A DNA stretch of 64,000 nt from a virus: positions 129,829 through 193,828 of the IMG/VR virus record IMGVR_UViG_3300047445_000186. One strand, written 5' to 3'. The notes below the pieces were generated by a model. The model saw nothing but the letters and a program-made list of their open reading frames with translations. It had not been told where the DNA came from and did no database searches. Position numbers and translations under genes: made by a program. Positions 1-64,000 of the stretch are shown here, piece by piece; the first letter of the stretch is position 1; each line of letters opens with the position of its first letter.

Positions 1-216
1 ATCTTCCTGAAGCGGAACAAGCCGTTCAATCCAAAGGGCCGGAATCAGAACGAAGCAGAAGCGAAGGAGCTCGATCGCGACATCAGGAACATGCTCATCG
101 ATCGTGACGTGAACTTCCATGAGCTGGATTTCAGCCGAAAGAACGTGAAGGAAATCATTCGTCAAATGATCAACGTTGGTTGGGCGAATGACATCCCTGC
201 GCTTCTAAATAAGTGA
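1..216 (+). CDS. 3' end of an upstream CDS (hypothetical), partial at window start
   Basis: Frame 1 is open from nt 1 to TGA at 214-216. Its stop overlaps the next start (tgATG). Codon usage matches the neighbouring genes. Confidence 0.5.
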   Translation: MFLKRNKPFNPKGRNQNEAEAKELDRDIRNMLIDRDVNFHELDFSRKNVKEIIRQMINVGWANDIPALLNK

Positions 217-1013
217 TGCTCAAGTATCTCTTCGCTCTTCTTTTCTTCGTACACACGAGCACATTCGCTGCGCAACTTCCTCCGCTCCCAATGGAGGAGT
301 GCGTCGCTCAAGCTCCGTACGGTTTTCCTGAATCCCAAAAGCAGAACACCACCAAGGTCTGCCGAGTAGGGTACGCACTCGAACACGACAACGTCGCGAA
401 GATTCCTGCATGGGTCTCGTACACGTTGACGCCAAAGAAGGCGACTGGTTGCTTCGCACGCACTGACGATTTTGATCGTGATCGCTCGCTGCCAGTTCTG
501 TTCGCAAGTACGCCAAAGGATTACGCTAAGAGCGGGTACGACATGGGCCATCAAGCGAATGATGGCGACATGCGCTGGGACCTGCAAGCAGAGGAAGACT
601 CGTTCATCCTCTCGAACATGGCACCACAACTGCCTGGTTTCAATCGTGGTATTTGGAAGAAGCTTGAGGATTACACGCGTGGTTGGACGATCAGCCGCGA
701 CAACGAGCTCCTGATTTATGTCGGCCCCGTGTACGATCGTGCACAAGACCCGACGATTGGTAAAGGTTTCGTGACTGTGCCGCACGCGTTCTACAAGATC
801 ATCGTGGACACTGAGACGAGGGAAGTTCAGCCGTTCCTGTTCAAGCATGAACCGTCACGTGCTGATCTGGGGATGTTCATCTCGTCGATCGCTGAGATTC
901 AGCGTCAGACCGGGTTGGTGTTCCCGCTGCCAAAGCGCCCAAAGATGTCGAAGACTCTTTGGCCAGTGAAACTTAAGAGCGCAATCTCTTCAAAGACCTG
1001 CAGCATCCAATGA
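216..1013 (+). CDS. Secreted DNA/RNA non-specific endonuclease (Serratia NucA / EndoG family)
   Basis: N-terminal signal peptide (MLKYLFALLFFVHTSTFAAQ). The GYDMGHQAN motif corresponds to the DRGH active-site motif of beta-beta-alpha-Me nucleases, with Arg replaced by Met. Size is about 266 aa. Confidence 0.7.
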   Translation: MLKYLFALLFFVHTSTFAAQLPPLPMEECVAQAPYGFPESQKQNTTKVCRVGYALEHDNVAKIPAWVSYTLTPKKATGCFARTDDFDRDRSLPVLFASTPKDYAKSGYDMGHQANDGDMRWDLQAEEDSFILSNMAPQLPGFNRGIWKKLEDYTRGWTISRDNELLIYVGPVYDRAQDPTIGKGFVTVPHAFYKIIVDTETREVQPFLFKHEPSRADLGMFISSIAEIQRQTGLVFPLPKRPKMSKTLWPVKLKSAISSKTCSIQ

Positions 1014-1282
1014 GCGAAATCAATCCAAAGAAACCTGTTGTTCGAGGTCGCGCCTCGATCGTGCACTCATCACTCGAGGTCACTGTGCTCTGGAAGAGCC
1101 AGCTCGAGAAGGCGATCGCATGGTTGATTGAGCGTGAATTCGAATTCAGTTGGGAGGTGAAGGTTGGCGACAGCATCACCCCAAACACGTACACCTTGAC
1201 GGTGCACGACATTCCTTGGGCGGACAATCTGAAACAGTTCGCCAAGGTTCTTGAGAAGTGTGATTTTCAATCTGACATATAG
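1010..1282 (+). CDS. hypothetical protein (90 aa)
   Basis: ORF with ATGA overlap to the upstream gene, + strand. Confidence 0.45.
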   Translation: MSEINPKKPVVRGRASIVHSSLEVTVLWKSQLEKAIAWLIEREFEFSWEVKVGDSITPNTYTLTVHDIPWADNLKQFAKVLEKCDFQSDI

Positions 1283-1368
1283 GAGGAAGCTATGTCACAG
1301 CTAAACGCGGAGAACACAACGGTGTTCCAAAACACTCTGTAAATGGAGTCTCAAAGAAGTTCAGACGG

Positions 1369-1683
1369 ATGTCTGAGCTTTACAAGCACTTCGCTATCAA
1401 TATGTCCAGCACTCTGGACTTCAGCGACGAGGCTTTACTTTCCCTGTACAATCACGAGTCATACGGCCGTCCGCTCAGTGCGAACAACGGTTTCGGTTAT
1501 GGCAAGCAGTACCTGAATTTGCAGGTCACGTCTTGGCGTGAAGACCTCAGACGAGGTTGGATCTTCAAGCATGAGCTGTACTCAGATCCGAACTACCCGC
1601 ATTGGTGGCTCGATTCGGTACTCGCTAATGTGTTCTCAGGTTCGACGTACCAGGAGATCCTGAAAGAGTGCACGTTGTTCTAA
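1369..1683 (+). CDS. hypothetical protein (104 aa)
   Basis: ORF in the + strand gene train. Confidence 0.45.
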   Translation: MSELYKHFAINMSSTLDFSDEALLSLYNHESYGRPLSANNGFGYGKQYLNLQVTSWREDLRRGWIFKHELYSDPNYPHWWLDSVLANVFSGSTYQEILKECTLF

Positions 1684-1706
1684 GCTTGCAGAGCTACAAT
1701 CCTTGA

Positions 1707-2282
1707 ATGGATCAAGAACTAAAAGCTGTATTTCTGGACATTGACGGTGTGCTGAACAACTCGCGTTCAGTCGCCGTCAAAATCGGCCCTTCATCTGAGG
1801 GTCTAGCAAAGCGTGTCCGAATCGAACCACTGCCGTTCGTTGTTCAGTACGCGCTGAAGACGATCGATCCGGTCTGCGTCGCATTGCTGAACAAGCTTTT
1901 CGATGCAGATCCTGAGCTCGCATTGGTGCTCAGCTCGTCGCATCGCGCATATCTGATGGAGACCGGGTACTTATTCAGGTCGTCTGAGCACTTGGCTGCT
2001 CTTCGCCATTATCTGACAGCAATGGGTGTGAACGTTCCGCGGACATTCTCCGCGACTGCACGTTTGCATAAAGAACGAGGATACGAAGTCGATGACTTCC
2101 TTTGCCATGCGTACGAGAACGGAATCGACATCGATCGGTACATCATCCTCGACGATTCGAAGGATTTCCTGCCAGGGCAGCCACTGATCTGGTGCGACCC
2201 TGAGTATGGATTCAGCTACGCGAATTACGTCGAAGCGTGCAAACAACTCGGCCTCCAAGAACCAAGCGTGATCCTTTTCTAA
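1707..2282 (+). CDS. HAD-superfamily phosphatase (DxDGxL motif I)
   Basis: N-terminal FLDIDGVLNN matches HAD motif I (DxDG[VT]L). It resembles polynucleotide 3'-phosphatase or phage HAD hydrolases. No kinase domain is present. Confidence 0.6.
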   Translation: MDQELKAVFLDIDGVLNNSRSVAVKIGPSSEGLAKRVRIEPLPFVVQYALKTIDPVCVALLNKLFDADPELALVLSSSHRAYLMETGYLFRSSEHLAALRHYLTAMGVNVPRTFSATARLHKERGYEVDDFLCHAYENGIDIDRYIILDDSKDFLPGQPLIWCDPEYGFSYANYVEACKQLGLQEPSVILF

Positions 2283-2283
2283 C

Positions 2284-2802
2284 ATGATCAGAACAAAGCA
2301 CAACCCAACGATGAACCTCGATAAGAACACTTTCGGAAAAGCCCCAGCGGCAATGTACCTGGTTGTGCTGCTGCAAGAGCGAGACAATCAAGCCCTGACT
2401 CGCAAAGTCGCTCGCGTGATCGAGAGCTTCCGTGAACTGCTGAACGACATCGTGGCGTGTCACTACCAGACCGAAGAGCTGAAGACCGCGTCGTTCAACA
2501 AGCTCCTCGAGATGATGCACGATCGGATCAAGATCGCGACCGCTCAGCTGCCTGATGAATTCATTGGCCACATCGTGCGGAACATCCTGACTGGCGAGCT
2601 GAAGACGCTGAAGCGGCGCGCAGCCCGTACCGGCCATCTGCAATCGAGCATTGCACGGAAGACGCCAAGCGGCTGGACCGTGCCGATGGTGAAGGCCACG
2701 CCACTGATGAACGAACCGTCTGAAGAAGAACGGATGAAGCAGCTCCAAGCGAAAAGCTCGGCCTATCTCGCTCGCAAGGGCAAAAAGAACACGTTGTATT
2801 GA
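2284..2802 (+). CDS. hypothetical protein (172 aa)
   Basis: ORF starts 2 nt after the upstream stop. Confidence 0.45.
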   Translation: MIRTKHNPTMNLDKNTFGKAPAAMYLVVLLQERDNQALTRKVARVIESFRELLNDIVACHYQTEELKTASFNKLLEMMHDRIKIATAQLPDEFIGHIVRNILTGELKTLKRRAARTGHLQSSIARKTPSGWTVPMVKATPLMNEPSEEERMKQLQAKSSAYLARKGKKNTLY

Positions 2803-2803
2803 A

Positions 2804-3178
2804 ATGTACGAATTCGAATTCATGAAGGACTACTCGTTCAACAGGCACATTGAGCCTGGCGAGAAGGCGACCATTCGGATCTTGGACGCTACCCCGTTCA
2901 AGAAGTTCTACTACGTGCACTCGCACAAGCCGGACTTTAACGAGATGATCTTGCGGCCTGAGCTCTGTGAGAAGGCCGAAGATCGGTACCACATGCCGAT
3001 CGTTCACGATGGTGAGCCCAAGATTCTGAGCATGCGTGGCGCAACGTACAAGCAGCTCATGCGCAAGGTCGAAGAGATCGAGCGTGAACGCAAATACTGG
3101 GAGGGCCTTGCACTGAGTCAGAAGGAGGCCGCCCGCCGATTCAAACTTTCAAGGATGCAATATGACCGCAAGAAATGA
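2804..3178 (+). CDS. hypothetical protein (124 aa)
   Basis: ORF starts 2 nt after the upstream stop. Confidence 0.45.
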   Translation: MYEFEFMKDYSFNRHIEPGEKATIRILDATPFKKFYYVHSHKPDFNEMILRPELCEKAEDRYHMPIVHDGEPKILSMRGATYKQLMRKVEEIERERKYWEGLALSQKEAARRFKLSRMQYDRKK

Positions 3179-3452
3179 CATCACTGGCGACTCGATCGCC
3201 ACCAAGAGTTCCACTGAAGCGTACCGCGACGGTTGGGACGCAATCTTCGGCAAGAAGGCCAAGACCGCAACCGTGATCAAGGTCGAAACGCCTGCACCGA
3301 CCGTGGAAGTCGAAGTGCAGAACGAGCGTGACGCACTGACCCGTCAATGGTGGGCGTTCTGTGAGAAAAGCCAACCGCGTTCCAAGCCGTTCCCAACGTT
3401 CGCGGAATGGGAACACGCAGTGTCAGCAGGGAAGTCGCTCGATGAGCTGTGA
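3162..3452 (+). CDS. hypothetical protein (96 aa)
   Basis: ORF overlapping the upstream gene end. Confidence 0.4.
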   Translation: MTARNDITGDSIATKSSTEAYRDGWDAIFGKKAKTATVIKVETPAPTVEVEVQNERDALTRQWWAFCEKSQPRSKPFPTFAEWEHAVSAGKSLDEL

Positions 3453-3663
3453 GTGCTACAAGATCGGCGGGCGCTTCATAGCTGAAGACCCTGACTGTCC
3501 TGCACACGGGACAGTCGCGCAGATGGAGCGCGATCAAGAGCAACTCGAGCATGCTGAGATGGAAGATCGTATCGCCTCGCTCGAGTCTGAAGTTCAAACG
3601 CAACAAGCGCTGATTGAGAAGCTTTCAGAGGTTCTCTCTATCTTGCTCGGTGCACTAACCTAA
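3442..3663 (+). CDS. small coiled-coil protein (about 73 aa)
   Basis: ATG at 3442 overlaps the upstream stop. The C-terminal half is a heptad-like coiled coil (LESEVQTQQALIEKLSEVL). The listed ORF 3361.. has an implausible upstream extension. Confidence 0.4.
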   Translation: MSCECYKIGGRFIAEDPDCPAHGTVAQMERDQEQLEHAEMEDRIASLESEVQTQQALIEKLSEVLSILLGALT

Positions 3664-3671
3664 GGAAACAT

Positions 3672-3956
3672 ATGTCTACTATTCTCCAAGAAGCACTTGA
3701 CGCAGCCGATGAGGTAGTTGCTGCACTGAAGGCAAAAGGCATCGATGCACAAGAGTATCGCGAAACCATTGCCATCGAACTCTTCGACGAAGGGTTGCTG
3801 GAAGGTAACTATGATTCGTCTTGCGATATTGGCACGCACGGTCTGCGAGCAATTCAGGAAGACGAATACGACCAGCACATGGAATTCTCGGACGACAAGC
3901 CCGATTGGAATGACATGCTGTGCCAAACGAACCTCAGCTATGTTTGGTTGACCTAA
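3672..3956 (+). CDS. acidic hypothetical protein (94 aa)
   Basis: ORF with RBS-like AGGAAAC upstream. Very acidic composition. Confidence 0.45.
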   Translation: MSTILQEALDAADEVVAALKAKGIDAQEYRETIAIELFDEGLLEGNYDSSCDIGTHGLRAIQEDEYDQHMEFSDDKPDWNDMLCQTNLSYVWLT

Positions 3957-3958
3957 GT

Positions 3959-4342
3959 ATGCTTAAATTTAAGAGTAGAAACGTGATCGAGGTCAGCGAC
4001 TGGGATGATCTCGTAGAGAAAACGTACGGCAAAATCTACAGCTTCCAACAACAGGAAGGGTGCCAATCACGAGGTGTTCACACCATTCGTGTTCCGGAAG
4101 AATGCGAAGATTATGATCAAACCTCAATTCCTGAAGTGATCAATGGCGAAGAAATGGGCGTGTCGTTCGCGGCATGGCTGGCCCGCAATCCGAAAGAATG
4201 GAACGGCGATCCTAAAGAGAAGCGATTCCTGGACTTGTTCTGGAGTCGAAACTTCTATCCAGAACTCCAGGTCGTCGCGAATGATCTGCACGCAAAGGGC
4301 CTGATTCCGGACGGCGAGTACGACATCAACATCGATTGGTGA
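3959..4342 (+). CDS. hypothetical protein (about 127 aa; alternative start 3920)
   Basis: ORF followed by a strong rho-independent terminator. Confidence 0.45.
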   Translation: MLKFKSRNVIEVSDWDDLVEKTYGKIYSFQQQEGCQSRGVHTIRVPEECEDYDQTSIPEVINGEEMGVSFAAWLARNPKEWNGDPKEKRFLDLFWSRNFYPELQVVANDLHAKGLIPDGEYDINIDW

Positions 4343-4374
4343 GACCTGATCCTTCGTTGAAGTGGCCAAAGGGT

Positions 4375-4415
4375 GGCTAACACTTAGAATTGCAAGTGTT
4401 AGCCATTTTAATTTC
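4375..4415 (+). terminator. rho-independent terminator (11-bp stem GGCTAACACTT / AAGTGTTAGCC, then ATTTTAATTTC)
   Basis: Seen directly after the gene ending at 4342. Confidence 0.7.
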
Positions 4416-4429
4416 AACAAAGGATCGAA

Positions 4430-5086
4430 ATGATTTTGTTTGGTTTGGGGCTCCTCGAGCTCGCGTTTCTGGGTGTGTTCTTTCTGCTCCTGATCATTGG
4501 TGCAGCACTGGACCGTCGCGGTGAATCTTCACCGAAGTGGTGGGTCACTGGTATCGGTGGTGTCGTGATCGCTGCATACTTCTGGAAGGACTTCACGCTC
4601 GCCACCCTCTGGGCTGACGTTCAAACGTTCGCATTCTGGAAGCCATTCGCGCTGTACCTGATCGCTGGTGTTCTGTACTCCGTGGTCGAATTCGCGCTGA
4701 ACGTGAAGCGTGCTCGTACATTCCTCGGTGATGCATGGAGTTCGGCTCTGAAGAGCGCCGAATCGAAGCTGAAGGTCGATGAGTTGACGGACGCAGAAGC
4801 AACTGGTCGGAAGCAGGCATTCGTTGCACGCTTCCTGGGCGACAATCGTCGTGCTCACGAGATCGTTGCAGTCACGTCGAACGATGGTCTGACGATCGAA
4901 CCAGTCGTGAACAAGAAGGTCCTCGCTGATCACATCTCTGCATGGACCCTGTTCTGGCCGTTCTACCTGATCGCACTGGTCGTTGGTGATCTGTTCGTCG
5001 AGATCTTCAACCTGATCGCTGAACTGTTCCACTCGCTGTCGGCACGGATCGTGAAGCTCTCGTTCGGAAATCTGTTCAAGTTCTGA
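4430..5086 (+). CDS. integral membrane protein (218 aa, multiple TM helices)
   Basis: Hydrophobic segments (ILFGLGLLELAFLGVFFLLLIIGAAL, LYLIAGVLYSVVEF, WTLFWPFYLIALVVGDLF). RBS AAAGGA upstream. Confidence 0.6.
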   Translation: MILFGLGLLELAFLGVFFLLLIIGAALDRRGESSPKWWVTGIGGVVIAAYFWKDFTLATLWADVQTFAFWKPFALYLIAGVLYSVVEFALNVKRARTFLGDAWSSALKSAESKLKVDELTDAEATGRKQAFVARFLGDNRRAHEIVAVTSNDGLTIEPVVNKKVLADHISAWTLFWPFYLIALVVGDLFVEIFNLIAELFHSLSARIVKLSFGNLFKF

Positions 5087-5427
5087 TGTCCGCTCAGTAC
5101 TACGTCTATCGAAATCTGCGAATTGAGAATACGTTCTCCGTAAGATTTCGTGGACGAGTAGTTGATCGCCTCACTGACTTCGTCGCGCGTAATGTGCGAT
5201 TCCAAGTCAGTGAGGTTGGTCGGCTTCGAGTCCTACGGGAAAGGCAGAAGAATGTTCACGCGTTCGTTCGGGCGCGAGAATACGAGCCTTTCGAATTCAA
5301 TGGATCTGGAATGAAGCAGATCTCATACAACCCATACAGAGCCAGCACGTTCATGTGCGATGGGGAACCAATCATGAAGGCAGACGTCGTTCTCTTTCGT
5401 GGAGGAAAGTGCTACCTAGTAGAATGA
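5086..5427 (+). CDS. hypothetical protein (113 aa)
   Basis: ORF with ATGA overlap to the upstream gene. Confidence 0.4.
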   Translation: MSAQYYVYRNLRIENTFSVRFRGRVVDRLTDFVARNVRFQVSEVGRLRVLRERQKNVHAFVRAREYEPFEFNGSGMKQISYNPYRASTFMCDGEPIMKADVVLFRGGKCYLVE

Positions 5428-6383
5428 AAAACATAATCAAGACATTTGAGCCGAACACGAAGGGGAGAGACTTCGTGATCGGTGATTTGCATGGTGCAAT
5501 CTCTTGCCTGCGCAATCTAATGAAGAATCTGAACTTCGACCCTGCGGTCGATCGGATGTTTTCAGTTGGGGACCTTGTTGATCGTGGTGAAGACAGCTTG
5601 GCCTGCCTTCGTCTCCTTCGCGAGCCGTGGTTCTGTGCTGTTCTGGCGAACCACGAGCAGATGATGTACGAGGCGTTCAACGGTGGTTGGATGGGATCGT
5701 ACTGGTACCAGAACGGCGGTGGGTGGGGGTACAACTCTGCCTTGTTCGCCGATGCACTCAAGAAGCGCGATAGGGACCCCGAGTACCCCCTGCCTGCAAT
5801 GACTGATGAGGACTATGAACTCATTGATCTATTGCCCCTGGTGGAGGAGATGCCATTCCTGATCACGATCAATATGACCGATGGTCGGAAGTTCCACGTG
5901 CTTCATGCTGAGCTGCCGCCAGGTCACATTGGTCTGACGGACTCGGATCTGAGCTCGCCAGGTCGAGTGAAGGAGCTCGCAACGATTCAAGCCGGTGACG
6001 GTGACGCGTTCATGTGGAGTCGGTTCATCTTCGGCCCGTTCAACGGTGCGAATCTGATTGATCAGCGTAACAAGGTCATTCGAACTGTGCAGTTCCGATT
6101 CAAGGGTTCGACAGGTCCGTTCAATGATAAGCTCTCGCACATTATCAGCGGGCACACGATCATGCGCGCTCCGTTCACCCTGTTCGGACAGACGAACATC
6201 GACACGTGCGCGTACGCGACTGGTGACAAGGAACCGCCGAAGTACGCGGCCCTGACATGCGTGGAACTTGGAAGCTGGTCGTTCTATCAGGCAACCCCGA
6301 CCACGTTCAGAACTGTGGAGCCGTTCGTCGTAAATACCGACGTAATCAATTCTCTGAAAGAACCAAATGAAGCTCCTCTCTGA
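5424..6383 (+). CDS. Ser/Thr protein phosphatase (calcineurin-like metallophosphoesterase, lambda PPase type)
   Basis: GDLHG, GDLVDRG and GNHE-like motifs in the order typical of PPP-family phosphoesterases. Start chosen at MKNIIK (ATG 5424) after GGAGGA. Confidence 0.8.
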   Translation: MKNIIKTFEPNTKGRDFVIGDLHGAISCLRNLMKNLNFDPAVDRMFSVGDLVDRGEDSLACLRLLREPWFCAVLANHEQMMYEAFNGGWMGSYWYQNGGGWGYNSALFADALKKRDRDPEYPLPAMTDEDYELIDLLPLVEEMPFLITINMTDGRKFHVLHAELPPGHIGLTDSDLSSPGRVKELATIQAGDGDAFMWSRFIFGPFNGANLIDQRNKVIRTVQFRFKGSTGPFNDKLSHIISGHTIMRAPFTLFGQTNIDTCAYATGDKEPPKYAALTCVELGSWSFYQATPTTFRTVEPFVVNTDVINSLKEPNEAPL

Positions 6384-6561
6384 AGCTACTGTTGACACGC
6401 AATTCACTGCTCTGATGGACAAAATCCAGCAAGCGATCATCAAGCTCGAGGGCTTCGTTGGCGAAGATTTCGTTCCGCTGAACTCGCAAGTTCTGATGGT
6501 CGAAGTTGCTGGTGAAGATCTGTCGAAGCTCGCAAAGAAGCTGAAGGCGCAGCGCGGATAA
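6367..6561 (+). CDS. hypothetical small protein (64 aa)
   Basis: ORF overlapping the end of the upstream gene. Confidence 0.4.
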   Translation: MKLLSEATVDTQFTALMDKIQQAIIKLEGFVGEDFVPLNSQVLMVEVAGEDLSKLAKKLKAQRG

Positions 6562-6767
6562 TGACCAAGGAACTTCGGTTCCCCTGCTCACCTGAACAAG
6601 AGGACGTGATTGCTGATCACGTCCTTTTAGGGACTGAGCTTGGGATGCAACCAGATGAACGCGCCTGGATTCTGAGTCACGCCAGAAAAGTGTATCCAGA
6701 AGGCAAGGTTACAGCGGCCGATCTCGATATCGAGAATGGTCAGTGGGTCGTGCAGATTCAATCGTAA
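6561..6767 (+). CDS. hypothetical small protein (68 aa)
   Basis: ATGA overlap with the upstream ORF. Confidence 0.4.
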   Translation: MTKELRFPCSPEQEDVIADHVLLGTELGMQPDERAWILSHARKVYPEGKVTAADLDIENGQWVVQIQS

Positions 6768-6982
6768 CCAAGATCCCTGGACGGCCACTTCCACTCAAAT
6801 CTTACAATAGCTTTATCATGTCGAAACAACCGCGTACTACCAAGATCAAGCTCCCTAAAGAGCGAAATCAAAAGCTGCACCAAGATCTTCTTGGCTGCAA
6901 GGGTGGTCGTATGCGTGACAAGAAACGTGAAGCTCAGCAAACCCCAGATCGCCGCATTGACGGCGACACTTTAACTTTTTGA
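6743..6982 (+). CDS. small Lys/Arg-rich protein (probable true start ATG 6818, 54 aa)
   Basis: Basic, nucleic-acid-binding-like composition (KIKLPKERNQK, RMRDKKRE). Confidence 0.35.
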   Translation: MGRADSIVTKIPGRPLPLKSYNSFIMSKQPRTTKIKLPKERNQKLHQDLLGCKGGRMRDKKREAQQTPDRRIDGDTLTF

Positions 6983-6990
6983 TTCTTTAC

Positions 6991-7389
6991 ATGCTTCCCA
7001 TTCTCGCTCTCGAAGACCTGACCTCTGACGCCACGATCCTGTTCACGCGTGCATTGCTGAACAAGGAAGTGTCCTGCTTTGGAGAAGACGGAAATGGTCT
7101 TCATGGCACGAACGACCGTGCAAAGTTCTTCACGGTCGATAGCCTCCGCGTTATCATCAACGAAGACATCGATGAAAACCTGACCGGCATTCTGCAGTTC
7201 CATCTGGATGGTTATCACGAAGCACAGTGCGGTGCTGCCGTGACGGACAACAATCTCCGCATTTCCCTGAACAAACTGTTCGCAGCCGAGATCATCGACT
7301 CCAAAGACTGGTCTTGGGCTCCTCTGAAAGATCAAGGTGACGAATTCGTCGCGATCAATTTCGACGTCTATAAAGTCCTGGGCTGGTAA
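6991..7389 (+). CDS. hypothetical protein (about 132 aa)
   Basis: + strand ORF consistent with local gene orientation. A longer antisense ORF, 6934..7446 (-), overlaps it and cannot be excluded. Confidence 0.3.
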   Translation: MLPILALEDLTSDATILFTRALLNKEVSCFGEDGNGLHGTNDRAKFFTVDSLRVIINEDIDENLTGILQFHLDGYHEAQCGAAVTDNNLRISLNKLFAAEIIDSKDWSWAPLKDQGDEFVAINFDVYKVLGW

Positions 7390-7569
7390 GCTCTTTTGCA
7401 AGCACGATTGGTGCTTCATTGGTCTGACGTACGAACCTTTGGACAAGCCTGAACTTCACGTTCACGTTTGTTCAAGGTGCCGGAAAGTGAGTACGGTCGA
7501 GATCCCGAATTCGGAGTCCCGTCCTCGCTCCTAAGTCAGTACAATCACAGAACTTTTGGAGAATAAGAA

Positions 7570-8133
7570 ATGTTGATTCACGGTAAGAACCTGTTCCCTC
7601 TGGAACGCGCCATTCACGGCATCAAGATCGGCTACTTCATGGACGCCGCTGGAAATGTGTACAGCACCAGGACCGGGAACACGCTGAAGCAGCTCAGCGG
7701 TTCGTACACGAACAGCGGCCGATACTTCTCGCTGACGCGGGTGAACGGTTCGCGGTACAGCCCGTCGATCTCTCGCCATGCCACGCTTCTGGTCGCCGAT
7801 GCAAAGGCGCACAAGGACTTCGTGAAAGAAACCTCGGTTCCCGCCTGGCCGACCGAGCCGACCGCTTCCGTTCAACCGCACAAGAAAGTCATGATCATTC
7901 CGACCGCTCGCAATCACGCCGCCAATGTGCATGCTGGTATCGCCTCCAAGGGCTGGCTGATCGGCCAAGTCGTTGGCGAAGCGATCATCTTCGGCTCGAA
8001 GCCGACGGTGCACACGACCGATGACAGCGTACTGAACGAACTCCGCCGTCTCGCTTCGAAGAAGCCTGGTACGAAGTTCGTGAAGCTCAAGATCGAGTCG
8101 GCCCTGACCCTCGGCGCCGAAGTCTGGGAATGA
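7570..8133 (+). CDS. hypothetical protein (187 aa)
   Basis: ORF with RBS GGAGAA 5 nt upstream of ATG. Confidence 0.5.
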   Translation: MLIHGKNLFPLERAIHGIKIGYFMDAAGNVYSTRTGNTLKQLSGSYTNSGRYFSLTRVNGSRYSPSISRHATLLVADAKAHKDFVKETSVPAWPTEPTASVQPHKKVMIIPTARNHAANVHAGIASKGWLIGQVVGEAIIFGSKPTVHTTDDSVLNELRRLASKKPGTKFVKLKIESALTLGAEVWE

Positions 8134-8315
8134 CCACGTTCGAAATCGTTATCGCAGTGGCCGTGATCTGCGTGGTCTGGTCATGCGCAAGCGTGTACTG
8201 GGTGGTCACGAAGATGGTTCGACGAGGCGGCAAGAAGGACGCAACGACCGACGCGATCATGATGATCCCGATTCTGATCTTTCTCTGGATCGCGCAACTG
8301 GCGCGGCGGCGCTGA
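8130..8315 (+). CDS. small membrane protein (61 aa)
   Basis: ATGA overlap. Two hydrophobic helices (IVIAVAVICVVWSCASVYWVV, IMMIPILIFLWIAQL). Confidence 0.5.
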   Translation: MTTFEIVIAVAVICVVWSCASVYWVVTKMVRRGGKKDATTDAIMMIPILIFLWIAQLARRR

Positions 8316-8407
8316 ACCTGGAATTATTACAGGTTTATTTCGGTCCTGGCCCTGTAGTCCTAAGACTACAGGTTAGAATACCCTATCTTCACCGCAGTTG
8401 AGGCCTC

Positions 8408-9502
8408 ATGAAAGTTTACTTAGTTGGTGGCGCAGTTCGTGATAAGTTGATGGGACTTCAGCCGAAGGACCGAGATTGGGTTGTGGTTGGCGCCACTGAA
8501 GCCGATGTTCAGAAAATGTTGGCGGATGGTTACACGCAAGTGGGGGCAGACTTTCCGGTCTTCCTCCACCCAGAGACGAATGAAGAGTACGCGCTTGCTC
8601 GCGTTGAACGCAAGAACGGCGTTGGGTACCACGGTTTCACCGTGCAAGCCGATGCATCCGTGACGATCGAAGAAGACCTGGCCAGACGCGATCTGACCGT
8701 GAACTCGATGGCCATGGACGACGATGGCAAGATCATCGATCCTTTCGGGGGTCTCCGGGATTTGCGAAATGGCGTTCTGCGGCACACGACCGAGGCATTC
8801 GCTGAAGATCCTCTTCGCGTTCTTCGCCTTGCTCGCTTCGCTGCTCGACTCCCTGCATGGCGCGTCGACGAAAGCACGAAAGCGCTCTGTTGGAAGCTCG
8901 CGTCTGAAGGTGAGCTGAATCACCTCTCGATCGAACGGATCTGGGCCGAGTTGGAGAAGGGATTCGCCGCGAAGAACCCAGGCCGCATGCTCGAAGTTCT
9001 CGAGCGGACTGGTGCTCTCCTGTTCTGCGACACTCTGTCGGCCGTGTTCGGCCCTGGTCTCGAAGACTCGGCGTTCAAGGTCTTGAACACCTTGGCTGCG
9101 GTGCCCCAGGAGAAACGATTCGCGGCCTGTGTAGGAGCTATCGCTCTTCCAGACAGTGATCTCCCGGGCGCATCGGCACGTGTCCGTGAGTGCCTGAAGA
9201 ACGTGACTGCCCTGAGGAACGCGAAGTTCACGTGCCACGATCTGGCCGAGGTCTTGAAGCGCTCTCGTGCTCTTGGCGAAGGTCCAGCGTTCAGCGACTT
9301 CTTGTCGGCAGTCGTTGCGATCGAGAGTGCTGGAACTCGACTGCCGTTCTCGATGAAGCAGCTCGCCTTGGCCGCGCACATCATGAAGGGCGTGAAAGCG
9401 ATCCAGTTCCCTGGTATCGTCGGGAAAGCTCTCGGTCAGGCGATCGAGAACCAGCGAGTCCAGAACCTCCAACAAGGCTTGAACATCCCGATCAACGTGT
9501 AA
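8408..9502 (+). CDS. cca: CCA-adding tRNA nucleotidyltransferase (class II, head/neck/body; HD region degenerate)
   Basis: MKVYLVGGAVRDKLMGLQPKDRDWVVVG, DFPVFLHPETNEEYALARVERK and RDLTVNSMA are near-identical to the bacterial CCA enzyme catalytic head. The 364-aa length and absence of the His-Asp HD signature suggest no phosphohydrolase activity. Confidence 0.9.
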   Translation: MKVYLVGGAVRDKLMGLQPKDRDWVVVGATEADVQKMLADGYTQVGADFPVFLHPETNEEYALARVERKNGVGYHGFTVQADASVTIEEDLARRDLTVNSMAMDDDGKIIDPFGGLRDLRNGVLRHTTEAFAEDPLRVLRLARFAARLPAWRVDESTKALCWKLASEGELNHLSIERIWAELEKGFAAKNPGRMLEVLERTGALLFCDTLSAVFGPGLEDSAFKVLNTLAAVPQEKRFAACVGAIALPDSDLPGASARVRECLKNVTALRNAKFTCHDLAEVLKRSRALGEGPAFSDFLSAVVAIESAGTRLPFSMKQLALAAHIMKGVKAIQFPGIVGKALGQAIENQRVQNLQQGLNIPINV

Positions 9503-9558
9503 TTCTCGATTGGCGTGACGTTACAATAACCTTTTGCTTCAAACACATTAGGAAATAA

Positions 9559-9792
9559 ATGTCACGTCAATCGAAGAACGCGAAGAACATTGCCCGCCGG
9601 AAGATGTACACGGCAATGCACCTCAAGGGTGAAAAGGGCCCGTCGCGTACCACGCCGCTGCATGGCAAGCGTTGGACCTATCGCTCGAACCCAGAGGTTG
9701 CGAAGCGAAATGCTGAAGCCGCAAAGGCTGCAGCGCCGCAAGCTCGAGGCGGCAAGAAGATTCTCGAAGGCGCCGGCTCCGCAGCCGCGTAA
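9559..9792 (+). CDS. small basic protein (77 aa)
   Basis: ORF with RBS AGGAAA. Lys/Arg-rich. Confidence 0.45.
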   Translation: MSRQSKNAKNIARRKMYTAMHLKGEKGPSRTTPLHGKRWTYRSNPEVAKRNAEAAKAAAPQARGGKKILEGAGSAAA

Positions 9793-10295
9793 TGGGAACG
9801 CCGAGCTCAGCTCGGTTCTTCAACGTCTTTCTTGACAGCGACGGTCCAGTCGCTGAGTTCGACAAGTCGTTGGCGGAATCGGGCCTCCACGCTGAAGAAT
9901 TCAAGATGCTTCCAGGGATTTATCTCTGGCTTGACATCACTCCTGGCGCTGAGACCGCGATCGAGACTTTGAAAGCTCTCGATGATGCTGGTCTGATTCG
10001 CGTCTGGATTCTGACGAAGACCCCAAGCAACTCGCCGTACGCGTACACCGAAAAGGTTCTGTGGTACCGCAAGAAATTCCCATGGCTTGAAGATCGCGTG
10101 ATCATCACGCACGACAAGCACTTGATGGGCGGGCCTGGCGATTACCTGCTTGATGATCGGCCGCACAAGGCGAATGCCGATAAGTTCAAGGGGAACTTCG
10201 TGTACTTCGATCCAATGCTGCCGCGCACCTGCTGGGAAGACTTCATTGTCTTGATCTGCAAAGATCTAGAGGCACGTGGAGTTGAACATGGTTGA
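9792..10295 (+). CDS. 5'(3')-deoxyribonucleotidase-like HAD hydrolase
   Basis: FLDSDGPVAEFD near the N-terminus (DxDG motif I). A small capped HAD of the NT5C type, common in T4-like and jumbo phages. Confidence 0.55.
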   Translation: MGTPSSARFFNVFLDSDGPVAEFDKSLAESGLHAEEFKMLPGIYLWLDITPGAETAIETLKALDDAGLIRVWILTKTPSNSPYAYTEKVLWYRKKFPWLEDRVIITHDKHLMGGPGDYLLDDRPHKANADKFKGNFVYFDPMLPRTCWEDFIVLICKDLEARGVEHG

Positions 10296-10482
10296 CCTGT
10301 TTGGTGGCCGCCCGATGAGGTTCGTGCGACATGCTTTCGTGGATGTCGTTTCCGGCGCGACTGTGAACTACTACATCGATCGGAACGGCAAGCACTGGTT
10401 GGCATGCGGGCCTTGGTCCCTGTTCAGGATCGAAACGGCGCATTCTTCGCGGGAATTTTTCCAGCAAGAAAATCGGCGCTGA
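10288..10482 (+). CDS. hypothetical small protein (64 aa)
   Basis: ATG at 10288 preceded by GGAG. Overlaps the upstream stop. Confidence 0.3.
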   Translation: MVDLFGGRPMRFVRHAFVDVVSGATVNYYIDRNGKHWLACGPWSLFRIETAHSSREFFQQENRR

Positions 10483-10726
10483 AAATTCCGCATGTCAGAA
10501 TTTTGGCTAGGCTTTGTCGTTGGTGCGGTGGCTGTCATAACACCACCGTTCCTCGTGTACGAGTGCCTTCGCAGGATCAAGCGAGCGAATCCAAACATGT
10601 GAATTAGTTAACACTTTCGCACCTTGCTCATCCCGCGTTACACAATCCACGTGTATCTTGTTGTACAATCACCTATCAGCACAATGATGTGGTGAAATTA
10701 GTTCAACAACGAAAAAGGTTTTGTAA

Positions 10727-11584
10727 GTGAAAAAGATTCTTTTGGCAGTCGCTCTGACCCTGAGCATGGGCCTCGCATTCGCAGGCAACGGCCATGGCAA
10801 TGATAAGACCCCGACGATCGGGAACAACGGCGGCGGGAACGGTGGTTGCGGTGTCGGCCAGCAGACGAATGGTTGTGGTAACACCGTCCCGCCAGTTGTG
10901 GTGCCTCCAGTTGTGGTGCCTCCAGTTGTGGTGCCTCCAGTTGTGGTGCCTCCAGTTGGCAACGGTGGTCACAACGGCCATGGCGGCGGCGGTCACGCGC
11001 ACTCCCATGTTCCGCAGCCGCCGATTCTGATCCCTGGTCAGACCGGGCCGCAAGGCATCCCTGGTGTCGGTACTCCGGGTGACACAGGAGCGACTGGAGC
11101 GACGGGCGCCACTGGTGCGCAAGGCGCCCCTGGTGTCGGCCTCGCTGGTGACACTGGTGCGACCGGAGCCACTGGTGCAACGGGTGCTGCTGGTGTCGGC
11201 ACTCCGGGTGCGGCCGGCGCCGAAGGCAAGGCTGGTGCGAATGCTCCGGATGCAGTCACTGCACAGCAACTCGACAGCTCGATCGTTGCATCGCAGAAGG
11301 TGAACCAAGCGCAGATCAACAGCTTGCGTGAACAGGTCGAGTCGAACGCGAAGGCCGCTTACGCTGGTACCGCCGCTGCTCTCGCGCTCCAAATGCCTGC
11401 TCTGAATCCGAACAAGCCCGATGCCACGACCGTTCGCCTTGGTGTTGGCTCGTACAAGGGTCAGTCCGCCGTTGGTATCAGCTTCCGTCGCGGCAACAAG
11501 GACGGTGACTGGTCGGTCTCGGGCGGTGTGTCTACCACGTCGCAAGGTACTGGCGTTGCAGTCGGAGTCGAGCACTCGTTCTGA
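10727..11584 (+). CDS. secreted collagen-like triple-helix repeat protein
   Basis: GTG start after AAAAGG. Signal peptide (MKKILLAVALTLSMGLAFA). Five exact tandem PPVVV units (15-bp repeat cctccagttgtggtg). Long G-X-Y run (GQTGPQGIPGVGTPGDTGATGATGATGAQGAPG...). Non-collagenous C-terminal domain. Terminator follows. Confidence 0.85.
   Translation: MKKILLAVALTLSMGLAFAGNGHGNDKTPTIGNNGGGNGGCGVGQQTNGCGNTVPPVVVPPVVVPPVVVPPVVVPPVGNGGHNGHGGGGHAHSHVPQPPILIPGQTGPQGIPGVGTPGDTGATGATGATGAQGAPGVGLAGDTGATGATGATGAAGVGTPGAAGAEGKAGANAPDAVTAQQLDSSIVASQKVNQAQINSLREQVESNAKAAYAGTAAALALQMPALNPNKPDATTVRLGVGSYKGQSAVGISFRRGNKDGDWSVSGGVSTTSQGTGVAVGVEHSF
10869..10943 (+). repeat. 5 x 15-bp perfect tandem repeat (cctccagttgtggtg) encoding (PPVVV)5 inside the collagen-like gene
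   Basis: Seen directly. In-frame coding repeat. Confidence 0.85.
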
Positions 11585-11604
11585 TCTGACCTGATCGCTC
11601 CCTG

Positions 11605-11631
11605 AAGGCCTGCCTCGTGCAGGCCTTTTTA
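11605..11631 (+). terminator. rho-independent terminator (AAGGCCTGC-CTCGT-GCAGGCCTT, then TTTTAG)
   Basis: Seen directly after the collagen-like gene. Confidence 0.75.
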
Positions 11632-11633
11632 GT

Positions 11634-12116
11634 TTGTCCCATTCGTGGGACGAGGGGGCGTTCAGTTCCGAGTACAATACGGATATGGGCATGATTAAGA
11701 TTTACGCGGGCAAATCAAAGCCCGCAAAGAAGAAACCAGGCTGGAAAGAAGCGGAAGCTGAACACCAGGCCTGGTTGAAGAGCGTGAACTCGATGTCGAG
11801 CGGTTTCCTGAGTGGTATCCAGTCGAAGGGCCGCGGACTTCGTGGAAAGAAGATCGATCCGGTCGTTGTACCGGTCGCGAATGCACGTGGGGCTGCTCCA
11901 GTCGGACGGTCCCTGGCGACACCAGGAGGGTCTACAGGCACACGGTACGTCGCGCCTGAGGTGCTATACAAGGAAAGTCCGGAGATGCTCCAGCGTGAAC
12001 TGGCAGCACGAGAACGAAAGTTCAATGCAGCTCCAGCTTACAACAAGGGCGGTGACGTCCTGATGACAGACGACATGATGGCCGACATGATGGCAGGAAA
12101 GTTACGACGCAGATGA
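11634..12116 (+). CDS. hypothetical protein (160 aa; alternative start 11686)
   Basis: ORF immediately after the terminator. Basic N-terminus. Confidence 0.4.
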   Translation: MSHSWDEGAFSSEYNTDMGMIKIYAGKSKPAKKKPGWKEAEAEHQAWLKSVNSMSSGFLSGIQSKGRGLRGKKIDPVVVPVANARGAAPVGRSLATPGGSTGTRYVAPEVLYKESPEMLQRELAARERKFNAAPAYNKGGDVLMTDDMMADMMAGKLRRR

Positions 12117-12448
12117 CAAATCAAGAATTCGCAAAGCGCCTGATCGAGATCGCTCGTGTTTACGGGTGGTCGGGCGACTACATCGAGATCAGCGAGTTCG
12201 TGCTGTACGTCGCGAACCGATGCGGTGTTCCGACGACGCACGACGATGTTCAGCCATACGAGTTCGAGACTGACGCCGAGCTCGATGCATTCGAAGACAA
12301 GACTTTCAACGAGGTAAATCATGAAGCTGAACGAACTGGTGAATGTCCAAACGCTGGAAGCTGTGCAGAAAGCTGTGCAAAACTCCCAGAAGCTGCTGGC
12401 CGCGGCGGACTTCTTGGCGGACAACTCACCCGAGGTTCTGGCTGCTGA
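12113..12448 (+). CDS. hypothetical protein (111 aa; 3' part overlaps the next gene in another frame, true end uncertain)
   Basis: ATGA overlap with the upstream gene. The N-terminal 70 aa look protein-like. Confidence 0.35.
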   Translation: MTNQEFAKRLIEIARVYGWSGDYIEISEFVLYVANRCGVPTTHDDVQPYEFETDAELDAFEDKTFNEVNHEAERTGECPNAGSCAESCAKLPEAAGRGGLLGGQLTRGSGC

Positions 12449-12587
12449 ACAAGCGGTGTACGAGCTATGGAAAATCGATCCGAAAAAAGCGCAAGCCCTG
12501 TGGGAGGAAGCGTTCCCACCTGCCCCGAAGGGTGTGACTCCGTCGTTCATCCACCGGAAGGCGATGTCGGAGGGCCTTCCGTCCTGA
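12321..12587 (+). CDS. hypothetical protein, MKLxEL family (88 aa)
   Basis: ATG preceded by GAGGT RBS. N-terminus MKLNELVN shared with paralogs at 34142, 34657, 36269, 45576 and 48007. Confidence 0.5.
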   Translation: MKLNELVNVQTLEAVQKAVQNSQKLLAAADFLADNSPEVLAAEQAVYELWKIDPKKAQALWEEAFPPAPKGVTPSFIHRKAMSEGLPS

Positions 12588-12790
12588 AGACCTTGCGATC
12601 GCTGGCAGATGGAGTCTTGAATGGTGATCTGCCAGCGTCAGCAGCGAAGGACATTGCGAAAGAGCGAGTAAAGGTTTGCGAGTCGTGCGTGCACTTCACG
12701 TCGATCAGTCGCCAATGCAGACTCTGCTGGTGCTTCATGGATCTGAAATCGAAGATGCTCTCTGCAACCTGTCCTGCGAAGAAGTGGTAA
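12467..12790 (+). CDS. Cys-rich small protein (true start probably downstream of 12590)
   Basis: C-terminal CESCVHF...CRLCWC...C motif. Stop TAA overlaps the next ATG (taATG). Confidence 0.3.
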   Translation: MENRSEKSASPVGGSVPTCPEGCDSVVHPPEGDVGGPSVLKTLRSLADGVLNGDLPASAAKDIAKERVKVCESCVHFTSISRQCRLCWCFMDLKSKMLSATCPAKKW

Positions 12791-13311
12791 TGTTTTTCCT
12801 CGAGCAGTCAATCACGAAACCTTACTGGGAGCCAACGCAAGAGTACATCTGGCGCAGGATCAGGAATGGAAAGTACGCTGACGTTGGAAAAACCGGCGTC
12901 GTGAAAATTATCGGTGGGAAACAGACTGTGACGTTCGCGATTCACGATCATGGTTTCCCAGTCGCTTGGTTGTACCTTCGTGCTCGACCCGGTTGGAGGG
13001 CTCATGAGGTCCATCAAGCGTTCACGCTGAAGAAGTACCGAGGTCAAGGGCTCGCTCAGAGGTTGTACAAAGCCGCGATAAACACTGACGGAATTCTTCT
13101 TGCAAGCGGTGAAACGCACACGAAGTATTCCGCAGCGCTCTGGAAGAAGTTCATCGCCAAGAAGCAGTTCAACATCTGGGCGCATGACTTCAAGAACACG
13201 AGATCGACGAGTACAGTCGAGGTAGAGGACGGCGAGATTCAGTGTGCTCTGCCGATCTATTTGTTGTCCGCAAAATACGACGTTAGATTCGTCGCAGAAA
13301 GAAAAAGATGA
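12790..13311 (+). CDS. GNAT-family N-acetyltransferase
   Basis: QAFTLKKYRGQGLAQRLYKAAIN matches the acetyl-CoA-binding motif A (Q/RxxGxG/A) of GNAT. About 173 aa. Confidence 0.55.
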   Translation: MFFLEQSITKPYWEPTQEYIWRRIRNGKYADVGKTGVVKIIGGKQTVTFAIHDHGFPVAWLYLRARPGWRAHEVHQAFTLKKYRGQGLAQRLYKAAINTDGILLASGETHTKYSAALWKKFIAKKQFNIWAHDFKNTRSTSTVEVEDGEIQCALPIYLLSAKYDVRFVAERKR

Positions 13312-14003
13312 ACTTTGCTCCGCTCCATGTCGGTACCCCGACGTACAACGCAATCGAGACCGTCTCTGGCCGGTACTTCGACCCGGTGAAACCAGATCCG
13401 GCTCAGATCGACATCAATGACATTGCATGGGCTCTGTCCCGTCAAGCTCGATTCGCTGGGCACACGATCGGTGAACCGTACTACGTTGCTCAGCATTGCC
13501 TGCTCGTCGATACGATCGTTGATTACGTGGGCTCGGACGACTCGACTGGAGCTGCGCGGAAATCGCACCGTTGGTGGTTGGAAGATCGTGGACATAATGT
13601 CAGCGATGTTCGGATCAATCACGTGGCAATGGGCGCACTGATGCATGACGCAAGCGAAGCGTACCTGATCGATCTGCCATCGCCAATCAAGCGTCATCCT
13701 GATCTTCGTGCACCGTACAAGGAGCTCGAGAATCGAGTGCAAGCCGTGATCGCGGAAGCGCTGGAGCTGCCTGAGCTGAACGAGGCTGAGCTGTGCTCGA
13801 TTGAATGGGCGGACCTGGTTGCCCTGCAAGTCGAAGCAGTTCACCTGATGCCGTCCCGTGGCCGAGGCTGGGGCAATGATCTGCCACAGATCACGTTCGA
13901 CGATCATGCTCTGTTCGAGCAACCCAAGAAGTGGAGAACTGTCCAGACGGAGTTCCTCGCTCGGTATGACAGAATCAAGACAGACTTGTTCTTGGCAAGG
14001 TGA
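13308..14003 (+). CDS. HD-domain phosphohydrolase (YfbR-like 5'-deoxynucleotidase family)
   Basis: H..(GHTIGEPYYVAQH)...HD (MHDASEAYLIDLP)...D pattern typical of the HD superfamily. Confidence 0.7.
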   Translation: MNFAPLHVGTPTYNAIETVSGRYFDPVKPDPAQIDINDIAWALSRQARFAGHTIGEPYYVAQHCLLVDTIVDYVGSDDSTGAARKSHRWWLEDRGHNVSDVRINHVAMGALMHDASEAYLIDLPSPIKRHPDLRAPYKELENRVQAVIAEALELPELNEAELCSIEWADLVALQVEAVHLMPSRGRGWGNDLPQITFDDHALFEQPKKWRTVQTEFLARYDRIKTDLFLAR

Positions 14004-14108
14004 GAGTTATACAGGCATTAGGTGACAGATAGCGTTCAGCCTCCTTCGGGAGGCTGTTTTGTTTCCGGAACACGCTAAATAACGAATCATCTGCCCAGGA
14101 GACTTTAG

Positions 14109-14444
14109 ATGTCTGATTTGACCCGCCTTCGTGAACTCGCTGCTCTGCTCCGTCCTAAGGAACAAGTCGTCGAAGACACGCGTACTCAATCCGCTACTGA
14201 TGCATTCGACGGTATCAAGTCGATCGTTGAGGACGCACTTGGTGATCTCGAAGACAAGCTCGGCGAAGGTGGTTCGCTTGAGACGCTTCTCGACAAGCAA
14301 GGTCTGACCGACCTGGATAAAAAGGCTGACGGTGATGGCGCTACGATGCTGCACCGCCTGGCTGTTCGCACGGAACAGTACAAGAAGGAAGTTTCCGACG
14401 TCCTGCTTGAAATTGAGCTGATGCTCGTTTCCGACGGTAAGTAA
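14109..14444 (+). CDS. acidic hypothetical protein (111 aa)
   Basis: ORF with RBS AGGAGA 7 nt upstream. Confidence 0.5.
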   Translation: MSDLTRLRELAALLRPKEQVVEDTRTQSATDAFDGIKSIVEDALGDLEDKLGEGGSLETLLDKQGLTDLDKKADGDGATMLHRLAVRTEQYKKEVSDVLLEIELMLVSDGK

Positions 14445-15334
14445 TGAACTTCCGCCAGCTGAATGAAACCGACGGTGGGTTCGATTATTCGGGCCGCACC
14501 GCTGCAGGGATCGACAAGATCGGTGCCCTTGCAAAGCACGTCGTGAATAAGTTCGCGGGTGCAGCAGCTGGCGCGAAGTACGGTCTTCAGCGCGATCAAG
14601 CGATTGCCGCGAAAGACCAGGCAAAAGACCAAGCGAAAGCTGGTGCTGATGCAGAGGCTGAACAAGCCATGAACACCCCAGGGTTTGCCTCGTTCACTGA
14701 CGTGAACACAGCGCAAATCACGATCGCCGGTTTGATCGTTGATGCTGAACCCCGTGAAGGTGTGCAGATCGCTCCGTTCGAAAGCTTGAATGCTGCGCAC
14801 TTCTTGAATGCTCAGAAAGCAGTTGAAGTGATGCAGAAGCGCTTTGACAAGTTCATGAAGGAACTCGTTGCAGACATTCGCTCTGCCTCGTACATCAAAG
14901 ACTACGAGAAGAACGAAGTTCAAGAGCGCTTTGAAGACACGAATCCAAAGCGTGAAGCGAACTCCGAAGAGCTGCTCCATAAGAACGGATACGGCGAGCG
15001 GAATGCATGGATGCTCGCTCTGACGAGAGATGACCCGAACATCGGTACACGCGCGATCGTGCAGATGATCGGCAAGATCTCGAAAGACCACGAAGACAAG
15101 AATGGCTCTGGCGCTGACAAGACGAAGTACTTTGCCACTGGTTTGAACCTGGTGAACGTCGCCGGTTTCCAGATGCGCGCAGTTCAATCTCGTCTGGAAG
15201 GCGTGATCGCAATGCTTGATGAGCTCGAGAGCGAGCCACGTCAAGAGACCGCTCCTGCAGAGAAGCCTGGCGCTGATCAAGTTGATCACGCGCAGAACAA
15301 AGAAGTCCTGACGGGTCTTCGCAAGTACAAGTAA
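14444..15334 (+). CDS. hypothetical protein (296 aa)
   Basis: ATGA overlap with the upstream gene. Confidence 0.5.
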   Translation: MNFRQLNETDGGFDYSGRTAAGIDKIGALAKHVVNKFAGAAAGAKYGLQRDQAIAAKDQAKDQAKAGADAEAEQAMNTPGFASFTDVNTAQITIAGLIVDAEPREGVQIAPFESLNAAHFLNAQKAVEVMQKRFDKFMKELVADIRSASYIKDYEKNEVQERFEDTNPKREANSEELLHKNGYGERNAWMLALTRDDPNIGTRAIVQMIGKISKDHEDKNGSGADKTKYFATGLNLVNVAGFQMRAVQSRLEGVIAMLDELESEPRQETAPAEKPGADQVDHAQNKEVLTGLRKYK

Positions 15335-15390
15335 TTCGTAACGGTTACACACCGTTACCCAGGATTACGACTTTGGTGGTATGATTTCAT

Positions 15391-15552
15391 CATGCACACC
15401 ACTCCTGAACTCTGGCTGGTAATCTTCGTAGTCGCAGTCTTTGCGCTTACGATAATCGGCGGCCTGATCGGTTGCTGGTGGTTCTCCCATCATCCGTCGA
15501 ATGATCTGGACCTCTGGAACGAAACGGGGTTCGGTCGATTGACGGATCTGTG
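15391..15552 (+). CDS. small membrane protein (53 aa), not in ORF track
   Basis: ATG followed by a single TM helix (LWLVIFVVAVFALTIIGGLIGCWWF). Confidence 0.35.
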
Positions 15553-15585
15553 ATACAATAGAATCCACAAACCCGCAGCAAAATC

Positions 15586-15726
15586 ATGAATCCCGACACC
15601 GCAATCCTCCTACTCAAAATCTGCTTTGGCGCAGTAGGCGCGGTCGCGATGACGGTCTCGATCGTCGGTGCTTTGCGCTCCGTCGAGCGCCTGGACAAGA
15701 AGGATAAAGAAGAAGATGCGATCTGA
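15586..15726 (+). CDS. small membrane protein (46 aa), not in ORF track
   Basis: ATG and a TM helix (ILLLKICFGAVGAVAMTVSIVGAL). Its stop overlaps the downstream start. Confidence 0.35.
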   Translation: MNPDTAILLLKICFGAVGAVAMTVSIVGALRSVERLDKKDKEEDAI

Positions 15727-16669
15727 TTTCAACAAGCTCCTGACCGAGCGCGAGCGTTACGGCTCTGACCGTTCGTTCCACAGCGTTCGTCACTCGAAGC
15801 AGTCCGCTGCGGACGACTACTACGGTGGTCGCCAGAGCATGAAGAAGCGTCACCGCCTGGCCCAAGGTCGCGGTCACGGTCTGAAGCAGTTCAACGAGAA
15901 CTTGAACCCGCTGAAGAACTTCCTGCGCGTGAACGTGGGCCGTCCTTGGGACAAGATCTACAGCGAGATCCGCACGAACTTCGATGCTCGGAAGGTGATC
16001 AACAACCACATCCTCGAGCACCTGTTCCAGTACGTCGAGAAGGACGTGAAGATCATCGACGGGAAGCCACACGTCCTGTTCCAGTACCGCGGTGGCGGGA
16101 AGTGGGAGCACGTCTCCGAGTCGTACAGCGACTACTACATCGATCCTCGCGATGGGATCATGAAGGAAACCAAGCGGAACGAGACCAAGCGTCGTCGCGA
16201 AGCTCGCCAGGCCGAGAAGACCGAGCAGCTCCTGCACAAGGTGAAGCGCGTGATCGATGGCGGCACCGAGCTCCATCGCCTGAACGGGATCTGGTACGTC
16301 ATCGAAATCAAGGACGTTCCTCCCCCTCGCATCGAGTACCAAATGCCGTACGGCTGGAACATCGCCGATCGCATTCGTTGGCGGAATATGACCGACGCTG
16401 AACGTGTCGAGCACGGCACTCGCCGCGAAGTCCACGATCACCACCCGATGTCGCTCGAGTCCGACGATGGCGAAGCGTACAAGTACATCGATCACCAGCG
16501 CTTCAAGTACAGCCACGGCTGGAACGCCACGCTCTTCAAGAAGTACTACGCTTCGAAGGTGACCGCCTCGGCGAAGATCCTGAAGGAGCACGGTCTTGTC
16601 GGAACCGCGCTGCACGACGATGACGTCGGTGTTCTCTCCCATCGCGAACGCTCGAAGTACCGCGAATGA
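15716..16669 (+). CDS. hypothetical protein (about 317 aa)
   Basis: ATG 15716 overlaps the end of the small upstream ORF. Arg/Lys-rich N-terminus. Confidence 0.5.
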   Translation: MRSDFNKLLTERERYGSDRSFHSVRHSKQSAADDYYGGRQSMKKRHRLAQGRGHGLKQFNENLNPLKNFLRVNVGRPWDKIYSEIRTNFDARKVINNHILEHLFQYVEKDVKIIDGKPHVLFQYRGGGKWEHVSESYSDYYIDPRDGIMKETKRNETKRRREARQAEKTEQLLHKVKRVIDGGTELHRLNGIWYVIEIKDVPPPRIEYQMPYGWNIADRIRWRNMTDAERVEHGTRREVHDHHPMSLESDDGEAYKYIDHQRFKYSHGWNATLFKKYYASKVTASAKILKEHGLVGTALHDDDVGVLSHRERSKYRE

Positions 16670-16793
16670 GCTGGTTCCTGCTGCTGATCTGGTTGCTGTT
16701 CCTCGAAGTGAGGAGCCGCAGGCCAGGTAAGCGCAGGAAATACCGAGACTCGTACCGCTGGCCAGCAAAACGCAAACCTCCTCGGAGACGCAG

Positions 16794-16988
16794 ATGATGA
16801 TCGGCAAGAGCAAACTCGCGTTCCTGAAGCTTGGATACGACAAGCCGTTCAAGCCGCACTCAAGACCTGCGATTGCCGATTGCCAGAAGCTCGTTCAAAA
16901 GGGCCTGCTTCTCGACTACGGTGATGACCACTTCAAGGCCTCTGAGAAGGGTCGAGCGCACTGGACAGTGCACAAAAACCGACCATAG
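16794..16988 (+). CDS. hypothetical small protein (64 aa)
   Basis: ORF. Confidence 0.35.
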   Translation: MMIGKSKLAFLKLGYDKPFKPHSRPAIADCQKLVQKGLLLDYGDDHFKASEKGRAHWTVHKNRP

Positions 16989-17078
16989 CCGGTCTGCGTA
17001 AATACTTTCGCGAACACAACAGACTTTAATTTTGCGGCCTTAGTCTGTGGCCGGTTGAAGATGTTCGGAAAGTAGAAA

Positions 17079-17966
17079 ATGATGTACTCATCAAAGTTTG
17101 CCGTCGCCATCAAGAACGCCGGCAAGATTCTCCGCGAAACGTCGAACTCAGATGCTTTCTCGGTCGCTCTCCCATTCGGTGCAGAGTATCAAATCCACCT
17201 GAAGAACATGAACTCGGTTCGAGCCTTGGTGAAGGTCGAAATCGATGGCGTTGACGCAACTGGCGGAACGCGACTGATCGTGCCTGCAAATGGCGTGATT
17301 GACCTCGAGCGTTTCATCAAAGAGAACGATACGAACATCGGCAATCGGTTCAAGTTCATCGAGCGCTCTGCGAAGATCGAGAACGGTCCTCGCGGAATTC
17401 GCGTCGAAGACGGCCTGGTCCGAGTCGAGTTCGAATTTGAACGTGAACCTACGCCAATCAACGACCATCAGATCCGTCACCAGCTCCTAACAGACACGTA
17501 CTTCACGAAACATCTGGGCGGTTCGCTGAGCGGCCATGGGTACACGACCACGAATGCGATCGGCGACACCTGGCTGAACGGAGGGCCTCGCGGTCAGATC
17601 ACCTATAGTGCTAACAGCGCTTCGGCATCCGGTGTCTCCGGCGTCGCCTCTGGGGCTCTGGGCAGTACTACGCATACCTTCACGCCATCTTCTGTGAAAC
17701 AGGCGGCTTTCTCGGCACAAGTAAATGACGTCGGGATCACGGTTCCTGGCTCGATCTCTGAACAGAAGTTCGTCCAAGGCGCGTGGTTCCCAACTGACGG
17801 CGTGAAACACGTAATGGTGCTTAAGATCGTTGGCGAACTTCAGGGTAAGCTCGTCGAGGTCCCCGTTACCGTGAAGGCCAAACCAACATGCGTAACATGC
17901 GGCACGGTTAACAAAGGCAATGCTAAGTTCTGTCGCGAATGCGGCACAGCACTGACTGTCGTATAA
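17079..17966 (+). CDS. hypothetical protein with C-terminal zinc-ribbon (CxxC...CxxC)
   Basis: Terminal CVTCGTVNKGNAKFCRECGTAL zinc ribbon. Confidence 0.5.
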   Translation: MMYSSKFAVAIKNAGKILRETSNSDAFSVALPFGAEYQIHLKNMNSVRALVKVEIDGVDATGGTRLIVPANGVIDLERFIKENDTNIGNRFKFIERSAKIENGPRGIRVEDGLVRVEFEFEREPTPINDHQIRHQLLTDTYFTKHLGGSLSGHGYTTTNAIGDTWLNGGPRGQITYSANSASASGVSGVASGALGSTTHTFTPSSVKQAAFSAQVNDVGITVPGSISEQKFVQGAWFPTDGVKHVMVLKIVGELQGKLVEVPVTVKAKPTCVTCGTVNKGNAKFCRECGTALTVV

Positions 17967-18050
17967 AAAGGCGGCGCCGTACAAAACACCGATAAACCGC
18001 CCGAAATCGGCGTGGAGCTGGAACCACGTACGGCGCCGCATAAAACCACC

Positions 18051-18515
18051 TTAGCGAGCATCACCTTCAGTCGAGTAGTCCGCTGAGTACTCCGGAAAGT
18101 CGGTCGGCTTTAGAACTCGCTTGTGCAGAGCTAGGGTGAAAGCCCATAGCTCTGATTTGATTCCTCGTATCGAACTGCAGTCCTCTGAGTAGATTCCAAT
18201 TGGTGTCTCAGAAAATCTGCATGGCACACCATTGTCGTCATAGTAAACGGCGCGAATGTCTCTCCACGATTCTCCATCTTCAGTGAACTCCATTATCCGG
18301 TAGTTCCAATGTCTCAAGGCAACTTTATCGTCCTCGATAGGAAGCTCATTACGGTTTGCCGGCCGTGCAGATCGACGGCGCGGTGAAGCAGGCGATCCGC
18401 CCTTTGGTACCCGTGGTTCGTTAGCTGGTCGAAGTCGACGCACAGGTCGATCTTTTCCTGATTCGTCATCTTTGTCCATTGTGCCTGTCCATAAGTCTTG
18501 CGTATCTTGAGCCAC
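18051..18515 (-). CDS. hypothetical protein (154 aa)
   Basis: Part of a three-gene minus-strand block. Confidence 0.4.
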   Translation of the reverse strand: MAQDTQDLWTGTMDKDDESGKDRPVRRLRPANEPRVPKGGSPASPRRRSARPANRNELPIEDDKVALRHWNYRIMEFTEDGESWRDIRAVYYDDNGVPCRFSETPIGIYSEDCSSIRGIKSELWAFTLALHKRVLKPTDFPEYSADYSTEGDAR

Positions 18516-18570
18516 ACATGCGCGATTGGCATGTGCAACTCAAGTGCAAAACTCTCGTCTAGTTCATCAT

Positions 18571-18987
18571 TCACGCTGCTTTGACGCGGAATTCTTCCTT
18601 GTCATGGCCAGCTTGAACAGCTTCCCGCAGCCAGCGTGGCGTACTCCCTCCACCCGACCACTTGTTCCCATTCTCGTCCGAGTACTTCACCGCCTTCGGA
18701 ACTCCAGCGAGAGGTCCACGGTGAACCTTCTCCTTCCTCGACTTGCTGTGCACTGCTTGAGCGCGCTTTGACACGACCTTCTTCGCGGGTTTCTGCTTCG
18801 CGACTGCCTTGACCTTCTTGAGCGACACACCATCTGCAGCGTACAGATCGGCCGCGGTGATGCTGTACACGGCGATTGCTTCGCGAATGCGCTTGATCAC
18901 GCCATCAGCTTCGCGCTGACGCATTGCGTTCGCTTTGTCTTGGAGCGCAGCTATTTGCGCCATCAATGCTTCGTACGATCTTGCCAT
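18571..18987 (-). CDS. H-NS family nucleoid-associated protein
   Basis: C-terminal KYSDENGNKWSGGGSTPRWLREAV matches the H-NS DNA-binding motif (Y..ENGE.KTWTGQGRTP..I). N-terminal coiled-coil. Confidence 0.85.
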   Translation of the reverse strand: MARSYEALMAQIAALQDKANAMRQREADGVIKRIREAIAVYSITAADLYAADGVSLKKVKAVAKQKPAKKVVSKRAQAVHSKSRKEKVHRGPLAGVPKAVKYSDENGNKWSGGGSTPRWLREAVQAGHDKEEFRVKAA

Positions 18988-18997
18988 TCTTTGCTCC

Positions 18998-19360
18998 TCA
19001 GATTTGCTTCAACCATTCACGGATTTTCTGGCCGTCAGATTCGACGTTCGCCAGAATGCGGCCGATCAAGGCCTTGTCGCGCTCATTGAACGTGACACAG
19101 TTAACCTTCAGAGCATGCAGCAAATTCGCGCAGTACCCCTCAGTGATGTACAGAGCCCACGCAAGTTCGCGTTGTCTGAGTTGTTCAAATGATTTGGCTG
19201 GGTGATTCTGCTTGGCTCCAAGTCCGTTCAGATAGTTCGTCAAGACTCTGGCAGGCGGCTTTGGCGTCTTATTCCGCTCTCGTACTATTGACTCGAAGTC
19301 GATGATTTTGGCGGTACGTGGCTTCATTGCGGGCCGTCTTTTCGGTGCAGCTGCTGGCAT
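18998..19360 (-). CDS. hypothetical protein (120 aa), first gene of minus-strand H-NS operon
   Basis: ORF. An AT-rich divergent promoter region with a palindrome lies upstream. Confidence 0.45.
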   Translation of the reverse strand: MPAAAPKRRPAMKPRTAKIIDFESIVRERNKTPKPPARVLTNYLNGLGAKQNHPAKSFEQLRQRELAWALYITEGYCANLLHALKVNCVTFNERDKALIGRILANVESDGQKIREWLKQI

Positions 19361-19394
19361 GTATCCTCCTAGAGGTTGGGCGATTTAATAAAAA

Positions 19395-19413
19395 GTGTCC
19401 TGAATTAGGACAC
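19395..19413. promoter_or_regulatory. perfect 7-5-7 palindrome GTGTCCTgaattAGGACAC in AT-rich divergent intergenic region
   Basis: Seen directly. Located between the minus-strand operon (18998-19360) and the + strand gene at 19501. Flanked by AATAAAAA and TTTTAATT. Confidence 0.45.
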
Positions 19414-19500
19414 GTGTTCATTTTAATTCGTGAACCTGAGTCCGACTCCTTGTTACCTTCGTTACGAAGTGGAACAATTAAATAGACCGGAGGTCATGAT

Positions 19501-20046
19501 ATGAAATACTGGTCGCGCGTGCATTTGCCGAATTACGAAGAAGGTGCAGCGAAAATTATGGAGTGGGTCGAGCAGCGGAGATACACCAAGAACGGACACT
19601 TCTGGAACCACGTTGGAGCGACAGTGCTAAGGGCGCTCGCTCCTGGACTGTTCGAAGATTTGAAGCCATATGGTGTCGTCACGTACGCAGCAATTCTCGT
19701 CTCCCCTCCAGGCCTGATGAACATTCACATCGATGACGAAGCAACGAATCTCGGTGTTCAAGCTCGTATTCAGATTCCACTGAAGAACACTGCTGGTACC
19801 GAGACCCGTTTTTACTCAATTGAGCACGCAGTTCCTATCAAGACTCCAACCACGAATGGTCTGCACTTCTGGCGGTACGATGAGGAGCAGTGCGAGCAAG
19901 TTGACATGGTCAGCGTGACTGAGCCGACCATTCTCCGAATCAGCGCGCCGCACGCAGTTTACGTGCCGCCAAATGCGCCGAAGCGATACGCCTTGACTCT
20001 CCGCCTTACCAATGATCCAGTGAGATACCTAGATGAGCACTCCTAA
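19501..20046 (+). CDS. cupin-fold (2OG-Fe oxygenase-like) protein, paralog of 22125 and 62223(-)
   Basis: Shares the core ...PPG...HIDDE...QARIQIPL... with the paralogs (HVDGEK / HLDSGE). Confidence 0.5.
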   Translation: MKYWSRVHLPNYEEGAAKIMEWVEQRRYTKNGHFWNHVGATVLRALAPGLFEDLKPYGVVTYAAILVSPPGLMNIHIDDEATNLGVQARIQIPLKNTAGTETRFYSIEHAVPIKTPTTNGLHFWRYDEEQCEQVDMVSVTEPTILRISAPHAVYVPPNAPKRYALTLRLTNDPVRYLDEHS

Positions 20047-20656
20047 AAACATTTCAAGCCTGTTCAAAATCGAATGGGACAAAGTTATCAGTCAAGTTCA
20101 AGAAATCTCGAAGCTCGAGAAGGTTAGTTTCACTGGTGGTGGATGGGGAGGCTGGAGCCTGACGTCAAACACCGGGAAGTTCGCCGATGGTTGGGAAGCC
20201 GGTCAGCTCGCGTTCAAGCGCGACGAGGACGGGAACATCTACAAGGATGAAGAGCTTGCCAAGAAGCTTGGCGTTCAAAAGCACGGTGCCCATAACAAAT
20301 ACACCGAGATCGCCACGCCAGAGTTGATGTCGTGCGTTCAGCAGGTTGCGAAGTACGGTCTCAGACCTGATCGTGCCAGAATTACGCAGCTCTCTCCGAC
20401 TCAACACGCGCAATGGCACACAGATGGAACGCCGGAGATCGACACATTCCGCGTGCACTTCGTATTTGAGACGAACCCCGAGGCGTTCTTCTATACTCAG
20501 GCCGGAACATTCCATCTTGAAGCACGGCAAGTGTACATGGTGAAGGTGAATGATCTGCACAAGGTCGAGAACCTTGGTGAGACAAAGCGAACCCATCTGA
20601 TCATGGACATCTTCGCTCCACGGGCAAAGTACTTCTACTATGTTGCCGCCCTATAA
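20033..20656 (+). CDS. Asp/Asn beta-hydroxylase-like 2OG-Fe(II) oxygenase
   Basis: QWHTDGTPE...FRVHFVFET...HLIMDIF pattern resembles PF05118-type hydroxylases (LpxO/OlsC relatives). Confidence 0.45.
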   Translation: MSTPKNISSLFKIEWDKVISQVQEISKLEKVSFTGGGWGGWSLTSNTGKFADGWEAGQLAFKRDEDGNIYKDEELAKKLGVQKHGAHNKYTEIATPELMSCVQQVAKYGLRPDRARITQLSPTQHAQWHTDGTPEIDTFRVHFVFETNPEAFFYTQAGTFHLEARQVYMVKVNDLHKVENLGETKRTHLIMDIFAPRAKYFYYVAAL

Positions 20657-21227
20657 GTCACTCGACTTCAAGTTGTTGTCTGATGAGGCGATCAAGAAGA
20701 TCGCTGATTTTGTTCTGGCAAAGCCTGAAGTAATCCAATCACACGTGTCTACCGTGACTGGTAAGTACGATGGGATCAGCTATCCGAAGCCACAAGCATT
20801 GACGGCGATCTTGGGGCTGATCAGAGCCGAGTACAAGATCATCCGTGAATCTTGCACGCTGCCATTCGAACCGTCTCTGATTTACTGCAAGCCAGGCACT
20901 GTCGTTCAGCGCCATGCCGACGGAAAGAAGTCAACTCGGATGTGCACGATCATTACGCCGATCCATCCATTGACTGAGTACGCGCCAACAATGTTCTGGC
21001 AGAGCTGGAACGCGAGATCACCACGCGCGGTGCTTACGATTGATAAGCTCCCTGCACTCGTGAACATCCAAGAGCTGCACAGTCTGACGAACGGCTCTGA
21101 GCCTCGATTCAACTTCCAACTCGGCTTTGGCGAACCGTACGAGGTCGTTCTTGACTTACTTCAGCGGGGTGAGTTGTTCAAGAAGCTCGGTGAACGTGCA
21201 AGTCCACTTGTCTCTGAACTGAATTGA
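20640..21227 (+). CDS. hypothetical protein (195 aa)
   Basis: ORF overlapping the upstream gene by 17 nt. Confidence 0.45.
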   Translation: MLPPYKSLDFKLLSDEAIKKIADFVLAKPEVIQSHVSTVTGKYDGISYPKPQALTAILGLIRAEYKIIRESCTLPFEPSLIYCKPGTVVQRHADGKKSTRMCTIITPIHPLTEYAPTMFWQSWNARSPRAVLTIDKLPALVNIQELHSLTNGSEPRFNFQLGFGEPYEVVLDLLQRGELFKKLGERASPLVSELN

Positions 21228-22088
21228 TCGAGCCTCAAGCAGGGGCGTGTGATTCCGATGGTACAGAACTGGAACCATCTCAGCACCAGTGAACTTCATT
21301 CGATTGGCAAGCTCAGGCCAATACTTCTTGTACACTTTGTACTTCACGTACCTTGAGTTCTCGAAGATTTTCGTGGCGATCTTGTCTTCACCCATAGCGA
21401 GTCGTTCAATTAATGGCTCGCGCATCATCGACAGAACAATCTCAGGCGTGTGCTCAAAGAATCCGAGTCCACCGAGAATACCTTCGGAGATTGCATATCG
21501 ATACCAAGCGAGAATGTGCTCGAGCTGAACGTACTTCCATTCAGTGCCGAACTTCTCGAGGTACATGTCACCGTTCCCCATCACTGGCAGACCGTTCCAC
21601 TCGTTCCAAATCACATTCATGAGCTTCATGTGTGGAACCATGCCGAACGTATCAGCCTGAGATTGAGTGAACATCGTCCGAGCTTCATTCGTCACGATCC
21701 AATTCTCGATCGTGATCATGTAGTACTCGGGATTCAGATTCATGCTCTTGCAGAACTGTTCAACATACGCGATCTCATGAACGTTCTTGTCTTGCGTGAA
21801 TCTGAACGTGGCGATCTTGAACGGCACGTCGGCCTCAATGAACGCCTTCACGACTACTTCGCTGTCCATGCCGCCACTGAGCATCACAACTGGAATCCGA
21901 CCGAGGCTCTTTGCCTGTTCGCTCAGGAGCTTTGCAACGTTCACGCACTCTTCACGGAATGTACCAGGTTCGCGAGTGCAACGAGAGAACGAACATTGCA
22001 AGGTGTTCTCAGCGATCTTATCGTTCGGGTTGAACAGCCCGCCCTCGTATCCGAACTGAACGTGATCATCAAGTGTAAAGGGTAGCAT
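21156..22088 (-). CDS. PP-loop ATP pyrophosphatase (asparagine synthetase-like / adenine-nucleotide alpha-hydrolase)
   Basis: SGGMDS PP-loop motif (VVMLSGGMDSEVV) about 70 aa from the N-terminus. Confidence 0.6.
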   Translation of the reverse strand: MLPFTLDDHVQFGYEGGLFNPNDKIAENTLQCSFSRCTREPGTFREECVNVAKLLSEQAKSLGRIPVVMLSGGMDSEVVVKAFIEADVPFKIATFRFTQDKNVHEIAYVEQFCKSMNLNPEYYMITIENWIVTNEARTMFTQSQADTFGMVPHMKLMNVIWNEWNGLPVMGNGDMYLEKFGTEWKYVQLEHILAWYRYAISEGILGGLGFFEHTPEIVLSMMREPLIERLAMGEDKIATKIFENSRYVKYKVYKKYWPELANRMKFTGAEMVPVLYHRNHTPLLEARSIQFRDKWTCTFTELLEQLTPLK

Positions 22089-22124
22089 TTTGGAATCGGT
22101 AAATACTCGAGCAAATATTTAGAA

Positions 22125-22691
22125 GTGCCCTCGATGTCAAAGTACTCCAAGAATCTCGTGATCCCTTTCGAACTCGATCTGTTCCCTTCAGTGAAGGCTT
22201 CAGGTGAAGGAGCGCCACTGGACAAGCTTGGTCACTTCAAGTACGACAAGAGCTCGCTGCCGCAAGAGCTGATTGAGTTCATGCGCGAGCGTGATCTACA
22301 ACCAGGACATTGTGAGGTGTTCTACACTCCGCCTGGCGCGTCACTGCCGATTCACGTTGATGGCGAGAAGCTCTCTAATTTGGCGAAGATCAATTGGTGC
22401 TACGGCGGACCAGGGAGCATGATGACTTGGTACAAGCTTCTCGTGCCTGAATCAGAGGTTGAACAGAAGCAAACTGGTCTTGAGACCAGCTATCTGATTC
22501 CGTCGTTCAAGCAGTGCCGAATGATTCACTCTGCGAAGATCGGGTTGCCTACTCTCGTGAACGTTGGAGTGCCGCATGCCGTGATCAATCCTTCACGTGT
22601 CGGACGATGGGTGCTTAGCGTAGTGCCGTACGACCTGCAATTAGGCAGCAATCTGTCATTCGACGTTGCTCTGGAGCGGCTCAGCCGATAA
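22125..22691 (+). CDS. cupin-fold oxygenase-like protein (paralog family)
   Basis: CEVFYTPPGASLPIHVDGEK...NLAKINWCYGGPGSMMTWYKL is closely similar to the 62223..62798(-) product. Confidence 0.5.
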   Translation: MPSMSKYSKNLVIPFELDLFPSVKASGEGAPLDKLGHFKYDKSSLPQELIEFMRERDLQPGHCEVFYTPPGASLPIHVDGEKLSNLAKINWCYGGPGSMMTWYKLLVPESEVEQKQTGLETSYLIPSFKQCRMIHSAKIGLPTLVNVGVPHAVINPSRVGRWVLSVVPYDLQLGSNLSFDVALERLSR

Positions 22692-23436
22692 ACTCTGGGA
22701 GCGCTTTCTTACTGAGGTGTGCGAGATTACCGTACTTCTGAACAGAGCGCTCGAGCAGATCTTCGCACTTCTCCAAATTCATCGTGGCTCGAGTGAAGAT
22801 CATCAAGATCTTGATGTGATCGTCGTGATAGGAACTGCCATGCTTTGCTCGCACGTTGTTCCAACCGAATACGTTCGTGTCTGTCCGCGCCAGTGGCAGA
22901 ATTGGATTTGAATTGCTCGCACCAGGAACGCATTGGCGAATGAACAACGTCTCTCTTGGGTTGTTGTCGTACAGCATGATTCGGAAGCTGGACGGCATGT
23001 CTTCCCATGGAGACTGATCACGATGAAGACCAACTGGTCGTTCACTTGACCATAGCGAGAACTCAGGCTCTCCATCAAATGGAAGCGCCTTGATGCCTTC
23101 TGCAATCTCAGGGAATTCAGTCAGAACATCGTGCTTGTTCTGCTCCCAGATATCGTCAAGCTGATTCGGAGAGTTCACACTCAAGAACGTTCGGTCTGCT
23201 TTGTACGCATCACCCGCAACGTCAGCTCGGACCTTGTTCACGGTTTTTGCGCGCTCAAGGAACCACGACAAGAACAGCTCAGGATCGTTCGGCTTGATTG
23301 ATGGAATATCAAGCGGAAGGTACATGTACTTCCCGTACTTGTGCTCAAGAAGACCGAGCTTGATCCGCTGGCCCTTGTACCTCTTGTCGAGATACGCGTT
23401 CCGCCATTCAATGATGTTCTGTCGTTCAGTGCTCAT
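22681..23436 (-). CDS. hypothetical protein (251 aa), possibly cupin/dioxygenase-like
   Basis: ORF on the minus strand. Contains GLHRDQSP and HGSSYHDDH His-rich motifs. Confidence 0.4.
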   Translation of the reverse strand: MSTERQNIIEWRNAYLDKRYKGQRIKLGLLEHKYGKYMYLPLDIPSIKPNDPELFLSWFLERAKTVNKVRADVAGDAYKADRTFLSVNSPNQLDDIWEQNKHDVLTEFPEIAEGIKALPFDGEPEFSLWSSERPVGLHRDQSPWEDMPSSFRIMLYDNNPRETLFIRQCVPGASNSNPILPLARTDTNVFGWNNVRAKHGSSYHDDHIKILMIFTRATMNLEKCEDLLERSVQKYGNLAHLSKKALPEFIG

Positions 23437-23472
23437 GGGTTATTTAGCCTAGCCGCGCCCCGTAAATATCAG

Positions 23473-24060
23473 ATGAAAGCACGCCAAACTACCATTGCAG
23501 ATCGTCCCCAGATTGAAGCGATCGTGAAGTCTAACCCGAAGATGTACGGAGCTGACATCACTCGGTATCACAGCATCACGATCCATCGATTCGTTGGGCA
23601 CGTGGTTGGCGATCTGGCGAAGACTGCATGGTGTGTCGAAGACGACGAGGGTCAGATCGTCGGACTGGCGATTCAGTTCTGGTGGACCTCAATGCCGGCC
23701 TGGTCGATTGCCTCTCTGTTCTTCAAGAATGAACCTGGCAAGAATCAGTTCAACGCGCACAAGATTGGCGCCGTCCTGGTGAATGCGATGTGCAAAGAAG
23801 CCGAATCCCGAAAGATGTACGACTTCTACTACGTAGTAAGAGATAATGAATCTCTTCGTAAGAACATGAGCTTGAGCGTGAACGACGAATTCACGGAGAG
23901 GTACGAGATCAACGATCTGTTCCTGCTGCATCCGTACACTTCGCCGATCTACCCGATGTTCAAGAACATGCTCGGACACGTAATTGGGCGGAACCGCAAA
24001 CCAGTGGTTTTCCGCCTTGCATCGCTTAAGAGCAAATATAGGCCGTCTGTATGGGTGTGA
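23473..24060 (+). CDS. hypothetical protein (about 195 aa)
   Basis: ATG 23473. The listed ORF start 23341 would overlap the convergent gene. Confidence 0.45.
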   Translation: MKARQTTIADRPQIEAIVKSNPKMYGADITRYHSITIHRFVGHVVGDLAKTAWCVEDDEGQIVGLAIQFWWTSMPAWSIASLFFKNEPGKNQFNAHKIGAVLVNAMCKEAESRKMYDFYYVVRDNESLRKNMSLSVNDEFTERYEINDLFLLHPYTSPIYPMFKNMLGHVIGRNRKPVVFRLASLKSKYRPSVWV

Positions 24061-25505
24061 ACGTTCTGATCTTCACTTGCGTCTCTGGACGATTGTTCCA
24101 GCGCGCGATTGGAGCGTACCAGGTTGCTGGGTTTCTGCGGCAGCATGGGTACTCAGTGCAGGTCGTTGACTTCACAGACAACTTCACTGAACAGGAATTG
24201 AAGAAGGCCGTCGATCTTTACGTCGACGAGACAACCCTCGCTGTCGGCGTTTCAACCACGTTCTACAGTCATCTCGAAAACAAGTTCATCGCCGCGAAGA
24301 AGACCTTCGACGCGATCATTCCACAGGAACTTGAGAACGCGATCGTGTACTCGAAGGAGAAATTCCCGAAAGTAAAGATCGTTTTCGGTGGTTCGCGATC
24401 ACTGGCAGGCGAGGCAATGCCTTGGGTTGACATGGTCATTCACGGGTACGGTGAAGACAAGTTCCTGACGTACTTGGATGGTCTGTCTGGGCGCGCACCA
24501 AAGATCTTCTCGATCGGCAAGCCCTTGCGCGTGATCATGGACGATCCGCCGAAGAAGCGATTCGACATCCAAGAGCTGAGCCATCAGTTCGCGCCACAGG
24601 ACTTCGTTCTACCTGGTGAAACGCTCCCGATTGAAATCAGCCGTGGCTGTATCTTCAAGTGCAAGTTCTGCGCGTACCCGCTGAATGGCAAGAAGAAGAT
24701 GGACTTCCTTCGTTCCGCTCAGTGCGTTCAGGAAGAGCTGTTGCACAACTACGAGAAGTACGGAACCACGTCGTACTTTATCGGCGACGACACGTTCAAC
24801 GACAGCACATTCAAGCTAGAGGCATTGCACAAGGTAATCACCGAGCTGCCGTTCAAGCCGAAGTTCACGTGCTATCTGCGACTCGATCTGCTGTACGCTC
24901 ATCGCGAACAGATCCAGCTCCTCGATGAGATGGGTCTTGCTTCACCGTTCTTTGGGATCGAATCGCTGAATCAAAAGTCAGCCACCTCGATCGGCAAGGG
25001 CATGAAGACTGGCAAGGTCAAGGATTTCCTACTCGAGCTCTATCACGATCACTGGCGCGGAGAGAAGCCATTCACGTGCTCGTTCATTGTCGGTCTGCCG
25101 CATGAGACCCGTGAAACCGTTCAAGAGACATTTGAGTGGGTGAAGAAGACTGAACTGAGCTCGACGTTCTTTCCGCTGAGCATCTCAATCAAGTCGTTCT
25201 ACCAGTCCGAGTTCAATCGGAACTACAAGGATTACGGGTACGATCTGAAGGATCCAGAGACCGGGTACTGGGAGAGTGAGAATTTCACGCTCGATTCGGC
25301 CACTGAGATTGCCGAGCAGTTCAACAAAGAGCTGATGTACACGAACGATCGGCCGAGCTCTTGGTTCCTGATGACGATGCTGAATCACGGGATGACCCTT
25401 GAAGAGGCACGAAAGGTCTTGGTGAAGGACCTGCCTTGGCCGAAGATTCTGCGGACAAAGCGGGACAAGGTCGCCGAGTACAAAAAGCTTGTTCTGCAGA
25501 GCTAA
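24051..25505 (+). CDS. B12-binding radical SAM enzyme (class B)
   Basis: N-terminal Rossmann-like cobalamin-binding region, then EISRGCIFKCKFCAY (CxxxCxxC 4Fe-4S/SAM motif). Confidence 0.85.
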   Translation: MGVNVLIFTCVSGRLFQRAIGAYQVAGFLRQHGYSVQVVDFTDNFTEQELKKAVDLYVDETTLAVGVSTTFYSHLENKFIAAKKTFDAIIPQELENAIVYSKEKFPKVKIVFGGSRSLAGEAMPWVDMVIHGYGEDKFLTYLDGLSGRAPKIFSIGKPLRVIMDDPPKKRFDIQELSHQFAPQDFVLPGETLPIEISRGCIFKCKFCAYPLNGKKKMDFLRSAQCVQEELLHNYEKYGTTSYFIGDDTFNDSTFKLEALHKVITELPFKPKFTCYLRLDLLYAHREQIQLLDEMGLASPFFGIESLNQKSATSIGKGMKTGKVKDFLLELYHDHWRGEKPFTCSFIVGLPHETRETVQETFEWVKKTELSSTFFPLSISIKSFYQSEFNRNYKDYGYDLKDPETGYWESENFTLDSATEIAEQFNKELMYTNDRPSSWFLMTMLNHGMTLEEARKVLVKDLPWPKILRTKRDKVAEYKKLVLQS

Positions 25506-25530
25506 ATATCCGGTTAAACTTGGAAGACTC

Positions 25531-25839
25531 ATGCACAAAGTTACCTACAAATACACGCATCCGACAGATGCCACTGGCCTGATCTCGATGACGACAGAGG
25601 AACTCGCGTACCGCGACACGTTCCTGACATGGGCGTATCAGAACGGCCTCGTTGCAACAGAGACCAGCATTGTCGACACAAAGACGATCATGCACGAAGT
25701 TCTGTGGAGCAACAAGATCGCGTTCGACGCTTTCCGTGGTCACTTCGGTCAAGAGTACCACACGTTCGTTGATAACATCCTCGCTCAAGTTGAAGCGAAG
25801 GGTGGCTCGCACGAACTGATCGAAGCTGACATCGCCTAA
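25531..25839 (+). CDS. hypothetical protein (about 102 aa)
   Basis: ATG 25531 after GGAAGA. ORF continues to TAA 25839. Confidence 0.4.
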   Translation: MHKVTYKYTHPTDATGLISMTTEELAYRDTFLTWAYQNGLVATETSIVDTKTIMHEVLWSNKIAFDAFRGHFGQEYHTFVDNILAQVEAKGGSHELIEADIA

Positions 25840-26546
25840 TGCTGTCACTGGATGAAGCTCAACGGGCGCTGATTCTCAAGAAGCTTGCGCCCCTAGGACG
25901 TGTACCTCGGTACGATGCGGAGGCGCAGACCGTCACGCTCTCCGAGACATCAGCACGTCGCTTCATCATTGATGGGACCGCGTGCACCCAGCGGCCGCGT
26001 TCAATCGCGCTCCAGGACCCAAAGGCGTACGATCCGTCTTATCTCGGATTTGGTATTCACGAAGCCCTCAGTGTTCTGATCCAAGACGACTACGCACTGT
26101 ACGCGACTCTGTTCGACACCGTCAGACAGATCGATTCGACAGCAAGCACAATGTTCGGTTCATGCGAGCAGGCGGCGTTGATTCTGTCGCATAATTCATT
26201 CGGTGAAGAGCTGTTCCCGCATGTTCATGCCAGATCGATGATGGACACGCAGACTCTGTCGCTGTTCGTGAATTTGACTGGGACTGACTCAGCAACCCTG
26301 ACGCTATTCGATCCGGTCACTGAAGACTCACGAGTGTTCAAGAACGGATACACCGATCATCGCGTTGTTGCGGTGCACGCTCGGAAAGCCGATCAGCGTG
26401 AAATCAAGATCGAACACGGGTCATTCATCCTGTTCGACGCTGCGAAGACACCACACAAGTTCTCGTACAGCGACGACATCTGGCTCACGTTCGTGTACGA
26501 TCACGTCAATGGAGTCAGAGAAGATGTTCGCGCCAACTCCCTTTAA
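25839..26546 (+). CDS. hypothetical protein (235 aa)
   Basis: TAATG overlap with the upstream gene. Confidence 0.45.
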   Translation: MLSLDEAQRALILKKLAPLGRVPRYDAEAQTVTLSETSARRFIIDGTACTQRPRSIALQDPKAYDPSYLGFGIHEALSVLIQDDYALYATLFDTVRQIDSTASTMFGSCEQAALILSHNSFGEELFPHVHARSMMDTQTLSLFVNLTGTDSATLTLFDPVTEDSRVFKNGYTDHRVVAVHARKADQREIKIEHGSFILFDAAKTPHKFSYSDDIWLTFVYDHVNGVREDVRANSL

Positions 26547-27279
26547 GATCCTTTTCGTTCAGCTCCTGGCATGGATCGGTATTCCGGTCCTGCTTTGGTA
26601 TGGTTCATGGGTGCACATCATCGGCGCCCTGCTGATGTACACACTGTACGGTGGTGCTGGAGTTTCACTGACGTTCCATCGGATCCTGTCGCACGCTGCG
26701 TTCAAGTTGAATCCAATTGTGCGGAAGATCATGATCACGCTTGCGAGCTTCGCGAACGTCGGATCACCAATCACCTGGGTTGCCGTACATCGAGCGCACC
26801 ATCGGTTCGTTGACACTGAACGCGATCCGCATTCACCACATCACATGCCGTTCTGGTACATGATGTTCGGCACGATGTACTCACAAGTCTCGGTGAAGTT
26901 CACTGTCGATCTGCTTCGTGATCCATTCTGTAGGTTCATCCATAAATACTACTTCGCAGTTCAGCTTCCATGGATCGTTCTGCTGTTCTTGCTTGGCGGG
27001 TGGAAAGCCGTTCTTGCGTTCCATCTCGTTCCAGGCGGAATGACATGGCTTGGCGGATCGCTCGTGAACTACTTGAATCATCTACATGGGTACAAACCAT
27101 TCGACGGTCAGGGAACTAGCACGAACAATCTGATCACTGGATTCTTGGTGTTCGGAGAAGGTTGGCACAACATGCATCACGCGAAGCCGACCACACCGAC
27201 TACGAAGCTGAATTGGTGGGAGTTCGATTTGGTTTACCAGATCGGCAGACTGATTGGAACACCAAGGGGCAAGAGATGA
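26524..27279 (+). CDS. membrane fatty-acid (acyl-lipid) desaturase
   Basis: Three His boxes (HRILSH, HRAHHRF, HNMHHA) and TM helices. RBS GGAG 9 nt upstream of ATG 26524. Confidence 0.85.
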   Translation: MFAPTPFKILFVQLLAWIGIPVLLWYGSWVHIIGALLMYTLYGGAGVSLTFHRILSHAAFKLNPIVRKIMITLASFANVGSPITWVAVHRAHHRFVDTERDPHSPHHMPFWYMMFGTMYSQVSVKFTVDLLRDPFCRFIHKYYFAVQLPWIVLLFLLGGWKAVLAFHLVPGGMTWLGGSLVNYLNHLHGYKPFDGQGTSTNNLITGFLVFGEGWHNMHHAKPTTPTTKLNWWEFDLVYQIGRLIGTPRGKR

Positions 27280-27890
27280 TTTACTCAGTCGAGAACTGGG
27301 AGCTTGTTCAGCGTTTACGGGCTGACAAGCAGGCGTTGATGGATGAGTACACTGGCGCAGCGAACAGAACGCTGAACAAAGTGAACGCACTCACGAAGTC
27401 GAACAAGATGCTGTTCGATAAGCCGATGAGCGTGCTTCCATACATCTGGGATACTAGGCTCTGGACGGCCGATGAAAAGATTGGTGCAAAGATCGACACA
27501 GTTGGTCTGCTTCAACCGCCGAACCCATTGCCAGTGGGGAACACGATCGTACAAGACTTCCCGTGCATTCGGCAATTCTTCTGGGCTTCACTGCTTCCAG
27601 GTGGAAAGATCAATCCGCACGTTGGCGTGAACGGCATTCTGTACAAGCGAATCCCTGATCATTACCGCATTCAAATCTGCTGGTTCCCAGGAACGGGCGC
27701 TGCATTTCACGTTCAAGATCGATTCATCGAGTACAAGGAAGATGCGTGCTTCGGCTTCGAAGACGGTAATGAGCTTCACTGGGTCGAGCATCATGGCGAT
27801 CAAATCAGAACCACTCTCATTCTTGATGTGTGGCGTGATCAAGTACCTGCGCTGCGCGCACCTCATCCAGATGCTGTTCTCAAAAGTTGA
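27276..27890 (+). CDS. Asp/Asn beta-hydroxylase-family (LpxO/OlsC-like) 2OG-Fe(II) oxygenase
   Basis: ATGA coupling to the desaturase. KINPHVGVNGILYKRIPDHY...FHVQDR...HWVEHHGD conserved-His pattern of PF05118. Confidence 0.55.
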   Translation: MIYSVENWELVQRLRADKQALMDEYTGAANRTLNKVNALTKSNKMLFDKPMSVLPYIWDTRLWTADEKIGAKIDTVGLLQPPNPLPVGNTIVQDFPCIRQFFWASLLPGGKINPHVGVNGILYKRIPDHYRIQICWFPGTGAAFHVQDRFIEYKEDACFGFEDGNELHWVEHHGDQIRTTLILDVWRDQVPALRAPHPDAVLKS

Positions 27891-28377
27891 TCTGGACATC
27901 TCGTTCACGAAGCAGGCACGTCGTGGAAAGTACGTGCTTAGCTACGGGCCGATCCATTACTACACCGTTCTCGGTAATCCATTCCCGTTCAAACTGATCA
28001 AGGCCTGGAAGCCGGACCTTGTGCGTTGGGTTGAGATCACTGGCACGCAACCAGCTGGTCCGCATCGTGATCATGGGATTACGACCACGTTGAATTGCTA
28101 CATGGATGCTCCGTCTGGCGAGACGAAATTCTGGCGTGAAGGCGCGAACAGTGCTCCATTCCGTGTAAAGGGCGCCGTGACATCGAACGGGTACGTGCAA
28201 AGCACACTGGATTTTGTTGATTCATTCAAGGCGTTCACGGGTGACGCGTACCTGCTGAACGTGTCTGAAATCCACTCGGTTGAGAAGGAAATCGACGTCA
28301 ATCGGCGGTTCATCCAGCTCTCTTGGAACACCGTACCGTTCGACCAGGTTCTGAAGCTCGTTCAAACGCCGTTGTAG
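27871..28377 (+). CDS. hypothetical protein, possibly cupin-like (about 168 aa)
   Basis: ORF overlapping the upstream end. PHRDHG motif. Confidence 0.4.
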   Translation: MLFSKVDLDISFTKQARRGKYVLSYGPIHYYTVLGNPFPFKLIKAWKPDLVRWVEITGTQPAGPHRDHGITTTLNCYMDAPSGETKFWREGANSAPFRVKGAVTSNGYVQSTLDFVDSFKAFTGDAYLLNVSEIHSVEKEIDVNRRFIQLSWNTVPFDQVLKLVQTPL

Positions 28378-28393
28378 TAAAATTGGTTCCATC

Positions 28394-29422
28394 ATGGAAC
28401 CGAAACTTCTGACACGCGATGCCTTCCGAGAAGGTGTGTTCGCACGGGACAAGCACAAGTGCGTGTTCTGCAGCGAGCCTGCTCAGGACGCGCATCACAT
28501 TCTCGAGCGCCGTCTTTGGCCTGATGGCGGGTACTACCTCGAGAACGGCGCGTCTGTTTGCGGTGAGCACCACATTCTGTGCGAGCAGACTGTCATTTCG
28601 GTCGAGCAAGTTCGCGATGCATGTGGCATTCGCCAACCGCACGTTCCTCCGCATTTCTACCCAGATCACCAGTACGACAAGTGGGGCAACCCTCTGCTCG
28701 ATGGTGGCAAGCGCGGTCGTGGTGAACTGTTCTTCGACGAGTCAGTCCAGAAGGTCCTTGGCCAAGGTGGCGTGCTCGATCTGTTCACGTTGTACGCGAA
28801 GTACGGACGGACGTTCCATCTGCCATGGTCTCCTGGCATTCACGACGATGACAAGGCGCTGAAGGACTGCACACAGTTCGAAGGTAAGCGCGTGATCATG
28901 TCGCTGAAAGCCGATGGTGAGAACACCACTGGGTACTCGGACGGGCACATTCATGCTCGCTCGATTGACAGCCGAGGCGGTGAAGATCGCGCTTGGGTGA
29001 AGCAATTCCTGTCTGAGAACGTGTGCTACAACTTGCCTGAAGGCTGGCGAATCTGCGGTGAAAATCTGTGGGCCGAGCACTCGATCAAGTACAGCGACTT
29101 GAAATCGTACTTCTACGGCTTCAGCCTGTGGAATGAACGGAACGTCTGCCTCTCGTGGGACGAGACGATCGAGTATTTCGCTCTGTTAAACGTCACTCCA
29201 GTCGACGTGCTCTATGACGGTATCTGGGACGAGGCTGCGATCAGGAAAATCGAGAAGACGCTTGATCTTGAGAAGGTTGAAGGGTACGTGATCCGACTCG
29301 CTGAAGCGTACCCGTACAGCCAATTCAAGAGCTCGATCGCGAAGTTCGTCCGACCCGGGCACGTACAGACATCTAAGCATTGGCGGGCAGGTAGCCGCTT
29401 CACACCGAACAAACTAGCATGA
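28394..29422 (+). CDS. HNH zinc-finger nuclease domain fused to Rnl2-like ATP-dependent RNA ligase
   Basis: N-terminus CVFCSEPAQDAHHILERRLWPDGGYYLENGASVCGEHH is an HNH motif. Then nucleotidyltransferase motif I SLKADGEN, motif IV VEGYVIR and motif V KFVR, as in T4 Rnl2-type ligases. Confidence 0.7.
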   Translation: MEPKLLTRDAFREGVFARDKHKCVFCSEPAQDAHHILERRLWPDGGYYLENGASVCGEHHILCEQTVISVEQVRDACGIRQPHVPPHFYPDHQYDKWGNPLLDGGKRGRGELFFDESVQKVLGQGGVLDLFTLYAKYGRTFHLPWSPGIHDDDKALKDCTQFEGKRVIMSLKADGENTTGYSDGHIHARSIDSRGGEDRAWVKQFLSENVCYNLPEGWRICGENLWAEHSIKYSDLKSYFYGFSLWNERNVCLSWDETIEYFALLNVTPVDVLYDGIWDEAAIRKIEKTLDLEKVEGYVIRLAEAYPYSQFKSSIAKFVRPGHVQTSKHWRAGSRFTPNKLA

Positions 29423-30018
29423 GTGATCAACTTCCGTTCCTGTTCTCTGACACGTACACGCTCGAAGGGTACGTTCCACCGTTCGGGTACTCAGACACGC
29501 TCCTGAATCTGGAGTCACGTCGAGTCCAAACCGGTGGCCGAGGCCGAATTCACTTCGGTGTCGGGTACGATGATGACGAAGGCGAGCCAACGTACGAGCT
29601 GCGGTACTCGGTCACGGTTCTTGGTGTTCCAATGCCAGGTGATCACGACTCGGCGTACGGCGTGAATCGGATCAGTCAACATGATGACAAGTTCACGATT
29701 GCCGCTAAGTGCGTGAACGCGTTCTTGGATAACAAATGGATGTGCGATAAGCATCCAGAAGCTGCGAAGTTCTTGAAGGAGAATGCGAAAGCGCTGAATC
29801 AGTCGAAGCGGTACTGGTCGGCACAAGAGCACCTGAAAGAGATAGCGAAAGAGAAGATCAAGCTCGCGCAGATGCAGCGAAAGATTCAGCGTGCAGAGCT
29901 TGTTGCTCAGCTGAAGGCGTTCGAGGTTCTAGAGGGTCGGCAACTGAGCGACGAAGAGCGTCAGCAGAAGTGGGCCGAGATCAGTGGTGGCTTGCCGTAC
30001 GGGGAGTATCAACCGTGA
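29419..30018 (+). CDS. hypothetical protein (199 aa)
   Basis: ATGA overlap with the ligase gene. Confidence 0.5.
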   Translation: MSDQLPFLFSDTYTLEGYVPPFGYSDTLLNLESRRVQTGGRGRIHFGVGYDDDEGEPTYELRYSVTVLGVPMPGDHDSAYGVNRISQHDDKFTIAAKCVNAFLDNKWMCDKHPEAAKFLKENAKALNQSKRYWSAQEHLKEIAKEKIKLAQMQRKIQRAELVAQLKAFEVLEGRQLSDEERQQKWAEISGGLPYGEYQP

Positions 30019-30098
30019 ATGAAGACGTTCGATACTACCTTGGCTTGGTGGTCCTGCTCACCCTTCTAGGCGTGCTCGTTCTGATCAGATAAAAAGAA

Positions 30099-30124
30099 GG
30101 GTCTCCATTTCGGGAGACCCTTTC
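30099..30124 (+). terminator. rho-independent terminator (GGGTCTCC-ATTTCG-GGAGACCC, then TTTC)
   Basis: Seen directly, 80 nt after the stop at 30018. Confidence 0.6.
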
Positions 30125-30408
30125 AAAGCCCCGAACCAGCAGCGGGGCGGAGACATCCTAAAAAGGGGGCTCTCACTTCACACGAAATGAGAGCCCCAGA
30201 GTGAGCCAGCTGAGGAGGAGAAGAGGCTGCCTTGGAACAGCTGCTGGCTCACGGTTTATTCTATCCAGACTTCCTGGGATTATCCACGTCCAGGTGAAAC
30301 AGTCTGTAAGCGCTTCGCGCTTGAACCCGCTCTCAGGATCTCGTGCAATTGCATTGAAACATACAATGATGTTCTCGCATCAATTTTGTAATTTTGGAGT
30401 TTCAAATG

Positions 30409-30654
30409 TACCTGCACACCGCCGAACCGAAGACCGCCGATCAACTGCTCGCTCGCCTCCGTGAGATCGAGCGTGGTGCCATTCGTCGCGCTACTCCCGA
30501 CGGTCTGGAACAACTCCGCGTCGATGCATTCCGCGTTGATGGTCCTGTGTCGGTCGAGACGATGGCCGAAGTGAAGCGCCGTCTCGATGAAGACTTCGCG
30601 AACGCCGGCGATTACAACCAGGGTCAGTACATCGTTCACAAGTGGGCGAGCTGA
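30409..30654 (+). CDS. hypothetical small protein (81 aa)
   Basis: ATG 30409 after TTTGGAG. Confidence 0.4.
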   Translation, partial: YLHTAEPKTADQLLARLREIERGAIRRATPDGLEQLRVDAFRVDGPVSVETMAEVKRRLDEDFANAGDYNQGQYIVHKWAS

Positions 30655-30941
30655 TGAGCCGTGAGAAGCAACAGGCGCTGATCGACATCTGCTTCGAACT
30701 CGTCAGTGTTTCACTGAACAGCGTGTTCCTTCAGAAGCTGGATCGCGAGAGCCGGATGGAGTGGGTCGCACAGCAGCTTCGCGACAGCGGTTTCGACACA
30801 GTTCCTTGTGGAGCGAGCTGGGGAGTCTTGAAGCCACCACCCCAGATCGAGTGCCCTGATTGCCGTGGCACTGGAGAACAATTCGGTTCGTTCGCATGCG
30901 ATGAGTGCGATGGAGTCGGCACAGTGGAAGCACCAGAATGA
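30642..30941 (+). CDS. DnaJ-type zinc-finger protein (CxxCxGxG x2)
   Basis: CPDCRGTGEQFGSFACDECDGVGTV. Confidence 0.5.
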   Translation: MGELMSREKQQALIDICFELVSVSLNSVFLQKLDRESRMEWVAQQLRDSGFDTVPCGASWGVLKPPPQIECPDCRGTGEQFGSFACDECDGVGTVEAPE

Positions 30942-31555
30942 TCGTTTACGTCACTCGCCCTGATAACCACGAGCTCGTCATGGGTGGGTGGCGTGATGTG
31001 CGAGTCTGGACAAAGAAGCCAGACTTCCATCACACCCCGGTTGGTGGCTTCAACCCGCTGCCGCATGAAGATCCTCGCGCCACGTACCGTGATCAGGGCT
31101 GGGGATCCAATCGAGTCAATCATGGGCAGCCATTCAAGCCGCTCACGAAGCAGGACAAGGATCTTGAGCAGAACGCTTGGAACCTGGTTGCCTGGTCCGC
31201 CTGCGCGAAGGGTGTCAGTCTCGAAGACTGGCAGACCTGGGCACACACGATGCCATTGAATGACGACGGCACAGAGCAAGATCCGACGTGGGGGTACGAC
31301 AACTGGTCGAATCTGATGTTCCATCGGACCAGAGATTCTGACCTCACTTCGAACGTGCACTACAAGCGATTCCTGATGGAGGTGAATCTGAAGACGGCCC
31401 AGTGCAAGATCATCGTGCCACGCGTTCACTGGTACGATCCGGACAATAAATCGCTCGGTGGCACGTATCACTCCGCCGAGACGCAAGAAATCTCGCATGA
31501 TTTCGCAACTCGCATGAACTACGCGATCGCTGAAGACGACGACATCCCGTTCTGA
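30938..31555 (+). CDS. hypothetical protein (about 205 aa)
   Basis: ATGA overlap at 30938. Confidence 0.45.
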   Translation: MIVYVTRPDNHELVMGGWRDVRVWTKKPDFHHTPVGGFNPLPHEDPRATYRDQGWGSNRVNHGQPFKPLTKQDKDLEQNAWNLVAWSACAKGVSLEDWQTWAHTMPLNDDGTEQDPTWGYDNWSNLMFHRTRDSDLTSNVHYKRFLMEVNLKTAQCKIIVPRVHWYDPDNKSLGGTYHSAETQEISHDFATRMNYAIAEDDDIPF

Positions 31556-31592
31556 TCTGTATTTCATTTCATAGAAGACCTACAATACACGC

Positions 31593-32429
31593 ATGACTAT
31601 CAAATCAAAACACATTGCAGTCGGTGCAGCCGTTCTCGCAGTCATTACCTTCGTCGCCTTCGTTTGTACGTGGCTGATGTTCATGCACACCGAGACGGTC
31701 GATCCTGGCTACCATGGCGTGATCATCGACAAGCCATACTTCGGCGGCCATCAAGGTGTTCGAGACGAACCACTGAAAGAGGGCCGGATTCTGCTCTTCC
31801 GCACCTCCTCGGTCGAGGACGTTCGAATGACGCCACAGTCGCACGTCGTGAAGGTCGATGACTACTCGTCGAAGGACAACATTCTGCTTGACTTTGAAAC
31901 CACGATCCAGTTCCGAATCACGGATGCTGTGAAGCTGGTTGACAAGTTCGGTGCAGGTTGGTTCGACAACAACATCAAGAATCAGTACCTGGCGATCGTG
32001 CGAGAAGCCGTGAAACGGAAGACGATGACGGAGATGATGTCTGATGTGAATGCTGCGCAGCAGATCGATGACGAAGTCACGAAGGGTCTGCAAGCACTGG
32101 TCACGAACTCCAATCTGCCGATCGAGATCTTGAATGTGTCTATGGGCCGTGCAAAGCCGAACGAGAACGTGCTCGCTCAGATGAACGAAACCGCTGCGCA
32201 ACAGCAACGGAAGAAGACACTGATCGAAGCTGAAGCGGCTGAAGTGCAACGTAAAGCCGAGCAGACAGCGAAGGCTGCAGCTGATAACGCGTACCGCAAT
32301 GCGATGGGTCTCTCGCCAGAGATGTTCATCCAGCTTGAGAGCATCAAGCGGTACTCCGATGCTTGTGCAAAGTCTGCGCACTGTATCGTGACCTCCGGCC
32401 AGACGAACATTCAAGTACCGGTGAAGTAA
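31593..32429 (+). CDS. SPFH/band-7 (stomatin/prohibitin/HflKC-like) membrane protein
   Basis: N-terminal TM helix, an SPFH core (IQFRITDAVKLVDKFG...YLAIVREAVKRK) and a C-terminal Ala/Gln/Glu-rich coiled coil. Confidence 0.65.
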   Translation: MTIKSKHIAVGAAVLAVITFVAFVCTWLMFMHTETVDPGYHGVIIDKPYFGGHQGVRDEPLKEGRILLFRTSSVEDVRMTPQSHVVKVDDYSSKDNILLDFETTIQFRITDAVKLVDKFGAGWFDNNIKNQYLAIVREAVKRKTMTEMMSDVNAAQQIDDEVTKGLQALVTNSNLPIEILNVSMGRAKPNENVLAQMNETAAQQQRKKTLIEAEAAEVQRKAEQTAKAAADNAYRNAMGLSPEMFIQLESIKRYSDACAKSAHCIVTSGQTNIQVPVK

Positions 32430-33124
32430 TGTACGACCTGAACGCAACAATTGACAAGATCTTCTCGCTCGCGAACCGAGACAAGAAGGCCTCGTACGGT
32501 CTGCTGGACCTGACGACTCGCCTCGGCAATCTTGCCCTGACGATCGAAGCTCAAGACAATAACGAGCCTCACCGGGGCCTCGCAGGTGAGTCGGCCGAAA
32601 TGGTGATGAGCGCTATTGCTGTGATGGGCCGGGTGCTACAGGGCCACCCTGATGCAACGCAGGTCATGTGCGGCCTACTGCGAACTCGGATCGAGCGCTG
32701 GAACGATGGTCTGCCGCCTCCCGGACCGAGCGTCTCGACGAACGGTATCCTGCAAGCAATCGCCATGCGTCGGAACAACATCGAGTCGATCGATCTGCCT
32801 GAGCCTCCGGCTCCTCCAGTGATCACAATAAAGGTCGCGCCCAAGGTTCCTGATCCAGCTCTGCTCGGTACTGGCCGTGTGTACGTCACGATTCGGAAGC
32901 ATCCACTCGGAATGCCTCAGCCGACTGGTACTCGTCGCGTATACCGCATGGATCAGAACGGTGAAATCCTTCGGATCGGGATCGGCAAGGAAGGTAATCA
33001 GGGCTGGACGGTGAACGTGAACAATTTCCAACCAACGTTCCTGACGTTCCGATTGGAGCACGACCGTGGTCGAGCAGTGCCGATGCTCGAGGCGCTGGAA
33101 TATTTCAAACGACACAACCAGTAA
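32429..33124 (+). CDS. hypothetical protein (about 231 aa)
   Basis: TAATG overlap at 32429. Confidence 0.45.
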   Translation: MYDLNATIDKIFSLANRDKKASYGLLDLTTRLGNLALTIEAQDNNEPHRGLAGESAEMVMSAIAVMGRVLQGHPDATQVMCGLLRTRIERWNDGLPPPGPSVSTNGILQAIAMRRNNIESIDLPEPPAPPVITIKVAPKVPDPALLGTGRVYVTIRKHPLGMPQPTGTRRVYRMDQNGEILRIGIGKEGNQGWTVNVNNFQPTFLTFRLEHDRGRAVPMLEALEYFKRHNQ

Positions 33125-33158
33125 CGTAAATAAGGCTGACTTAATTTAAGATTCAGCC

Positions 33159-34130
33159 ATGGCATTTTCCCTCCTGCAAGAAATGGCGAAGCGTACCTCC
33201 GCTTCGCAGTTCTACGAACTCGGCAAGAAAAAGTACGGAGCCGAGAAGGTGAAGTCTCTGACTTGGCCTGAAATCGTAGTGATCGCAAAAGAGAACGACG
33301 TTCTCATTCCTAGCGGCCTTCCTAAAATGAAGGTCGCTCGGGGGCGTTTTACTCTCGTTCCAGCAGATCATGTTGAGAAGGAAGAGCCAAAGGCTGCCGC
33401 CCCCGCACCAGCTCCAAAGGCTGAACCAAAGGCTGCTCCTGCACCTGCACCAGTTGCAGCTCCTACGCCAGTCGAAGCCCCAGCCGAATACAAGCGTCCA
33501 AATCTGCACGGTGCAGCGTACTTCTCCGAGTGGAGCCGTTTCTACGACGCCATGAAGAAAGAATGGGGCGAATTCAAGCTGAAGCGAGTCGAATCCGGTA
33601 AGCAGACACGCGATCGTCTCGGCACAATGTGTGGTGACAAGCTCATGGTCGACGAGAACACGCACAACGTGATGGGTATCTGGACCGTGTCCGGTTCCGA
33701 CAAGATGATGGGCCGCGGCTTTGTCGTGTACGGCAGCGGTTACGTTGCTAAGAAATCTGCTGCGAAGGCAGAAACTCCGAAGGCTGAACCTGCACGTGAA
33801 AAGCGCAAGGGTGGTACAGCTACTGACGCAGAAAAGAAGGCCGCGCTTCTTGACGTGAAGCTTGCAATGCGTGATCGCGATGCACAAGGCGCCGATTGGG
33901 GCGAGTTCAGCACGAACGGGAACGCCATGACTCTTGACGTTCGCTATTGGGGCCGCTGGGAAAACCCAGAAGGTGAAGAAGACGAAGAAGACTACGACTG
34001 GCAGAAGCTGTCGGCCGAGTCACGTAAGAAACTGGAGCGAATCCTCGGTGACATCGAAAAGCGTCATCCAAAGGTCGCATTGTCGTACAGCACAGAAGAG
34101 AAGAACTGGCTGGTCATTCTCGCAAATTAA
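33159..34130 (+). CDS. hypothetical protein with Pro/Ala/Lys linker (323 aa)
   Basis: PKAAAPAPAPKAEPKAAPAPAPVAAPTPVEAP low-complexity linker between two domains. Confidence 0.5.
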   Translation: MAFSLLQEMAKRTSASQFYELGKKKYGAEKVKSLTWPEIVVIAKENDVLIPSGLPKMKVARGRFTLVPADHVEKEEPKAAAPAPAPKAEPKAAPAPAPVAAPTPVEAPAEYKRPNLHGAAYFSEWSRFYDAMKKEWGEFKLKRVESGKQTRDRLGTMCGDKLMVDENTHNVMGIWTVSGSDKMMGRGFVVYGSGYVAKKSAAKAETPKAEPAREKRKGGTATDAEKKAALLDVKLAMRDRDAQGADWGEFSTNGNAMTLDVRYWGRWENPEGEEDEEDYDWQKLSAESRKKLERILGDIEKRHPKVALSYSTEEKNWLVILAN

Positions 34131-34141
34131 GGTATACAATC

Positions 34142-34657
34142 ATGAAGATCCAAGAACTCCTCTCTGAAGGCATGTACGTAGTCAAATCCAAAGACGGCGT
34201 TGAAAAGCGCTTCAAAAAGTCCGACTCCCCTGAAGCCAAGGACTGGGCTGCTAGCACCCAGAAGAAGGCAACGCTCGCGAAATACTCGCAAGCATGGTGG
34301 AAAGACAAGGAAGACAAGGCAAAGTGGAAGTGGAATGACGCTGATGCTGTCTATCCATGGACCGAGATCGATGACGATGAGCTGAACTCGAGCATGGTCT
34401 CGAAGGCCACGTTCAGTGGTGATCAGAAGATCAATGATTACCACATCCAAAAGGAATACTCGACCACGGTCGACGGCGTGAAGTGCGCTACCGTTGATGT
34501 GTTCGCGCAAGTTGTTCACAACGTGCATGACCTCGGATACGACGACGAAACGATCAAGGGCATGGATCTTGATAATGAAGACGGCGATGTTATGGACGGC
34601 GAAACCGTCACGTTCCACCGTGATCCAAAGAATCCAAAGAAGCTCGTGAGTGCATAA
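34142..34657 (+). CDS. hypothetical protein, MK[IL]xEL family (171 aa)
   Basis: N-terminus MKIQELLSEG. Confidence 0.5.
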   Translation: MKIQELLSEGMYVVKSKDGVEKRFKKSDSPEAKDWAASTQKKATLAKYSQAWWKDKEDKAKWKWNDADAVYPWTEIDDDELNSSMVSKATFSGDQKINDYHIQKEYSTTVDGVKCATVDVFAQVVHNVHDLGYDDETIKGMDLDNEDGDVMDGETVTFHRDPKNPKKLVSA

Positions 34658-35394
34658 TGAAGCTCTTTGAACTGACTGCCGATCTCGAAGCAGCGCTGAA
34701 CGACAAAGCGAATGGCGCTGATGAGGTCGAGTACAAGGGTAAGCGGTACCGCCGCTCCGGCCCAAAGAACGCGACGAGCAAGCCAGGTCGCTGGAAGCTC
34801 GTTGAGGCAGTCGTTCAGGCCAGCTTCGGCAAGCGCCGAGGCGTCGAGCAGGACACCGGAATCGAAGTGCCTAAGGGCTATGACCGCTTTGAAGTCGAAC
34901 ACACCGAGGGTGAGAAATCTGCTTGGGTGATCGGCATCAAGGGGAACACGAAGACGAAGATCTCCCGTGCAGATCTGGTTCTCGCTCGTGAGCTCGTGAA
35001 GGCGTACAACAAGGGTGGTAAGACGGACAGCGGCTTGAAGCCAATCTCGCTGATGCAGGCGTTCGGCTCGAAGGAAATGAACGTCTTGCACGACAACGGT
35101 ATCACGTTCGCTGAGAAGCCATACTGGCACGACTTTGAAGAAGATGGTCGGCGCGCCGACAAGAACATCCATCAAATCGCGCTCAAGAAGGTCGAGAAGC
35201 TGATTGGCAAGATTCCTGAGTACTCGGCCAAGGAAGTGTACGGCACGGACGTGAAGCAGAACGGTATGCTTGGTGATGTGAAGAACATGCCAAAGGAAGC
35301 CGTCGTGATCATTAAATTCAGCGACGGAACGCGCTATCTTGCTGACACCACGCAAGCTCGCTCGTACATTCGCATGTGGCAAAAGATCGTGTAA
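34657..35394 (+). CDS. hypothetical protein, MKLFEL family (245 aa)
   Basis: TAATG overlap. N-terminus MKLFELTAD. Confidence 0.5.
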   Translation: MKLFELTADLEAALNDKANGADEVEYKGKRYRRSGPKNATSKPGRWKLVEAVVQASFGKRRGVEQDTGIEVPKGYDRFEVEHTEGEKSAWVIGIKGNTKTKISRADLVLARELVKAYNKGGKTDSGLKPISLMQAFGSKEMNVLHDNGITFAEKPYWHDFEEDGRRADKNIHQIALKKVEKLIGKIPEYSAKEVYGTDVKQNGMLGDVKNMPKEAVVIIKFSDGTRYLADTTQARSYIRMWQKIV

Positions 35395-36272
35395 TGTTGA
35401 CCTTCAAAGACTTCATCGCAGCTCAGGCCCTTTACGAGGACATCTTCGTAAAGGGTGATGAGCTTCTGGCTGCCGTGAATACGAGCAGCACCGTTCGTAA
35501 GCCATCAACTCCTACGTCGATCAGCACGAATCTCCGTCCACTTGGCCGTCAGACAGGTCTCACTCGTGGTCTTGATGTGTGGTACGCTTTCTCGTACAAG
35601 CCATCGGACGAATCTGGTGGCTCCACTGATCTGCTGAAGTCTTTCAAGGGTAAGGGCCCGTTCAAGTTCACCGATGCTCGTCGTGAGAAGTTCATCGATG
35701 ACACGACAACGCACATGGCATCCGAGTTCAAGAAGATGAACCGCGTTCCAGACGTGATCGTCACGCCTCAGTCTTCGAGCGTTGTGGTTGCTGAGTTCGC
35801 TACCGCTCTCGCAAAGAAGCTTGGCGTTCAATCAGCTAAGATCGGCGCGTTCAAGAAGGCCGACGCTATTCAGCTCCCTGAAGACAAAGAGAAGGCGCTC
35901 ACTCTGATCCAGTCGAAGTACATCGACTTGGACTACATCCTCGAGAAATTCAAGGGTGACGACAAGCAGATCGACGTCGTGATGCGCGAAATCTCGCTTG
36001 CTGTCTATCGCTCGATCAAGAAGCACGGTCACATCGTCGCGAAAGAGCTGCCGAAGATGTTCAGCAAGTTCGTGAAGAACATTGTTGACAATGCGCTCGA
36101 AGGCGATGATCAGTACATCCTGTGGGACAAAGACGTGATGGTCGTCGATGACGTGCTCTCGTCTGGTGCCACAATGAGCGATCTGTTCCGCGCTTGCAAG
36201 GACCTGCTTGCAGCAAAGGTCTGGGGCTGTACCCTGTTCGCACGCACATCAGCCGCTAAAGAAGCAGAATGA
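35394..36272 (+). CDS. phosphoribosyltransferase-like protein (type I PRTase PRPP-binding motif)
   Basis: VMVVDDVLSSGATM matches the PRPP-binding loop of type I PRTases. Confidence 0.55.
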   Translation: MLTFKDFIAAQALYEDIFVKGDELLAAVNTSSTVRKPSTPTSISTNLRPLGRQTGLTRGLDVWYAFSYKPSDESGGSTDLLKSFKGKGPFKFTDARREKFIDDTTTHMASEFKKMNRVPDVIVTPQSSSVVVAEFATALAKKLGVQSAKIGAFKKADAIQLPEDKEKALTLIQSKYIDLDYILEKFKGDDKQIDVVMREISLAVYRSIKKHGHIVAKELPKMFSKFVKNIVDNALEGDDQYILWDKDVMVVDDVLSSGATMSDLFRACKDLLAAKVWGCTLFARTSAAKEAE

Positions 36273-36892
36273 AAATCAAAGAACTCCTGACCCTTCGTGA
36301 GGCTCCGCAAGAGGAGTCTTTTGAAGCGTACATTGATCGCCTTCAAGCAATGGGCTTGAATCCGCTTGGTAACGGTACGAATTCGTACGTGTTCAAGCAC
36401 CCAACACTGCCAAACGTCGCTGTCAAAATCTTCCTTGACGACGATCGCGGGTACCGTGATTACCTCGAGTTCTGCATCAAGCATCCGTCGAACAAGTACT
36501 GCCCGAAGGTCTTTGAGACCGACGAGTTCTCTGAACAGCGTCGTACAAAGTACTTCACGAAGGAACTGCACGCGAACTGGAACGTCGCGCGCAGCGATAA
36601 CGAGCCGTACTCGATCACCTTCCTTGAAAAATTAGATCCAATCACCAATGAGGCGATGGACTCAATGTTCGAGCGTCTTGGCAAGATCGCTGGTAAGAAG
36701 CTTGGAGCTCTCGCCAATCTCGGTGCTGATGGCTGGACAGCTATTGCAGCTGACGGCAATGATCATGATCTGCAGCAGCTTGCTCAGTACTTCGTCAGCG
36801 AGCTCAAGAACGGTCACAAGCTCGACATGGGCAATCGGAAGAACTTCTGTCTGCGCGGCGATCAATTCGTTTTCATTGATCCCTTCTTTTGA
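36269..36892 (+). CDS. hypothetical protein, MKIKEL family (207 aa)
   Basis: ATGA overlap. N-terminus MKIKELLTLREAP. Confidence 0.5.
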   Translation: MKIKELLTLREAPQEESFEAYIDRLQAMGLNPLGNGTNSYVFKHPTLPNVAVKIFLDDDRGYRDYLEFCIKHPSNKYCPKVFETDEFSEQRRTKYFTKELHANWNVARSDNEPYSITFLEKLDPITNEAMDSMFERLGKIAGKKLGALANLGADGWTAIAADGNDHDLQQLAQYFVSELKNGHKLDMGNRKNFCLRGDQFVFIDPFF

Positions 36893-36927
36893 TCGTGCCT
36901 GAGGATGTTCTGCTCTATAATGAGGGC

Positions 36928-37353
36928 ATGAAATTCTCACATGTTAAACAAGCCGATACGCCCTGGAAGTCTGATGGACTCCGGGGCTTTTTCGAATATC
37001 GCGATCTCGGCATCAAGGACGCGACCGATGGTCAGGTCATTTGCCATCTGGTCCGCGCCGCGAAGCCAGCAGACGAAGGCACGGGCTGGCACATCCACGT
37101 TCTGAACTTCCAGATCGTGATCATGAACAAGGGCTGGGCGAAGTTCATGTACGGCGATCAATCAGTTCTCGTCGAAGCTGGCGACGTCGTTCATCAGCAG
37201 CCAGGCCTGATCCACTACCTGTACGACTACTCACGCGACATGGAGTACACCGAGATCTGTTCTCCTGCCGATTTCGGATCGCTTGAGGTACATGGTCACA
37301 ACGTCCCAGTCCCGAAAGCATACGGCGTCTTGATCGTACCTGAGGTAGAATAA
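36928..37353 (+). CDS. cupin-domain protein (about 141 aa)
   Basis: GWHIHVLNFQIVIMNKGWAKFMYGDQSVLVEAGDVVHQQPGLIHY resembles cupin motifs G(X)5HXH...G and PxGxxH. Confidence 0.5.
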   Translation: MKFSHVKQADTPWKSDGLRGFFEYRDLGIKDATDGQVICHLVRAAKPADEGTGWHIHVLNFQIVIMNKGWAKFMYGDQSVLVEAGDVVHQQPGLIHYLYDYSRDMEYTEICSPADFGSLEVHGHNVPVPKAYGVLIVPEVE

Positions 37354-37700
37354 GACCTTCACGCGAACAAACCTTGAAGTTTCGAGCAAGTTCGCTAAAT
37401 ACAAATGTCCTGAAGTGATGTCGCAGAACATCGATCGTGATCCCGAAAGTGATTACACAAAGATCGAGAACATGTTACATTACTTCTATCGACTCTAACG
37501 AGTCACCAAACTAATTCATTCAGAAACACTTCGGTAGCACAACATGAACACCGCACGCATGATCAATACGAATCGATTCTGGCAGCAACGCCAGACGTTC
37601 GATCGTGCATGCGAGATGAAGCATGAGATTGATACCAAAGGAACGCCCCAGGTAGGAGGCTCGACGGAAACGCTCTAAGCGAACCGAAAAGCAAACCAAA

Positions 37701-37730
37701 CCTGGGGAACTACGAAAGTGGTTCCCCAGG
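37701..37730. promoter_or_regulatory. 10-bp perfect stem-loop (CCTGGGGAAC / GTTCCCCAGG) in the leader upstream of the tRNA array
   Basis: Seen directly in the sequence. Confidence 0.4.
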
Positions 37731-37871
37731 GTCGTTTCTGGAACACCTTAACGATCGTGACGATCGAGACCCTCGGTTTAAGAGACACCGAGCTACCAAA
37801 ACTCCGGACCGCGATAACTCTGGCGAGTAGTCTTCAGCCAGACGAGTGCGAAAAAGGCAAATTGGTTTTAT

Positions 37872-37971
37872 GCCTCTCGATTCGAGAGGCGTTATTTCAA
37901 AACGTGCAGATAGGATTCCGAGGAAAGCTGAAGGCCAGGATTCGGAGGAAGCAGTACGTTTTGAAATAACG
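37872..37971. promoter_or_regulatory. 19-nt perfect palindrome (GCCTCTCGATTCGAGAGGC), then a 14-nt inverted repeat (GTTATTTCAAAACG ... CGTTTTGAAATAAC) ending at the 5' end of the first tRNA
   Basis: Seen directly. Likely a transcription or processing signal for the tRNA array. Confidence 0.4.
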
Positions 37972-38046
37972 GGTCGTTGACAGAGCGGCAGATGTACCTC
38001 CCTCTTAAGGAGATCTAGCAGGGTTCGACTCCCTGGCGACCCACCA
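37971..38046 (+). tRNA. tRNA-Lys(CTT)
   Basis: Manual fold: acceptor GGGTCGT / GCGACCC, T-loop GGTTCGACTCC, anticodon loop CTCTTAA, CCA encoded. Confidence 0.6.
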
Positions 38047-38051
38047 AACAT

Positions 38052-38162
38052 GCCGAGATAGCACGATGGTCGTGCACTTTATGTAAGAGCGAGTGTCTAC
38101 GGGAAACACGGCACTTGACAGAAAAGAAACGGATGGTGGTTCAAATCCATCTCTTGGCGCCA
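38052..38162 (+). tRNA. atypical long tRNA-like gene (about 111 nt; type II or intron-containing, identity unresolved)
   Basis: Acceptor GCCGAGA / TCTTGGC, D-arm GCAC-GATGGTC-GTGC, T-arm GGTGG-TTCAAAT-CCATC, encoded CCA. About 39 extra nt lie between the D- and T-arms. Confidence 0.35.
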
Positions 38163-38168
38163 AACAAT

Positions 38169-38244
38169 GGGACTTTCGTATAGCTGGTGCGTACGGGAGC
38201 TTGAAAACCTTCAGGAAGCGGTTCGATTCCGCTAGGTCCCACCA
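38169..38244 (+). tRNA. tRNA-Phe(GAA)
   Basis: Acceptor GGGACTT / AGGTCCC, anticodon loop TTGAAAA, T-loop GGTTCGATTCC, CCA. Confidence 0.55.
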
Positions 38245-38248
38245 ATTT

Positions 38249-38323
38249 GCTTCGTTCGACTACCGGTTAGGTCGCTAGCCTTTCAAGCTGGAGAAACGGG
38301 TTCGACTCCCGTACGAAGCACCA
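38249..38323 (+). tRNA. tRNA-Glu(TTC)
   Basis: Acceptor GCTTCGT / ACGAAGC, anticodon stem CTAGC / GCTGG with loop CTTTCAA, T-arm ACGGG-TTCGACT-CCCGT. Confidence 0.55.
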
Positions 38324-38330
38324 GAACAAT

Positions 38331-38409
38331 AGGGTTGAAATCGAAGTGGCACGAGATACATGGCTTTGACCCATGGTAATATCAGGTTCGAGTCCTGACA
38401 GCCCTGCCA
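38331..38409 (+). tRNA. tRNA-Gln(TTG)
   Basis: Anticodon stem CATGG / CCATG with loop CTTTGAC, T-arm TCAGG-TTCGAGT-CCTGA, CCA. Confidence 0.55.
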
Positions 38410-38414
38410 AACAT

Positions 38415-38492
38415 ATCAGCGTCGTCTAAATGGTCTAGGACATCAGACTTTCAATCTGAGCAATGCGGGTTCAACTCCCGTCGCTGATGCCA
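38415..38492 (+). tRNA. tRNA-Glu(TTC) (second copy, different backbone)
   Basis: Acceptor ATCAGCG / CGCTGAT, anticodon stem TCAGA / TCTGA with loop CTTTCAA. Confidence 0.5.
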
Positions 38493-38498
38493 AACAAT

Positions 38499-38573
38499 AC
38501 CTTAGTAGCTCAGTGGTAGAGCACCGTCTTGATAAGGCGTAGGTCGTTGGTTCGATTCCAACTTAAGGTACCA
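38499..38573 (+). tRNA. tRNA-Ile(GAT)
   Basis: GCTCAGTGGTAGAGC D-arm, anticodon loop TTGATAA, T-loop GGTTCGATTCC. Confidence 0.6.
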
Positions 38574-38580
38574 GAATAAT

Positions 38581-38654
38581 GGGACGTTCGTATATGGGTA
38601 TTATGTGGCGCTGTCTACGCTACGAAACGGGTTCGAGTCCCGTACGTCCCGCCA
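38581..38654 (+). tRNA. tRNA-Asp(GTC)
   Basis: Acceptor GGGACGT / ACGTCCC, anticodon stem TGGCG / CGCTA with loop CTGTCTA. Confidence 0.6.
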
Positions 38655-38658
38655 AATT

Positions 38659-38733
38659 CGTGCGGTAGCATTATGGTAATGCGCCACCCTCATAAGGTGT
38701 CCCAAGTGGGTTCGATTCCCACCTGCACGACCA
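38659..38733 (+). tRNA. tRNA-Met(CAT) (or Ile2/initiator; CAT anticodon)
   Basis: D-stem GCAT / ATGC, anticodon loop CTCATAA, T-arm GTGGG-TTCGATT-CCCAC. Confidence 0.55.
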
Positions 38734-38744
38734 AGTGTCCTTTG

Positions 38745-38818
38745 CTCCGGTGTAGCTCAGCGGTAGAGCAGCTCGCTGTTAACGAGTTGGTCGTTGGTTC
38801 GATCCCAGCCTCCGGAGC
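38745..38818 (+). tRNA. tRNA-Asn(GTT)
   Basis: GCTCAGCGGTAGAGC D-arm, anticodon stem GCTCG / CGAGT with loop CTGTTAA. No CCA encoded. Exact 5' end uncertain. Confidence 0.5.
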
Positions 38819-38833
38819 AAAGAACATTTCTAT

Positions 38834-38928
38834 TCCCCTGTACTCTAATTGGTAAGAGACCTGGCTGTTAACCAGACGTAAAGGCCGTAAGGCGTAATAT
38901 GCAAGTTCGAAGCTTGCTGGGGGAGCCA
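38834..38928 (+). tRNA. type II (long variable arm) tRNA, anticodon loop CTGTTAA; isotype unresolved
   Basis: 95 nt. Acceptor TCCCCTG / TGGGGGA, T-arm GCAAG-TTCGAAG-CTTGC, variable arm of about 24 nt, CCA. Confidence 0.4.
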
Positions 38929-38978
38929 AGATTAAGAAACCTTACTCACGCGGTCACTCGCGGTCCCGTAGGGTTTAT

Positions 38979-39054
38979 GCGCGGTTAGCTCAGTTGGTAG
39001 AGCAAACGACCGATAATCGTTAGGTCGCTGGTTCGAATCCAGCACTGCGCACCA
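38979..39054 (+). tRNA. tRNA with GAT-like anticodon (loop CCGATAA, C33; Ile-like, identity uncertain)
   Basis: Acceptor GCGCGGT / ACTGCGC, GCTCAGTTGGTAGAGC D-arm, T-loop GGTTCGAATCC, CCA. Confidence 0.5.
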
Positions 39055-39062
39055 CAAATTAT

Positions 39063-39139
39063 GCCTCTTTAGCTCAACTGGATAGAGCACTGGCCTACGA
39101 AGCCGGGGGTTGCAGGTTCGAATCCTGTGAGAGGCACCA
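39063..39139 (+). tRNA. tRNA-Arg(ACG)
   Basis: Anticodon stem CTGGC / GCCGG with loop CTACGAA, T-loop GGTTCGAATCC, CCA. Confidence 0.6.
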
Positions 39140-39214
39140 GAATATTCCGACCGTCAGTGCAAGGTTATCCTTCTACGATTCCCCCTTGCGCGATCTCTTT
39201 GTCGGACGAAACAT

Positions 39215-39288
39215 AGGTCCTTGGTGTAATGGCAGCATGACGGTCTCCAAAACCGTTCGTGGGGGTTCGAGTCCCTCAGGACCTGCCA
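39215..39288 (+). tRNA. tRNA-Trp(CCA)
   Basis: Acceptor AGGTCCT / AGGACCT, anticodon stem ACGGT / ACCGT with loop CTCCAAA, T-arm GGGGG-TTCGAGT-CCCTC. Confidence 0.6.
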
Positions 39289-39357
39289 AGATAACGGTGC
39301 GTTTAGGAACGGACGCTTAATTGCCAACCCCACATAATCTGGCGGCCGAATAACAAT

Positions 39358-39432
39358 GTGCACTTGACAGAATGGTAATGTCGCTGGCTGCAACCCAGTT
39401 GTTCGGGGGTTCGATTCCCTCAGTGCACTCCA
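39358..39432 (+). tRNA. tRNA-Cys(GCA)
   Basis: Acceptor GTGCACT / AGTGCAC, anticodon stem GCTGG / CCAGT with loop CTGCAAC, CCA. Confidence 0.6.
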
Positions 39433-39588
39433 ATTACGACAGGAGCAAGGCGCCCTCGGGCTTGTGGCTAGCTGTGGAAAGTGACCCTCCACCTCCAACG
39501 TCGTTCCAATCAAAGCTTCGTCGTTCCATTCACACGGGTACGCGACTCCGTTTCTCGCAAGAGGTGCAGGGCGAAGCAACGCAATTAT

Positions 39589-39661
39589 AGGTGAGCCAGC
39601 GGCGCTGGACAAGAGCATCCAAAGCTCGAAGTTGGTAGTTCGACTCTGCCATCGCCTGCCA
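39589..39661 (+). tRNA. atypical tRNA-like gene A of a tandem pair (compact D-arm; anticodon loop ATCCAAA)
   Basis: Leader AATTATAGGTGA shared with the next copy. T-arm GGTAG-TTCGACT-CTGCC, encoded CCA. D-region is only CCAGCGGCGCTGG. Confidence 0.4.
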
Positions 39662-39666
39662 ATTAT

Positions 39667-39738
39667 AGGTGATCCATGGGCCGTGGACATGAGCCTCCAA
39701 AACTCGTTGGGACAGTTCGACTCTGTCATTGCCTGCCA
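39667..39738 (+). tRNA. atypical tRNA-like gene B of the tandem pair (anticodon loop CTCCAAA)
   Basis: Same architecture as copy A: AGGTGAT..., D-region CCATGGGCCGTGG, T-arm GACAG-TTCGACT-CTGTC, CCA. Confidence 0.4.
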
Positions 39739-39747
39739 AAATTTATG

Positions 39748-39822
39748 GTGTACGTAGTGTAGTGGTCTGCACCCTAGGCTGTGAACCTGGTAGTGGGAGT
39801 TCGATCCTCCTCGTACACCCCA
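39748..39822 (+). tRNA. tRNA-His(GTG)
   Basis: Acceptor GTGTACG / CGTACAC with an extra encoded G-1 and C73 discriminator. Anticodon stem CTAGG / CCTGG with loop CTGTGAA. Confidence 0.65.
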
Positions 39823-39827
39823 GAATA

Positions 39828-39903
39828 TGTTGCCTCGTGATATGGAAATCGCCCCTGGCTCTGACCCAGGTGGATGACGGTTCGATTCCGTCCGGGGTTG
39901 CCA
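39828..39903 (+). tRNA. tRNA-Gln(CTG)-like (acceptor stem poorly paired)
   Basis: Anticodon stem CCTGG / CCAGG with loop CTCTGAC, T-arm GACGG-TTCGATT-CCGTC, CCA. The 5' acceptor strand does not pair well. Confidence 0.4.
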
Positions 39904-39908
39904 AATAC

Positions 39909-39983
39909 GCCTTGTGAGTGAATGTGGAGAGCACAGCGGTTTCGTATTCCGCAGGACGCAGTTCGACTCTGCGACAAGGCACC
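39909..39983 (+). tRNA. tRNA-Thr(CGT)-like
   Basis: Acceptor GCCTTGT / ACAAGGC perfect, T-arm CGCAG-TTCGACT-CTGCG, anticodon region GCGG-TTTCGTATT-CCGC. Confidence 0.45.
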
Positions 39984-39991
39984 AGAATTAT

Positions 39992-40064
39992 TGGGGTATG
40001 ACATGGACGTTGGCCTGGGCTTTGACCCCGGTGCCGGTCGGTTCGATTCCGACTACCCTTGCCA
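39992..40064 (+). tRNA. tRNA-Gln(TTG)-like (imperfect acceptor)
   Basis: Anticodon stem CTGGG / CCCGG with loop CTTTGAC, T-arm GTCGG-TTCGATT-CCGAC, CCA. Confidence 0.4.
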
Positions 40065-40067
40065 AAC

Positions 40068-40145
40068 ACCGCATTAGCTCAACTGGATCAGAGCGTCGCA
40101 CTCCGAAGGCGACAGATGTGGGTTCGAATCCCATGTGTGGTACCA
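40068..40145 (+). tRNA. tRNA-Arg(CCG)
   Basis: GCTCAACTGGATCAGAGC D-arm, anticodon loop CTCCGAA, T-arm GTGGG-TTCGAAT-CCCAT, CCA. Confidence 0.55.
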
Positions 40146-40152
40146 AAATTAC

Positions 40153-40228
40153 GCCGTCATAGCTCAGTTGGTAGAGCAGTTCCTTGGTATGGAGAAGGTC
40201 AGGGGTTCGATTCCTCTTGACGGCACCA
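40153..40228 (+). tRNA. tRNA-Thr(GGT)
   Basis: Acceptor GCCGTCA / TGACGGC, GCTCAGTTGGTAGAGC D-arm, anticodon loop TTGGTAT, CCA. Confidence 0.6.
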
Positions 40229-40420
40229 GTTTAGCACATGCTCGGCATGATAACACAGGGTCATTGATCCGGACATGTTCGATCTGCGGTCTGACGTAGG
40301 AGTACGGCAAAGACAAGCTCGGAACGGGAACTCCCATGTGCTGATTCATTACTTGAAAGGAGCGCGTAATGCGTACGTCAGTTTCGACGCCTAGCGCGTC
40401 TGGTAAACGCCATACACTTT

Positions 40421-40496
40421 GGGTGTATGGCGTAAAGGTTAGCGCATCGGGCTTTTAACCCGTAAGGTCAGAGTTCGACTCTCTGTGCACCCACCA
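40421..40496 (+). tRNA. tRNA-Lys(TTT)
   Basis: Acceptor GGGTGTA / TGCACCC, anticodon loop CTTTTAA, T-arm CAGAG-TTCGACT-CTCTG, CCA. Confidence 0.55.
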
Positions 40497-40582
40497 ATCT
40501 GAAGGCCTGCTCGAGAAATCGCGCGGGCTTTTTTCGTTACATCAACGCGGTGATGTTACAACTCGGGTTGTACAATGCAATC

Positions 40583-41428
40583 ATGAAACACGTACTCACC
40601 GCCCTTCTGATCGCTGCCTCGCAGTCCGCGTTCGCTGGATTCTTCAGCGACAGCTTCGACATCGAGCTACAGAACATCCTCACGGTCCGAAAGGATTCCG
40701 TGACGGTCGAGCTGCACGCGCCAAAGAAGCAGCTGCAGTCGAAACCTGCCGTGATCTTCATGGGCGGATGCGACGGCTCGGTCTCGGACGGTGCGAAGGT
40801 CGTGATCAAGAGCCTCGTCGATCGAGGTGTTCTCGTGGCCGAGCTGAAGTCGCTCAGAATCTGGGGCCGCAGCGCGAACGCCTGCACCGGTGAAAAGGGC
40901 GCCCTTGAAGGTTGGCAGCGAGCGGAGGAAGCGTACCGAGCCCGTGATGAACTCGTGAAGCGAGGATTGGCGAACGAGGAGAACGTCGGCCTGGTCGGTT
41001 TTTCACATGGTGGATGGGCGATCTCGTACGCAGTGTTCCTGAACTCGACGGTCACGTACGAGACGAAGAACTTCAAGCCCTTCAAGGCGGCCGTGGCGTT
41101 CTACCCATGGTGCCAAGAGGACTCGCTCTCGCACGATCTGCGAACTCCGACCCTGATGCTGATCGGCGCGAAGGACACGTGGACTCCGCTCGATCGCTGC
41201 ACGAGACTCGAAGAACGTGCAAAGAAGGCTGGCACGCATGATCAACCGCTCGAGCTGGTCGTGTACGAGAATGCATCGCACTCGTACGACAACGACAAGC
41301 CGCGGCGATCCGCTCCGACTGGCAAGGGTTTCGCTGACCTCTGGTACGACAAGGAAGCGACTGACGACTCGCTCGCCAGGACGATGGCCTGGTTCGAGAA
41401 GTACATGGAGCTCGGGTCGGACCTCTAA
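40583..41428 (+). CDS. secreted alpha/beta hydrolase (dienelactone hydrolase / esterase-like)
   Basis: Signal peptide MKHVLTALLIAASQSAFA and GXSXG nucleophile elbow VGFSHGGWA. The listed ORF starts at 40550, but the signal peptide begins at 40583. Confidence 0.55.
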   Translation: MKHVLTALLIAASQSAFAGFFSDSFDIELQNILTVRKDSVTVELHAPKKQLQSKPAVIFMGGCDGSVSDGAKVVIKSLVDRGVLVAELKSLRIWGRSANACTGEKGALEGWQRAEEAYRARDELVKRGLANEENVGLVGFSHGGWAISYAVFLNSTVTYETKNFKPFKAAVAFYPWCQEDSLSHDLRTPTLMLIGAKDTWTPLDRCTRLEERAKKAGTHDQPLELVVYENASHSYDNDKPRRSAPTGKGFADLWYDKEATDDSLARTMAWFEKYMELGSDL

Positions 41429-41590
41429 TCCGTAACCTGAATTCGCAGTCTACCCCGGCTTTGTCCGGGGTAGAATCGTTTCCATGAACACCATCAAACG
41501 CGTGATCTTCAACCCGTGGTTCATTGCGCTGTCCGAAGCAGCCGCATGGGCCATCATCGTAGTTTGTCTCTTCCTGGGAACCGCTGCCAA

Positions 41591-42352
41591 ATGACCACGC
41601 AAACCATCACCCCACCGTCGCCGCTCTTCCTTCTGTCTGAAGGTCGATCACTTTTCGAGGGTGCGCTCGCCGTTCTCCTCACTCCTGCGCTCTTGGCTGC
41701 GGCTCCGAAGGGTGATGGACATTCCGTGTTCTTCATGCCTGGTCTCGGTGCGAACGACCCGACCACGAAGCCAGCCCGTCTGTTCTTCGATCGACTCGGG
41801 TACAACACGAATGGTTGGGGCCAAGGACTGAACTGCGGACCACGACGTGGTGTTCTGGAGACCATGGCCGAGGACATTGATAGGCTGTACGACGAGACCG
41901 GTCCGGTGTCCCTGGTGGGCCACAGCCTCGGTGGTGCGTACGCTCGATATCTGTCCGGTGTTCGACCAACGAAGATCCGTGGTTGCTACTCGCTCGGCTC
42001 GCCTTTCGCTGGTGATCTTGCGCATGCCACGAACGCGTCGCAGGTGTACGAGCTCTTGAGCGGCACGACTGTCCATGACAGCGAGCTCTTGAATGCGATC
42101 GCTGCGACTCCATCCGTTCCAACAACCTCGTTCTTCAGCCGCACCGACGGAGTCGTGGCTTGGCGCTCGAGTCTGCAAGTCGAAGGTCCGCAGTCCGAGT
42201 CGATCGAAGTCCGTGGCTCGCATATCGGCTTGGTCACGAATGCGTCTGTTTGGTACGCGTTGGCCGATCGTCTTGCTCAACCGCAAGGTCAGTGGGAACC
42301 GTTCGATCGTCCGACAGGTTCGGGTTTCCTTTATCCGAATCCGGCACGATGA
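41591..42352 (+). CDS. alpha/beta hydrolase (lipase/esterase-like, GHSLGG motif)
   Basis: LVGHSLGGAYARY GXSXG motif. ATG 41591 (the listed ORF 41516.. has an upstream extension). Confidence 0.55.
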   Translation: MTTQTITPPSPLFLLSEGRSLFEGALAVLLTPALLAAAPKGDGHSVFFMPGLGANDPTTKPARLFFDRLGYNTNGWGQGLNCGPRRGVLETMAEDIDRLYDETGPVSLVGHSLGGAYARYLSGVRPTKIRGCYSLGSPFAGDLAHATNASQVYELLSGTTVHDSELLNAIAATPSVPTTSFFSRTDGVVAWRSSLQVEGPQSESIEVRGSHIGLVTNASVWYALADRLAQPQGQWEPFDRPTGSGFLYPNPAR

Positions 42353-42616
42353 AATTTCGCGCGATTTTTCTCACAAAAATTTCCCACGACGAAAAAAACC
42401 GCATGGCGGGAATTCGTTGGGGAATTCACGACGGCAAGAAGTTCCTTCGGTTCGACTTCTGGACCACGAGCTTTCGAATTACGGGGATGCGATGAAGACA
42501 GTGAAAGACATTTTGTTCGTGGCGGCCATGATCCTCTGCATCAGCGGAGTTCTTTACCTGCGGCAGATCTGGTAGGATGAACTCTCTGTAAATAGTGCAT
42601 CATTTACGGAGCCGTC

Positions 42617-43774
42617 ATGGAACTTACCAAACTCAAGCAGCTGGCCGAATCTCGCCAGTCCGATTTCAAGTACACCGAAAAGCACGTCAAGGGCGCGCTC
42701 TCGAAGGTTATCCTCGAGCTGGAAGGTTCGAGCTCCGGTGCGATGTCGCGCTTGATGACTCGTTATCAGCGCCTCGATCGCTCCGCTAAGCTCCTCGCTG
42801 AAAAGCGGAACGAAGTGAACGCGCAAGTCAAGGACGTTGCTGACCGTCTGTTCGATGCCGAAGACGCAGTTGCTACTCGAATCATCGAGACAATCTCGTA
42901 CACCGTGATGCTCACGAAGTCCGAGAAGGCTGCTGACAAGGAAGACAAGAAGAAGATCGATTACGAGTCCGCGTTCGGCGAACTCTCGCGTCTGGTCCCT
43001 GATCTCGAAGCTGCCGTGAAGAAGATTATCGAGAAGCACACGGAAATCATTCCAGCGAAGGATACTCCTACCGCTCTGCGCGTCACATCGAAGATCGCTG
43101 AATCCGTTGCTGGAACGATCCTCACGAAGATCAAGAGCTTCGTGACCTCGATCAAGGAATGGGCAACTGGATACGACTCGAAGCTTTCAGCTCTGAAGAA
43201 GAAGTTCCCAGTTGGTAAGGTTGTTGCTGAAGCGACCTCGAAGGCATTCGTAAAGAAGACCGACACAGGCGTGCCATCGACTGCAAAGCAACAGCGCATT
43301 GCACGTGACTACTTCGACAAGAAGTTCCCAGACTACGAGCTCCCACTCACGGTCAAGAACGGTCCAGACGGCTCGAAGTACTTCGCAACGACTGCTTCGA
43401 CTGACGACTGGGTGACCTCGAAATCCGGCTGCTGCCGCGTAGCCGCTGATGGTACAATCACTGGTGTGACACTGAACGCGTTCATGAATCTTCCAACTGC
43501 TACCGAAGGAAAGCTGACTGAAGCGGTCGGTTCGAAGAACGTGAAGGAAATTCTGCGTGGTGTGAAGTGGCATCAGACAGATAACGACTGGCACTCGGCG
43601 AAGAGTGTTGCGCGCGAGATCTTCAAGCAACTCGACGATTCGGATATCGACGTGATGCTCGCTCTGCGAAATGCTGCTGAAGTCCAGCGCAAGAAGAATT
43701 CGTTCCTCGGCGCTGCTCTGGCTGAACTCGCCAAGGACCAAGCTGAAAAGCTTGGCACCACGAACCGCGACTAA
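42617..43774 (+). CDS. hypothetical protein (385 aa)
   Basis: ORF. Alpha-helical, Lys/Glu-rich. Confidence 0.5.
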   Translation: MELTKLKQLAESRQSDFKYTEKHVKGALSKVILELEGSSSGAMSRLMTRYQRLDRSAKLLAEKRNEVNAQVKDVADRLFDAEDAVATRIIETISYTVMLTKSEKAADKEDKKKIDYESAFGELSRLVPDLEAAVKKIIEKHTEIIPAKDTPTALRVTSKIAESVAGTILTKIKSFVTSIKEWATGYDSKLSALKKKFPVGKVVAEATSKAFVKKTDTGVPSTAKQQRIARDYFDKKFPDYELPLTVKNGPDGSKYFATTASTDDWVTSKSGCCRVAADGTITGVTLNAFMNLPTATEGKLTEAVGSKNVKEILRGVKWHQTDNDWHSAKSVAREIFKQLDDSDIDVMLALRNAAEVQRKKNSFLGAALAELAKDQAEKLGTTNRD

Positions 43775-43782
43775 AGATACAT

Positions 43783-43859
43783 GCCTCTGTAGCACAACTG
43801 GATAGTGCAGCCCTCTTCTAAAGGGTCCGTTGTAGGTTCAAATCCTATCAGAGGTACCA
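43783..43859 (+). tRNA. tRNA-Arg(TCT)
   Basis: Acceptor GCCTCTG / CAGAGGT, D-arm GCAC-AACTGGATA-GTGC, anticodon stem GCCCT / AGGGT with loop CTTCTAA, T-loop GGTTCAAATCC, CCA. Confidence 0.65.
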
Positions 43860-43864
43860 AACTC

Positions 43865-43900
43865 CTGGCCCTGTGCAAGAACACAGGGCCAGTTTTGTTT
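43865..43900 (+). terminator. rho-independent terminator (11-bp stem CTGGCCCTGTG / CACAGGGCCAG, then TTTTGTTT)
   Basis: Seen directly downstream of tRNA-Arg. Confidence 0.7.
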
Positions 43901-44032
43901 CCGGGGTCCGTTACAACTGCAGTCCGCTGCTTGTCAAGCGTTACATTTGAAATGTGTACAACCATCGCGGTGGGGATACTATTCAACTGTCAACTTCGAC
44001 AAACAACCTGTGAACTTAGTTAGGAGATTCTC

Positions 44033-44404
44033 ATGACCGCAGCACAAACCGCCGTTTCCACCCCCGCCCGTCATCTGACCGTCGTGTCCAGCGGCAAGGC
44101 CCCGAAGGCCAAGGTCGCGAAGACCACGAAGGCCAAGAAGCCCGCCGTCGCCAAGGTCCGCGCCCCGGCCAAGGAGCTGATGGCCGCTCGCCGCCGGATG
44201 TTCTTCGGTGCCTCGTACATGAACGGTGTCCTGGGTGGTTTCCACCGCGACGTCGCCAAGATGGTCCAGCACGCCGCCCACCTGAAGCTCGGCTCGCCGT
44301 CGCAGCTGAAGGCGCTCAAGGTCGAGACCCTGCGCGAGAAGCTGGCCGACGCCATCCTGTCCACCCCGAACGGCTCGGAACCGTTCTCGATCAAGCTGCA
44401 GTAA
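44033..44404 (+). CDS. histone H1-like Lys/Ala-rich DNA-binding protein
   Basis: N-terminal AKAKVAKTTKAKKPAVAKVRAPAK repeats. RBS AGGAGA. Local GC is markedly higher than surrounding genes. Confidence 0.55.
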   Translation: MTAAQTAVSTPARHLTVVSSGKAPKAKVAKTTKAKKPAVAKVRAPAKELMAARRRMFFGASYMNGVLGGFHRDVAKMVQHAAHLKLGSPSQLKALKVETLREKLADAILSTPNGSEPFSIKLQ

Positions 44405-44590
44405 TCTCTGCACGCCGATCCACCCTCTCGCCCGCGGCTCATCATCGCGGGCGAGACTGTTTCTGCACGCTATCTGTCACCTAATGCCTGTAATCTCGCG
44501 CCTCTCAGGTGTCTTTTGACATGTCTGGTCGTGCGCAGGGGGATGTCGCCGCTAAATAGACTATCATAAGAATCATCCAGATCCAACACA

Positions 44591-44809
44591 ATGAGCGCCC
44601 CCGCCATGAACCACGACCACGAGCTTTTGAAGGCAGTTCTCGACTGGATTGCAGCCAGTCTGACTGTAGCAGCCTTCGTTTCATGGCTTCCACCTATCGT
44701 GACTTTGCTCACAGGAATTTGGACAGTGACACGCCTGTACGAGGCAATCACTGGGAAGCTGTTCAGCAACACGCGTATCGCAAAGTGGCTGACTGGACGT
44801 AAGCACTGA
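44591..44809 (+). CDS. small membrane protein (72 aa)
   Basis: Two hydrophobic helices (VLDWIAASLTVAAFVSWL, IVTLLTGIWTV). Confidence 0.4.
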   Translation: MSAPAMNHDHELLKAVLDWIAASLTVAAFVSWLPPIVTLLTGIWTVTRLYEAITGKLFSNTRIAKWLTGRKH

Positions 44810-44870
44810 GGATCGTTACAGGATCATCCTGAATTTGGTGTATAATTCACCAACACTTCTGGAGATCCTC

Positions 44871-45278
44871 ATGATTCAACTCGGTCAAATCCAACAGAAC
44901 TTCGACGTCCTGCTCTCGAACGAAATCCGCGCAGTGATCAGCGTCTCCCCGTACGGCACGGGGAACATCGCCCGTCTGTCGAGCACCTTCCCCGAAGGTC
45001 CGCGCGCAGTGATCGACAAGGACACCGAGATGCTCGACATCTTCAGCTTCCTCGAGACGTACCGCCGTGAAAAGGTCGTGATCATCGATGGTGTCGACAA
45101 GGCTTCTCCCGAGGTGATCGCCCTGCTGAAAGGCGCGATCGACGGGGCAATCATGTACAACACGCTCCAGGTGCACCGGAAGTTCGACTTCAAGGCCGCG
45201 GTCGTGATGGCCGCGACCGACATCGAGAACGTGGACAAGGCGCTGATCCGCCGCTCGCTGGTCTGCATGCCGCGCTGA
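44871..45278 (+). CDS. hypothetical protein (about 135 aa)
   Basis: ORF. Tandem copies of the repeated terminator element follow. Confidence 0.45.
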   Translation: MIQLGQIQQNFDVLLSNEIRAVISVSPYGTGNIARLSSTFPEGPRAVIDKDTEMLDIFSFLETYRREKVVIIDGVDKASPEVIALLKGAIDGAIMYNTLQVHRKFDFKAAVVMAATDIENVDKALIRRSLVCMPR

Positions 45279-45299
45279 TCCAGCGAGCTCCATGAACAC

Positions 45300-45324
45300 G
45301 GGACCTTAGGGTCCCTTTCTTTTG
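45300..45324. terminator. palindromic terminator element copy 1 (GGGACC-TTAG-GGTCCC, then TTTCTTTTG)
   Basis: Seen directly. Confidence 0.65.
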
Positions 45325-45347
45325 CTCGGCTCACCGAGAACGCACGA

Positions 45348-45373
45348 GGGACCTTAGGGTCCCTTTCTTGTTT
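45348..45373. terminator. palindromic terminator element copy 2 (ACGAGGGACCTTAGGGTCCCTTTCTTGTTTAG)
   Basis: Seen directly. Matches the copy at 62141 over about 32 nt, with a single T/C difference in the loop. Confidence 0.65.
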
Positions 45374-45575
45374 AGACATACAGCCACTGTCTCCGTGGTG
45401 CTCTCGTGCGGCCTGTGTAAATACAGGGCAGCACGTGCTGCGTTATCTGGAGTTCCCTATGTTTGATTTGGTTGCTGGTATCGCAATTGGTACCGCGTTC
45501 GCCCCGTTCTGGATTATGGTCTGGAACTTCGCTAAGGCGAAGTACGTCGCTCGCGTGGCCGCTAAGAAGTAAACA

Positions 45576-46082
45576 ATGAAACTGTTCGAGCTTCAAGACC
45601 AAACGTTCGGCGTTCCTCGACTGTCGTGGAACAGCTCGCCAGACATCGGTTGGTGGCGTGACGGAAAGGTTCTCCGCGGCTACCACGGCTCGAACATGAA
45701 GTACCTGGAGTCGTTCGCCAAGGACGGTCTGAATCGAAAAGATTCAAGCACTGGCATGATTTCACTTGCTTACGAACCATTCACTGCCCGCGCATTCGCT
45801 GCGATGGGTGGTGAAGCAGAATTCAGAAAGGCCGGCGCGAAAGCGAAGACCATTCCTGAAAACGAACGCATCACTCTTGTTTTTGATATTCCACAATCGT
45901 TTGTTCAAAAGTACGAAGACCCAAACCTCCGAGGCAATGACCCAACCCACCTTGCACGTTTGAGAAACAAGGAAGAGTACGAAGCATGGACAGGTACGGA
46001 CCAACAGTACTACCAACTCTGCGAGCTTCGTGTCTCGTCAGAAGTCCCCGCAAAGTACCTCGTAGGATACATGATTAAGTAA
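45576..46082 (+). CDS. hypothetical protein, MKLFEL family (168 aa)
   Basis: N-terminus MKLFELQDQ. Confidence 0.5.
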   Translation: MKLFELQDQTFGVPRLSWNSSPDIGWWRDGKVLRGYHGSNMKYLESFAKDGLNRKDSSTGMISLAYEPFTARAFAAMGGEAEFRKAGAKAKTIPENERITLVFDIPQSFVQKYEDPNLRGNDPTHLARLRNKEEYEAWTGTDQQYYQLCELRVSSEVPAKYLVGYMIK

Positions 46083-46215
46083 GCAGAAGGACCTGGTCGA
46101 TGATCATGGAGAAGGCTTGCTGCAAGACCTAAATACTTTTTAGATCTTTCTCAACCTGAGTACGGGAGCGGTTCTTACGGATCGCTCCCGTTTTCGCACA
46201 TATAATCAGATACAA

Positions 46216-46665
46216 ATGGACACACAAGAAGAACAGTACGAAAAGGCCGCGCGAGCTGGGCTGATTCCGTACATCCGAGACGACGCAGGCACACCGCACT
46301 ATCTGATGATGGTTGCATCGAATCCGGTGTATGGTGGCCCGCGACCGATGATCAGCAAGGGCAAAATCGAAGACGGCGAGAACACTTTCGAGTGCGCAGT
46401 TCGTGAAGCCGAAGAAGAGCTTGGGCTTGTTCAGCAGAATATGCAGAGCACCCCGTTCCTCTTGGCCGATGAGCACGTCACGCTTCGATCGGGTGCGTAT
46501 CAGTTGACCGTTTACGCCGTTCAGATCTATGATCGGTGGAACTTCGACAAATGGTGCGATGAGACCGAGTACACGGCATGGTTCTCGCTGGAGGAATTCC
46601 GTGAAAAGGGACGTAGAGACCACATCCAGTATGTGGAGAGACTTGAAGCGATTTTGAGATCGTAG
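46216..46665 (+). CDS. NUDIX hydrolase
   Basis: Nudix box GKIEDGENTFECAVREAEEELGL (Gx5Ex7REUxEExGU). Confidence 0.85.
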   Translation: MDTQEEQYEKAARAGLIPYIRDDAGTPHYLMMVASNPVYGGPRPMISKGKIEDGENTFECAVREAEEELGLVQQNMQSTPFLLADEHVTLRSGAYQLTVYAVQIYDRWNFDKWCDETEYTAWFSLEEFREKGRRDHIQYVERLEAILRS

Positions 46666-46693
46666 AAAGAGAAAGTAGTTCAGGAGAATAAAA

Positions 46694-47290
46694 ATGGCTG
46701 GCCATAGAATTTTGAAGTTGGATGTTCAGGGTACCCCTGACAAGTGGATTGATTACGAACAAGCGATTACGTACCATGCCAAGGGCCTGGTGGCGTGGCA
46801 GCTCGGCGATGAAAATCACACACGCTTCCGTGGCGGTGAAAACCGAATCACAGGCCAGATTTCGCAAATCTCCTCAGCTCCAATCATTGCTGTGCGCGGC
46901 GAAGGCGCTGGAAAGCGCGCGAATCGCGTCCCAACTCTGACGAACCCAGAGCTGTTCGCCCGTGATCGTCACACTTGCGCGTACTGCGGACGCACGTTCT
47001 CTGAACATCGTCTGACTCGTGACCACATCATCCCGGTCTCCCGCGGTGGTAAGGACATCTGGACGAACGTCGTGACTGCTTGCGATTACGACAATCACAA
47101 GAAGGACGATCACTTGCTGCAGGAAATCGGCATGGAATTGCTGTACGTTCCGTACACGCCGAATCGCGCTGAGTCGCTGATCTTGAAGGGTCGTAAGATC
47201 CTCCCTGTTCAGGCCGAGTACTTGGCACAGTTCATTCCAGAATCGAGCCGAGCGCATTCGATCCTGAACGAGTTGATGAACGTTCACTAA
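46694..47290 (+). CDS. HNH endonuclease
   Basis: HTCAYCGRTFSEHRLTRDHIIPVSRGG...N...CDYDNHKK has the full HNH signature with a CxxC...C zinc site. Confidence 0.85.
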   Translation: MAGHRILKLDVQGTPDKWIDYEQAITYHAKGLVAWQLGDENHTRFRGGENRITGQISQISSAPIIAVRGEGAGKRANRVPTLTNPELFARDRHTCAYCGRTFSEHRLTRDHIIPVSRGGKDIWTNVVTACDYDNHKKDDHLLQEIGMELLYVPYTPNRAESLILKGRKILPVQAEYLAQFIPESSRAHSILNELMNVH

Positions 47291-47332
47291 GGACAAAGGG
47301 CTGAGATAAATACGTCTCAGCCCTTTTTACTT

Positions 47333-47989
47333 ATGCACATCAATCCTGACACCGCTGTCGTCGAGCTTGGCGACGTTCCTCTCGATGAGATCGAGCGAGT
47401 TCTTGGCGTGATTGAAACCGACTTCGCCGAGAAGTGGGTCTTCCGCGGTTCGAAGCTCATGAATCAGTCTCGCGTCTTGAAGGCACGGACGATTTCCGAG
47501 TTTGATCTTCTTGCGAAGGAAGATGCTGACGCTCTGTTCGAATTGCTCGAGCCGATGACGCGCCCGTACATGGGGAAGGACGACAAGCTCGTCTATCTCG
47601 ATGTCTCGTCGCTTCCGAATTCAGCCGCCTCTGCGCTGCACGTCGATTACCTGTGGATGCAGGCCGTCGCTCGTCGAATCCGCATTCCAATCAAGACAAA
47701 TCCGAGAGCACTGTTCGCTACAGTCGACTCGAAGAATGAAGTAACCGTGCACAACTTGAAGGTCGGAAAAGCGTACAGCACGAACAACATGATCCCGCAT
47801 TCGGCTGCGAACTACGGTCCAGATCGCTGGCACGTGGTGTTCGATATCCTGACGAATGAAGAGTACGAATTCCTGACGAAGACAAATCGCATTACAGAAG
47901 CAGTGTTCAGCCCGTACGTGAACGCAGCTCTGAATCCAGTCCTGGCGCATCGCTGCCGGACTTTAATGGCTAAATATCCTGCAAATTAA
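47333..47989 (+). CDS. hypothetical protein (218 aa)
   Basis: ORF. Confidence 0.45.
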   Translation: MHINPDTAVVELGDVPLDEIERVLGVIETDFAEKWVFRGSKLMNQSRVLKARTISEFDLLAKEDADALFELLEPMTRPYMGKDDKLVYLDVSSLPNSAASALHVDYLWMQAVARRIRIPIKTNPRALFATVDSKNEVTVHNLKVGKAYSTNNMIPHSAANYGPDRWHVVFDILTNEEYEFLTKTNRITEAVFSPYVNAALNPVLAHRCRTLMAKYPAN

Positions 47990-48006
47990 CTAACTCTGGT
48001 AACGAC

Positions 48007-48501
48007 ATGAAAGTCACTGAACTCCTCACAGAAAAGAAGCATTCCGGCGCTTATTACAACGCTGGCTACGATGCAGAAAAGAAGGCCGTTGTCGGCGCTG
48101 TTAAGGATTGGGTCGAGCGAATCGGCGCTTCCCCTGAAGACCTGGCTGCTGCTTACCTGGAAGCCAAGAAGCTTCCTTCGTACAAGGCGCTGACCAAGAT
48201 CGCTCCAGACATCTCGAACGCGCGCGAAGCAAAGAACGGCACATTCTCGTTCAAGCACCCATCCAAAGCCGCACACTCTGAGGCTCCAAAGTACAACGTT
48301 CGCGCATCAGGCCAAATTCGTGGATCTGACGCAGGTTCGTACTACTCCCCAGGTACACGCCCAACGCACCGCCTGGCATCACCAAAGCCACGCCTCGTTG
48401 CTGGTAATCCAGTGAAGTCGCTCGTGCTCGTGTACGATGGCGCTTTCAAGGAACTCGTTCTGAAGGCCCAGAAGGTTATTGCCCGCGACACCGTCAAGTA
48501 A
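48007..48501 (+). CDS. hypothetical protein, MKVTELL family (164 aa)
   Basis: N-terminus MKVTELLTEKK. Confidence 0.45.
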   Translation: MKVTELLTEKKHSGAYYNAGYDAEKKAVVGAVKDWVERIGASPEDLAAAYLEAKKLPSYKALTKIAPDISNAREAKNGTFSFKHPSKAAHSEAPKYNVRASGQIRGSDAGSYYSPGTRPTHRLASPKPRLVAGNPVKSLVLVYDGAFKELVLKAQKVIARDTVK

Positions 48502-48514
48502 TTGAAACACTGCC

Positions 48515-49030
48515 GTGGCTTCGGTCACGGCAGAACATGAGTACCACATGGAATACAACGTTCGAATTGCATCCTTCTTCTGCATTTTCGCGACCCTTGC
48601 TACGATGGCAGGCCTGACGTACTGGTACTGGTTCGATCCTCTGTACCACGTGTACACGCTAATTGCTGGTATTCCACTCCTGTACACATTTGGCGCGATC
48701 TTCGGAGCCGTTGCCGAGCTGTTCGGCTTTGAAGCTGTTCAGCCTGAAGAAGGTGAACAGCAGGAAGAACTCTCGTACACGCCGATCGACCCAACCGAGT
48801 ACGACGTGACCACATCTGAGAATATCGTCGGCACGTACAAGGGCGAGAACATCTACGAGTACCTGATGAACGGTGGCGAAAAGTTCTGGTACTACAATGT
48901 TCTGCAGGAATCTGAGTTCGAGAACTTCCACGCACCTGAAGGTTCCTCATTCCTTCTGGTCCAGCCTGGAATCCTGTACGTCACGGCCCCGCCTGACCAC
49001 GAACCTGAACCCGAAAATACTGCAGTCTGA
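48515..49030 (+). CDS. membrane protein (171 aa; alternative start 48548)
   Basis: Two N-terminal TM helices and an acidic C-terminus. Confidence 0.45.
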   Translation: MASVTAEHEYHMEYNVRIASFFCIFATLATMAGLTYWYWFDPLYHVYTLIAGIPLLYTFGAIFGAVAELFGFEAVQPEEGEQQEELSYTPIDPTEYDVTTSENIVGTYKGENIYEYLMNGGEKFWYYNVLQESEFENFHAPEGSSFLLVQPGILYVTAPPDHEPEPENTAV

Positions 49031-49076
49031 ACTGCACCCGGCGTCATAGAATTCATTTCTCGACGCTAAATACAAA

Positions 49077-49103
49077 CGCTGCAGAAATGCAGCGCTGCTT
49101 TCG
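49077..49103 (+). terminator. stem-loop CGCTGCA-GAAA-TGCAGCG followed by a CTGCTTTCG terminator-like element
   Basis: Seen directly, 46 nt after the stop at 49030. Confidence 0.5.
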
Positions 49104-49530
49104 AACCGAAGATAATGGGTTATCGGCTAAGTTTCCCACTATCATCTCTTTGTTCGAGCATTTTAGCAGCCTCTTCAACACTTACTTCAATCTCATTCAG
49201 CCGCAGCAAGTTGGTTATCAACTACTACGACCTGGACCGTCCGCCCTGTAGAAACACTAAACTCTCTACTGGGTAACCCGTTGACTCCTCTGGTTATTGG
49301 AGCGCCTCGCCGAGAGGGCAGACTTTTGTCTGAAGATCGGCTGATGTTGCAAGTACAAGGAACTTGATCGGATACCGCAACTTAAATCGCGGTGTAGGCG
49401 GAGCCCATGCTCGAAAGAGATACTCTGCTGAAGTCTCCAACAGCAATTTTTGCTGGATGGGATTGTAGTAAGTGCTGTCACGCGCCTTTGTTCACTGCGC
49501 TAAAGTGAACCGATAATCAGGAGAGAACTC

Positions 49531-51150
49531 ATGAACATGTACACCGACCACGCCGCTTCTCTGAACGCCGTTCAGACTTCCACCCCACAGACGGAAGCAA
49601 TTCCTGGCCGCGAAGCCGAGATGAAGCTGAACAACGCTGGTGGATTCACGTTCACTCTTGATCAGTGGGGCGTCCTCGATCGCTTCATCATGATCGGTTC
49701 CGAGAACGGGAACTACTACGTCGGTCAAAAGGACGTGATGAAGCAATCGTTCGCGAACACCCTGAAGTGTATCGCTGAAGACGGTCTGCGTGCTGTCGCT
49801 CGTGCTCTCGAGTACTCAACCTCTGGTCGCGCTCCGAAGAACGACCCTGCTCTGGTTGTGCTCGCGCTCGCCGCATCGAAGGGAACGCCTGAAGTTCAAT
49901 CCGCTGCTTACGACGCCCTGCCAAAGGTCGCTCGTACCGGTACCCATCTGTTCACGTTCGTCTCGATTCTGAACTCCCTCGGGAAGTGGAACGCCGCTGC
50001 AAAGCGCGGCCTGGCGAAGTGGTACACGAACCGTTCGATCGACAAGCTCGCGATCCAAGTGCTGAAGTACCAGCAGCGCAATGGCTGGTCGCACCGCGAC
50101 GTCCTGCGTCTGGCACACGTGAAGCCGCAGAACGACATCCAGACGAATCTGTTCAAGTACATCACGAAGGGTGGCGACGCTCTCGTGCAAGGCTCGCCGA
50201 TTCCGCAGCTCGTGATCGACTTCGAATTCCTGAAGCGCGCCGAGTCGGCCAAGGATGTCGTTCGTCTGATCGAGTCGAATCCATCGATCGCATGGGAACT
50301 CGTTCCTACGCAATTCCTGAAGGATCCGGACGTGCTGATGGCGCTCCTCCCTTCGATGGGCATGACCGCTGTGATCCGTCAACTGGGTAAGCTCACTGCC
50401 GCTGGCGTGATCAAGCCGATGTCGGAAGGCGAGAAGTTGGTCGTCGCGAAGCTCTCGGATGCCGAAGCAATCAAGCGTGGCCGTGTCCATCCGATCACTA
50501 TCCTCCAAGCCCTGAAGCAGTACCAAGCTGGTCATGGTGAAAAGGGTTCGTTGGTCTGGTCTCCAGTTCAACGCGTCGTGTCGGCCCTGGATGACTCGTT
50601 CTACTCTGCGTTCACGCTTGGCGAGGACAAGAAGGAGAATCACTTCATCGCTTGCGACATCTCCGGCTCCATGACCATGGACAGCGCGAAGGTGATCGGT
50701 TCGCCGAACCTCTTGGCTGGTGAAGTGGCTGCGGTGTTCGCGATGGCGATCGCTCGTACCCAATCGAACTATTTCCTCGCTGGTTTCAAGCAGAACTTGG
50801 AACCACTGAAGATCTCGCCGACGATGCGTCTCGCTGACGCGTTGAACGCAATGCGTGCTATGCACTGGCAAGGCGGCTCGACCGACTGTGCTAAGGCATT
50901 CGAGTACGCGCTCCAGAACGGTATCGCGGTGGACAAGTTCACCGTGATTACCGACAATGAAACGTACGCGGGTGGCCAAGCCCCAGTGCAGGCGCTCAAG
51001 AAGTATCGTGACCGTACTGGTCGCGCTGCGAAGTCGATCGTGATTGCTACCTCGGTATCTGAATTCACGATCGCCGATCCGAAGGACGGTGGTATGTTGG
51101 ACATCGCAGGGTTTGACTCGGCTGCTCCACAGATCATCGCTGATTTCTAA
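49531..51150 (+). CDS. rsr: Ro60/Rsr-like protein (TROVE-type N-terminal region + C-terminal vWA domain with MIDAS)
   Basis: 539 aa. MIDAS DxSGSM (IACDISGSMTMDS) about 385 aa in, then T and D positions as in Ro60. RBS AGGAGAG. The large helical N-terminal domain was not verified. Confidence 0.55.
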   Translation: MNMYTDHAASLNAVQTSTPQTEAIPGREAEMKLNNAGGFTFTLDQWGVLDRFIMIGSENGNYYVGQKDVMKQSFANTLKCIAEDGLRAVARALEYSTSGRAPKNDPALVVLALAASKGTPEVQSAAYDALPKVARTGTHLFTFVSILNSLGKWNAAAKRGLAKWYTNRSIDKLAIQVLKYQQRNGWSHRDVLRLAHVKPQNDIQTNLFKYITKGGDALVQGSPIPQLVIDFEFLKRAESAKDVVRLIESNPSIAWELVPTQFLKDPDVLMALLPSMGMTAVIRQLGKLTAAGVIKPMSEGEKLVVAKLSDAEAIKRGRVHPITILQALKQYQAGHGEKGSLVWSPVQRVVSALDDSFYSAFTLGEDKKENHFIACDISGSMTMDSAKVIGSPNLLAGEVAAVFAMAIARTQSNYFLAGFKQNLEPLKISPTMRLADALNAMRAMHWQGGSTDCAKAFEYALQNGIAVDKFTVITDNETYAGGQAPVQALKKYRDRTGRAAKSIVIATSVSEFTIADPKDGGMLDIAGFDSAAPQIIADF

Positions 51151-51173
51151 TGTAAGTACGTTTTAGATAGTCC

Positions 51174-51965
51174 ATGAAAGCTGCAGTTGTAGGGTATGGT
51201 TTCGTGGGTAAAGCACTAGGAGAGGCACTTGAGGTGCCTTTTCTCGTTCTTGATCCCAAGTTTGAGAAGAGTGTTCAAGGACTCGATGACATTCTAGAGT
51301 TTCAACCACATGTGATCTTCCTCTGTCTTCCAACTCCCACGGTCGATGGGAAGTGCGATGACACGTTGATCATGAAGTACGTGCAAGACTTGAAGGATTA
51401 CCAAGGTGTTCTCTGTATCAAGAGCACAATCCCAGTAGGGACGGTCGAAAAGATCGAAGCAATTCTCCCGAACGCGGTCCTTTGGCCGGAACTGCTCGTT
51501 GAAAAGACGGCAGTGTTCGATATGGTCCATCCATCAATCACCGTGATTGGTACTCGCGATCGCGCGCAGTACGACTGGATGTACTGGTTCCTGATCGAGA
51601 ACACGAAGATCAACACAGATCTCGGGAAGTCGATCCATCGCTGCACAATGAAGGAAGCATCCGTGTTCAAGTACACGGTGAACTCGTTCCTCGCGATGAA
51701 GGTCGTGTTCATGCACGAAATGTACAACTGGCTGCGAGCGCGTGGCGAAGAGCCTTCGTACAAGATCCTGACTGACATGCTCTCCGTCGAAGGTCGAGTC
51801 GGCGCTTCGCACATGAAAGCTCCTGGCGATCATGGCCTTGGTTTCGCCGGTTCTTGCTTTCCGAAAGATACGCAAGCGCTTCGTCACCAAGCATCGCTCG
51901 ATGGCGTGCACCTTGAGCTGCTGAACGCTGGCATTCAGGCGAACGAGAACCTTCGCGCTCTCTAA
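51174..51965 (+). CDS. UDP-glucose/GDP-mannose dehydrogenase-family protein (N-terminal + catalytic region only, 263 aa)
   Basis: Rossmann VVGYGFVGKA and catalytic GFAGSCFPKD (GGSCFPKD motif). The C-terminal UDP-sugar-binding domain is absent. Confidence 0.55.
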   Translation: MKAAVVGYGFVGKALGEALEVPFLVLDPKFEKSVQGLDDILEFQPHVIFLCLPTPTVDGKCDDTLIMKYVQDLKDYQGVLCIKSTIPVGTVEKIEAILPNAVLWPELLVEKTAVFDMVHPSITVIGTRDRAQYDWMYWFLIENTKINTDLGKSIHRCTMKEASVFKYTVNSFLAMKVVFMHEMYNWLRARGEEPSYKILTDMLSVEGRVGASHMKAPGDHGLGFAGSCFPKDTQALRHQASLDGVHLELLNAGIQANENLRAL

Positions 51966-52034
51966 AGTTCGTTACAGAAAACACGAGCTCCTAACCCGAG
52001 CTCGTGTTATAGTTTCCGGTAACTGGAGAATTTT

Positions 52035-52268
52035 ATGCGAAACAAAGTGGTGCTCGTGCTTGACGTGGACATGATCGCTTGCGCTGAGCGATCCCCCGAG
52101 GATTTCGTCGAGAAGCTGAAGCTCGCCGTGCGAGAACGTCGGTATCACAACGTGTCTGTCGAAGGTCGAACAGTCGGTGACGTCGTCTGGTATGGCCGGA
52201 TGAGCGACTCGCCCACTCTGCAAATCAATGGCCTGCGCGCCGAAGTGATCTCACATGGAGGAACGTGA
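52035..52268 (+). CDS. hypothetical small protein (77 aa)
   Basis: ORF after GGAGAA. Confidence 0.4.
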   Translation: MRNKVVLVLDVDMIACAERSPEDFVEKLKLAVRERRYHNVSVEGRTVGDVVWYGRMSDSPTLQINGLRAEVISHGGT

Positions 52269-52504
52269 TGCCACAGAATCAACTGAAGGTCGATCACCCA
52301 GTTCTTTTTGACGTGTGGTGCACAGCCACGAAGGAGAACGCCCGATTCTTCGAGTGCAGCTCGCCAGCGTGCCCACCTGAGTACCGTGAAATGTGGCTCG
52401 CGTACGGCCCTTCATCGCAGCGCCCTTCACTTTCGCAAGTGAAAGTTGGCGATCACGGCGTCCTTGAGGCGACCGTTCGAGGTTGGATCTTCGTCAAAGA
52501 CTGA
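52265..52504 (+). CDS. hypothetical small protein (79 aa)
   Basis: ATGA overlap. Confidence 0.4.
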   Translation: MMPQNQLKVDHPVLFDVWCTATKENARFFECSSPACPPEYREMWLAYGPSSQRPSLSQVKVGDHGVLEATVRGWIFVKD

Positions 52505-52580
52505 CCCGAACCCTGGTTCACCCGAGCGTTCCTAGGCTGTATAGTCTAGGAACGCTTTCTTCATTCAGGTGTAGATCTTT

Positions 52581-52904
52581 ATGGACTGTTCGGTTCAGTG
52601 CAACCGGCGACACCTGAGCCACCTTCAGAGATGCACGATGGTTCCAAATACTCTTGACGAATTCCGCTCCACGCTCCTTGACATGTACAAGGGAGACGGA
52701 CACACGTGCCTCGTTATGCGCGTTCCGAACTCGCTGATTCGCGAGGCGATCGACGAGATCCATGCTCGCGCCGCGTACCACGAGCTCTTTGGCGACAAGC
52801 TAGGCATTCCTGATCCGTGCCAAAAGATCATCGGCCAGTACTTCGTGCAGAACCTTGAAGATCGCATTGATCTCGACTTCGTAGAAGTGCAAGAAGGAAC
52901 CTGA
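52581..52904 (+). CDS. hypothetical protein (107 aa)
   Basis: ORF. Confidence 0.4.
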   Translation: MDCSVQCNRRHLSHLQRCTMVPNTLDEFRSTLLDMYKGDGHTCLVMRVPNSLIREAIDEIHARAAYHELFGDKLGIPDPCQKIIGQYFVQNLEDRIDLDFVEVQEGT

Positions 52905-52947
52905 ATTCGGGAGGGCGCTTTTGGCGCATTGCACTTACAATAGTGCA

Positions 52948-53613
52948 ATGAACCAATTCCAAAAGCTCCTGATTTCAGCTCGGTACTGGTTGCTCGGAAT
53001 GGCCGAGCACGACCCGAAGTACTTCAAAGTCATTGAGGCCATGGAGCTTGGCCTTGAGCATCACGACGGCCATCGCAATGGTGGCGACCCAGAGTTCGTG
53101 CATCAGCTCGGCATCTTCCACTATCTGCGGACGATGCACAAACACATCCGCAACCCCGTGACCGTGTACATGCTGGTCTTCCTGCATGACGCGCTCGAGG
53201 ATCCGAATCAGCAGTCGAAGAAGGAAGGCAAGCCGCGGTACATCGCGCCTTCCGAGATCAGCGAGCAGTTCGGTGATGCCTTCCTCGTGAAGCTCAAGAA
53301 GATGTCCAAGGAAATCCTCGGCCAGACGAATCCTGACTTCTCCCTTGACGTGGTCTTCTCCGATGAGGACACCAGCGTTGCGAAGGGCGGCGATCGAGTG
53401 AACAACGTTTCCTCGATGATTGGCGTGTTCAAGCGCCCGCGACTGATCAAGTACGTGAAGGAAACCGTCGAGGAATTCTTCCCACGTCTGAAGCGCTCAC
53501 GTCGTCTGTTCGCTGATCAAGAGTCGATCTACGAGAACATGAAGCTTGAGCTGTCGACGCAGATCGGTTTGATTCAACACATCCTCGATGGGTACGTTCC
53601 CCATGAACAATAA
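52948..53613 (+). CDS. small alarmone (p)ppGpp hydrolase, HD domain (Mesh1/SpoT-hydrolase-like)
   Basis: EHHDGHRNGGDPEFVHQL matches the RelA/SpoT hydrolase motif H..GQ.RKSGEPYI.H. Downstream ED...D. About 221 aa. Confidence 0.6.
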   Translation: MNQFQKLLISARYWLLGMAEHDPKYFKVIEAMELGLEHHDGHRNGGDPEFVHQLGIFHYLRTMHKHIRNPVTVYMLVFLHDALEDPNQQSKKEGKPRYIAPSEISEQFGDAFLVKLKKMSKEILGQTNPDFSLDVVFSDEDTSVAKGGDRVNNVSSMIGVFKRPRLIKYVKETVEEFFPRLKRSRRLFADQESIYENMKLELSTQIGLIQHILDGYVPHEQ

Positions 53614-53941
53614 CTTCGTTCCTGAAATTGGCGGCGTGTACAAGTTCGCGTCGTGTGGTGTTCAAGTCGTGCTCTCAGAGCCGATGAAGACAAGTGGTGG
53701 AGTGATGTGCGTGAAGACTGCACAGATCTTCATGGACTTCGACGGTGAGAAGCGAATCCTGCTGAACAGTGATGGGACCGTGTTCCACTACCCAGCGACT
53801 GCGCATCCAGACATCGGCTCGATCACGAAGCACTTGGAACTCGCAGCTGAATCGCACGAATCCAAGGGCTGGACGTGGAAGCACTTCAATGAAGTCGTGC
53901 TCCGTGTTCCGGCCAAGAAGAAGAAACGGAAAAAGAAGTGA
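53588..53941 (+). CDS. hypothetical protein (117 aa)
   Basis: ORF. Lys-rich C-terminus. Confidence 0.45.
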   Translation: MGTFPMNNNFVPEIGGVYKFASCGVQVVLSEPMKTSGGVMCVKTAQIFMDFDGEKRILLNSDGTVFHYPATAHPDIGSITKHLELAAESHESKGWTWKHFNEVVLRVPAKKKKRKKK

Positions 53942-54504
53942 CAGTGAAAATGATCCTTGCTGTTGATCAAGGGAACGCGATCGGCTGGCAAGATGGGCGC
54001 CTGCCCTGGAAGATTTCGCGTGACATGCTCCGCTTCAAGGCGCTCACAACGGGTAGTACTGTTGTGATGGGTCGGAAGACGTTCGAGAGCCTTGGCCGCC
54101 CGCAAGGTCTGCCGAATCGGCAGAACGTCGTGATCACCACGCAGAAGCACGACATGACCGGGAATCCGCTGTTCTTCCGCGATGGCAAGGATCCGTTCCG
54201 CTCGTTCGTGCAAGTGCATCAAGCGTGCCTTGGCTGCGAACCCGCGGATCTGTGGGTGATTGGTGGTGGAACGCTGTACGATGCAGCTATCGAACAGAGC
54301 TTGGTCGATGAGATTTATCTGACGCTGGTGCACACCAATTCGGGTGCTGATGTTCAGTTGAAGCATGATCTCGCGGCATGGAAGCTGTTCGTTCTGCGCG
54401 AGCAAAGCCGAGGAAATATCTGGAACGTCGCCGAGTACGAGCAACACCAGGTAGAGGGCGATGTTCCCGCGGTAACTTTCATCACTTTAAAGAAACAAAA
54501 ATGA
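53938..54504 (+). CDS. folA: dihydrofolate reductase
   Basis: ILAVDQGNAIGWQDGRLPW...VVMGRKTFESLGRP...NVVIT...LWVIGGGTLY match the FolA core. GTG 53938 or ATG 53950. Confidence 0.9.
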   Translation: MTVKMILAVDQGNAIGWQDGRLPWKISRDMLRFKALTTGSTVVMGRKTFESLGRPQGLPNRQNVVITTQKHDMTGNPLFFRDGKDPFRSFVQVHQACLGCEPADLWVIGGGTLYDAAIEQSLVDEIYLTLVHTNSGADVQLKHDLAAWKLFVLREQSRGNIWNVAEYEQHQVEGDVPAVTFITLKKQK

Positions 54505-54926
54505 ATCCGTTCAAGCGCACTGGTTTCGATTCGATCATTGGCAAGGGCATGGTCGTTCTTGGCGATCTTCTCCTGCAAGAAGGCACAACCACTGTGATTG
54601 ACGGCACGCTAGCCGGTCAAGACATCCGCGTTCATAACACGACCCCTGACAAGGTTGATGTGAAGACCACTCTCGTCGTTGGCGGATCGGTTTCAATCGC
54701 GCGTGGTGATCTGAATTCCGGTGGCACGATCCGAGTGCCGAACGTGACGGTCGCTGGTGTCCTCGAATGCGAAACGCTGATCTGCGAAGGCCGCCTCGCT
54801 CTGAAGGCTGGTGCGAAGATCGTTGCGAAACAGATCCAGTACCGTGACATCGTGATCGAGAACGGCGCAATCGTTCTGAGTCAAATGATGCACCTTGATC
54901 ACATCTCTGCCGGGGAGCAGACCTAA
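54501..54926 (+). CDS. bactofilin-like protein
   Basis: ATGA overlap with folA. Repetitive beta-helix pattern (IIGKGMVVLGDL..., IDGTLAGQDIRV, VVGGSVSIARGDL, IRVPNVTVAGVLECETLICEGRLALKAGAKIVA). Confidence 0.55.
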   Translation: MNPFKRTGFDSIIGKGMVVLGDLLLQEGTTTVIDGTLAGQDIRVHNTTPDKVDVKTTLVVGGSVSIARGDLNSGGTIRVPNVTVAGVLECETLICEGRLALKAGAKIVAKQIQYRDIVIENGAIVLSQMMHLDHISAGEQT

Positions 54927-55156
54927 TGGCCCTCACCTACCTGTTGGTTCAATACGCGGAGGCCGATCACGGCGCGCATCTCCGCCAGTTCTTCGGCGAT
55001 CTCGACGAGGTCCAAGCGTTCCTGACCCTGCCAGAGAACGCATGGCAGAAGTGGGAGATCCTGAAGATCGAGAAGCAGATCAAATACTCGAACAAGGTCG
55101 TGGTCAACATCTGGCCCGACGAGTCCACCACCCCACCCAAGGAGGCCTTCCTATGA
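54926..55156 (+). CDS. hypothetical small protein (76 aa)
   Basis: TAATG overlap. Confidence 0.4.
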   Translation: MALTYLLVQYAEADHGAHLRQFFGDLDEVQAFLTLPENAWQKWEILKIEKQIKYSNKVVVNIWPDESTTPPKEAFL

Positions 55157-55410
55157 AATCAGGACTCGGCGTTTGCGTCGTGATCGGCGCGCTGTTCCTT
55201 GGGATTGTCTCAGGTCTGGTCTTGATCAAGACTCGGTACGTGCGTAATCAACCAAAAACTGCTGTGACGGTCACAGTGACCGAACCAGTTGCAACCCAAA
55301 TTATCAATGGCGCCATCAGCGCTCATTGCAAGTACGCCCACTACATCCATGGTGGGTTCGGCCTCGGGAATTGCGAGGAATCACATCCCAATCCTGAGAA
55401 GACCGAGTGA
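55153..55410 (+). CDS. small membrane protein (about 85 aa)
   Basis: ATGA overlap. TM helix GVCVVIGALFLGIVSGLVLI. Confidence 0.4.
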   Translation: MKSGLGVCVVIGALFLGIVSGLVLIKTRYVRNQPKTAVTVTVTEPVATQIINGAISAHCKYAHYIHGGFGLGNCEESHPNPEKTE

Positions 55411-55540
55411 ATTGCGACTAAACCGCATACAATCAAATCTTCAGTGATTCATTCTGTTGCGTACTTGAGAGAAGAAGTGCACAATTCATTGGATCGTCGA
55501 AACCCTCTCTTTAGCTTTACCACTGGAGCATAACTCGCAT

Positions 55541-57499
55541 ATGTCAGCTCTCAAGTCTCTCTCGGCGAAATACGCAGAGAAATTCGCAGCACCGGAAGTC
55601 ATGTCGCTCGAAGCGTACCTGGACCTGTGCAAAACCGAACCTCTGGCATATGCCACCGCCGCAGAGCGGATGGTCGCAGCCATTGGCCAACCTGTTGTGG
55701 TTGACACGTCGGAAGACCCACGTCTCTCGCGCATCCACAGCAACAAGAAGATCCGCACGTACGATGCATTCAAGGAATACTACGGCGGTGAAGATCAGAT
55801 CGAACGTCTCGTTGCGTACTTCCGCAATGCAGCCGCAGGTCTGGAAGAATCGAAGCAGATTCTGTACCTGAAGGGTCCAGTCGGCGGCGGGAAGTCCAGC
55901 CTGGTCGAGCTCCTGAAGGCTCTGATGGAAAAGCACCCGTTCTACGCTCTGTACGATGCGAGCGAAAAGGATGCGGAACTGCGGACCTCGCCAGTGTTCG
56001 AATCGCCGCTCGGTCTGTTCAACAAGCACGACCCCGATCACCAAGCGGTTCTCGCTGACTCGGGCATCCCAGTGGGCTACGCTGGTCAAGCAGTTCTGTC
56101 GGGCTGGGCACTGAAGAAGCTCGAAGAATTCGGCGGCGACATCACGCGTTTCAGCGTCGTGAAGCTCTGGCCGAACAAGGACACGCAAGTCGGCGTGATG
56201 AAGGTCGAGCCGGGCGACGAGAACAACCAAGACGTCTCTGTGCTGGTCGGCAAGACTGATCTGCGGAAGCTCGAGAAGTTCAGCCAGAATCACCCGTACG
56301 CTTACACATACGGTGGTGGTCTGAATCGCACGAACCAAGGCCTGATGGACTTCGCCGAAATGTTCAAGGCGAACATCAAGACGCTGAACCCGTTGCTGAT
56401 GGCTACGCAAGAGCACAACTACAACGGTACCGAAGCGATCCCAGCGATGCCTTACACCGGCATTATCTGCGCGCACAGCAACGAGTCCGAGTGGTTCGCG
56501 TTCAAGAACAACAAGACGAACGAAGCGTTCCTTGACCGTGTGTACATCGTGGACGTGCCGTACTGCCTCCGCGTCGACGAAGAAGTGAAGATCTATCAGA
56601 AGCTGATCGCGGGCTCCTCGCTCTCGAAGGCACCGATGGCTCCGTACACTCTCGAGCTGCTCGCTCAGTGGATGGTTCTGACTCGCCTGAAGGAGCCAGA
56701 GAACTCGACGCTGATGGCGAAGATGAAGGTCTATAACGGCGAGAACGTGAAGGACACGATGCCGAACGCAAAGCCGTACGAAGAGTACCGCGATGCTGCC
56801 GGGAACGACGAAGGTATGAGCGGCCAAAGCACTCGATTCGCGTTCAAGATCCTGTCGCAATCGTTCGATCTGCGCCCTGAAGAACAACAGGCAAACCCTG
56901 TGGATCTGATGTACGTGATCGACGCCGCGGTCAAGAAGGAATCGCTGCCGGAAGAAACCGAGAAGAAGCTCCTGACGCTGATCAAGGATCTGCAACGGAA
57001 GTACTTCGATTTCCTCGAAAAGGAACTGCGCGCTGCCTACCTCGACTCGTTCAACAGCTTCGGCCAGAACATGTTCGATCGGTACTTCCTGTTCGCTGAA
57101 GCCTGGATTGCTGATGAGCAATGCCGCGATCCGGAAACTCATCAGATGATGAACCGCGAGAAGCTGAACGCAGCTCTCGAAGAGACCGAAAAGCCGGCTG
57201 GGATCGTGAATGCCAAGGACTTCCGGAACGAGATCGTGAACTACGTGCTGCGGTACAAGAACAAGCACGACGTCGCTCCTCGCTGGAACGAGTACGAGAA
57301 GATCAAGGTCGTGCTCGAGAAGCGGATGTTCAGCGCAACCGAGAACATCATGCCAGTCGTGTCGTTCGGTCCGAAGGGTGACAAGGAAGCTGAAGAGAAG
57401 CACACGAAGTTCGTCGAGCGCATGATCGAGAACGGGTACAGCGAAAACCAAGTGAAGATCCTGGTGTCCTGGTGGTCGCAAAACAAGAAAGCTGCATAA
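55541..57499 (+). CDS. prkA: PrkA/YeaG-family serine protein kinase (AAA+ N-terminus)
   Basis: AYATAAERM, DPRLSRIHSN and Walker A QILYLKGPVGGGKSSLVELLK are near-identical to E. coli YeaG / B. subtilis PrkA. 652 aa. RBS present. Confidence 0.95.
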   Translation: MSALKSLSAKYAEKFAAPEVMSLEAYLDLCKTEPLAYATAAERMVAAIGQPVVVDTSEDPRLSRIHSNKKIRTYDAFKEYYGGEDQIERLVAYFRNAAAGLEESKQILYLKGPVGGGKSSLVELLKALMEKHPFYALYDASEKDAELRTSPVFESPLGLFNKHDPDHQAVLADSGIPVGYAGQAVLSGWALKKLEEFGGDITRFSVVKLWPNKDTQVGVMKVEPGDENNQDVSVLVGKTDLRKLEKFSQNHPYAYTYGGGLNRTNQGLMDFAEMFKANIKTLNPLLMATQEHNYNGTEAIPAMPYTGIICAHSNESEWFAFKNNKTNEAFLDRVYIVDVPYCLRVDEEVKIYQKLIAGSSLSKAPMAPYTLELLAQWMVLTRLKEPENSTLMAKMKVYNGENVKDTMPNAKPYEEYRDAAGNDEGMSGQSTRFAFKILSQSFDLRPEEQQANPVDLMYVIDAAVKKESLPEETEKKLLTLIKDLQRKYFDFLEKELRAAYLDSFNSFGQNMFDRYFLFAEAWIADEQCRDPETHQMMNREKLNAALEETEKPAGIVNAKDFRNEIVNYVLRYKNKHDVAPRWNEYEKIKVVLEKRMFSATENIMPVVSFGPKGDKEAEEKHTKFVERMIENGYSENQVKILVSWWSQNKKAA

Positions 57500-57576
57500 G
57501 CTAAAGCAGCTCTGAGAGGGTGAAGGCGGAGTGGAGGATATCCCTCCGCCTTCTTTAGTTTCGAACTAGGACAAGT

Positions 57577-58950
57577 ATGGAAAAGCTTCCAGTAGCAACA
57601 TATATTTTCGTGGATCGTCGGAAGACGGGCCGCGGCAAGTCGCTTCCGAATCGTCATCGTCTGCTGCGTCGGATTAAGGACGCGATCCGCGCATCGCAAC
57701 CGCAGGACATCGATGCTGGTGGTGTGAAGGGCGCTGCATCTCCGCAATCGGCATCATCTGGGAACGCCGTGAAGGTCACGCGGAACTCACTGCATGAGCC
57801 GACGTTTCATTACGCGAGCGGTACCGGGAATCACAACATCGTTCTGATCGGAAATGATCAGTGGGAACGTGGTGATGACTTCCCTCTGAGTGATGAAGAC
57901 TCGGGTGCAGGGAACGGCCAAGGCGGACCAGGCGACGATGGTGAAGACGACTTCATCGTGAACATCTCGCGTGATGAGTTCTACAATGTGTTCTTCGAAG
58001 ATTGCGAGCTGCCGAATCTGCAAGAGACGCATGAGAAGGAACTGCCTGAGATGGTTCCAAAGCACGCTGGCTTCCAGAAGGAAGGTAACCCAGCGCAGCT
58101 GAACGTGATTCGCTCGTACAAGAACGCGCTGCCACGCCGTCGTGCGCTGACCACCGAAGCACGTGAACAGCTCGAGGAACTTGAGGCCGAGTACGAGAAG
58201 CTCATGAATGAGCTGGGCTCGCAGTTCACGCTCGCATCGCGCGCTGAAGTGATCCAAGACCGGATGGCCGAGATTGAAGAGCAGATCACTGCACTCCGCA
58301 GTCGGATCAGTGCTGTGCCGTTCTTCGAGAAGCTCGATCTGCGGTACACGAAGAAAGAGAAGGTCATGGTGAAGTCGGCTGACGCCGTGTTCATCATGCT
58401 CATGGACATCTCTGGTTCGATGGACGAGACCAAGAAGCGTCTTGCACGAAAGTTCTTCTCGCTTCAGTACGCGTTCATCAAGCGTAAGCACCCAGGTACG
58501 GACCTCGTGTTCGTGGCGCACACTGAAACGCCTGTTGAAATGCAGGAAGAAGAGTTCTTCACGACCCGTAAGAACGGTGGCACGATCGTTTCGCCAGCGT
58601 ACAAGCTCGTGAATGATATCGTGAAGGCGCGGTACGACGCAACGCAGACGAATCTCTATCTGTCGCAAGCATCTGACGGTGACAACTGGGACGATGACAA
58701 TGCGGAGATCATTCCAGAACTCGAGGACAGTGGCCTGCTCTCAAAGCTCCGTCACATGAGCTACGTTCAGGTCGGTGTTCCGTACGACTACGGCGGCTAC
58801 TCGTTCGGTACCTCGATGTTGACGCTGTGGACGACTCTGACGTCGATCGCGAACACATCGAAGAAGCTCTCGATGGTCAAGATCGCTGATGACACGCAAG
58901 TGTTCGACGCGTTCCACAAGATCTACAAGAAGAGCAATCAGACGAAATGA
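57577..58950 (+). CDS. yeaH: YeaH/YhbH-family protein (DUF444, vWA-like)
   Basis: VFIMLMDISGSMDE, FFTTRKNGGTIVSPAYKL and YLSQASDGDNWDDD are conserved YeaH blocks. 457 aa. Confidence 0.9.
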   Translation: MEKLPVATYIFVDRRKTGRGKSLPNRHRLLRRIKDAIRASQPQDIDAGGVKGAASPQSASSGNAVKVTRNSLHEPTFHYASGTGNHNIVLIGNDQWERGDDFPLSDEDSGAGNGQGGPGDDGEDDFIVNISRDEFYNVFFEDCELPNLQETHEKELPEMVPKHAGFQKEGNPAQLNVIRSYKNALPRRRALTTEAREQLEELEAEYEKLMNELGSQFTLASRAEVIQDRMAEIEEQITALRSRISAVPFFEKLDLRYTKKEKVMVKSADAVFIMLMDISGSMDETKKRLARKFFSLQYAFIKRKHPGTDLVFVAHTETPVEMQEEEFFTTRKNGGTIVSPAYKLVNDIVKARYDATQTNLYLSQASDGDNWDDDNAEIIPELEDSGLLSKLRHMSYVQVGVPYDYGGYSFGTSMLTLWTTLTSIANTSKKLSMVKIADDTQVFDAFHKIYKKSNQTK

Positions 58951-59019
58951 AGTCACAACCCGGTCTTCGCAAGTACCGGGTTGTTTACTGAATATGATAG
59001 ACTGATCATAAGGACTTAA

Positions 59020-60564
59020 ATGGACAAACTCGTCATTGACTCTCGCACCGACTGGACGCCTGAAATCCTGCGCCGTGCTTGGGACGAAATTGCAAAGATC
59101 TCGGTCGAAGAGCTCGAGCTGGTTCCTGGCAAGGACCTGTACCCGAATCAGTTCGAGATCGTTTCGGCCGAGCAGATGCTCGATGCGTACGCCTCGATCG
59201 GTCTGCCAGTGCACTACAATCACTGGAGCTTCGGCAAGGAATTCCTGCAGAACCAGAAGTCGTACGAGAAGGGCCAATCCGGCCTGGCGTACGAAATGGT
59301 CATTAACAGCAATCCTTGCGTGAACCTGTTGATGGAAGAGAACCTTGCGTACATGCAAGTGATGGTCATGGCGCACGCTGGCGTCGGCCATAACGCAGTG
59401 TTCGCGAACAACGTGTACTTCAAGGAGTGGACGGCTGCAGGTTCGATCATCGACTACATGCTGTTCGCACGTGACTACATCCGCCATTGCGAAGAGCGGT
59501 ACGGCGAGCGTGAAGTTGAAGAGGTGCTCGATGCTGCGCACTCCCTCGCATCGCACGGGATTGATAAGTACAAGCGGAAGCATCGTCCGCATCTGAGCGA
59601 AGAGCAACGTCTGAAGAAGCTCATGAGCGCCGATGACCAGCGCCAGCGTGAACTCGACGTGATCATGCTGAAGACGTCGCTGAATCGCGCCGATGAAGAA
59701 GAACTGATGCTCGACGAAGGCGAATCGTTCGAAGACGGCGAAGAGAATCTGCTGTACTTCATCATGAAGAAGTCGCCGAATCTCGAGCGTTGGAAGCGCG
59801 AAGTTATCCGGATCGTGCACAAGATCAATCAGTACTTCTCGCCGCAAGGTCCGACGAAGACTCTGAATGAAGGTTGCGCCACGTTCTGCCACTGGTACAT
59901 CATGAAGCGTCTCGAAGAAAAGGGTATTATCACCCCCGACGCGTACATGGCTTATCTGCACTCGCACAGCGGCGTGGTCTTCCAACCGTCGTACAAGAGC
60001 AAGTACTACAGCGGCCCGAACCCGTACGCCCTTGGGTTCAACATCCTGAAGGACGTGAAGCGGATCTGCGAAGGCGGTGAATGGATCGAGAAGTCTAGTG
60101 GTCGTGAATGGGTCGCTATCACCGACGAAGACCGCGCATGGATGCCACATCTGGTCGGCAAGCGCTGGCAAGACATGATCAAGGAAGCTTCGTTCGAACA
60201 CCGTGATGACTCGTTCATCCAGCAGTACCTGTCGCCGAAGGTCATTCGTGACATGAAGCTCTTCACTGTCGGAATTCGGTACTCGGAAGACGAAGACTAC
60301 AAGCACCCGACTGCTACGGCTACGGTTGACGAGATTCACGATGACCTCGGTTACGCGAACATTCGGACTGCTCTGGCTCGCTCGAAGGAACGCGTGAACT
60401 ACGTCCCGCAGATCGTGGTCGTGGACGCTGATTTGGAAGGTGACCGCACTCTCCATCTGCGGTACGATTCGTACATGGGCCGTGAGCTCGATGAGTCTGA
60501 CGCCGAAGAAGTCGTGCAGTACCTGGACTTCCTCTGGGGTTACCCAGTCAGGCTCGAAGCATGA
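59020..60564 (+). CDS. spoVR: SpoVR/YcgB-family protein
   Basis: GLAYEMVINSNPCVNLLMEENLAYMQVMVMAHAGVGHNAVFANNVYF is a conserved SpoVR/YcgB block. 514 aa. Confidence 0.9.
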   Translation: MDKLVIDSRTDWTPEILRRAWDEIAKISVEELELVPGKDLYPNQFEIVSAEQMLDAYASIGLPVHYNHWSFGKEFLQNQKSYEKGQSGLAYEMVINSNPCVNLLMEENLAYMQVMVMAHAGVGHNAVFANNVYFKEWTAAGSIIDYMLFARDYIRHCEERYGEREVEEVLDAAHSLASHGIDKYKRKHRPHLSEEQRLKKLMSADDQRQRELDVIMLKTSLNRADEEELMLDEGESFEDGEENLLYFIMKKSPNLERWKREVIRIVHKINQYFSPQGPTKTLNEGCATFCHWYIMKRLEEKGIITPDAYMAYLHSHSGVVFQPSYKSKYYSGPNPYALGFNILKDVKRICEGGEWIEKSSGREWVAITDEDRAWMPHLVGKRWQDMIKEASFEHRDDSFIQQYLSPKVIRDMKLFTVGIRYSEDEDYKHPTATATVDEIHDDLGYANIRTALARSKERVNYVPQIVVVDADLEGDRTLHLRYDSYMGRELDESDAEEVVQYLDFLWGYPVRLEA

Positions 60565-60761
60565 TCTTCCTTGTTGCAGGGTCCGTTCGTAAAACGGACT
60601 ATGAAGGGGAAACCAGAAGCTTCAAGGTAATCCGTCTCGTCGAAGCAGAAGACGAGACGGAAGCTGACCAGAAGTTCAGCGAGTACTTCAGGGCGAAGAC
60701 TCGTGAGTACAGCACGTACTACTCGGCAACGGCGGACGAAATTAGTGAAATGATCGTATGA
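60561..60761 (+). CDS. hypothetical small protein (66 aa)
   Basis: ATGA overlap with spoVR. Confidence 0.4.
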   Translation: MIFLVAGSVRKTDYEGETRSFKVIRLVEAEDETEADQKFSEYFRAKTREYSTYYSATADEISEMIV

Positions 60762-61120
60762 ATACTGAATTCCAAACTGGTGACCGCGTGATCGTGAACG
60801 GGCACGGCGATCTGTACTTCGAGTACGAATCCCGTGCGTTCATCGGGAACGCGTGCACGGTCCTGAAGAAGACGAAAGGTGGTCTGTACCACGTCTCCTT
60901 GGACAGCGATCCGAAGAAGACGTACTCGCTGGCGAAGCGCAATCTTGACCCGATTCCCGATTACAGCTTGCCAGCTTTCGTGCAGGCAACGGAGCCCGGG
61001 GCAGTGCAGTACGAGATCATTTACAAGATCCCACCTCGGGGACCGAGACAGGTCTTCTACATCGAGCCTGATCCGACCAAGATCAAGCGAGCGAAAATAC
61101 AGGCATTAGGTGACAAATAG
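60758..61120 (+). CDS. hypothetical protein (120 aa)
   Basis: ATGA overlap. Confidence 0.45.
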   Translation: MNTEFQTGDRVIVNGHGDLYFEYESRAFIGNACTVLKKTKGGLYHVSLDSDPKKTYSLAKRNLDPIPDYSLPAFVQATEPGAVQYEIIYKIPPRGPRQVFYIEPDPTKIKRAKIQALGDK

Positions 61121-61214
61121 CGTTCAGCTGTTCCATTGAAAATTCCGTTGTAAATAGAGTTCCACCGTTGCTTTTGACGGTGGAACTTTTATTGCTTTTA
61201 CAAAGGAAAATTTC

Positions 61215-62117
61215 ATGACAGCAATTTCTCAACTCGATCTTTCTACAACCTCGGCAATTCCAGCAACGCCACCCACAGGTGAACTCACCGTCACGGCAAA
61301 GGTTAGCAACAACAGCGTGCTTTACGGAGCACCGTATACCCGGCTGACAACCACAGATGAGTTTGGCAAAACTCGCAGTTTGGTGATCACTGACACGCCA
61401 TCACTTGTTCTTGAAACTTCCGGTGGCAATGTGACAATCCCGACTGCCACAGCAGCAATTCCTACGTCTAGCTTCGCAACTGGACACGTACAGTTTGGAA
61501 ATGCCGGTACCCCCGCAGCATCCCCATATTTCTGGGGTAGTTCAGACAGCACCAGCGCATATCTTGCGCTTGGGTACGATATGGCTGCAACAGGTTATGG
61601 ACCCGCATCTGTGCCGACGACGATCATTATTGGTGGCCAACACAACATTATTTCTGATCCAAATTTGACATATTCGCCAAATCTGGCGCTTGGTCTGAAT
61701 GTGCTGTCAAATGGAACGATGCTCTTGCAAGCTAAGTCAAACCCTGGCACGAGCTCGTCGTATGTCACGCTTCAAGCAAGCACTGGTATCGTCTTCAAGG
61801 ACAATGCGAACGTGGTTCTGGCGACTGTGACCTCTGCAACAGGCAATCTCACGTTCCTTAAGAGCTCCGGCACGATTTCGTACAACGAATCTGGCGGTAA
61901 CAAGCGGACGGGTGTGGCAACTCTCGTTGGTGGTACTGTGACGATTTCAGTGACAGGTCTTGCGTCCGGCAATCGCTTCTTCCTGACGAATCAGAATGGT
62001 GGCACAGCCCCTGGTTCGTTGTACGTCTCTTCGTGGAATTCGTCTGGGTTCACGATCAGCTCGACATCGGCAACTGACGACTGCAAGGTTGCATGGCTAA
62101 TCACGAACAGCAACTAA
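61215..62117 (+). CDS. Thr/Ser/Gly-rich protein (possible virion fibre/adhesin-like)
   Basis: RBS AAAGGAAAA. Low-complexity T/S/G/A-rich beta-type composition, 300 aa. Confidence 0.45.
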   Translation: MTAISQLDLSTTSAIPATPPTGELTVTAKVSNNSVLYGAPYTRLTTTDEFGKTRSLVITDTPSLVLETSGGNVTIPTATAAIPTSSFATGHVQFGNAGTPAASPYFWGSSDSTSAYLALGYDMAATGYGPASVPTTIIIGGQHNIISDPNLTYSPNLALGLNVLSNGTMLLQAKSNPGTSSSYVTLQASTGIVFKDNANVVLATVTSATGNLTFLKSSGTISYNESGGNKRTGVATLVGGTVTISVTGLASGNRFFLTNQNGGTAPGSLYVSSWNSSGFTISSTSATDDCKVAWLITNSN

Positions 62118-62140
62118 TCAGGTCCGCCTGAAATGAACGA

Positions 62141-62166
62141 GGGACCCTAGGGTCCCTTTCTTGTTT
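62141..62166. terminator. palindromic terminator element copy 3 (GGGACC-CTAG-GGTCCC, then TTTCTTGTTT), between convergent genes
   Basis: Seen directly. The symmetric stem allows bidirectional termination. Confidence 0.65.
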
Positions 62167-62222
62167 AGCCTATCACCTTCGCCGTTCGAGTGCAACCGGC
62201 GTCGCCTGGTGAGACCGAGCCG

Positions 62223-62798
62223 CTATACGACCCAGGTACCGAGCCTGGCCTTCGCCTCGTCGAACGGAATTCCGAGACCGGACTTCGTATCCCGAAGAAC
62301 CAGGCTGATCACCCAACGTTCTTCGTTCGTGCTGTTGAACACTGCATGTGGCTGCCCAACGTTCACGAGGGTTGGTGTGCCAATTGATTGCGCATGTTTT
62401 GGCCGAACATCAGCTTCATTGATCTGGCCGTACGAAAATCCACAGATGTTCGTGGACGATTTGATCAACGAAGGATCATTCAATCGGTACCAGATCATCA
62501 AGCTTCCAGCCGCCCCGTAGCAGAAGTTCAGCTTTGCGAAGTTGTTCAGCTCGCCGCTGTCAAGGTGAACCCTGAGCTTCGCCTTTGGCGGGGTGTGAAA
62601 GATCTCGCAGACCGCGACACGCATGCCAATGCGATTCAGGAATTCCAGCAGCTTCATCGGGAGCTTTGCGGCTCCCATGGTCGTATGCAGGAACGATGTC
62701 CGTGGAACTTCACGGACTACGAGTGGTTCAAGATTACACTCGAACGGGAGTTTGATGTTTGCCGCGTACATTTCGTGTCCTAATGACCTTGATGACAT
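62223..62798 (-). CDS. cupin-fold oxygenase-like protein (paralog of 22125..22691)
   Basis: CEIFHTPPKAKLRVHLDSGELNNFAKLNFCYGAAGSLMIWYRL closely matches the 22125 product. Confidence 0.5.
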   Translation of the reverse strand: MSSRSLGHEMYAANIKLPFECNLEPLVVREVPRTSFLHTTMGAAKLPMKLLEFLNRIGMRVAVCEIFHTPPKAKLRVHLDSGELNNFAKLNFCYGAAGSLMIWYRLNDPSLIKSSTNICGFSYGQINEADVRPKHAQSIGTPTLVNVGQPHAVFNSTNEERWVISLVLRDTKSGLGIPFDEAKARLGTWVV

Positions 62799-63546
62799 AC
62801 TGGCCTAAATCAAACCTACCGAAACGCGTATCCTTTGGGCGAGCATGATGATGACCATGCTCCCACTCACCGCCAGTAAAGAGAAGAAATTCCAACCAGC
62901 CCTGGTCAAGAGGGCCTTCGGAGTCGTGTGCGAAGACTTGGTGCGCGGACCCCACAAAGTGCAGCCACCCCAGAGGAATGAGGTAGCAGAACAGGAGAGC
63001 GTTCACTCCAAAAGCCAGCAGACCGAGAACTGCTCCAGCGACGACGAGGCTGTAGTAGTTGTGCAGGAATCGATGCATCGGATTCCGGTACAGTCGGCTG
63101 ATTACGCGACGATTGAACGTCGTTGGTCGGTTCTTCTTCCAAAACAGATACTCCCAACCAGTGTAATGCGGATCTTTGTCAGTGTCAGAGTACTTGTGGT
63201 GCGAAGAGTGCATCCCCGCCCATTGAACCGTGGATCCATAAACGGCAAGTGTGCCTAGGATACCGAACGTCCAGTGCCAGAACTTGCTCGTCTTGAACGC
63301 AGCATGACAGAACAGACGATGCAGGCCGACCGTCACGCCCATCAAAATCCAGAGCGTAAAGAACAGCATTGGCAGCAGCCAAAGCAGACTAGCCGCGCCC
63401 GTGCAAAGCAAGTATCCACCGTACAGCATCGCCGCGAAGCCGACATACGACGCGATTGGCGTCATCAGCAGGCGGTGTCCGAAGATTTTGTCAGGCCTAG
63501 TCATGGAATTCGAGAAGAATGACGTCATGAAGCGCAAGCACTTCAC
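62734..63546 (-). CDS. membrane fatty-acid desaturase (second copy)
   Basis: His boxes HRLFCH, HSSHHKY and HGHHHARP, plus TM helices. Confidence 0.8.
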   Translation of the reverse strand: MKCLRFMTSFFSNSMTRPDKIFGHRLLMTPIASYVGFAAMLYGGYLLCTGAASLLWLLPMLFFTLWILMGVTVGLHRLFCHAAFKTSKFWHWTFGILGTLAVYGSTVQWAGMHSSHHKYSDTDKDPHYTGWEYLFWKKNRPTTFNRRVISRLYRNPMHRFLHNYYSLVVAGAVLGLLAFGVNALLFCYLIPLGWLHFVGSAHQVFAHDSEGPLDQGWLEFLLFTGGEWEHGHHHARPKDTRFGRFDLGQYVIKVIRTRNVRGKHQTPVRV

Positions 63547-64000
63547 GAGGTTCTGATGTTCTAAATGTTTTTTCTTCAGTGAACTCTTTGCCGTTCACTT
63601 CGACCGAACCGAGACAGACGAGAAAAGCGCCGTGCATTGTCTGCATCTCGCCTTCCTTCAGCTCGTGCTTCGTAACAGTAGGAAGCTTCCCGTCGTTGAT
63701 CTTTGCTGGGATGCAGATCCGGGTCGTTGGTTCGACGTACGTGATCTTGAACTCTCCACCTTGACCGACAACCTCGTGTTCTGAAGACAGAACACCAGGA
63801 ACCCGATCCTTGCGGAGAACACCATCCAACTCGAACTGAGCCCGACCCTTAGTGAACAGGGTCAGAGCTTCAGTCATCATTGAGTCGCCGTCAACCGTCT
63901 GCCAACACCCTTCAGGGAAGTCGCGGAACGTGATAATCCATTTGAACGCCCGCTTGATGCGGGTTTCATCTTTCTTATCTGCTCCGTGGAGGGTCTCGAG
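63497..64000 (-). CDS. hypothetical protein, 5' end beyond window (partial)
   Basis: The minus-strand frame stays open from 63880 to the window edge, so the listed ORF 63497..63880 is N-terminally truncated. Confidence 0.45.
   Translation of the reverse strand, partial: LETLHGADKKDETRIKRAFKWIITFRDFPEGCWQTVDGDSMMTEALTLFTKGRAQFELDGVLRKDRVPGVLSSEHEVVGQGGEFKITYVEPTTRICIPAKINDGKLPTVTKHELKEGEMQTMHGAFLVCLGSVEVNGKEFTEEKTFRTSEPREVLALHDVILLEFHD

What the first reader, a model, noticed from the sequence alone, without database searches (positions are those of the whole stretch)
18051..19413. Reverse-oriented H-NS module with palindromic operator
This block is one of the few minus-strand blocks in a + strand genome segment. 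It has three genes, and the middle one encodes a bona fide H-NS (C-terminal KYSDENGNKWSGGGSTPRWL). The AT-rich divergent region upstream has a perfect GTGTCCT-n5-AGGACAC palindrome. A virus-encoded H-NS could silence host AT-rich islands (including defence loci) or regulate the element's own lipid island, which starts at the divergent promoter.
Basis: partly seen in the sequence, partly recalled or inferred. Interest (0 to 1): 0.55.

Follow-up and report, generated by a model that had tools for sequence, protein, structure and literature searches.

The report
Phage H-NS lacking its DNA-gripping arginines
A giant soil phage carries a conserved four-gene operon with a copy of the bacterial gene-silencing protein H-NS that keeps its self-assembly domain but has lost the basic residues that normally grip DNA, so it more likely interferes with the host's silencer than acts as a silencer itself.

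Summary
The observation largely holds. A minus-strand operon lies at 18051-19360. Its second gene (18571-18987) has an H-NS C-terminal domain, and a perfect GTGTCCT-n5-AGGACAC palindrome sits at 19395-19413 in an unusually AT-rich spacer.

Corrections:
- The block has four genes, not three. The 154-aa ORF is a mis-call for an 86-aa gene plus an 88-aa gene.
- Minus-strand genes are not rare in the window.
- The neighbouring "lipid island" is not a conserved neighbour.

New findings:
- This H-NS belongs to a clade seen only in phage or metagenome contigs. Its minor-groove loop is W-[S/A]-G-G-G-[S/N/L], with no basic residue, where H-NS has QGR and its bacterial relatives carry Arg or Lys.
- The N-terminal oligomerisation helix is close to that of Burkholderiales H-NS proteins.
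- In 13 of 14 relatives with readable upstream context, the gene directly follows an uncharacterised helical-hairpin protein (the 120-aa product here).
- The palindrome is conserved as a base-paired stem: compensatory changes, only G·T mismatches on the sense strand, loop of 5-8 nt. This fits a 5' mRNA stem-loop better than a DNA operator.

Best reading (inferred): an antagonist or modulator of host H-NS-type silencing. New variant of a known kind; moderate interest.

The parts
19452..19465 (-). Direct repeat GTAAC-N4-GTAAC, 25-27 nt upstream of the -10-like hexamer. Possibly a regulator or promoter-recognition site.
   Evidence: It is the only such site of this kind in the 64-kb window. The second match, at 15344, is part of an unrelated hairpin. 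The repeat is conserved at the same relative position in L008, L009, L010 and L017, and in degenerate form in L014 and L015.
19420..19425 (-). -10-like hexamer TAAAAT (TAnAAT in relatives), 6 nt upstream of the stem. Inferred promoter element.
   Evidence: TTAnAAT is invariant in the alignment of five upstream regions. The consensus scan finds no full sigma-70-type promoter here, so the promoter assignment is an inference.
19395..19413 (-). The palindrome GTGTCCT-AATTC-AGGACAC (minus-strand reading). Most likely a 5'-terminal stem-loop of the operon mRNA. The alternative is a DNA operator.
   Evidence: A stem sits at the same place (-53 to -23 from the ATG) in six different upstream regions. 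Across 40 pair cells there are 34 Watson-Crick pairs, 6 G·T pairs and 0 other mismatches on the sense strand. Compensatory changes occur at stem positions 3, 4, 6 and 7. The loop is 5-8 nt. None of 265 arm swaps between sequences does as well.
19365..19370 (-). Shine-Dalgarno sequence AGGAGG, 4 nt before the ATG of the first gene.
   Evidence: Read directly from the sequence. AAGGAG is conserved in relatives.
18998..19360 (-). Gene 1: 120-aa partner protein. It has a basic disordered N-terminus and a conserved two-helix hairpin (motif RQRELAWALYITEGYCANLLHALKVNCVTF). The family is uncharacterised.
   Evidence: Homologues at 59-74% identity. A profile search finds 93 representative clusters. 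There are no Pfam, PHROG or PDB matches. AlphaFold2 gives helices 58-86 and 93-119 with block-mean pLDDT of 86-96, and residues 1-56 at low confidence. Foldseek finds nothing below E = 0.4. The gene lies directly upstream of the H-NS gene in 13 of 14 relatives with readable context.
18571..18987 (-). Gene 2: 138-aa H-NS-family protein. It has an N-terminal coiled coil (about residues 5-50), a Lys/Arg-rich linker, and a C-terminal H-NS-type domain (about 98-136) whose loop is W-S-G-G-G-S-T-P in place of Q/RGR.
   Evidence: Pfam PF00816 at 5.2e-10. The best solved relative is the Ler C-terminal domain 2lev at 7.4e-8. The AlphaFold2 model's top four Foldseek hits are the C-terminal domains of Ler, H-NS, Bv3F and H-NS again.
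18314..18574 (-). Gene 3: 86-aa conserved protein of unknown function. Its GTG start overlaps the H-NS stop codon (GTGA).
   Evidence: Gene calls on identical contigs. Homologues in L008, L009 and L010 at 40-46% identity with 21 invariant columns. No family match below E = 0.01.
18051..18317 (-). Gene 4: 88-aa protein (phrog_21321, unknown function). Its TTG start overlaps the gene 3 stop codon (TTGA).
   Evidence: phrog_21321 at 3.6e-7. The WNYR[VI] codons upstream of the annotated ATG are conserved, with synonymous differences, in L009 and L010. The L012 homologue starts MKHWNYRV.
17971..18039 (-). Terminator-like structure between the operon and the convergent zinc-ribbon gene. A 12-bp G+C-rich stem (GCGGCGCCGTAC / GTACGGCGCCGC) is followed on the minus strand by CTTTTTATA.
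   Evidence: Read from the sequence. The scan finds a minus-strand terminator-like site at 17991-17972.

Best explanation
The locus is a conserved phage operon of four tightly packed genes: partner protein, H-NS-like protein, and two small proteins.

SHOWN
- Gene 2 has an H-NS-type fold.
- Its N-terminal coiled coil closely resembles that of Burkholderiales H-NS proteins.
- Its minor-groove loop has lost every basic residue (GGG-S).
- In all but one relative with readable context, it is adjacent to, and apparently translationally coupled with, an uncharacterised helical-hairpin protein.
- The palindrome is conserved as a base-paired stem with strand-specific G·T pairs.

INFERRED
- The H-NS-like protein, probably together with its partner, co-assembles with the host's H-NS-type xenogeneic silencer. 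It thereby weakens or re-programmes silencing filaments. This would be a full-length, 'declawed' version of the H-NST dominant-negative strategy.
- That would protect a 54% G+C phage genome in a host that probably has 66-71% G+C.
- The 5' stem-loop stabilises the mRNA or serves as a post-transcriptional control site.
For: - Family and fold: Pfam PF00816. The AlphaFold2 C-terminal domain matches the Ler, H-NS and Bv3F domains.
- Loop: H-NS TGQGR and Ler SGVGR align to SGGGS. W-x-G-G-G is invariant in 10 aligned relatives. All 21 single-domain GGG-type clusters lack Arg in the loop (one, P0032, has a Lys). The two-domain relatives, including those named Variovorax, carry G[RMF]G[PK][RK]P.
- Bacterial genomes: a scan of 185,579 bacterial and archaeal genomes for the GGG loop pattern found no relative carrying it. 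It found only Arg/Lys-loop proteins in Rubrivivax, Rhizobacter and Pelomonas, in loci of 66-71% G+C with no partner gene upstream.
- Literature: changing QGR or RGR to AGA almost abolishes DNA binding (PMC8476142, citing Gordon et al. 2011). H-NST, which has only the N-terminal domain, antagonises H-NS, most likely through heterodimers (PMC7074111).
- N-terminus: residues 1-50 are 41-47% identical to Variovorax H-NS proteins, about the same as to other phage-clade members. The core GVIKRIREAI...Y.(L/I)TAADL is shared with the Rubrivivax and Rhizobacter proteins.
- Gene pairing.
- Operon packing: 10 nt between genes 1 and 2, then 4-nt overlaps at GTGA and TTGA.
- Stem covariation.
Against: - No experiment supports any step of the mechanism.
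- MvaT binds DNA with an Arg-less KG-GN loop, using an upstream Arg and a lysine network (PMC8476142). The linker here is Lys/Arg-rich and most relatives keep an R-P-x-K-Y motif like that of H-NS, so DNA binding may persist.
- The C-terminal domain is under clear purifying selection. A pure decoy would not need it, so the domain must bind something.
- The host is inferred only from the nearest bacterial homologues.
- One close H-NS homologue (P0002, L007) lacks the partner gene upstream.
- Distant partner-family members occur without an H-NS gene (L016, L021).
- The covariation evidence rests on six sequences, and I chose the pairing register.
- In L019 the -10-like hexamer overlaps the stem, so the stem may not be transcribed there.
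Confidence: 0.4

Rival explanations
1. The protein is a working DNA-binding xenogeneic silencer. It coats AT-rich DNA and represses host loci such as defence islands, or the phage's own genes, as proposed for the H-NS of phage EPV1.
For: - It has the full-length architecture: an oligomerisation helix, a basic linker, and an H-NS-type C-terminal domain under purifying selection.
- MvaT shows that an Arg-less loop can still bind AT-rich DNA (PMC8476142).
- The EPV1 precedent is described in PMC3097231.
- The operon's own upstream spacer is among the most AT-rich 0.5% of the window.
Against: - The Q/RGR motif that enters the minor groove is replaced by GGG-S/N/L throughout the clade.
- QGR-to-AGA mutants almost lose DNA binding (PMC8476142).
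- The bacterial relatives keep basic loop residues and only the phage clade lost them. This points to a change of function rather than drift.
Confidence: 0.25
2. The palindrome is a DNA operator. A dimeric regulator binds it at or near the transcription start and autoregulates the operon. The regulator could be the 120-aa protein, the 86-aa protein, or the H-NS-like protein.
For: - A palindrome at a constant position just downstream of a conserved TAnAAT is a classic operator location.
- The half-sites keep a recognisable consensus, GTG(Y)CC / GG(R)CAC.
- Symmetric changes in both half-sites would also be expected if a dimer's specificity co-evolved with its site.
Against: - The spacing between arms varies from 5 to 8 nt, which moves the half-sites by up to 3 bp.
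- All six imperfect pairs are G·T on the sense strand. They would be C·A on the other strand, and an asymmetry of this kind only matters for a single-stranded fold.
- The 120-aa protein has no recognisable DNA-binding domain.
Confidence: 0.3
3. The pair is a phage-chromatin module acting on the phage's own DNA, analogous to Hha plus H-NS. The partner's basic tail would supply the DNA contacts that the H-NS loop lacks. The complex would organise or time the expression of the phage genome rather than target the host silencer.
For: - The two genes are almost always adjacent and coupled.
- The partner has a Lys/Arg/Pro-rich disordered N-terminus.
- A distant partner-family member sits next to a ParB-like gene, another DNA-organising protein.
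Against: - The partner has no similarity to Hha/YmoA or to any known family.
- The long basic tail is missing from many family members of only 70-80 aa.
- There are no data on complex formation.
Confidence: 0.2
4. The C-terminal domain has been re-purposed to bind RNA, in the manner of the StpA RNA chaperone. The 5' stem-loop would be its autoregulatory target.
For: - There is a conserved 5' stem with RNA-type covariation directly upstream of the operon.
- The C-terminal domain is conserved although it has lost the DNA minor-groove residues.
- From general knowledge, not tested here: H-NS and StpA are known to bind RNA.
Against: This is purely circumstantial. No RNA-binding motif was identified and there is no Rfam match to the leader.
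Confidence: 0.1

Closest known systems
H-NS / Bv3F family xenogeneic silencers (Pfam PF00816), especially those of Burkholderiales (Variovorax, Rubrivivax, Rhizobacter, Pelomonas)
   Same: - The N-terminal coiled coil is 41-47% identical over residues 1-50 and shares the GVIKRIREAI core.
- There is a basic linker.
- The C-terminal fold keeps the conserved Y, D, G, W, G, G, P, W, L, G and F positions.
   Different: - The loop that enters the minor groove is GGG-S/N/L instead of QGR, RGR or G[RMF]G[PK][RK]P.
- The nearest Variovorax-type relatives have two tandem C-terminal domains and are 160-215 aa long. The phage proteins have one domain and are 112-144 aa.
- The phage gene is paired with a partner gene that is absent from the bacterial loci.
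Ler (LEE-encoded regulator), an H-NS-family anti-silencer; C-terminal domain/DNA complex PDB 2lev
   Same: It is the best solved-structure match, by sequence at E = 7.4e-8 and by Foldseek. It shares ...W-S-G-x-G-x-x-P-R-W-L-x-E-A. Ler is itself a mobile-element H-NS relative that counteracts silencing.
   Different: - Ler keeps the loop Arg (VGR) that aligns to Ser here. From my own knowledge of Cordeiro et al. 2011, not checked here, this is R90, which contacts the minor groove.
- According to PMC7074111, Ler resembles H-NS only in its C-terminal domain and displaces H-NS by binding DNA. Here the N-terminus is H-NS-like and the DNA-contact residue is missing.
H-NST (truncated H-NS antagonist of EPEC/UPEC genomic islands)
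   Same: This is the proposed working principle. An H-NS-like oligomerisation domain without a competent H-NS DNA-binding motif forms mixed oligomers and relieves silencing (PMC7074111, PMC3897749).
   Different: H-NST lacks the C-terminal domain altogether. Here the domain is retained and conserved, and only its basic loop residues are lost. The antagonism is inferred, not shown.
EPV1 phage H-NS (Skennerton et al. 2011, PMC3097231)
   Same: It is a phage-encoded, full-length H-NS homologue related to betaproteobacterial H-NS, known from metagenomes and without experimental data.
   Different: The EPV1 authors argued for increased repression because both domains are present (PMC3097231). I did not compare the EPV1 sequence itself, so its loop is untested here. 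No partner gene has been described for it.
Phage anti-H-NS proteins unrelated to H-NS: T7 gp5.5, and the LUZ24 phage protein of PMC8501957 that acts on MvaT (Mip, by my recollection)
   Same: These are phage early proteins that neutralise H-NS-family silencers, which is the same proposed biological goal (PMC8501957).
   Different: They are not H-NS homologues and work by binding the silencer as foreign inhibitors. Here the candidate inhibitor is a derived copy of the silencer itself.
MvaT (Pseudomonas H-NS-family silencer)
   Same: Its loop lacks the canonical Arg (KG-GN). One relative of the phage protein has GGG-N.
   Different: MvaT compensates with an upstream Arg (R80) and a lysine network, and it does bind AT-rich DNA (PMC8476142). 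Whether the phage proteins have an equivalent arrangement is unknown.

Membership tests
H-NS family (PF00816) | The C-terminal H-NS domain is detectable by the family profile above the curated threshold. | tested here: met
   39.4 bits against a cut-off of 25.6, E = 5.2e-10, residues 100-135 covering the whole 38-position model.
H-NS family (PF00816) | The C-terminal domain adopts the H-NS/Ler/Bv3F fold. | tested here: met
   In the AlphaFold2 model, residues 101-130 have block-mean pLDDT of 92-95. The top four Foldseek PDB hits are 2lev (Ler), 2l93 (H-NS), 2l92 (Bv3F) and 1hnr (H-NS), with target-normalised TM-scores of 0.45-0.65. This is a prediction, not a solved structure.
H-NS family (PF00816) | There is an N-terminal coiled-coil dimerisation/oligomerisation domain. 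| tested here: inconclusive
   Predicted helices 5-41 and 45-50 have block-mean pLDDT of 77-97 over residues 1-50. The region is 41-47% identical to the N-termini of bacterial H-NS-family proteins. Actual oligomerisation cannot be tested with these tools.
H-NS family (PF00816) | The loop carries the Q/RGR AT-hook-like motif that inserts into the DNA minor groove. | tested here: not met
   TGQGR of H-NS and SGVGR of Ler align to SGGGS. The GGG-[S/N/L/Y] loop is present in all 21 clade members listed.
H-NS family (PF00816) | The protein preferentially binds AT-rich DNA and silences transcription. | not testable with these tools
   This needs EMSA, ChIP or reporter assays.
Ler-type anti-silencer | DNA binding through the loop Arg, with displacement of H-NS by competitive DNA binding. 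| tested here: not met
   The Arg of Ler's VGR loop aligns to Ser115 here.
H-NST-type dominant-negative antagonist | The protein consists of the H-NS oligomerisation domain only, with no C-terminal DNA-binding domain. | tested here: not met
   A complete and conserved C-terminal domain is present. The resemblance is in the proposed mechanism only.
Hha/YmoA family (considered for the 120-aa partner) | Sequence or fold membership in the Hha family of H-NS co-regulators. | tested here: not met
   No Pfam hit for the protein or for any of 60 family members. There is no PDB sequence hit below E = 0.6 and no Foldseek hit below E = 0.4. Only the genetic linkage to an H-NS gene is analogous.
Palindromic operator of a dimeric repressor | The spacing between half-sites is fixed across orthologous sites. 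| tested here: not met
   The arms are separated by 5, 6, 6, 7, 8 and 7 nt in the window, L008, L009, L010, L017 and L019.
Structured RNA stem-loop | Base pairing is maintained by compensatory changes, with G·U pairs tolerated on the transcribed strand only. | tested here: met
   34 Watson-Crick pairs, 6 G·T pairs and 0 other mismatches on the sense strand, with 6 C·A mismatches on the antisense strand. Double changes occur at 4 of 7 stem positions. None of 265 arm swaps equals this. Caveats: there are only six sequences, and transcription of the stem has not been shown.
Intrinsic terminator (considered for the palindrome) | A stem followed by a U-run, conserved in relatives. | tested here: not met
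   The window has TTTTTATT after the stem. L008, L009, L010 and L017 have no T-run there.

The most novel reading that the evidence does not exclude
The partner protein and the 'declawed' H-NS form a dedicated two-component anti-silencing system of large soil phages. The H-NS copy uses its host-like coiled coil to enter host H-NS filaments. Its Arg-less C-terminal domain and the bound partner then cap or disable those filaments. This would keep a comparatively AT-rich jumbo-phage genome transcribable in a high-G+C Burkholderiales host. It would be the first case of a virus countering xenogeneic silencing with a modified full-length copy of the silencer plus a co-factor.
Probability: 0.25. Interest if true: 0.65.

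Novelty: new variant of a known kind. Interest (0 to 1): 0.5.

Why it matters
Xenogeneic silencing by H-NS-family proteins is a general barrier to AT-rich foreign DNA. Known phage counter-measures, such as T7 gp5.5 and the LUZ24 protein of PMC8501957, are proteins unrelated to H-NS.

Phage-encoded full-length H-NS copies have been assumed to add repression (PMC3097231). No experimental evidence for that had been reported as of the 2020 review PMC7074111.

This clade gives a concrete and testable alternative:
- The basic loop residues are lost in every one of the 21 GGG-clade clusters listed (none has Arg; one has a Lys).
- The host-like oligomerisation helix is retained.
- A previously undescribed partner protein is almost always linked to it.

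If the antagonist reading is right, 'H-NS' annotations in phage genomes cannot simply be read as silencers. The GGG loop would then be a simple sequence marker separating the two classes. If the protein still binds DNA, it would define a new DNA-recognition mode for the H-NS fold.

Tried and rejected
- DNA (megablast) and tblastn searches of the locus and of the H-NS protein against 50,697 GenBank phage records found nothing. Scans of IMG/VR viral contigs with the H-NS protein, the partner protein and the partner alignment also found no relatives. All comparative data therefore come from metagenome contigs.
- The six contigs carrying the identical H-NS protein (L001-L006) are 99.4-100% identical to the window and were useless for covariation or codon analysis.
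- I suspected from the sequence pattern that the 120-aa protein was a LuxR/GerE-type or sigma region-4-type helix-turn-helix. AlphaFold2 instead gives two long helices, and there is no Pfam, PDB or Foldseek support. Rejected.
- I asked whether the GTAAC repeat or the TTAAAATG element is a general phage promoter that recurs in the window. It is not. The other GTAAC-N-GTAAC match (15344) and the other TTAnAAT matches (4383/4411) lie inside unrelated hairpins that look like terminators.
- Rfam found no known RNA family in 17900-19600 at E <= 1.
- An outer helix (GACTT / AAGTC) flanking the -10-like box and the stem appeared in some RNAfold outputs. It is not consistent across sequences and would need a transcription start further upstream. 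Not pursued.
- A programmed -1 frameshift joining genes 3 and 4 was considered, because gene 4 lies in the -1 frame in all three loci examined. No slippery heptamer is present, and a TTG or GTG start (ATG in L012) explains the data. L009 remains unexplained.
Its fold is therefore unknown.
Full report
**1. What is at the coordinates**

The window is 53.8% G+C and densely coding on both strands. Between 18051 and 19360 all coding is on the minus strand.
- The ORF 18998-19360 (120 aa) starts 4 nt after an AGGAGG.
- Ten nucleotides after its stop codon, the ORF 18571-18987 (138 aa) begins.
- That second ORF matches the Pfam H-NS C-terminal domain (PF00816) at E = 5.2e-10, 39.4 bits against a cut-off of 25.6.
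- The perfect inverted repeat GTGTCCT-n5-AGGACAC lies at 19395-19413.
- The 140-nt spacer to the divergent gene at 19501 has 41.4% G+C, within the lowest 0.5% of 140-nt windows.

These parts of the observation are correct.

**2. Corrections to the gene structure**

Divergent relatives settle the question.
- The 86-aa ORF 18314-18574 has clear homologues in L008, L009 and L010, at 40-46% identity with 21 invariant columns. It is a real gene. It overlaps the N-terminal half of the 154-aa ORF in another frame.
- The last gene is homologous to 78-106-aa proteins in L009, L010 and L012, and to phrog_21321 at 3.6e-7.
- Its conserved N-terminal WNYR[V/I] codons lie upstream of the ATG that gene callers chose. 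They differ between loci mainly at third codon positions.
- The L012 homologue begins MKHWNYRV. The best start in the window is therefore the TTG at 18317, giving 88 aa.

The operon has four genes: a 10-nt gap between genes 1 and 2, then two 4-nt start/stop overlaps (GTGA and TTGA). A 12-bp G+C-rich stem followed by a T-run (17971-18039) separates it from the convergent zinc-ribbon gene 17079-17966.

Minus-strand genes are not rare in the window, and two more lie within 4 kb (21156-22088 and 22681-23436).

**3. The element is a large phage**

- The identical H-NS protein occurs on a 331,776-bp contig.
- The window carries 20 tRNA genes, 19 of them in an array at 37971-40496 and one more at 43783.
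- It also carries a tRNA nucleotidyltransferase, an RNA ligase and a NinI-like phosphatase.
- It has a PrkA/YeaG-type kinase about 52-55% identical to those of Enterobacter phage LAU1, 634-642 kb uncultured phages and Ralstonia jumbo phage RsoM2USA.
- No cultured phage record or IMG/VR contig contains the locus.

**4. The H-NS-like protein**

AlphaFold2 with a 29-sequence alignment predicts three regions:
- a long helix (5-41) plus a short helix (45-50), with block-mean pLDDT of 77-97;
- a low-confidence Lys/Arg-rich linker;
- a compact C-terminal domain, with pLDDT of 92-95 over residues 101-130.

The only meaningful Foldseek hits in the PDB are the C-terminal domains of Ler (2lev), Salmonella H-NS (2l93), Bv3F (2l92) and E. 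coli H-NS (1hnr). By sequence the best solved relative is Ler, at E = 7.4e-8. Membership of the H-NS superfamily is therefore secure.

The residue-level alignments show the key difference. H-NS T-W-T-G-Q-G-R-T-P and Ler T-W-S-G-V-G-R-Q-P correspond to K-W-S-G-G-G-S-T-P here.

That result is what the alignment shows.

**5. The loss is a conserved clade character, not an accident**

- Ten relatives at roughly 40-60% identity all have W-[S/A/K]-G-G-G (invariant W110, G112, G113, G114).
- I tabulated the loops of the 121 proteins collected from the two H-NS searches. All 21 single-domain proteins of this type (112-144 aa) have GGG-[S/N/L/Y] with no Arg.
- The remaining hits are mostly 160-215 aa with two tandem C-terminal domains. 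Those with source names are from Variovorax. Their loops are G[RMF]G[PK][RK]P.
- A pattern scan of one genome from each of 185,579 bacterial and archaeal species found no GGG-loop relative. It found only Arg/Lys-loop proteins in Rubrivivax, Rhizobacter and Pelomonas, in loci of 66-71% G+C.
- The N-terminal 50 residues are as similar to Variovorax proteins (41-47%) as to other phage-clade members (about 50%). The core ...GVIKRIREAI..Y.(L/I)TAADL... is shared with the Rubrivivax and Rhizobacter proteins.

In short, the phage clade kept a host-like assembly domain and the C-terminal fold, and specifically lost the basic loop residues.

**6. The partner gene**

The 120-aa protein has homologues at 59-74% identity. 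A related gene lies immediately upstream of the GGG-type H-NS gene, separated by 0-13 nt or overlapping it, in these loci:
- with DNA in hand: L008, L009, L010/L011, L012, L013/L014, L015, L017/L018, L019 (a 96-kb contig) and L020 (a 35-kb contig that also carries a terminase and a gp32 gene);
- from gene tables only: three further contigs.

There are exceptions in both directions. L007 has the H-NS gene without the partner. L016 and L021 have distant partner-family genes without an H-NS gene, and in L021 the partner-family gene follows a ParB-like gene.

A profile search of 1.84 billion representative proteins finds 93 clusters, mostly 70-105 aa. They share the motif RQRELxWxLYITEGYxANLxHAxxVN. 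None of 60 members matches Pfam, and only one has a marginal PHROG hit at E = 0.0055. The profile has no PDB relative.

AlphaFold2 predicts a low-confidence basic N-terminus and two long helices, 58-86 and 93-119, with block-mean pLDDT of 86-96. There is no significant structural neighbour. I therefore find no support for a helix-turn-helix regulator. Strict adjacency suggests that the partner forms a complex with the H-NS-like protein. That is an inference.

**7. The palindrome**

On its own it is not remarkable. The window has 65 perfect 7-bp inverted repeats with 3-8 nt loops, against about 30 expected.

The upstream regions of the partner gene in L008, L009, L010 and L017 share one architecture:
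- a GTAAC-N4(6)-GTAAC direct repeat;
- 25-27 nt of spacer;
- TTAnAAT;
- about 6 nt;
- a stem-loop;
- AAAGTCGCAAGGAG, which includes the Shine-Dalgarno sequence;
- the ATG.

L019 has a similar stem.

Across the six different sequences the stem has 34 Watson-Crick pairs, 6 G·T pairs and no other mismatch. Double (compensatory) changes occur at stem positions 3, 4, 6 and 7. None of 265 swaps of 3' arms between sequences does as well.

On the opposite strand the six G·T pairs become C·A mismatches, and an equivalent stem survives there only where the pairing is perfect. The loop varies from 5 to 8 nt.

G·T pairs confined to one strand and variable arm spacing are what one expects of an RNA stem-loop at or near the 5' end of the operon mRNA. 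They are not expected of a fixed-geometry operator for a dimeric protein.

The caveats are real:
- There are only six sequences.
- I chose the pairing register.
- No sigma-70-type promoter passes the consensus scan.
- In L019 the -10-like hexamer overlaps the stem.

I put the RNA reading at about 0.6 and the operator reading at about 0.3. The T-run after the stem in the window is not conserved, so a leader terminator is unlikely to be the shared function.

**8. Context claims**

The divergent neighbour does contain genes consistent with lipid or other modification chemistry: two Asp/Arg beta-hydroxylase-like proteins, a B12-binding radical-SAM enzyme and a fatty-acid desaturase.

In relatives, however, the gene upstream of the operon is a divergent RNA ligase gene (L008, L010/L011) or same-strand genes (L009 and the P0008 contig). 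The convergent zinc-ribbon gene downstream is conserved.

There is no comparative support for co-regulation of the operon with the 'lipid island'.

**9. Most likely mechanism and rivals**

Shown:
- a conserved phage operon;
- H-NS family membership by profile and predicted fold;
- a host-like N-terminal helix;
- a loop without basic residues;
- the partner linkage;
- covariation in the stem.

Inferred: the protein enters host H-NS-type oligomers through its coiled coil and, lacking the minor-groove 'claw', weakens or re-directs silencing. In principle this is what H-NST does with an N-terminal domain alone (PMC7074111, PMC3897749). The likely hosts have 66-71% G+C, judged only from the bacterial loci that hold the nearest homologues. 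A 54% G+C phage genome would be a natural target for their silencers, which gives the phage a motive.

Against this reading:
- The C-terminal domain is conserved and so must bind something.
- MvaT shows that an Arg-less loop can still bind DNA (PMC8476142).
- The linker is strongly basic.

The rivals are a working silencer (0.25), a phage-chromatin pair acting on phage DNA (0.2) and an RNA-binding role (0.1). My confidence in the antagonist or modulator reading is 0.4.

**10. Novelty and score**

Phage-encoded H-NS has been known since EPV1 (PMC3097231), and mobile-element H-NS paralogues are well reviewed (PMC7074111). The bare presence of an H-NS gene in a phage is therefore not new.

Three things appear not to be described in the papers I could search:
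- a phage-specific clade with an invariant Arg-less GGG loop;
- its near-obligate pairing with an uncharacterised helical-hairpin protein;
- the conserved leader stem.

I rate this a new variant of a known kind, with interest 0.5. It gives a clear and cheaply testable hypothesis in the field of xenogeneic silencing and phage counter-defence. It is not a new category of system, and its function remains inferred.

Noticed in passing
window 18294-18317 (minus strand); L009 3340-3372; L010 2790-2819: The codons for WNYR[V/I], just upstream of the ATG that gene callers use for gene 4, are conserved with synonymous differences. The true start is therefore upstream: TTG in the window, overlapping the gene 3 TGA, and GTG in L010. 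In L009 no canonical start codon lies between the gene 3 stop and these codons, which is unexplained. Gene 4 is in the -1 frame relative to gene 3 in all three loci.
   Followed up: partly
window 19452-19465 (minus strand): The direct repeat GTAAC-N4-GTAAC is conserved 25-27 nt upstream of the -10-like box in all close relatives, and in degenerate form (GTAAC-N4-GTAG[A/G]C) in L014 and L015. It occurs nowhere else in the window in this context. It may be the binding site of a locus-specific regulator or a promoter-recognition element.
   Followed up: partly
window 37971-40496 and 43783-43859: There are 20 tRNA genes on the plus strand, 19 of them in an array at 37971-40496. The array includes duplicated Glu, Ile, Asn, Lys and Thr genes and two Arg genes, and the third Arg gene stands alone at 43783. 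One predicted tRNA-Asn is unusually long at 95 nt (38834-38928). Many ORFs listed mechanically on the minus strand in this region are spurious.
   Followed up: no
window 19501-28377: A cluster of possible modification enzymes: two Asp/Arg beta-hydroxylase-like proteins (one at 20033-20656, a second further downstream seen in the gene calls of the identical contig L001), a PP-loop/QueC-like ATPase (21156-22088, minus strand, weak match), a B12-binding radical-SAM enzyme (24051-25505) and a fatty-acid desaturase (26365-27279). The substrate could equally be a peptide or a nucleic acid.
   Followed up: partly
proteins P0030, P0033-P0130: The nearest bacterial relatives of the phage protein, including those named Variovorax, have two tandem H-NS C-terminal domains after a single coiled coil. 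Their loops differ between the two domains, typically GRGPRP in one and GMGPKP or GFGPRP in the other. In these loops the position of H-NS Arg114 is Pro or Lys.
   Followed up: no
L021 3821-5220 and L022: A distant member of the partner family (P0021, 102 aa) is not followed by an H-NS gene. It lies directly after a 342-aa ParB-like gene. This hints that the partner family may associate with different DNA-organising proteins.
   Followed up: no
L009 2710-3054; P0008 contig 4504-4851: In two relatives a SnoaL_2-domain gene (114-115 aa) is inserted between the H-NS gene and the gene 3 homologue. In L008 the gene 4 homologue is absent. Only the partner/H-NS pair is the stable core of the operon.
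   Followed up: no
window 55541-57499: A PrkA/YeaG-type serine kinase (652 aa) is 52-55% identical to proteins of Enterobacter phage LAU1, 634-642 kb uncultured phages and Ralstonia jumbo phage RsoM2USA. It is more distantly related (about 27%) to the 'serine kinase' of Thermus phages.
   Followed up: no
window 4366-4410 and 15338-15362: Two strong intergenic hairpins follow plus-strand genes. One is TGGCTAACACTT-n8-AAGTGTTAGCCA followed by a T-run. The other is GTAACGGT-n5-ACCGTTAC. They are probably intrinsic terminators. They produced false matches to the motif searches made for the H-NS operon leader.
   Followed up: yes

Follow-up and report, generated by a model that had tools for sequence, protein, structure and literature searches.

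The question raised by positions 19501-28377 of the window (the whole 64-kb stretch of DNA analysed) is what an uncultivated jumbo phage of ~332 kb (331,776 bp) would make with a run of oxygenase, radical SAM and desaturase genes. The initial annotation had proposed a complete toolkit by which host lipid A, ornithine lipids or other acyl chains would be edited by LpxO/OlsC-like hydroxylases and their neighbours.

Organization of the block

The region was found to be a single dense block of 13 genes with overlaps of 1-56 nt, translational coupling along its length and catalytic motifs intact throughout. All items that had been listed previously were present in it. The block and the related genes elsewhere in the window are as follows.

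g01, 19501-20046, + strand: 181-aa soluble cupin, PF05118-like Fe(II)/2OG oxygenase, paralogue of g05 and g13
g02, 20033-20656, + strand: 207-aa PF05118 (Asp_Arg_Hydrox) cupin, Cpz10-like
g03, 20640-21227, + strand: 195-aa probable divergent cupin, the least secure assignment of the island
g04, 21156-22088, - strand: 310-aa PP-loop ATP pyrophosphatase outside the assigned subfamilies
g05, 22134-22691, + strand: 185-aa cupin paralogue, PF05118-like
g06, 22681-23436, - strand: putative metal enzyme of 251 aa with an HxD...H motif, from a family so far undescribed
g07, 23473-24060, + strand: 195-aa GNAT-fold transferase (239 aa from an alternative GTG start at 23341)
g08, 24051-25505, + strand: 484-aa radical SAM protein of a phage-specific clade, its two domains arranged as in class B (B12-type)
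g09, 25531-25839, + strand: 102-aa protein whose gene follows directly on that of the radical SAM protein in the nearest relatives too
g10, 25839-26546, + strand: 235-aa putative HxH...H metal enzyme of an undescribed family
g11, 26524-27279, + strand: 251-aa SCD1/Δ9-type integral-membrane diiron acyl desaturase (256 aa from an alternative start at 26509)
g12, 27276-27890, + strand: 204-aa PF05118 cupin, coupled through ATGA to g11 (desaturase)
g13, 27835-28377, + strand: 180-aa cupin paralogue, PF05118-like (start taken from public-contig gene calls)
Outside the island, 47333-47989, + strand: extra PF05118-like cupin
Outside the island, 62223-64000, - strand: second mini-cluster of a cupin, an SCD-type desaturase and a small ORF reaching the window end (gene calls taken from the relative L093)

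The GNAT-fold gene g07, g06, g10, g09, the desaturase and cupin pair at 62223-64000 and the lone cupin at 47333-47989 had been overlooked in the initial annotation.

Assignment of the encoded proteins

Pfam assigned the putative hydroxylases g02 (9.7e-10, 39 bits) and g12 (1e-8, 35.6 bits) to PF05118, above the gathering threshold of 22.6. Comparison by hhalign related g01, which alone gave no Pfam match, g05 and g13 to one another (g01-g05 99.5%, g05-g13 96%, g01-g13 95%) and to a PF05118-like family, c3 (89-99% for the three; 92.5% for g01 and 89% for g05), to which g12 was also linked (89.5%). The link of g03 to the g05 family was weak (63%); this protein was matched by iterated cupin profiles (1e-5 to 3e-4), and a HAD...LHS...PRF motif was seen in it by eye. 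The metal/2OG motif HxD...H...R was conserved in every cupin family of the island (H76, H151 and R162 in g01; HxD, H and R in g05; H, D, H and R in g13; in the g02 family, invariant H129 and H176 and near-invariant D131, R140 and R186). Because g01, g05 and g13 are related mutually and to c3, g03 weakly, and the motif is kept, the number of PF05118-like cupins in the island is six, in place of the three paralogous cupins and at least two PF05118 hydroxylases counted originally.

The likeness of these proteins to LpxO and OlsC was limited to the shared Pfam domain. The cupins are of 180-207 aa, have no predicted membrane segments and matched no NCBIfam model, and the g02-family profile matched Cpz10 (7V4F) over its full length at 1.4e-29; cupin profiles scored 5e-12 with L-proline cis-4-hydroxylase and 6e-5 with human AspH. 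The cupin at 47333-47989 was matched by the g02-family (6.7e-17) and g12-family (7.5e-8) profiles, with no direct Pfam match. Two further proteins are putative metal enzymes: g06, with H138, D140 and H199 invariant in 20 relatives, gave no match in Pfam, NCBIfam or PDB sequences, and g10, with invariant H118, H128, H130, S133, H206, D213 and D221, gave no match in the PDB and a sole, weak one to WelO5 (0.06).

Among the island proteins, hydrophobic segments occur only in the desaturase g11. It matched Pfam FA_desaturase (5e-18, 66 bits) and SCD1 (4YMK, 9e-14), with HRILSH, HRAHH...DPH, NxxxH and HNMHH all in register, so that the His boxes are complete and, judged from the alignment, every iron ligand is present. 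The boxes were kept in 47 of 49 distinct relatives. The TGA of g11 overlaps the ATG of g12 at 27276-27279, in agreement with the coupling to a hydroxylase described initially. In the second mini-cluster, the cupin at 62223-62798 is a g05 paralogue according to BLAST clusters and profiles, and the desaturase at 62734-63546 has the boxes HRLFCH, HSSHH and HGHHH and scored slightly below threshold with FA_desaturase (28.6 bits).

For g08, previously called a cobalamin-dependent radical SAM enzyme, the Radical_SAM match (57 bits, 2.8e-15) and the CxxxCxxC motif (C200xxxC204xxC207, invariant in 28 homologues) were clear, but the Pfam B12-binding match was sub-threshold (8.8e-6, 26 bits against 32.1). 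The AlphaFold model (pLDDT 89.5) consisted of an N-terminal Rossmann domain and a TIM barrel, and its top Foldseek matches were the cobalamin radical SAM enzymes MgmA, TsrM, OxsB and TokK, together with AprD4, which is alike in fold but is a diol dehydratase, not a methylase; a resemblance to MiaB/RimO was also seen. The modelled architecture thus points to class B (B12-type), with cobalamin binding putative. The best NCBIfam matches, all far below the cut-offs, were PhpK (1e-24), rSAM_ladder_B12 (8e-21) and HpnJ (8e-19), the second-best being also the longest, approximately full-length and to a 'lipid biosynthesis B12-binding/radical SAM' family; a RiPP C-methyltransferase family was matched at 7e-12. 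The adjacent g09, which gave no family match, occupies the same position in six related loci (L001-L004, L008 and L175).

The opposite-strand PP-loop ATPase g04 was confirmed by its conserved SGGxDS motif (S71, G72, G73, D75, S76), its Pfam matches being sub-threshold. Sub-threshold similarity to QueC, Asn_synthase/AsnB, PP-loop, TilS, MnmA and NAD synthetase was confined to the N-terminal, generic nucleotide-binding part, and in the PDB the g04 profile matched MnmA best, then QueC, TtuA and TilS, amid NAD and GMP synthetases. The g07 family profile matched the N-acetyltransferase 4LUA (2e-7); Foldseek placed RimI, EctA, SpeG and PAT at the top for the g07 model (pLDDT 70), and a weak NCBIfam match was to a RiPP N-acetyltransferase.

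Recurrence of the gene set in other large phages

The island gene families recur around radical SAM homologues on many viral contigs of 100-360 kb, in shuffled order and with duplications. Since these contigs are independent, the block is not a chance assembly. In all seven loci with a radical SAM identity of at least 43% (L005, L007, L008, L013, L014, L015 and L022), three to five desaturases, a g07-like GNAT, g06/g10 and cupins were found, with the PP-loop gene in most, and a smaller block of PP-loop, GNAT and desaturase genes is repeated in L008, L015, L026, L027, L033 and L047, among others. At E<=1e-3, 802 cluster representatives (50% identity) were g04-like, some of which also carry a GNAT or PF05118 domain. 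Natural fusions joined GNAT to PP-loop (P0165, P0169, P0177), PP-loop to a g07-family domain (P0251, 2.4e-13), a g02-like cupin (5e-27) to PP-loop (P0269), and g06 to g10 (a 627-aa protein, L005:7396-9279). The soluble parts therefore appear to belong to one pathway, and the fusions of PP-loop to GNAT or cupin suggest a pathway dedicated to a small molecule or head group, not independent editors of host lipids. With the common recurrence and the coupling, the earlier proposal of one functional block was upheld.

Of the 11 independent close loci, six have FAS-like genes (KS, ACP, PPTase, FabA/ApeI-like dehydratase or SDR) beside the module. These are L005, with ACP, PPTase, SDR and FA_hydroxylase; L007, where translational coupling links a KS gene to the radical SAM-DES-DES run; L176 and the P0105 locus, with KS, FabA/ApeI/ApeP-like, ACP, ACPS, SDR and Rieske genes; and L013 and L015, with an ACP. 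The window-like relatives L008 and L175 had no KS or ACP within 10 kb.

Close homologues of g08 are absent from cellular genomes; among 185,579 species genomes, at least 30% identity was reached only on nine short MAG contigs. The radical SAM family is thus essentially virus-specific, and so the block is no recently borrowed host 'AMG' set. Many distant homologues (32-38% identity) are solitary among replication genes, which suggests a radical SAM enzyme without an obligatory lipid tie. The radical SAM protein, the PP-loop protein, g02 and g06 are absent from cultured phages (no tblastn match for g02, g04, g06 or g08 among 50,697 GenBank phage records), and no published description of the module was found in the literature, in keeping with the original view that the combination is not a described one.

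Possible substrates and products

We tentatively favour, at somewhat less than an even chance, the interpretation of the island as one co-expressed pathway for the tailoring, and in relatives also the synthesis, of a fatty-acyl-containing molecule. An acyl or lipid-type substrate is the best-supported reading, because of the SCD1-type desaturase with all ligands and the FAS-like and FA_hydroxylase neighbours in relatives; the part of the initial proposal that was not supported is LpxO/OlsC-like editing of lipid A or ornithine lipids in the host. The chain would be supplied by the host as acyl-ACP, acyl-CoA or lipid, since ACP and KS are not in view here, and would be desaturated at the membrane with a host electron donor. 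The class-B-type radical SAM enzyme might C-methylate the chain or otherwise modify an unactivated carbon. The soluble enzymes would handle an amine- or amino-acid-type polar part: a carboxyl or carbonyl group would be adenylated by the PP-loop enzyme, ready for amidation or ligation, an amine would be N-acylated by the GNAT-fold enzyme, and various positions would be hydroxylated or otherwise oxidised by the six Cpz10-like Fe(II)/2OG cupins with g06 and g10. The outcome would be an amino-lipid, or a compound resembling a lipo-amino acid, that is rich in oxygen and might serve for envelope change, exclusion of other phages, or as a signal or toxin. Counted against this pathway are the acetyltransferase-like GNAT, the solitary distant radical SAM homologues, the likeness to AprD4 and the gaps in the 64-kb window, in which no ACP, KS, PPTase, SDR, acyl-activating enzyme or electron donor was found, so that 'complete toolkit' was an overstatement. 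The FAS-like genes of relatives could also be a neighbouring, separate module.

It is unlikely that the enzymes act independently on host envelope lipids (LpxO/OlsC-like hydroxylation, phospholipid desaturation, acyl methylation) and so remodel the membrane during infection. LpxO and OlsC do belong to PF05118, the desaturase is of the SCD type with its full ligand set, a host lipid is the simplest substrate when FAS machinery is absent from the window, and phage desaturases have been interpreted as lipid AMGs (PMC7678222). Yet the cupins are short, soluble and closest to Cpz10 and then proline hydroxylase, the PP-loop and GNAT proteins, fused to cupins in relatives, have no role in such editing, six to eight oxygenase paralogues far exceed the need of known lipid A or ornithine-lipid hydroxylation, and the families are virus-specific, not host-derived. 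The same affinity to Cpz10 and proline hydroxylase, the GNAT matches (including the RiPP N-acetyltransferase), the radical SAM matches to MgmA and RiPP C-methyltransferases and the Asn-synthetase-type PP-loop would fit a non-lipid pathway to an amino-acid-derived, nucleoside-type or RiPP-like product, in which amino-acid residues would be β-hydroxylated by the cupins and C-methylated by the radical SAM enzyme, with amidation or cyclisation by the PP-loop enzyme, acetylation by the GNAT and oxidation of another hydrophobic group by the 'desaturase'. This is improbable: the island has neither a precursor-like peptide nor a protease, transporter, NRPS or nucleoside-pathway enzyme, the SCD-type desaturase is integral to the module (three to five copies in close relatives, beside PP-loop/GNAT), and KS, ACP and dehydratase genes are found in relatives.

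That the target is a glycan, a sugar of the nonulosonic-acid type or a tail-fibre protein of the virion, by analogy with PseH (GNAT) and PseA (PP-loop amidotransferase) of the pseudaminic-acid pathway, is considered quite unlikely. Within the window, genes for sugar-nucleotide enzymes, glycosyltransferases and structural proteins are missing from the island and its flanks, g04 matched no sugar-amidotransferase model, and we know of no role for a membrane SCD-type desaturase in such pathways. In T4-like marine phages, related cassettes do have tail-fibre and glycosyltransferase genes as neighbours. In phage Mosig an Asp_Arg_Hydrox and FA_desaturase pair lies amid genes for an aminotransferase, a carbamoyltransferase, TauD, a methyltransferase and radical SAM proteins, with tail fibres adjoining, and LPS-type genes are mixed with radical SAM cassettes in pelagimyophage hypervariable regions (PMC7029224). 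Glycosyltransferases and a sugar epimerase/dehydratase occur near the L005 and L176 modules. The shuffled order, copy numbers of 0 to 9, the cupins and desaturase scattered elsewhere in the window and the partnerless radical SAM homologues could instead reflect a hyperplastic region where 'morons' of the oxygenase and radical SAM kinds build up and are duplicated, with separate targets or none; against this, three kinds of domain fusion, coupling through the block and a consistent six-family set in 7/7 close loci despite shuffling make the absence of a single pathway a rather slim prospect. Hypermodification of tRNA or DNA bases is highly improbable, although PP-loop, GNAT, radical SAM and 2OG-oxygenase proteins are all known in wobble-base or DNA-base modification, the PP-loop profile has MnmA, QueC, TtuA and TilS as its best PDB matches, the radical SAM fold recalls MiaB/RimO, and the phage encodes 20 tRNAs, with a CCA-adding enzyme and an RNA ligase adjoining the island. 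The PP-loop similarity is limited to the generic part, no cupin is of the TET/JBP or AlkB type, and this reading has no place for membrane desaturases or for the FAS-like genes seen in relatives.

Under the favoured acyl-tailoring pathway, the block probably builds or decorates a lipid-like molecule so far undescribed. Compared with known systems, the g07 model appears closer to acetyl-CoA-using amino-acid or polyamine acetyltransferases than to acyl-ACP enzymes, and the top NCBIfam match of g08, below the cut-off, is the PhpK P-methyltransferase subfamily. The nearest characterised relative of the island cupins, with proline hydroxylase next, is Cpz10, a soluble small-molecule β-hydroxylase that acts on the amino-acid moiety of a liponucleoside precursor in caprazamycin biosynthesis (PMC9814697).

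Setting of the window and layout of the island

The window is phage-like: it carries 20 tRNA genes, matches to PHROG families and a PrkA/YeaG-DUF444-SpoVR operon, and public contigs as long as 331,776 bp carry the radical SAM protein of the island (g08) in identical form. The GC content is even across the window (51–58%), and that of the island (51–53%) lies inside this range. From the ORF listing and the gene calls on public contigs, the island comprises 13 genes (g01–g13) at 19501–28377, 11 on the plus strand and two on the minus strand. Six encode PF05118-like cupins (g01, g02, g03, g05, g12 and g13), and the others a PP-loop protein (g04), a predicted GNAT-fold protein (g07), g08, a 102-aa protein 3′ of it (g09), a desaturase (g11) and two putative metal enzymes (g06 and g10). 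Same-strand neighbours overlap by 1–56 nt or are separated by gaps of at most 25 nt. A promoter and terminator scan gave sites no commoner than in shuffled sequences, and PADLOC gave nothing beyond a generic radical SAM candidate match.

Features of the window outside the island (strand given where recorded)
5355–6383: NinI-like Ser/Thr phosphatase
8408–9502: tRNA nucleotidyltransferase (CCA-adding type), PHROG match
18571–18987, minus strand: 138-aa protein with an H-NS C-terminal DNA-binding domain (5e-10)
28394–29422: RNA ligase directly downstream of the island (PF09414; phrog_24030 at 4.5e-137)
37971–40496 and 43783–43859: tRNA array of 19 genes and one more, for 14 amino acids
47333–47989: lone PF05118-like cupin (family profile only, 6.7e-17)
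49531–51150: Ro-like "RNA-binding protein" (phrog_850)
55541–60564: PrkA/YeaG kinase-like ATPase, DUF444/YeaH protein and SpoVR in one operon
62223–64000, minus strand: second pair of g05-like cupin and SCD-type desaturase, with a small upstream ORF running past the window end

The CCA-adding enzyme, the Ro-like protein, the NinI-like phosphatase, the RNA ligase and the tRNAs make up a sizeable RNA-repair/translation set. Duplicate tRNA genes are present for Glu, Ile, Asn, Lys, Thr and Arg, and one tRNA-Asn is oddly long (95 nt, 38834–38928). The first ~60 N-terminal residues of the RNA ligase also match HNH endonuclease families. The nearest relatives of the PrkA/YeaG protein (52–55% amino acid identity) are in Ralstonia jumbo phage RsoM2USA, Enterobacter phage LAU1 and 630–640 kb uncultured phages. 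The gene with the H-NS domain belongs to a leftward block that diverges from the island at 19361–19500, and a perfect bidirectional hairpin is located inside this region at 19395–19413. The lone cupin has an HNH endonuclease (46694–47290) and a NUDIX hydrolase (46216–46665) as neighbours. The second desaturase has the His boxes HRLFCH, HSSHH and HGHHH, and its pair adjoins a K1-lyase_C-like (tail-spike-type) protein at 61215–62117; public contigs consulted for the sequence beyond this point stop shortly after 64 kb.

Enzyme families encoded in the island

The three-His-box desaturase proposed in the initial annotation, together with its translational coupling to a hydroxylase gene, was confirmed: g11 passed the Pfam FA_desaturase threshold (PF00487, 66.2 vs. 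29.7 bits), and its stop codon overlaps the start of g12 in an ATGA at 27276–27279. The best relative of solved structure was mammalian SCD1 (9e-14), with which HRILSH, HRAHH (HRAHHRFVDTERDPH), the NxxxH pair (N..NH) and HNMHH align in register; the His boxes are kept in 47 of 49 distinct g11 relatives. Among the island proteins only g11 contains hydrophobic segments, three strong ones, two of them overlapping, in a crude hydropathy scan, as compared with four helices in SCD1. Judged from its sequence, g11 is a putative Δ9/SCD-type diiron enzyme shortened at both ends. No ferredoxin, cytochrome b5 or reductase that could act as electron donor was detected by Pfam among the island genes, so host donors would be needed.

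The radical SAM assignment of g08 also held, with a Pfam Radical_SAM score of 57.3 vs. 29.5 bits and invariant C200, C204 and C207 (CxxxCxxC). Its NCBIfam similarities were all sub-threshold: PhpK (1e-24), TIGR04072 (rSAM_ladder_B12, "lipid biosynthesis B12-binding/radical SAM"; 8e-21 over nearly the full length), HpnJ (8e-19), BzaD and RiPP C-methyltransferases. For none of the named subfamilies (PhpK, TIGR04072, the hopanoid enzymes HpnJ/R, BzaD, RiPP C-methyltransferase) did g08 come near the curated cut-off (e.g., 86.7 vs. 600 and 74.1 vs. 360). The structural model (pLDDT 89.5, pTM 0.89) has a five-stranded Rossmann-like α/β N-domain (residues 5–146) and a TIM barrel; its top Foldseek matches were the B12 enzymes MgmA, TsrM, OxsB and TokK, AprD4 and MiaB/RimO also scoring. 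Because of the CxxxCxxC motif, the NCBIfam similarity and the predicted fold matches, a class-B (B12-type) architecture is supported as a prediction; cobalamin use and reaction type are not. The Pfam B12-binding score (26 bits) lay under the threshold of 32.1.

PF05118 hydroxylases had been expected as at least two proteins beside three other cupins. Two proteins, g02 (39.0 bits) and g12 (35.6 bits), scored above the PF05118 threshold of 22.6 with their Fe/2OG residues kept, and the count became six, g01, g03, g05 and g13 having no direct PF05118 match and being joined through profile–profile links only. For these links, the proteins of the window and of 92 related loci were collected and grouped into BLAST-defined families, which were compared with hhalign. 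This gave g01–g05 at 99.5%, g05–g13 at 96% and g01–g13 at 95%, and linked g01, g02, g05 and g12 at 89–99% to c3, a PF05118-like family; g03, linked to g05 at 63%, is the weakest cupin assignment. The HxD…H…R pattern is kept in each cupin family; in the g02/g12 profile (25 sequences), H129, D131, H176 and R186 are invariant or near-invariant, with a like pattern in the g01, g05 and g13 families. The hhalign links and this conservation are the grounds for counting six PF05118-like cupins.

The hydroxylases had further been likened to the lipid A hydroxylase LpxO and the ornithine-lipid hydroxylase OlsC, and this attribution is not supported. LpxO and OlsC have a hydrophobic membrane anchor and a size of about 280–300 aa. 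The island cupins are 180–207 aa long; a Kyte–Doolittle scan gave no hydrophobic segment in any of them, and none had an NCBIfam match at E ≤ 0.1. They are moreover Cpz10-like, and their counterparts in relatives are joined in fusions to enzymes foreign to LpxO/OlsC chemistry. Against the PDB, the profile of g02, g12 and 23 relatives matched Cpz10 (7V4F) over the whole length at 1.4e-29, L-proline cis-4-hydroxylase at 5e-12 and human AspH at 6e-5. Phage H129/D131/H176/R186 align with Cpz10 H106/D108/H154/R170, the residues that this enzyme uses (PMC9814697). Cpz10, a soluble cupin of 182 aa that forms homodimers, β-hydroxylates an amino-acid moiety of a caprazamycin precursor (PMC9814697).

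In g04, the SGGxDS loop of a PP-loop ATPase is conserved (S71, G72, G73, D75 and S76 kept in alignments of 20 and 24 relatives), as initially annotated. The assignment to PF06508 (QueC) or PF00733 (Asn-synthetase) was not borne out, both Pfam scores being sub-threshold (20.4 vs. 22 and 16.4 vs. 21) and covering the first ~60 model residues only. NCBIfam scores were far under the cut-offs, and g04 resembles MnmA, NAD synthetase, QueC and AsnB in the nucleotide-binding part only. A whole-library HMMER search with g04 retrieved 802 cluster representatives. The g07 family profile matched 4LUA at 2e-7 in the PDB, and the AlphaFold model, of moderate confidence (pLDDT 70), gave RimI, EctA and SpeG in Foldseek at about 3e-7; g07 is taken to be a GNAT-fold protein. 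The acetyl-CoA pyrophosphate-binding motif Q/RxxGxG/A was sought in 18 family members and no conserved glycine motif was found; database searches for a deeper alignment gave five proteins only. The idea of an AHL or N-acyl-amino-acid synthase (Pfam Autoind_synth in one of 18 relatives, 2.7e-4) was dropped because the fold search gave only ordinary N-acetyltransferases.

The remaining two enzymes gave no Pfam, NCBIfam or PDB sequence match and represent undescribed families, with H138, D140 and H199 invariant in g06 and H118, H128-x-H130, H206 and D213 in g10. The related locus L005 encodes a 627-aa fusion of a g06-like with a g10-like domain. The two clustered together solely via this fusion and are different domains, not paralogues; a g09-like middle domain in it was not significant (E about 0.08).

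Recurrence of the module and its predicted product

Gene families in the related loci were called by a simple longest-ORF heuristic. Since iterated profiles can drift, reliance was placed on BLAST-defined families, hhalign and motif conservation. All seven independent loci with a g08 identity of at least 43% contain three to five desaturases, one or two g07-like GNATs, g06/g10 and cupins; most also have the PP-loop gene, and gene order and strand are shuffled. A PP-loop/GNAT/desaturase sub-block is found in loci including L008, L015, L026, L027, L033 and L047, and a radical SAM-g09-g10-desaturase core, followed by a cupin or a small unannotated ORF, is common to the window, L008 and L175. Three of the longer g04 cluster representatives have an N-terminal Pfam GNAT domain, one g04 homologue has a C-terminal g07-family domain (2.4e-13), and another an N-terminal g02-like PF05118 cupin (5e-27). 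Taken together, such fusions, the coupled translation and the repeated co-occurrence favour one pathway encoded by the island genes. Set against that evidence, accretion of unrelated oxygenases is quite improbable; it would agree with the weaker association in more distant loci, where many radical SAM genes occur without these partners, amid replication genes.

A separate recurrent block, absent from the window, was observed at L005:13561–17746 and in L013, L017, L026, L055, L069, L070 and L072. Its members are a QueC-like PP-loop protein of 211 aa whose C-terminus bears a Cys cluster, a protein of 192 aa, another type of radical SAM enzyme (372–456 aa) and either a GT2 or a protein of ~306 aa; the block could be a different module, of deazapurine or sugar type.

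In six of 11 independent close loci, chain-building genes lie beside the module.

Chain-building and associated genes in related loci
L005: ACP, PPTase, SDR and FA_hydroxylase beside the module
L007: KS overlapping a radical SAM-desaturase-desaturase operon
L013: ACP and KS beside the module
L015: ACP beside the module
L176 and the P0105 locus: KS, FabA/ApeI/ApeP-like dehydratase, ACP, PPTase (ACPS), Rieske protein and three or four desaturases
L176 additionally: SDR, methyltransferase and glycosyltransferases

By phmmer and hmmsearch, no ACP, KS, PPTase, SDR or FA_hydroxylase was detected in the 64-kb window. The window, L008, L014, L022 and L175, with no KS or ACP within 10 kb, constitute an oxygenase-rich subtype.

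The SCD-type membrane enzyme and the FAS-like neighbours point to a fatty-acyl chain, and the Cpz10-like hydroxylases, the PP-loop (adenylating) enzyme and the amine-acylating GNAT to an amino-acid-like or amine-bearing polar part. The preferred prediction from these genes is therefore that the product may be a tailored amino-lipid or lipo-amino-acid-like compound. In the window's phage the acyl chain would be host-supplied. A wider proposal is that large phages possess a virus-specific pathway of their own for an amino-lipid that is desaturated, modified by the radical SAM enzyme and hydroxylated several times, synthesised de novo in many relatives by phage-encoded KS, ACP, dehydratase and PPTase, and used during infection; this is possible but doubtful. 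Such a lipid could, for example, help to make or mark a membrane structure of the phage, modify the envelope so as to hinder other phages or act as a diffusible effector.

The initial annotation had the island editing host lipids. This lipid direction is reasonable, and its LpxO/OlsC/lipid A part lacks support. Independent editing of host lipids by these enzymes is considered unlikely; an "AMG" framing fits poorly because the core families are virus-restricted and not host-like. A non-lipid amino-acid, peptide or nucleoside product, which would share the pointers to an amino-acid-like moiety, has a similarly low probability next to the SCD-type enzyme and the FAS-like genes; as to peptides, no Pfam domains for RiPP leader recognition, protease or transport were found in the island, and g09 is conserved and without precursor-like features. 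Glycan or virion-protein modification, for which PseH/PseA and the islands next to tail fibres in Pelagibacter phage Mosig and the pelagimyophages (PMC7029224) provide analogies, is quite improbable. Nucleic-acid modification is very improbable: the combination of radical SAM, GNAT, PP-loop and 2OG oxygenase resembles a split-Elp3/tRNA wobble system, which was rejected as the main reading since the desaturases and FAS-like genes misfit and the PP-loop similarity is generic only.

Viral distribution and comparison with known systems

More than 2,400 database relatives of g08 were found. Identity in the best 120 is 46% or higher across 87% or more of the length, and several lie on contigs of 200–360 kb. 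An alignment-based scan of IMG/VR confirmed at least 397 viral stretches with a g08 homologue. Among species-representative bacterial and archaeal genomes, nine short MAG contigs reached at least 30% identity and all others 22–27%; the g08 clade is essentially viral. Look-alikes of g08 in BFVD came only from "uncultured Caudovirales". In GenBank phages, tblastn of g02, g04, g06 and g08 gave no detectable homologue and megablast of the island no match, and g11 relatives were limited to Mosig and two mislabelled bacterial contigs, "Acinetobacter phage MD-2021a". One of these (L009, CAKLQH020000002.1) is ordinary Acinetobacter chromosome with trpABC, btuB, baeSR and cardiolipin synthase. In the literature only isolated remarks, and no description of the island module, were found.

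The enzyme superfamilies are all known and the clades virus-specific. Phage "metabolic" genes are usually single host-derived enzymes; here a multi-enzyme, virus-restricted module is abundant in metagenomes and absent from all cultured phages searched. Should its product be a lipid, this would show that phages both synthesise lipids of their own and tailor them, and three uncharacterised families (g06, g10 and the phage clade of B12-type radical SAM enzymes) and the Cpz10-like hydroxylases would be opened to biochemistry and natural-product discovery; were the specialised-lipid pathway true, g06, g10 and the radical SAM enzyme would represent novel families that perform novel chemistry. If the product is not a lipid, the recurrent fusions still define a new pathway.

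Like SCD1 and the bacterial Δ9 desaturases (DesC, DesA3 type), g11 has three His boxes and NxxxH ligands; it is a putative integral-membrane protein. Unlike SCD1 it is only ~250 aa long, without the N- and C-terminal parts and without an electron-transfer partner nearby, and the phage desaturases occur in relatives as three to five diverged copies per locus. With the class B enzymes MgmA, TsrM, OxsB and TokK, g08 shares the predicted Rossmann-like N-domain and a TIM barrel with CxxxCxxC, but it reaches no family cut-off (best 87 bits vs. 360–600) and its clade is virtually viral-only. Like LpxO and OlsC/OlsD, g02 and g12 belong to PF05118, and a lipid context is plausible, the desaturase being translationally coupled to g12; the phage cupins differ in being ~100 aa shorter and in having neither a predicted membrane segment nor an NCBIfam match. 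Cpz10, the best match among solved structures, is a small soluble Asp/Asn β-hydroxylase-type cupin with the H/D/H iron ligands and 2OG-binding Arg in register. It is, however, one enzyme of an actinomycete liponucleoside cluster as against six diverged phage paralogues predicted from sequence, identity to it is low, and none of the other caprazamycin cluster genes is in the phage island.

As in type II FAS/PKS-like clusters (aryl-polyene, ladderane-type), relatives of the island join KS, ACP, PPTase, dehydratase and SDR to radical SAM and desaturases, whereas the window has no chain-building genes and the known clusters are cellular. Clusters of this type are not known to contain numerous PF05118 cupins accompanied by PP-loop and GNAT enzymes.

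The T4-like marine phages (pelagimyophages, cyanomyophages) have hypervariable islands that are partly alike in gene content, the locus in the cultured T4-like phage Mosig being as follows.

54.7–60.9 kb of Pelagibacter phage Mosig (L010, MT647606): adjacent Asp_Arg_Hydrox and FA_desaturase pair

This Mosig island, which adjoins tail fibres, also carries a MoaA-like radical SAM, TauD, an aminotransferase, a carbamoyltransferase, a nitroreductase and an acetyltransferase. In pelagimyophages a β-hydroxylase is a core gene and radical SAM cassettes are present, and freshwater members have fabF and a desaturase (PMC7029224). The marine islands differ in lying beside tail fibres and being rich in sugar enzymes, and Mosig has no tblastn-detectable homologue of g08, the PP-loop protein, g02 or g06. 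In common with the phage module are the Asp_Arg_Hydrox and FA_desaturase pair, radical SAM cassettes and TauD/2OG-oxygenase paralogues (PMC7029224); one Mosig cupin shares a BLAST cluster with family c3, and Mosig might offer experimental access to the pairing of cupin and desaturase.
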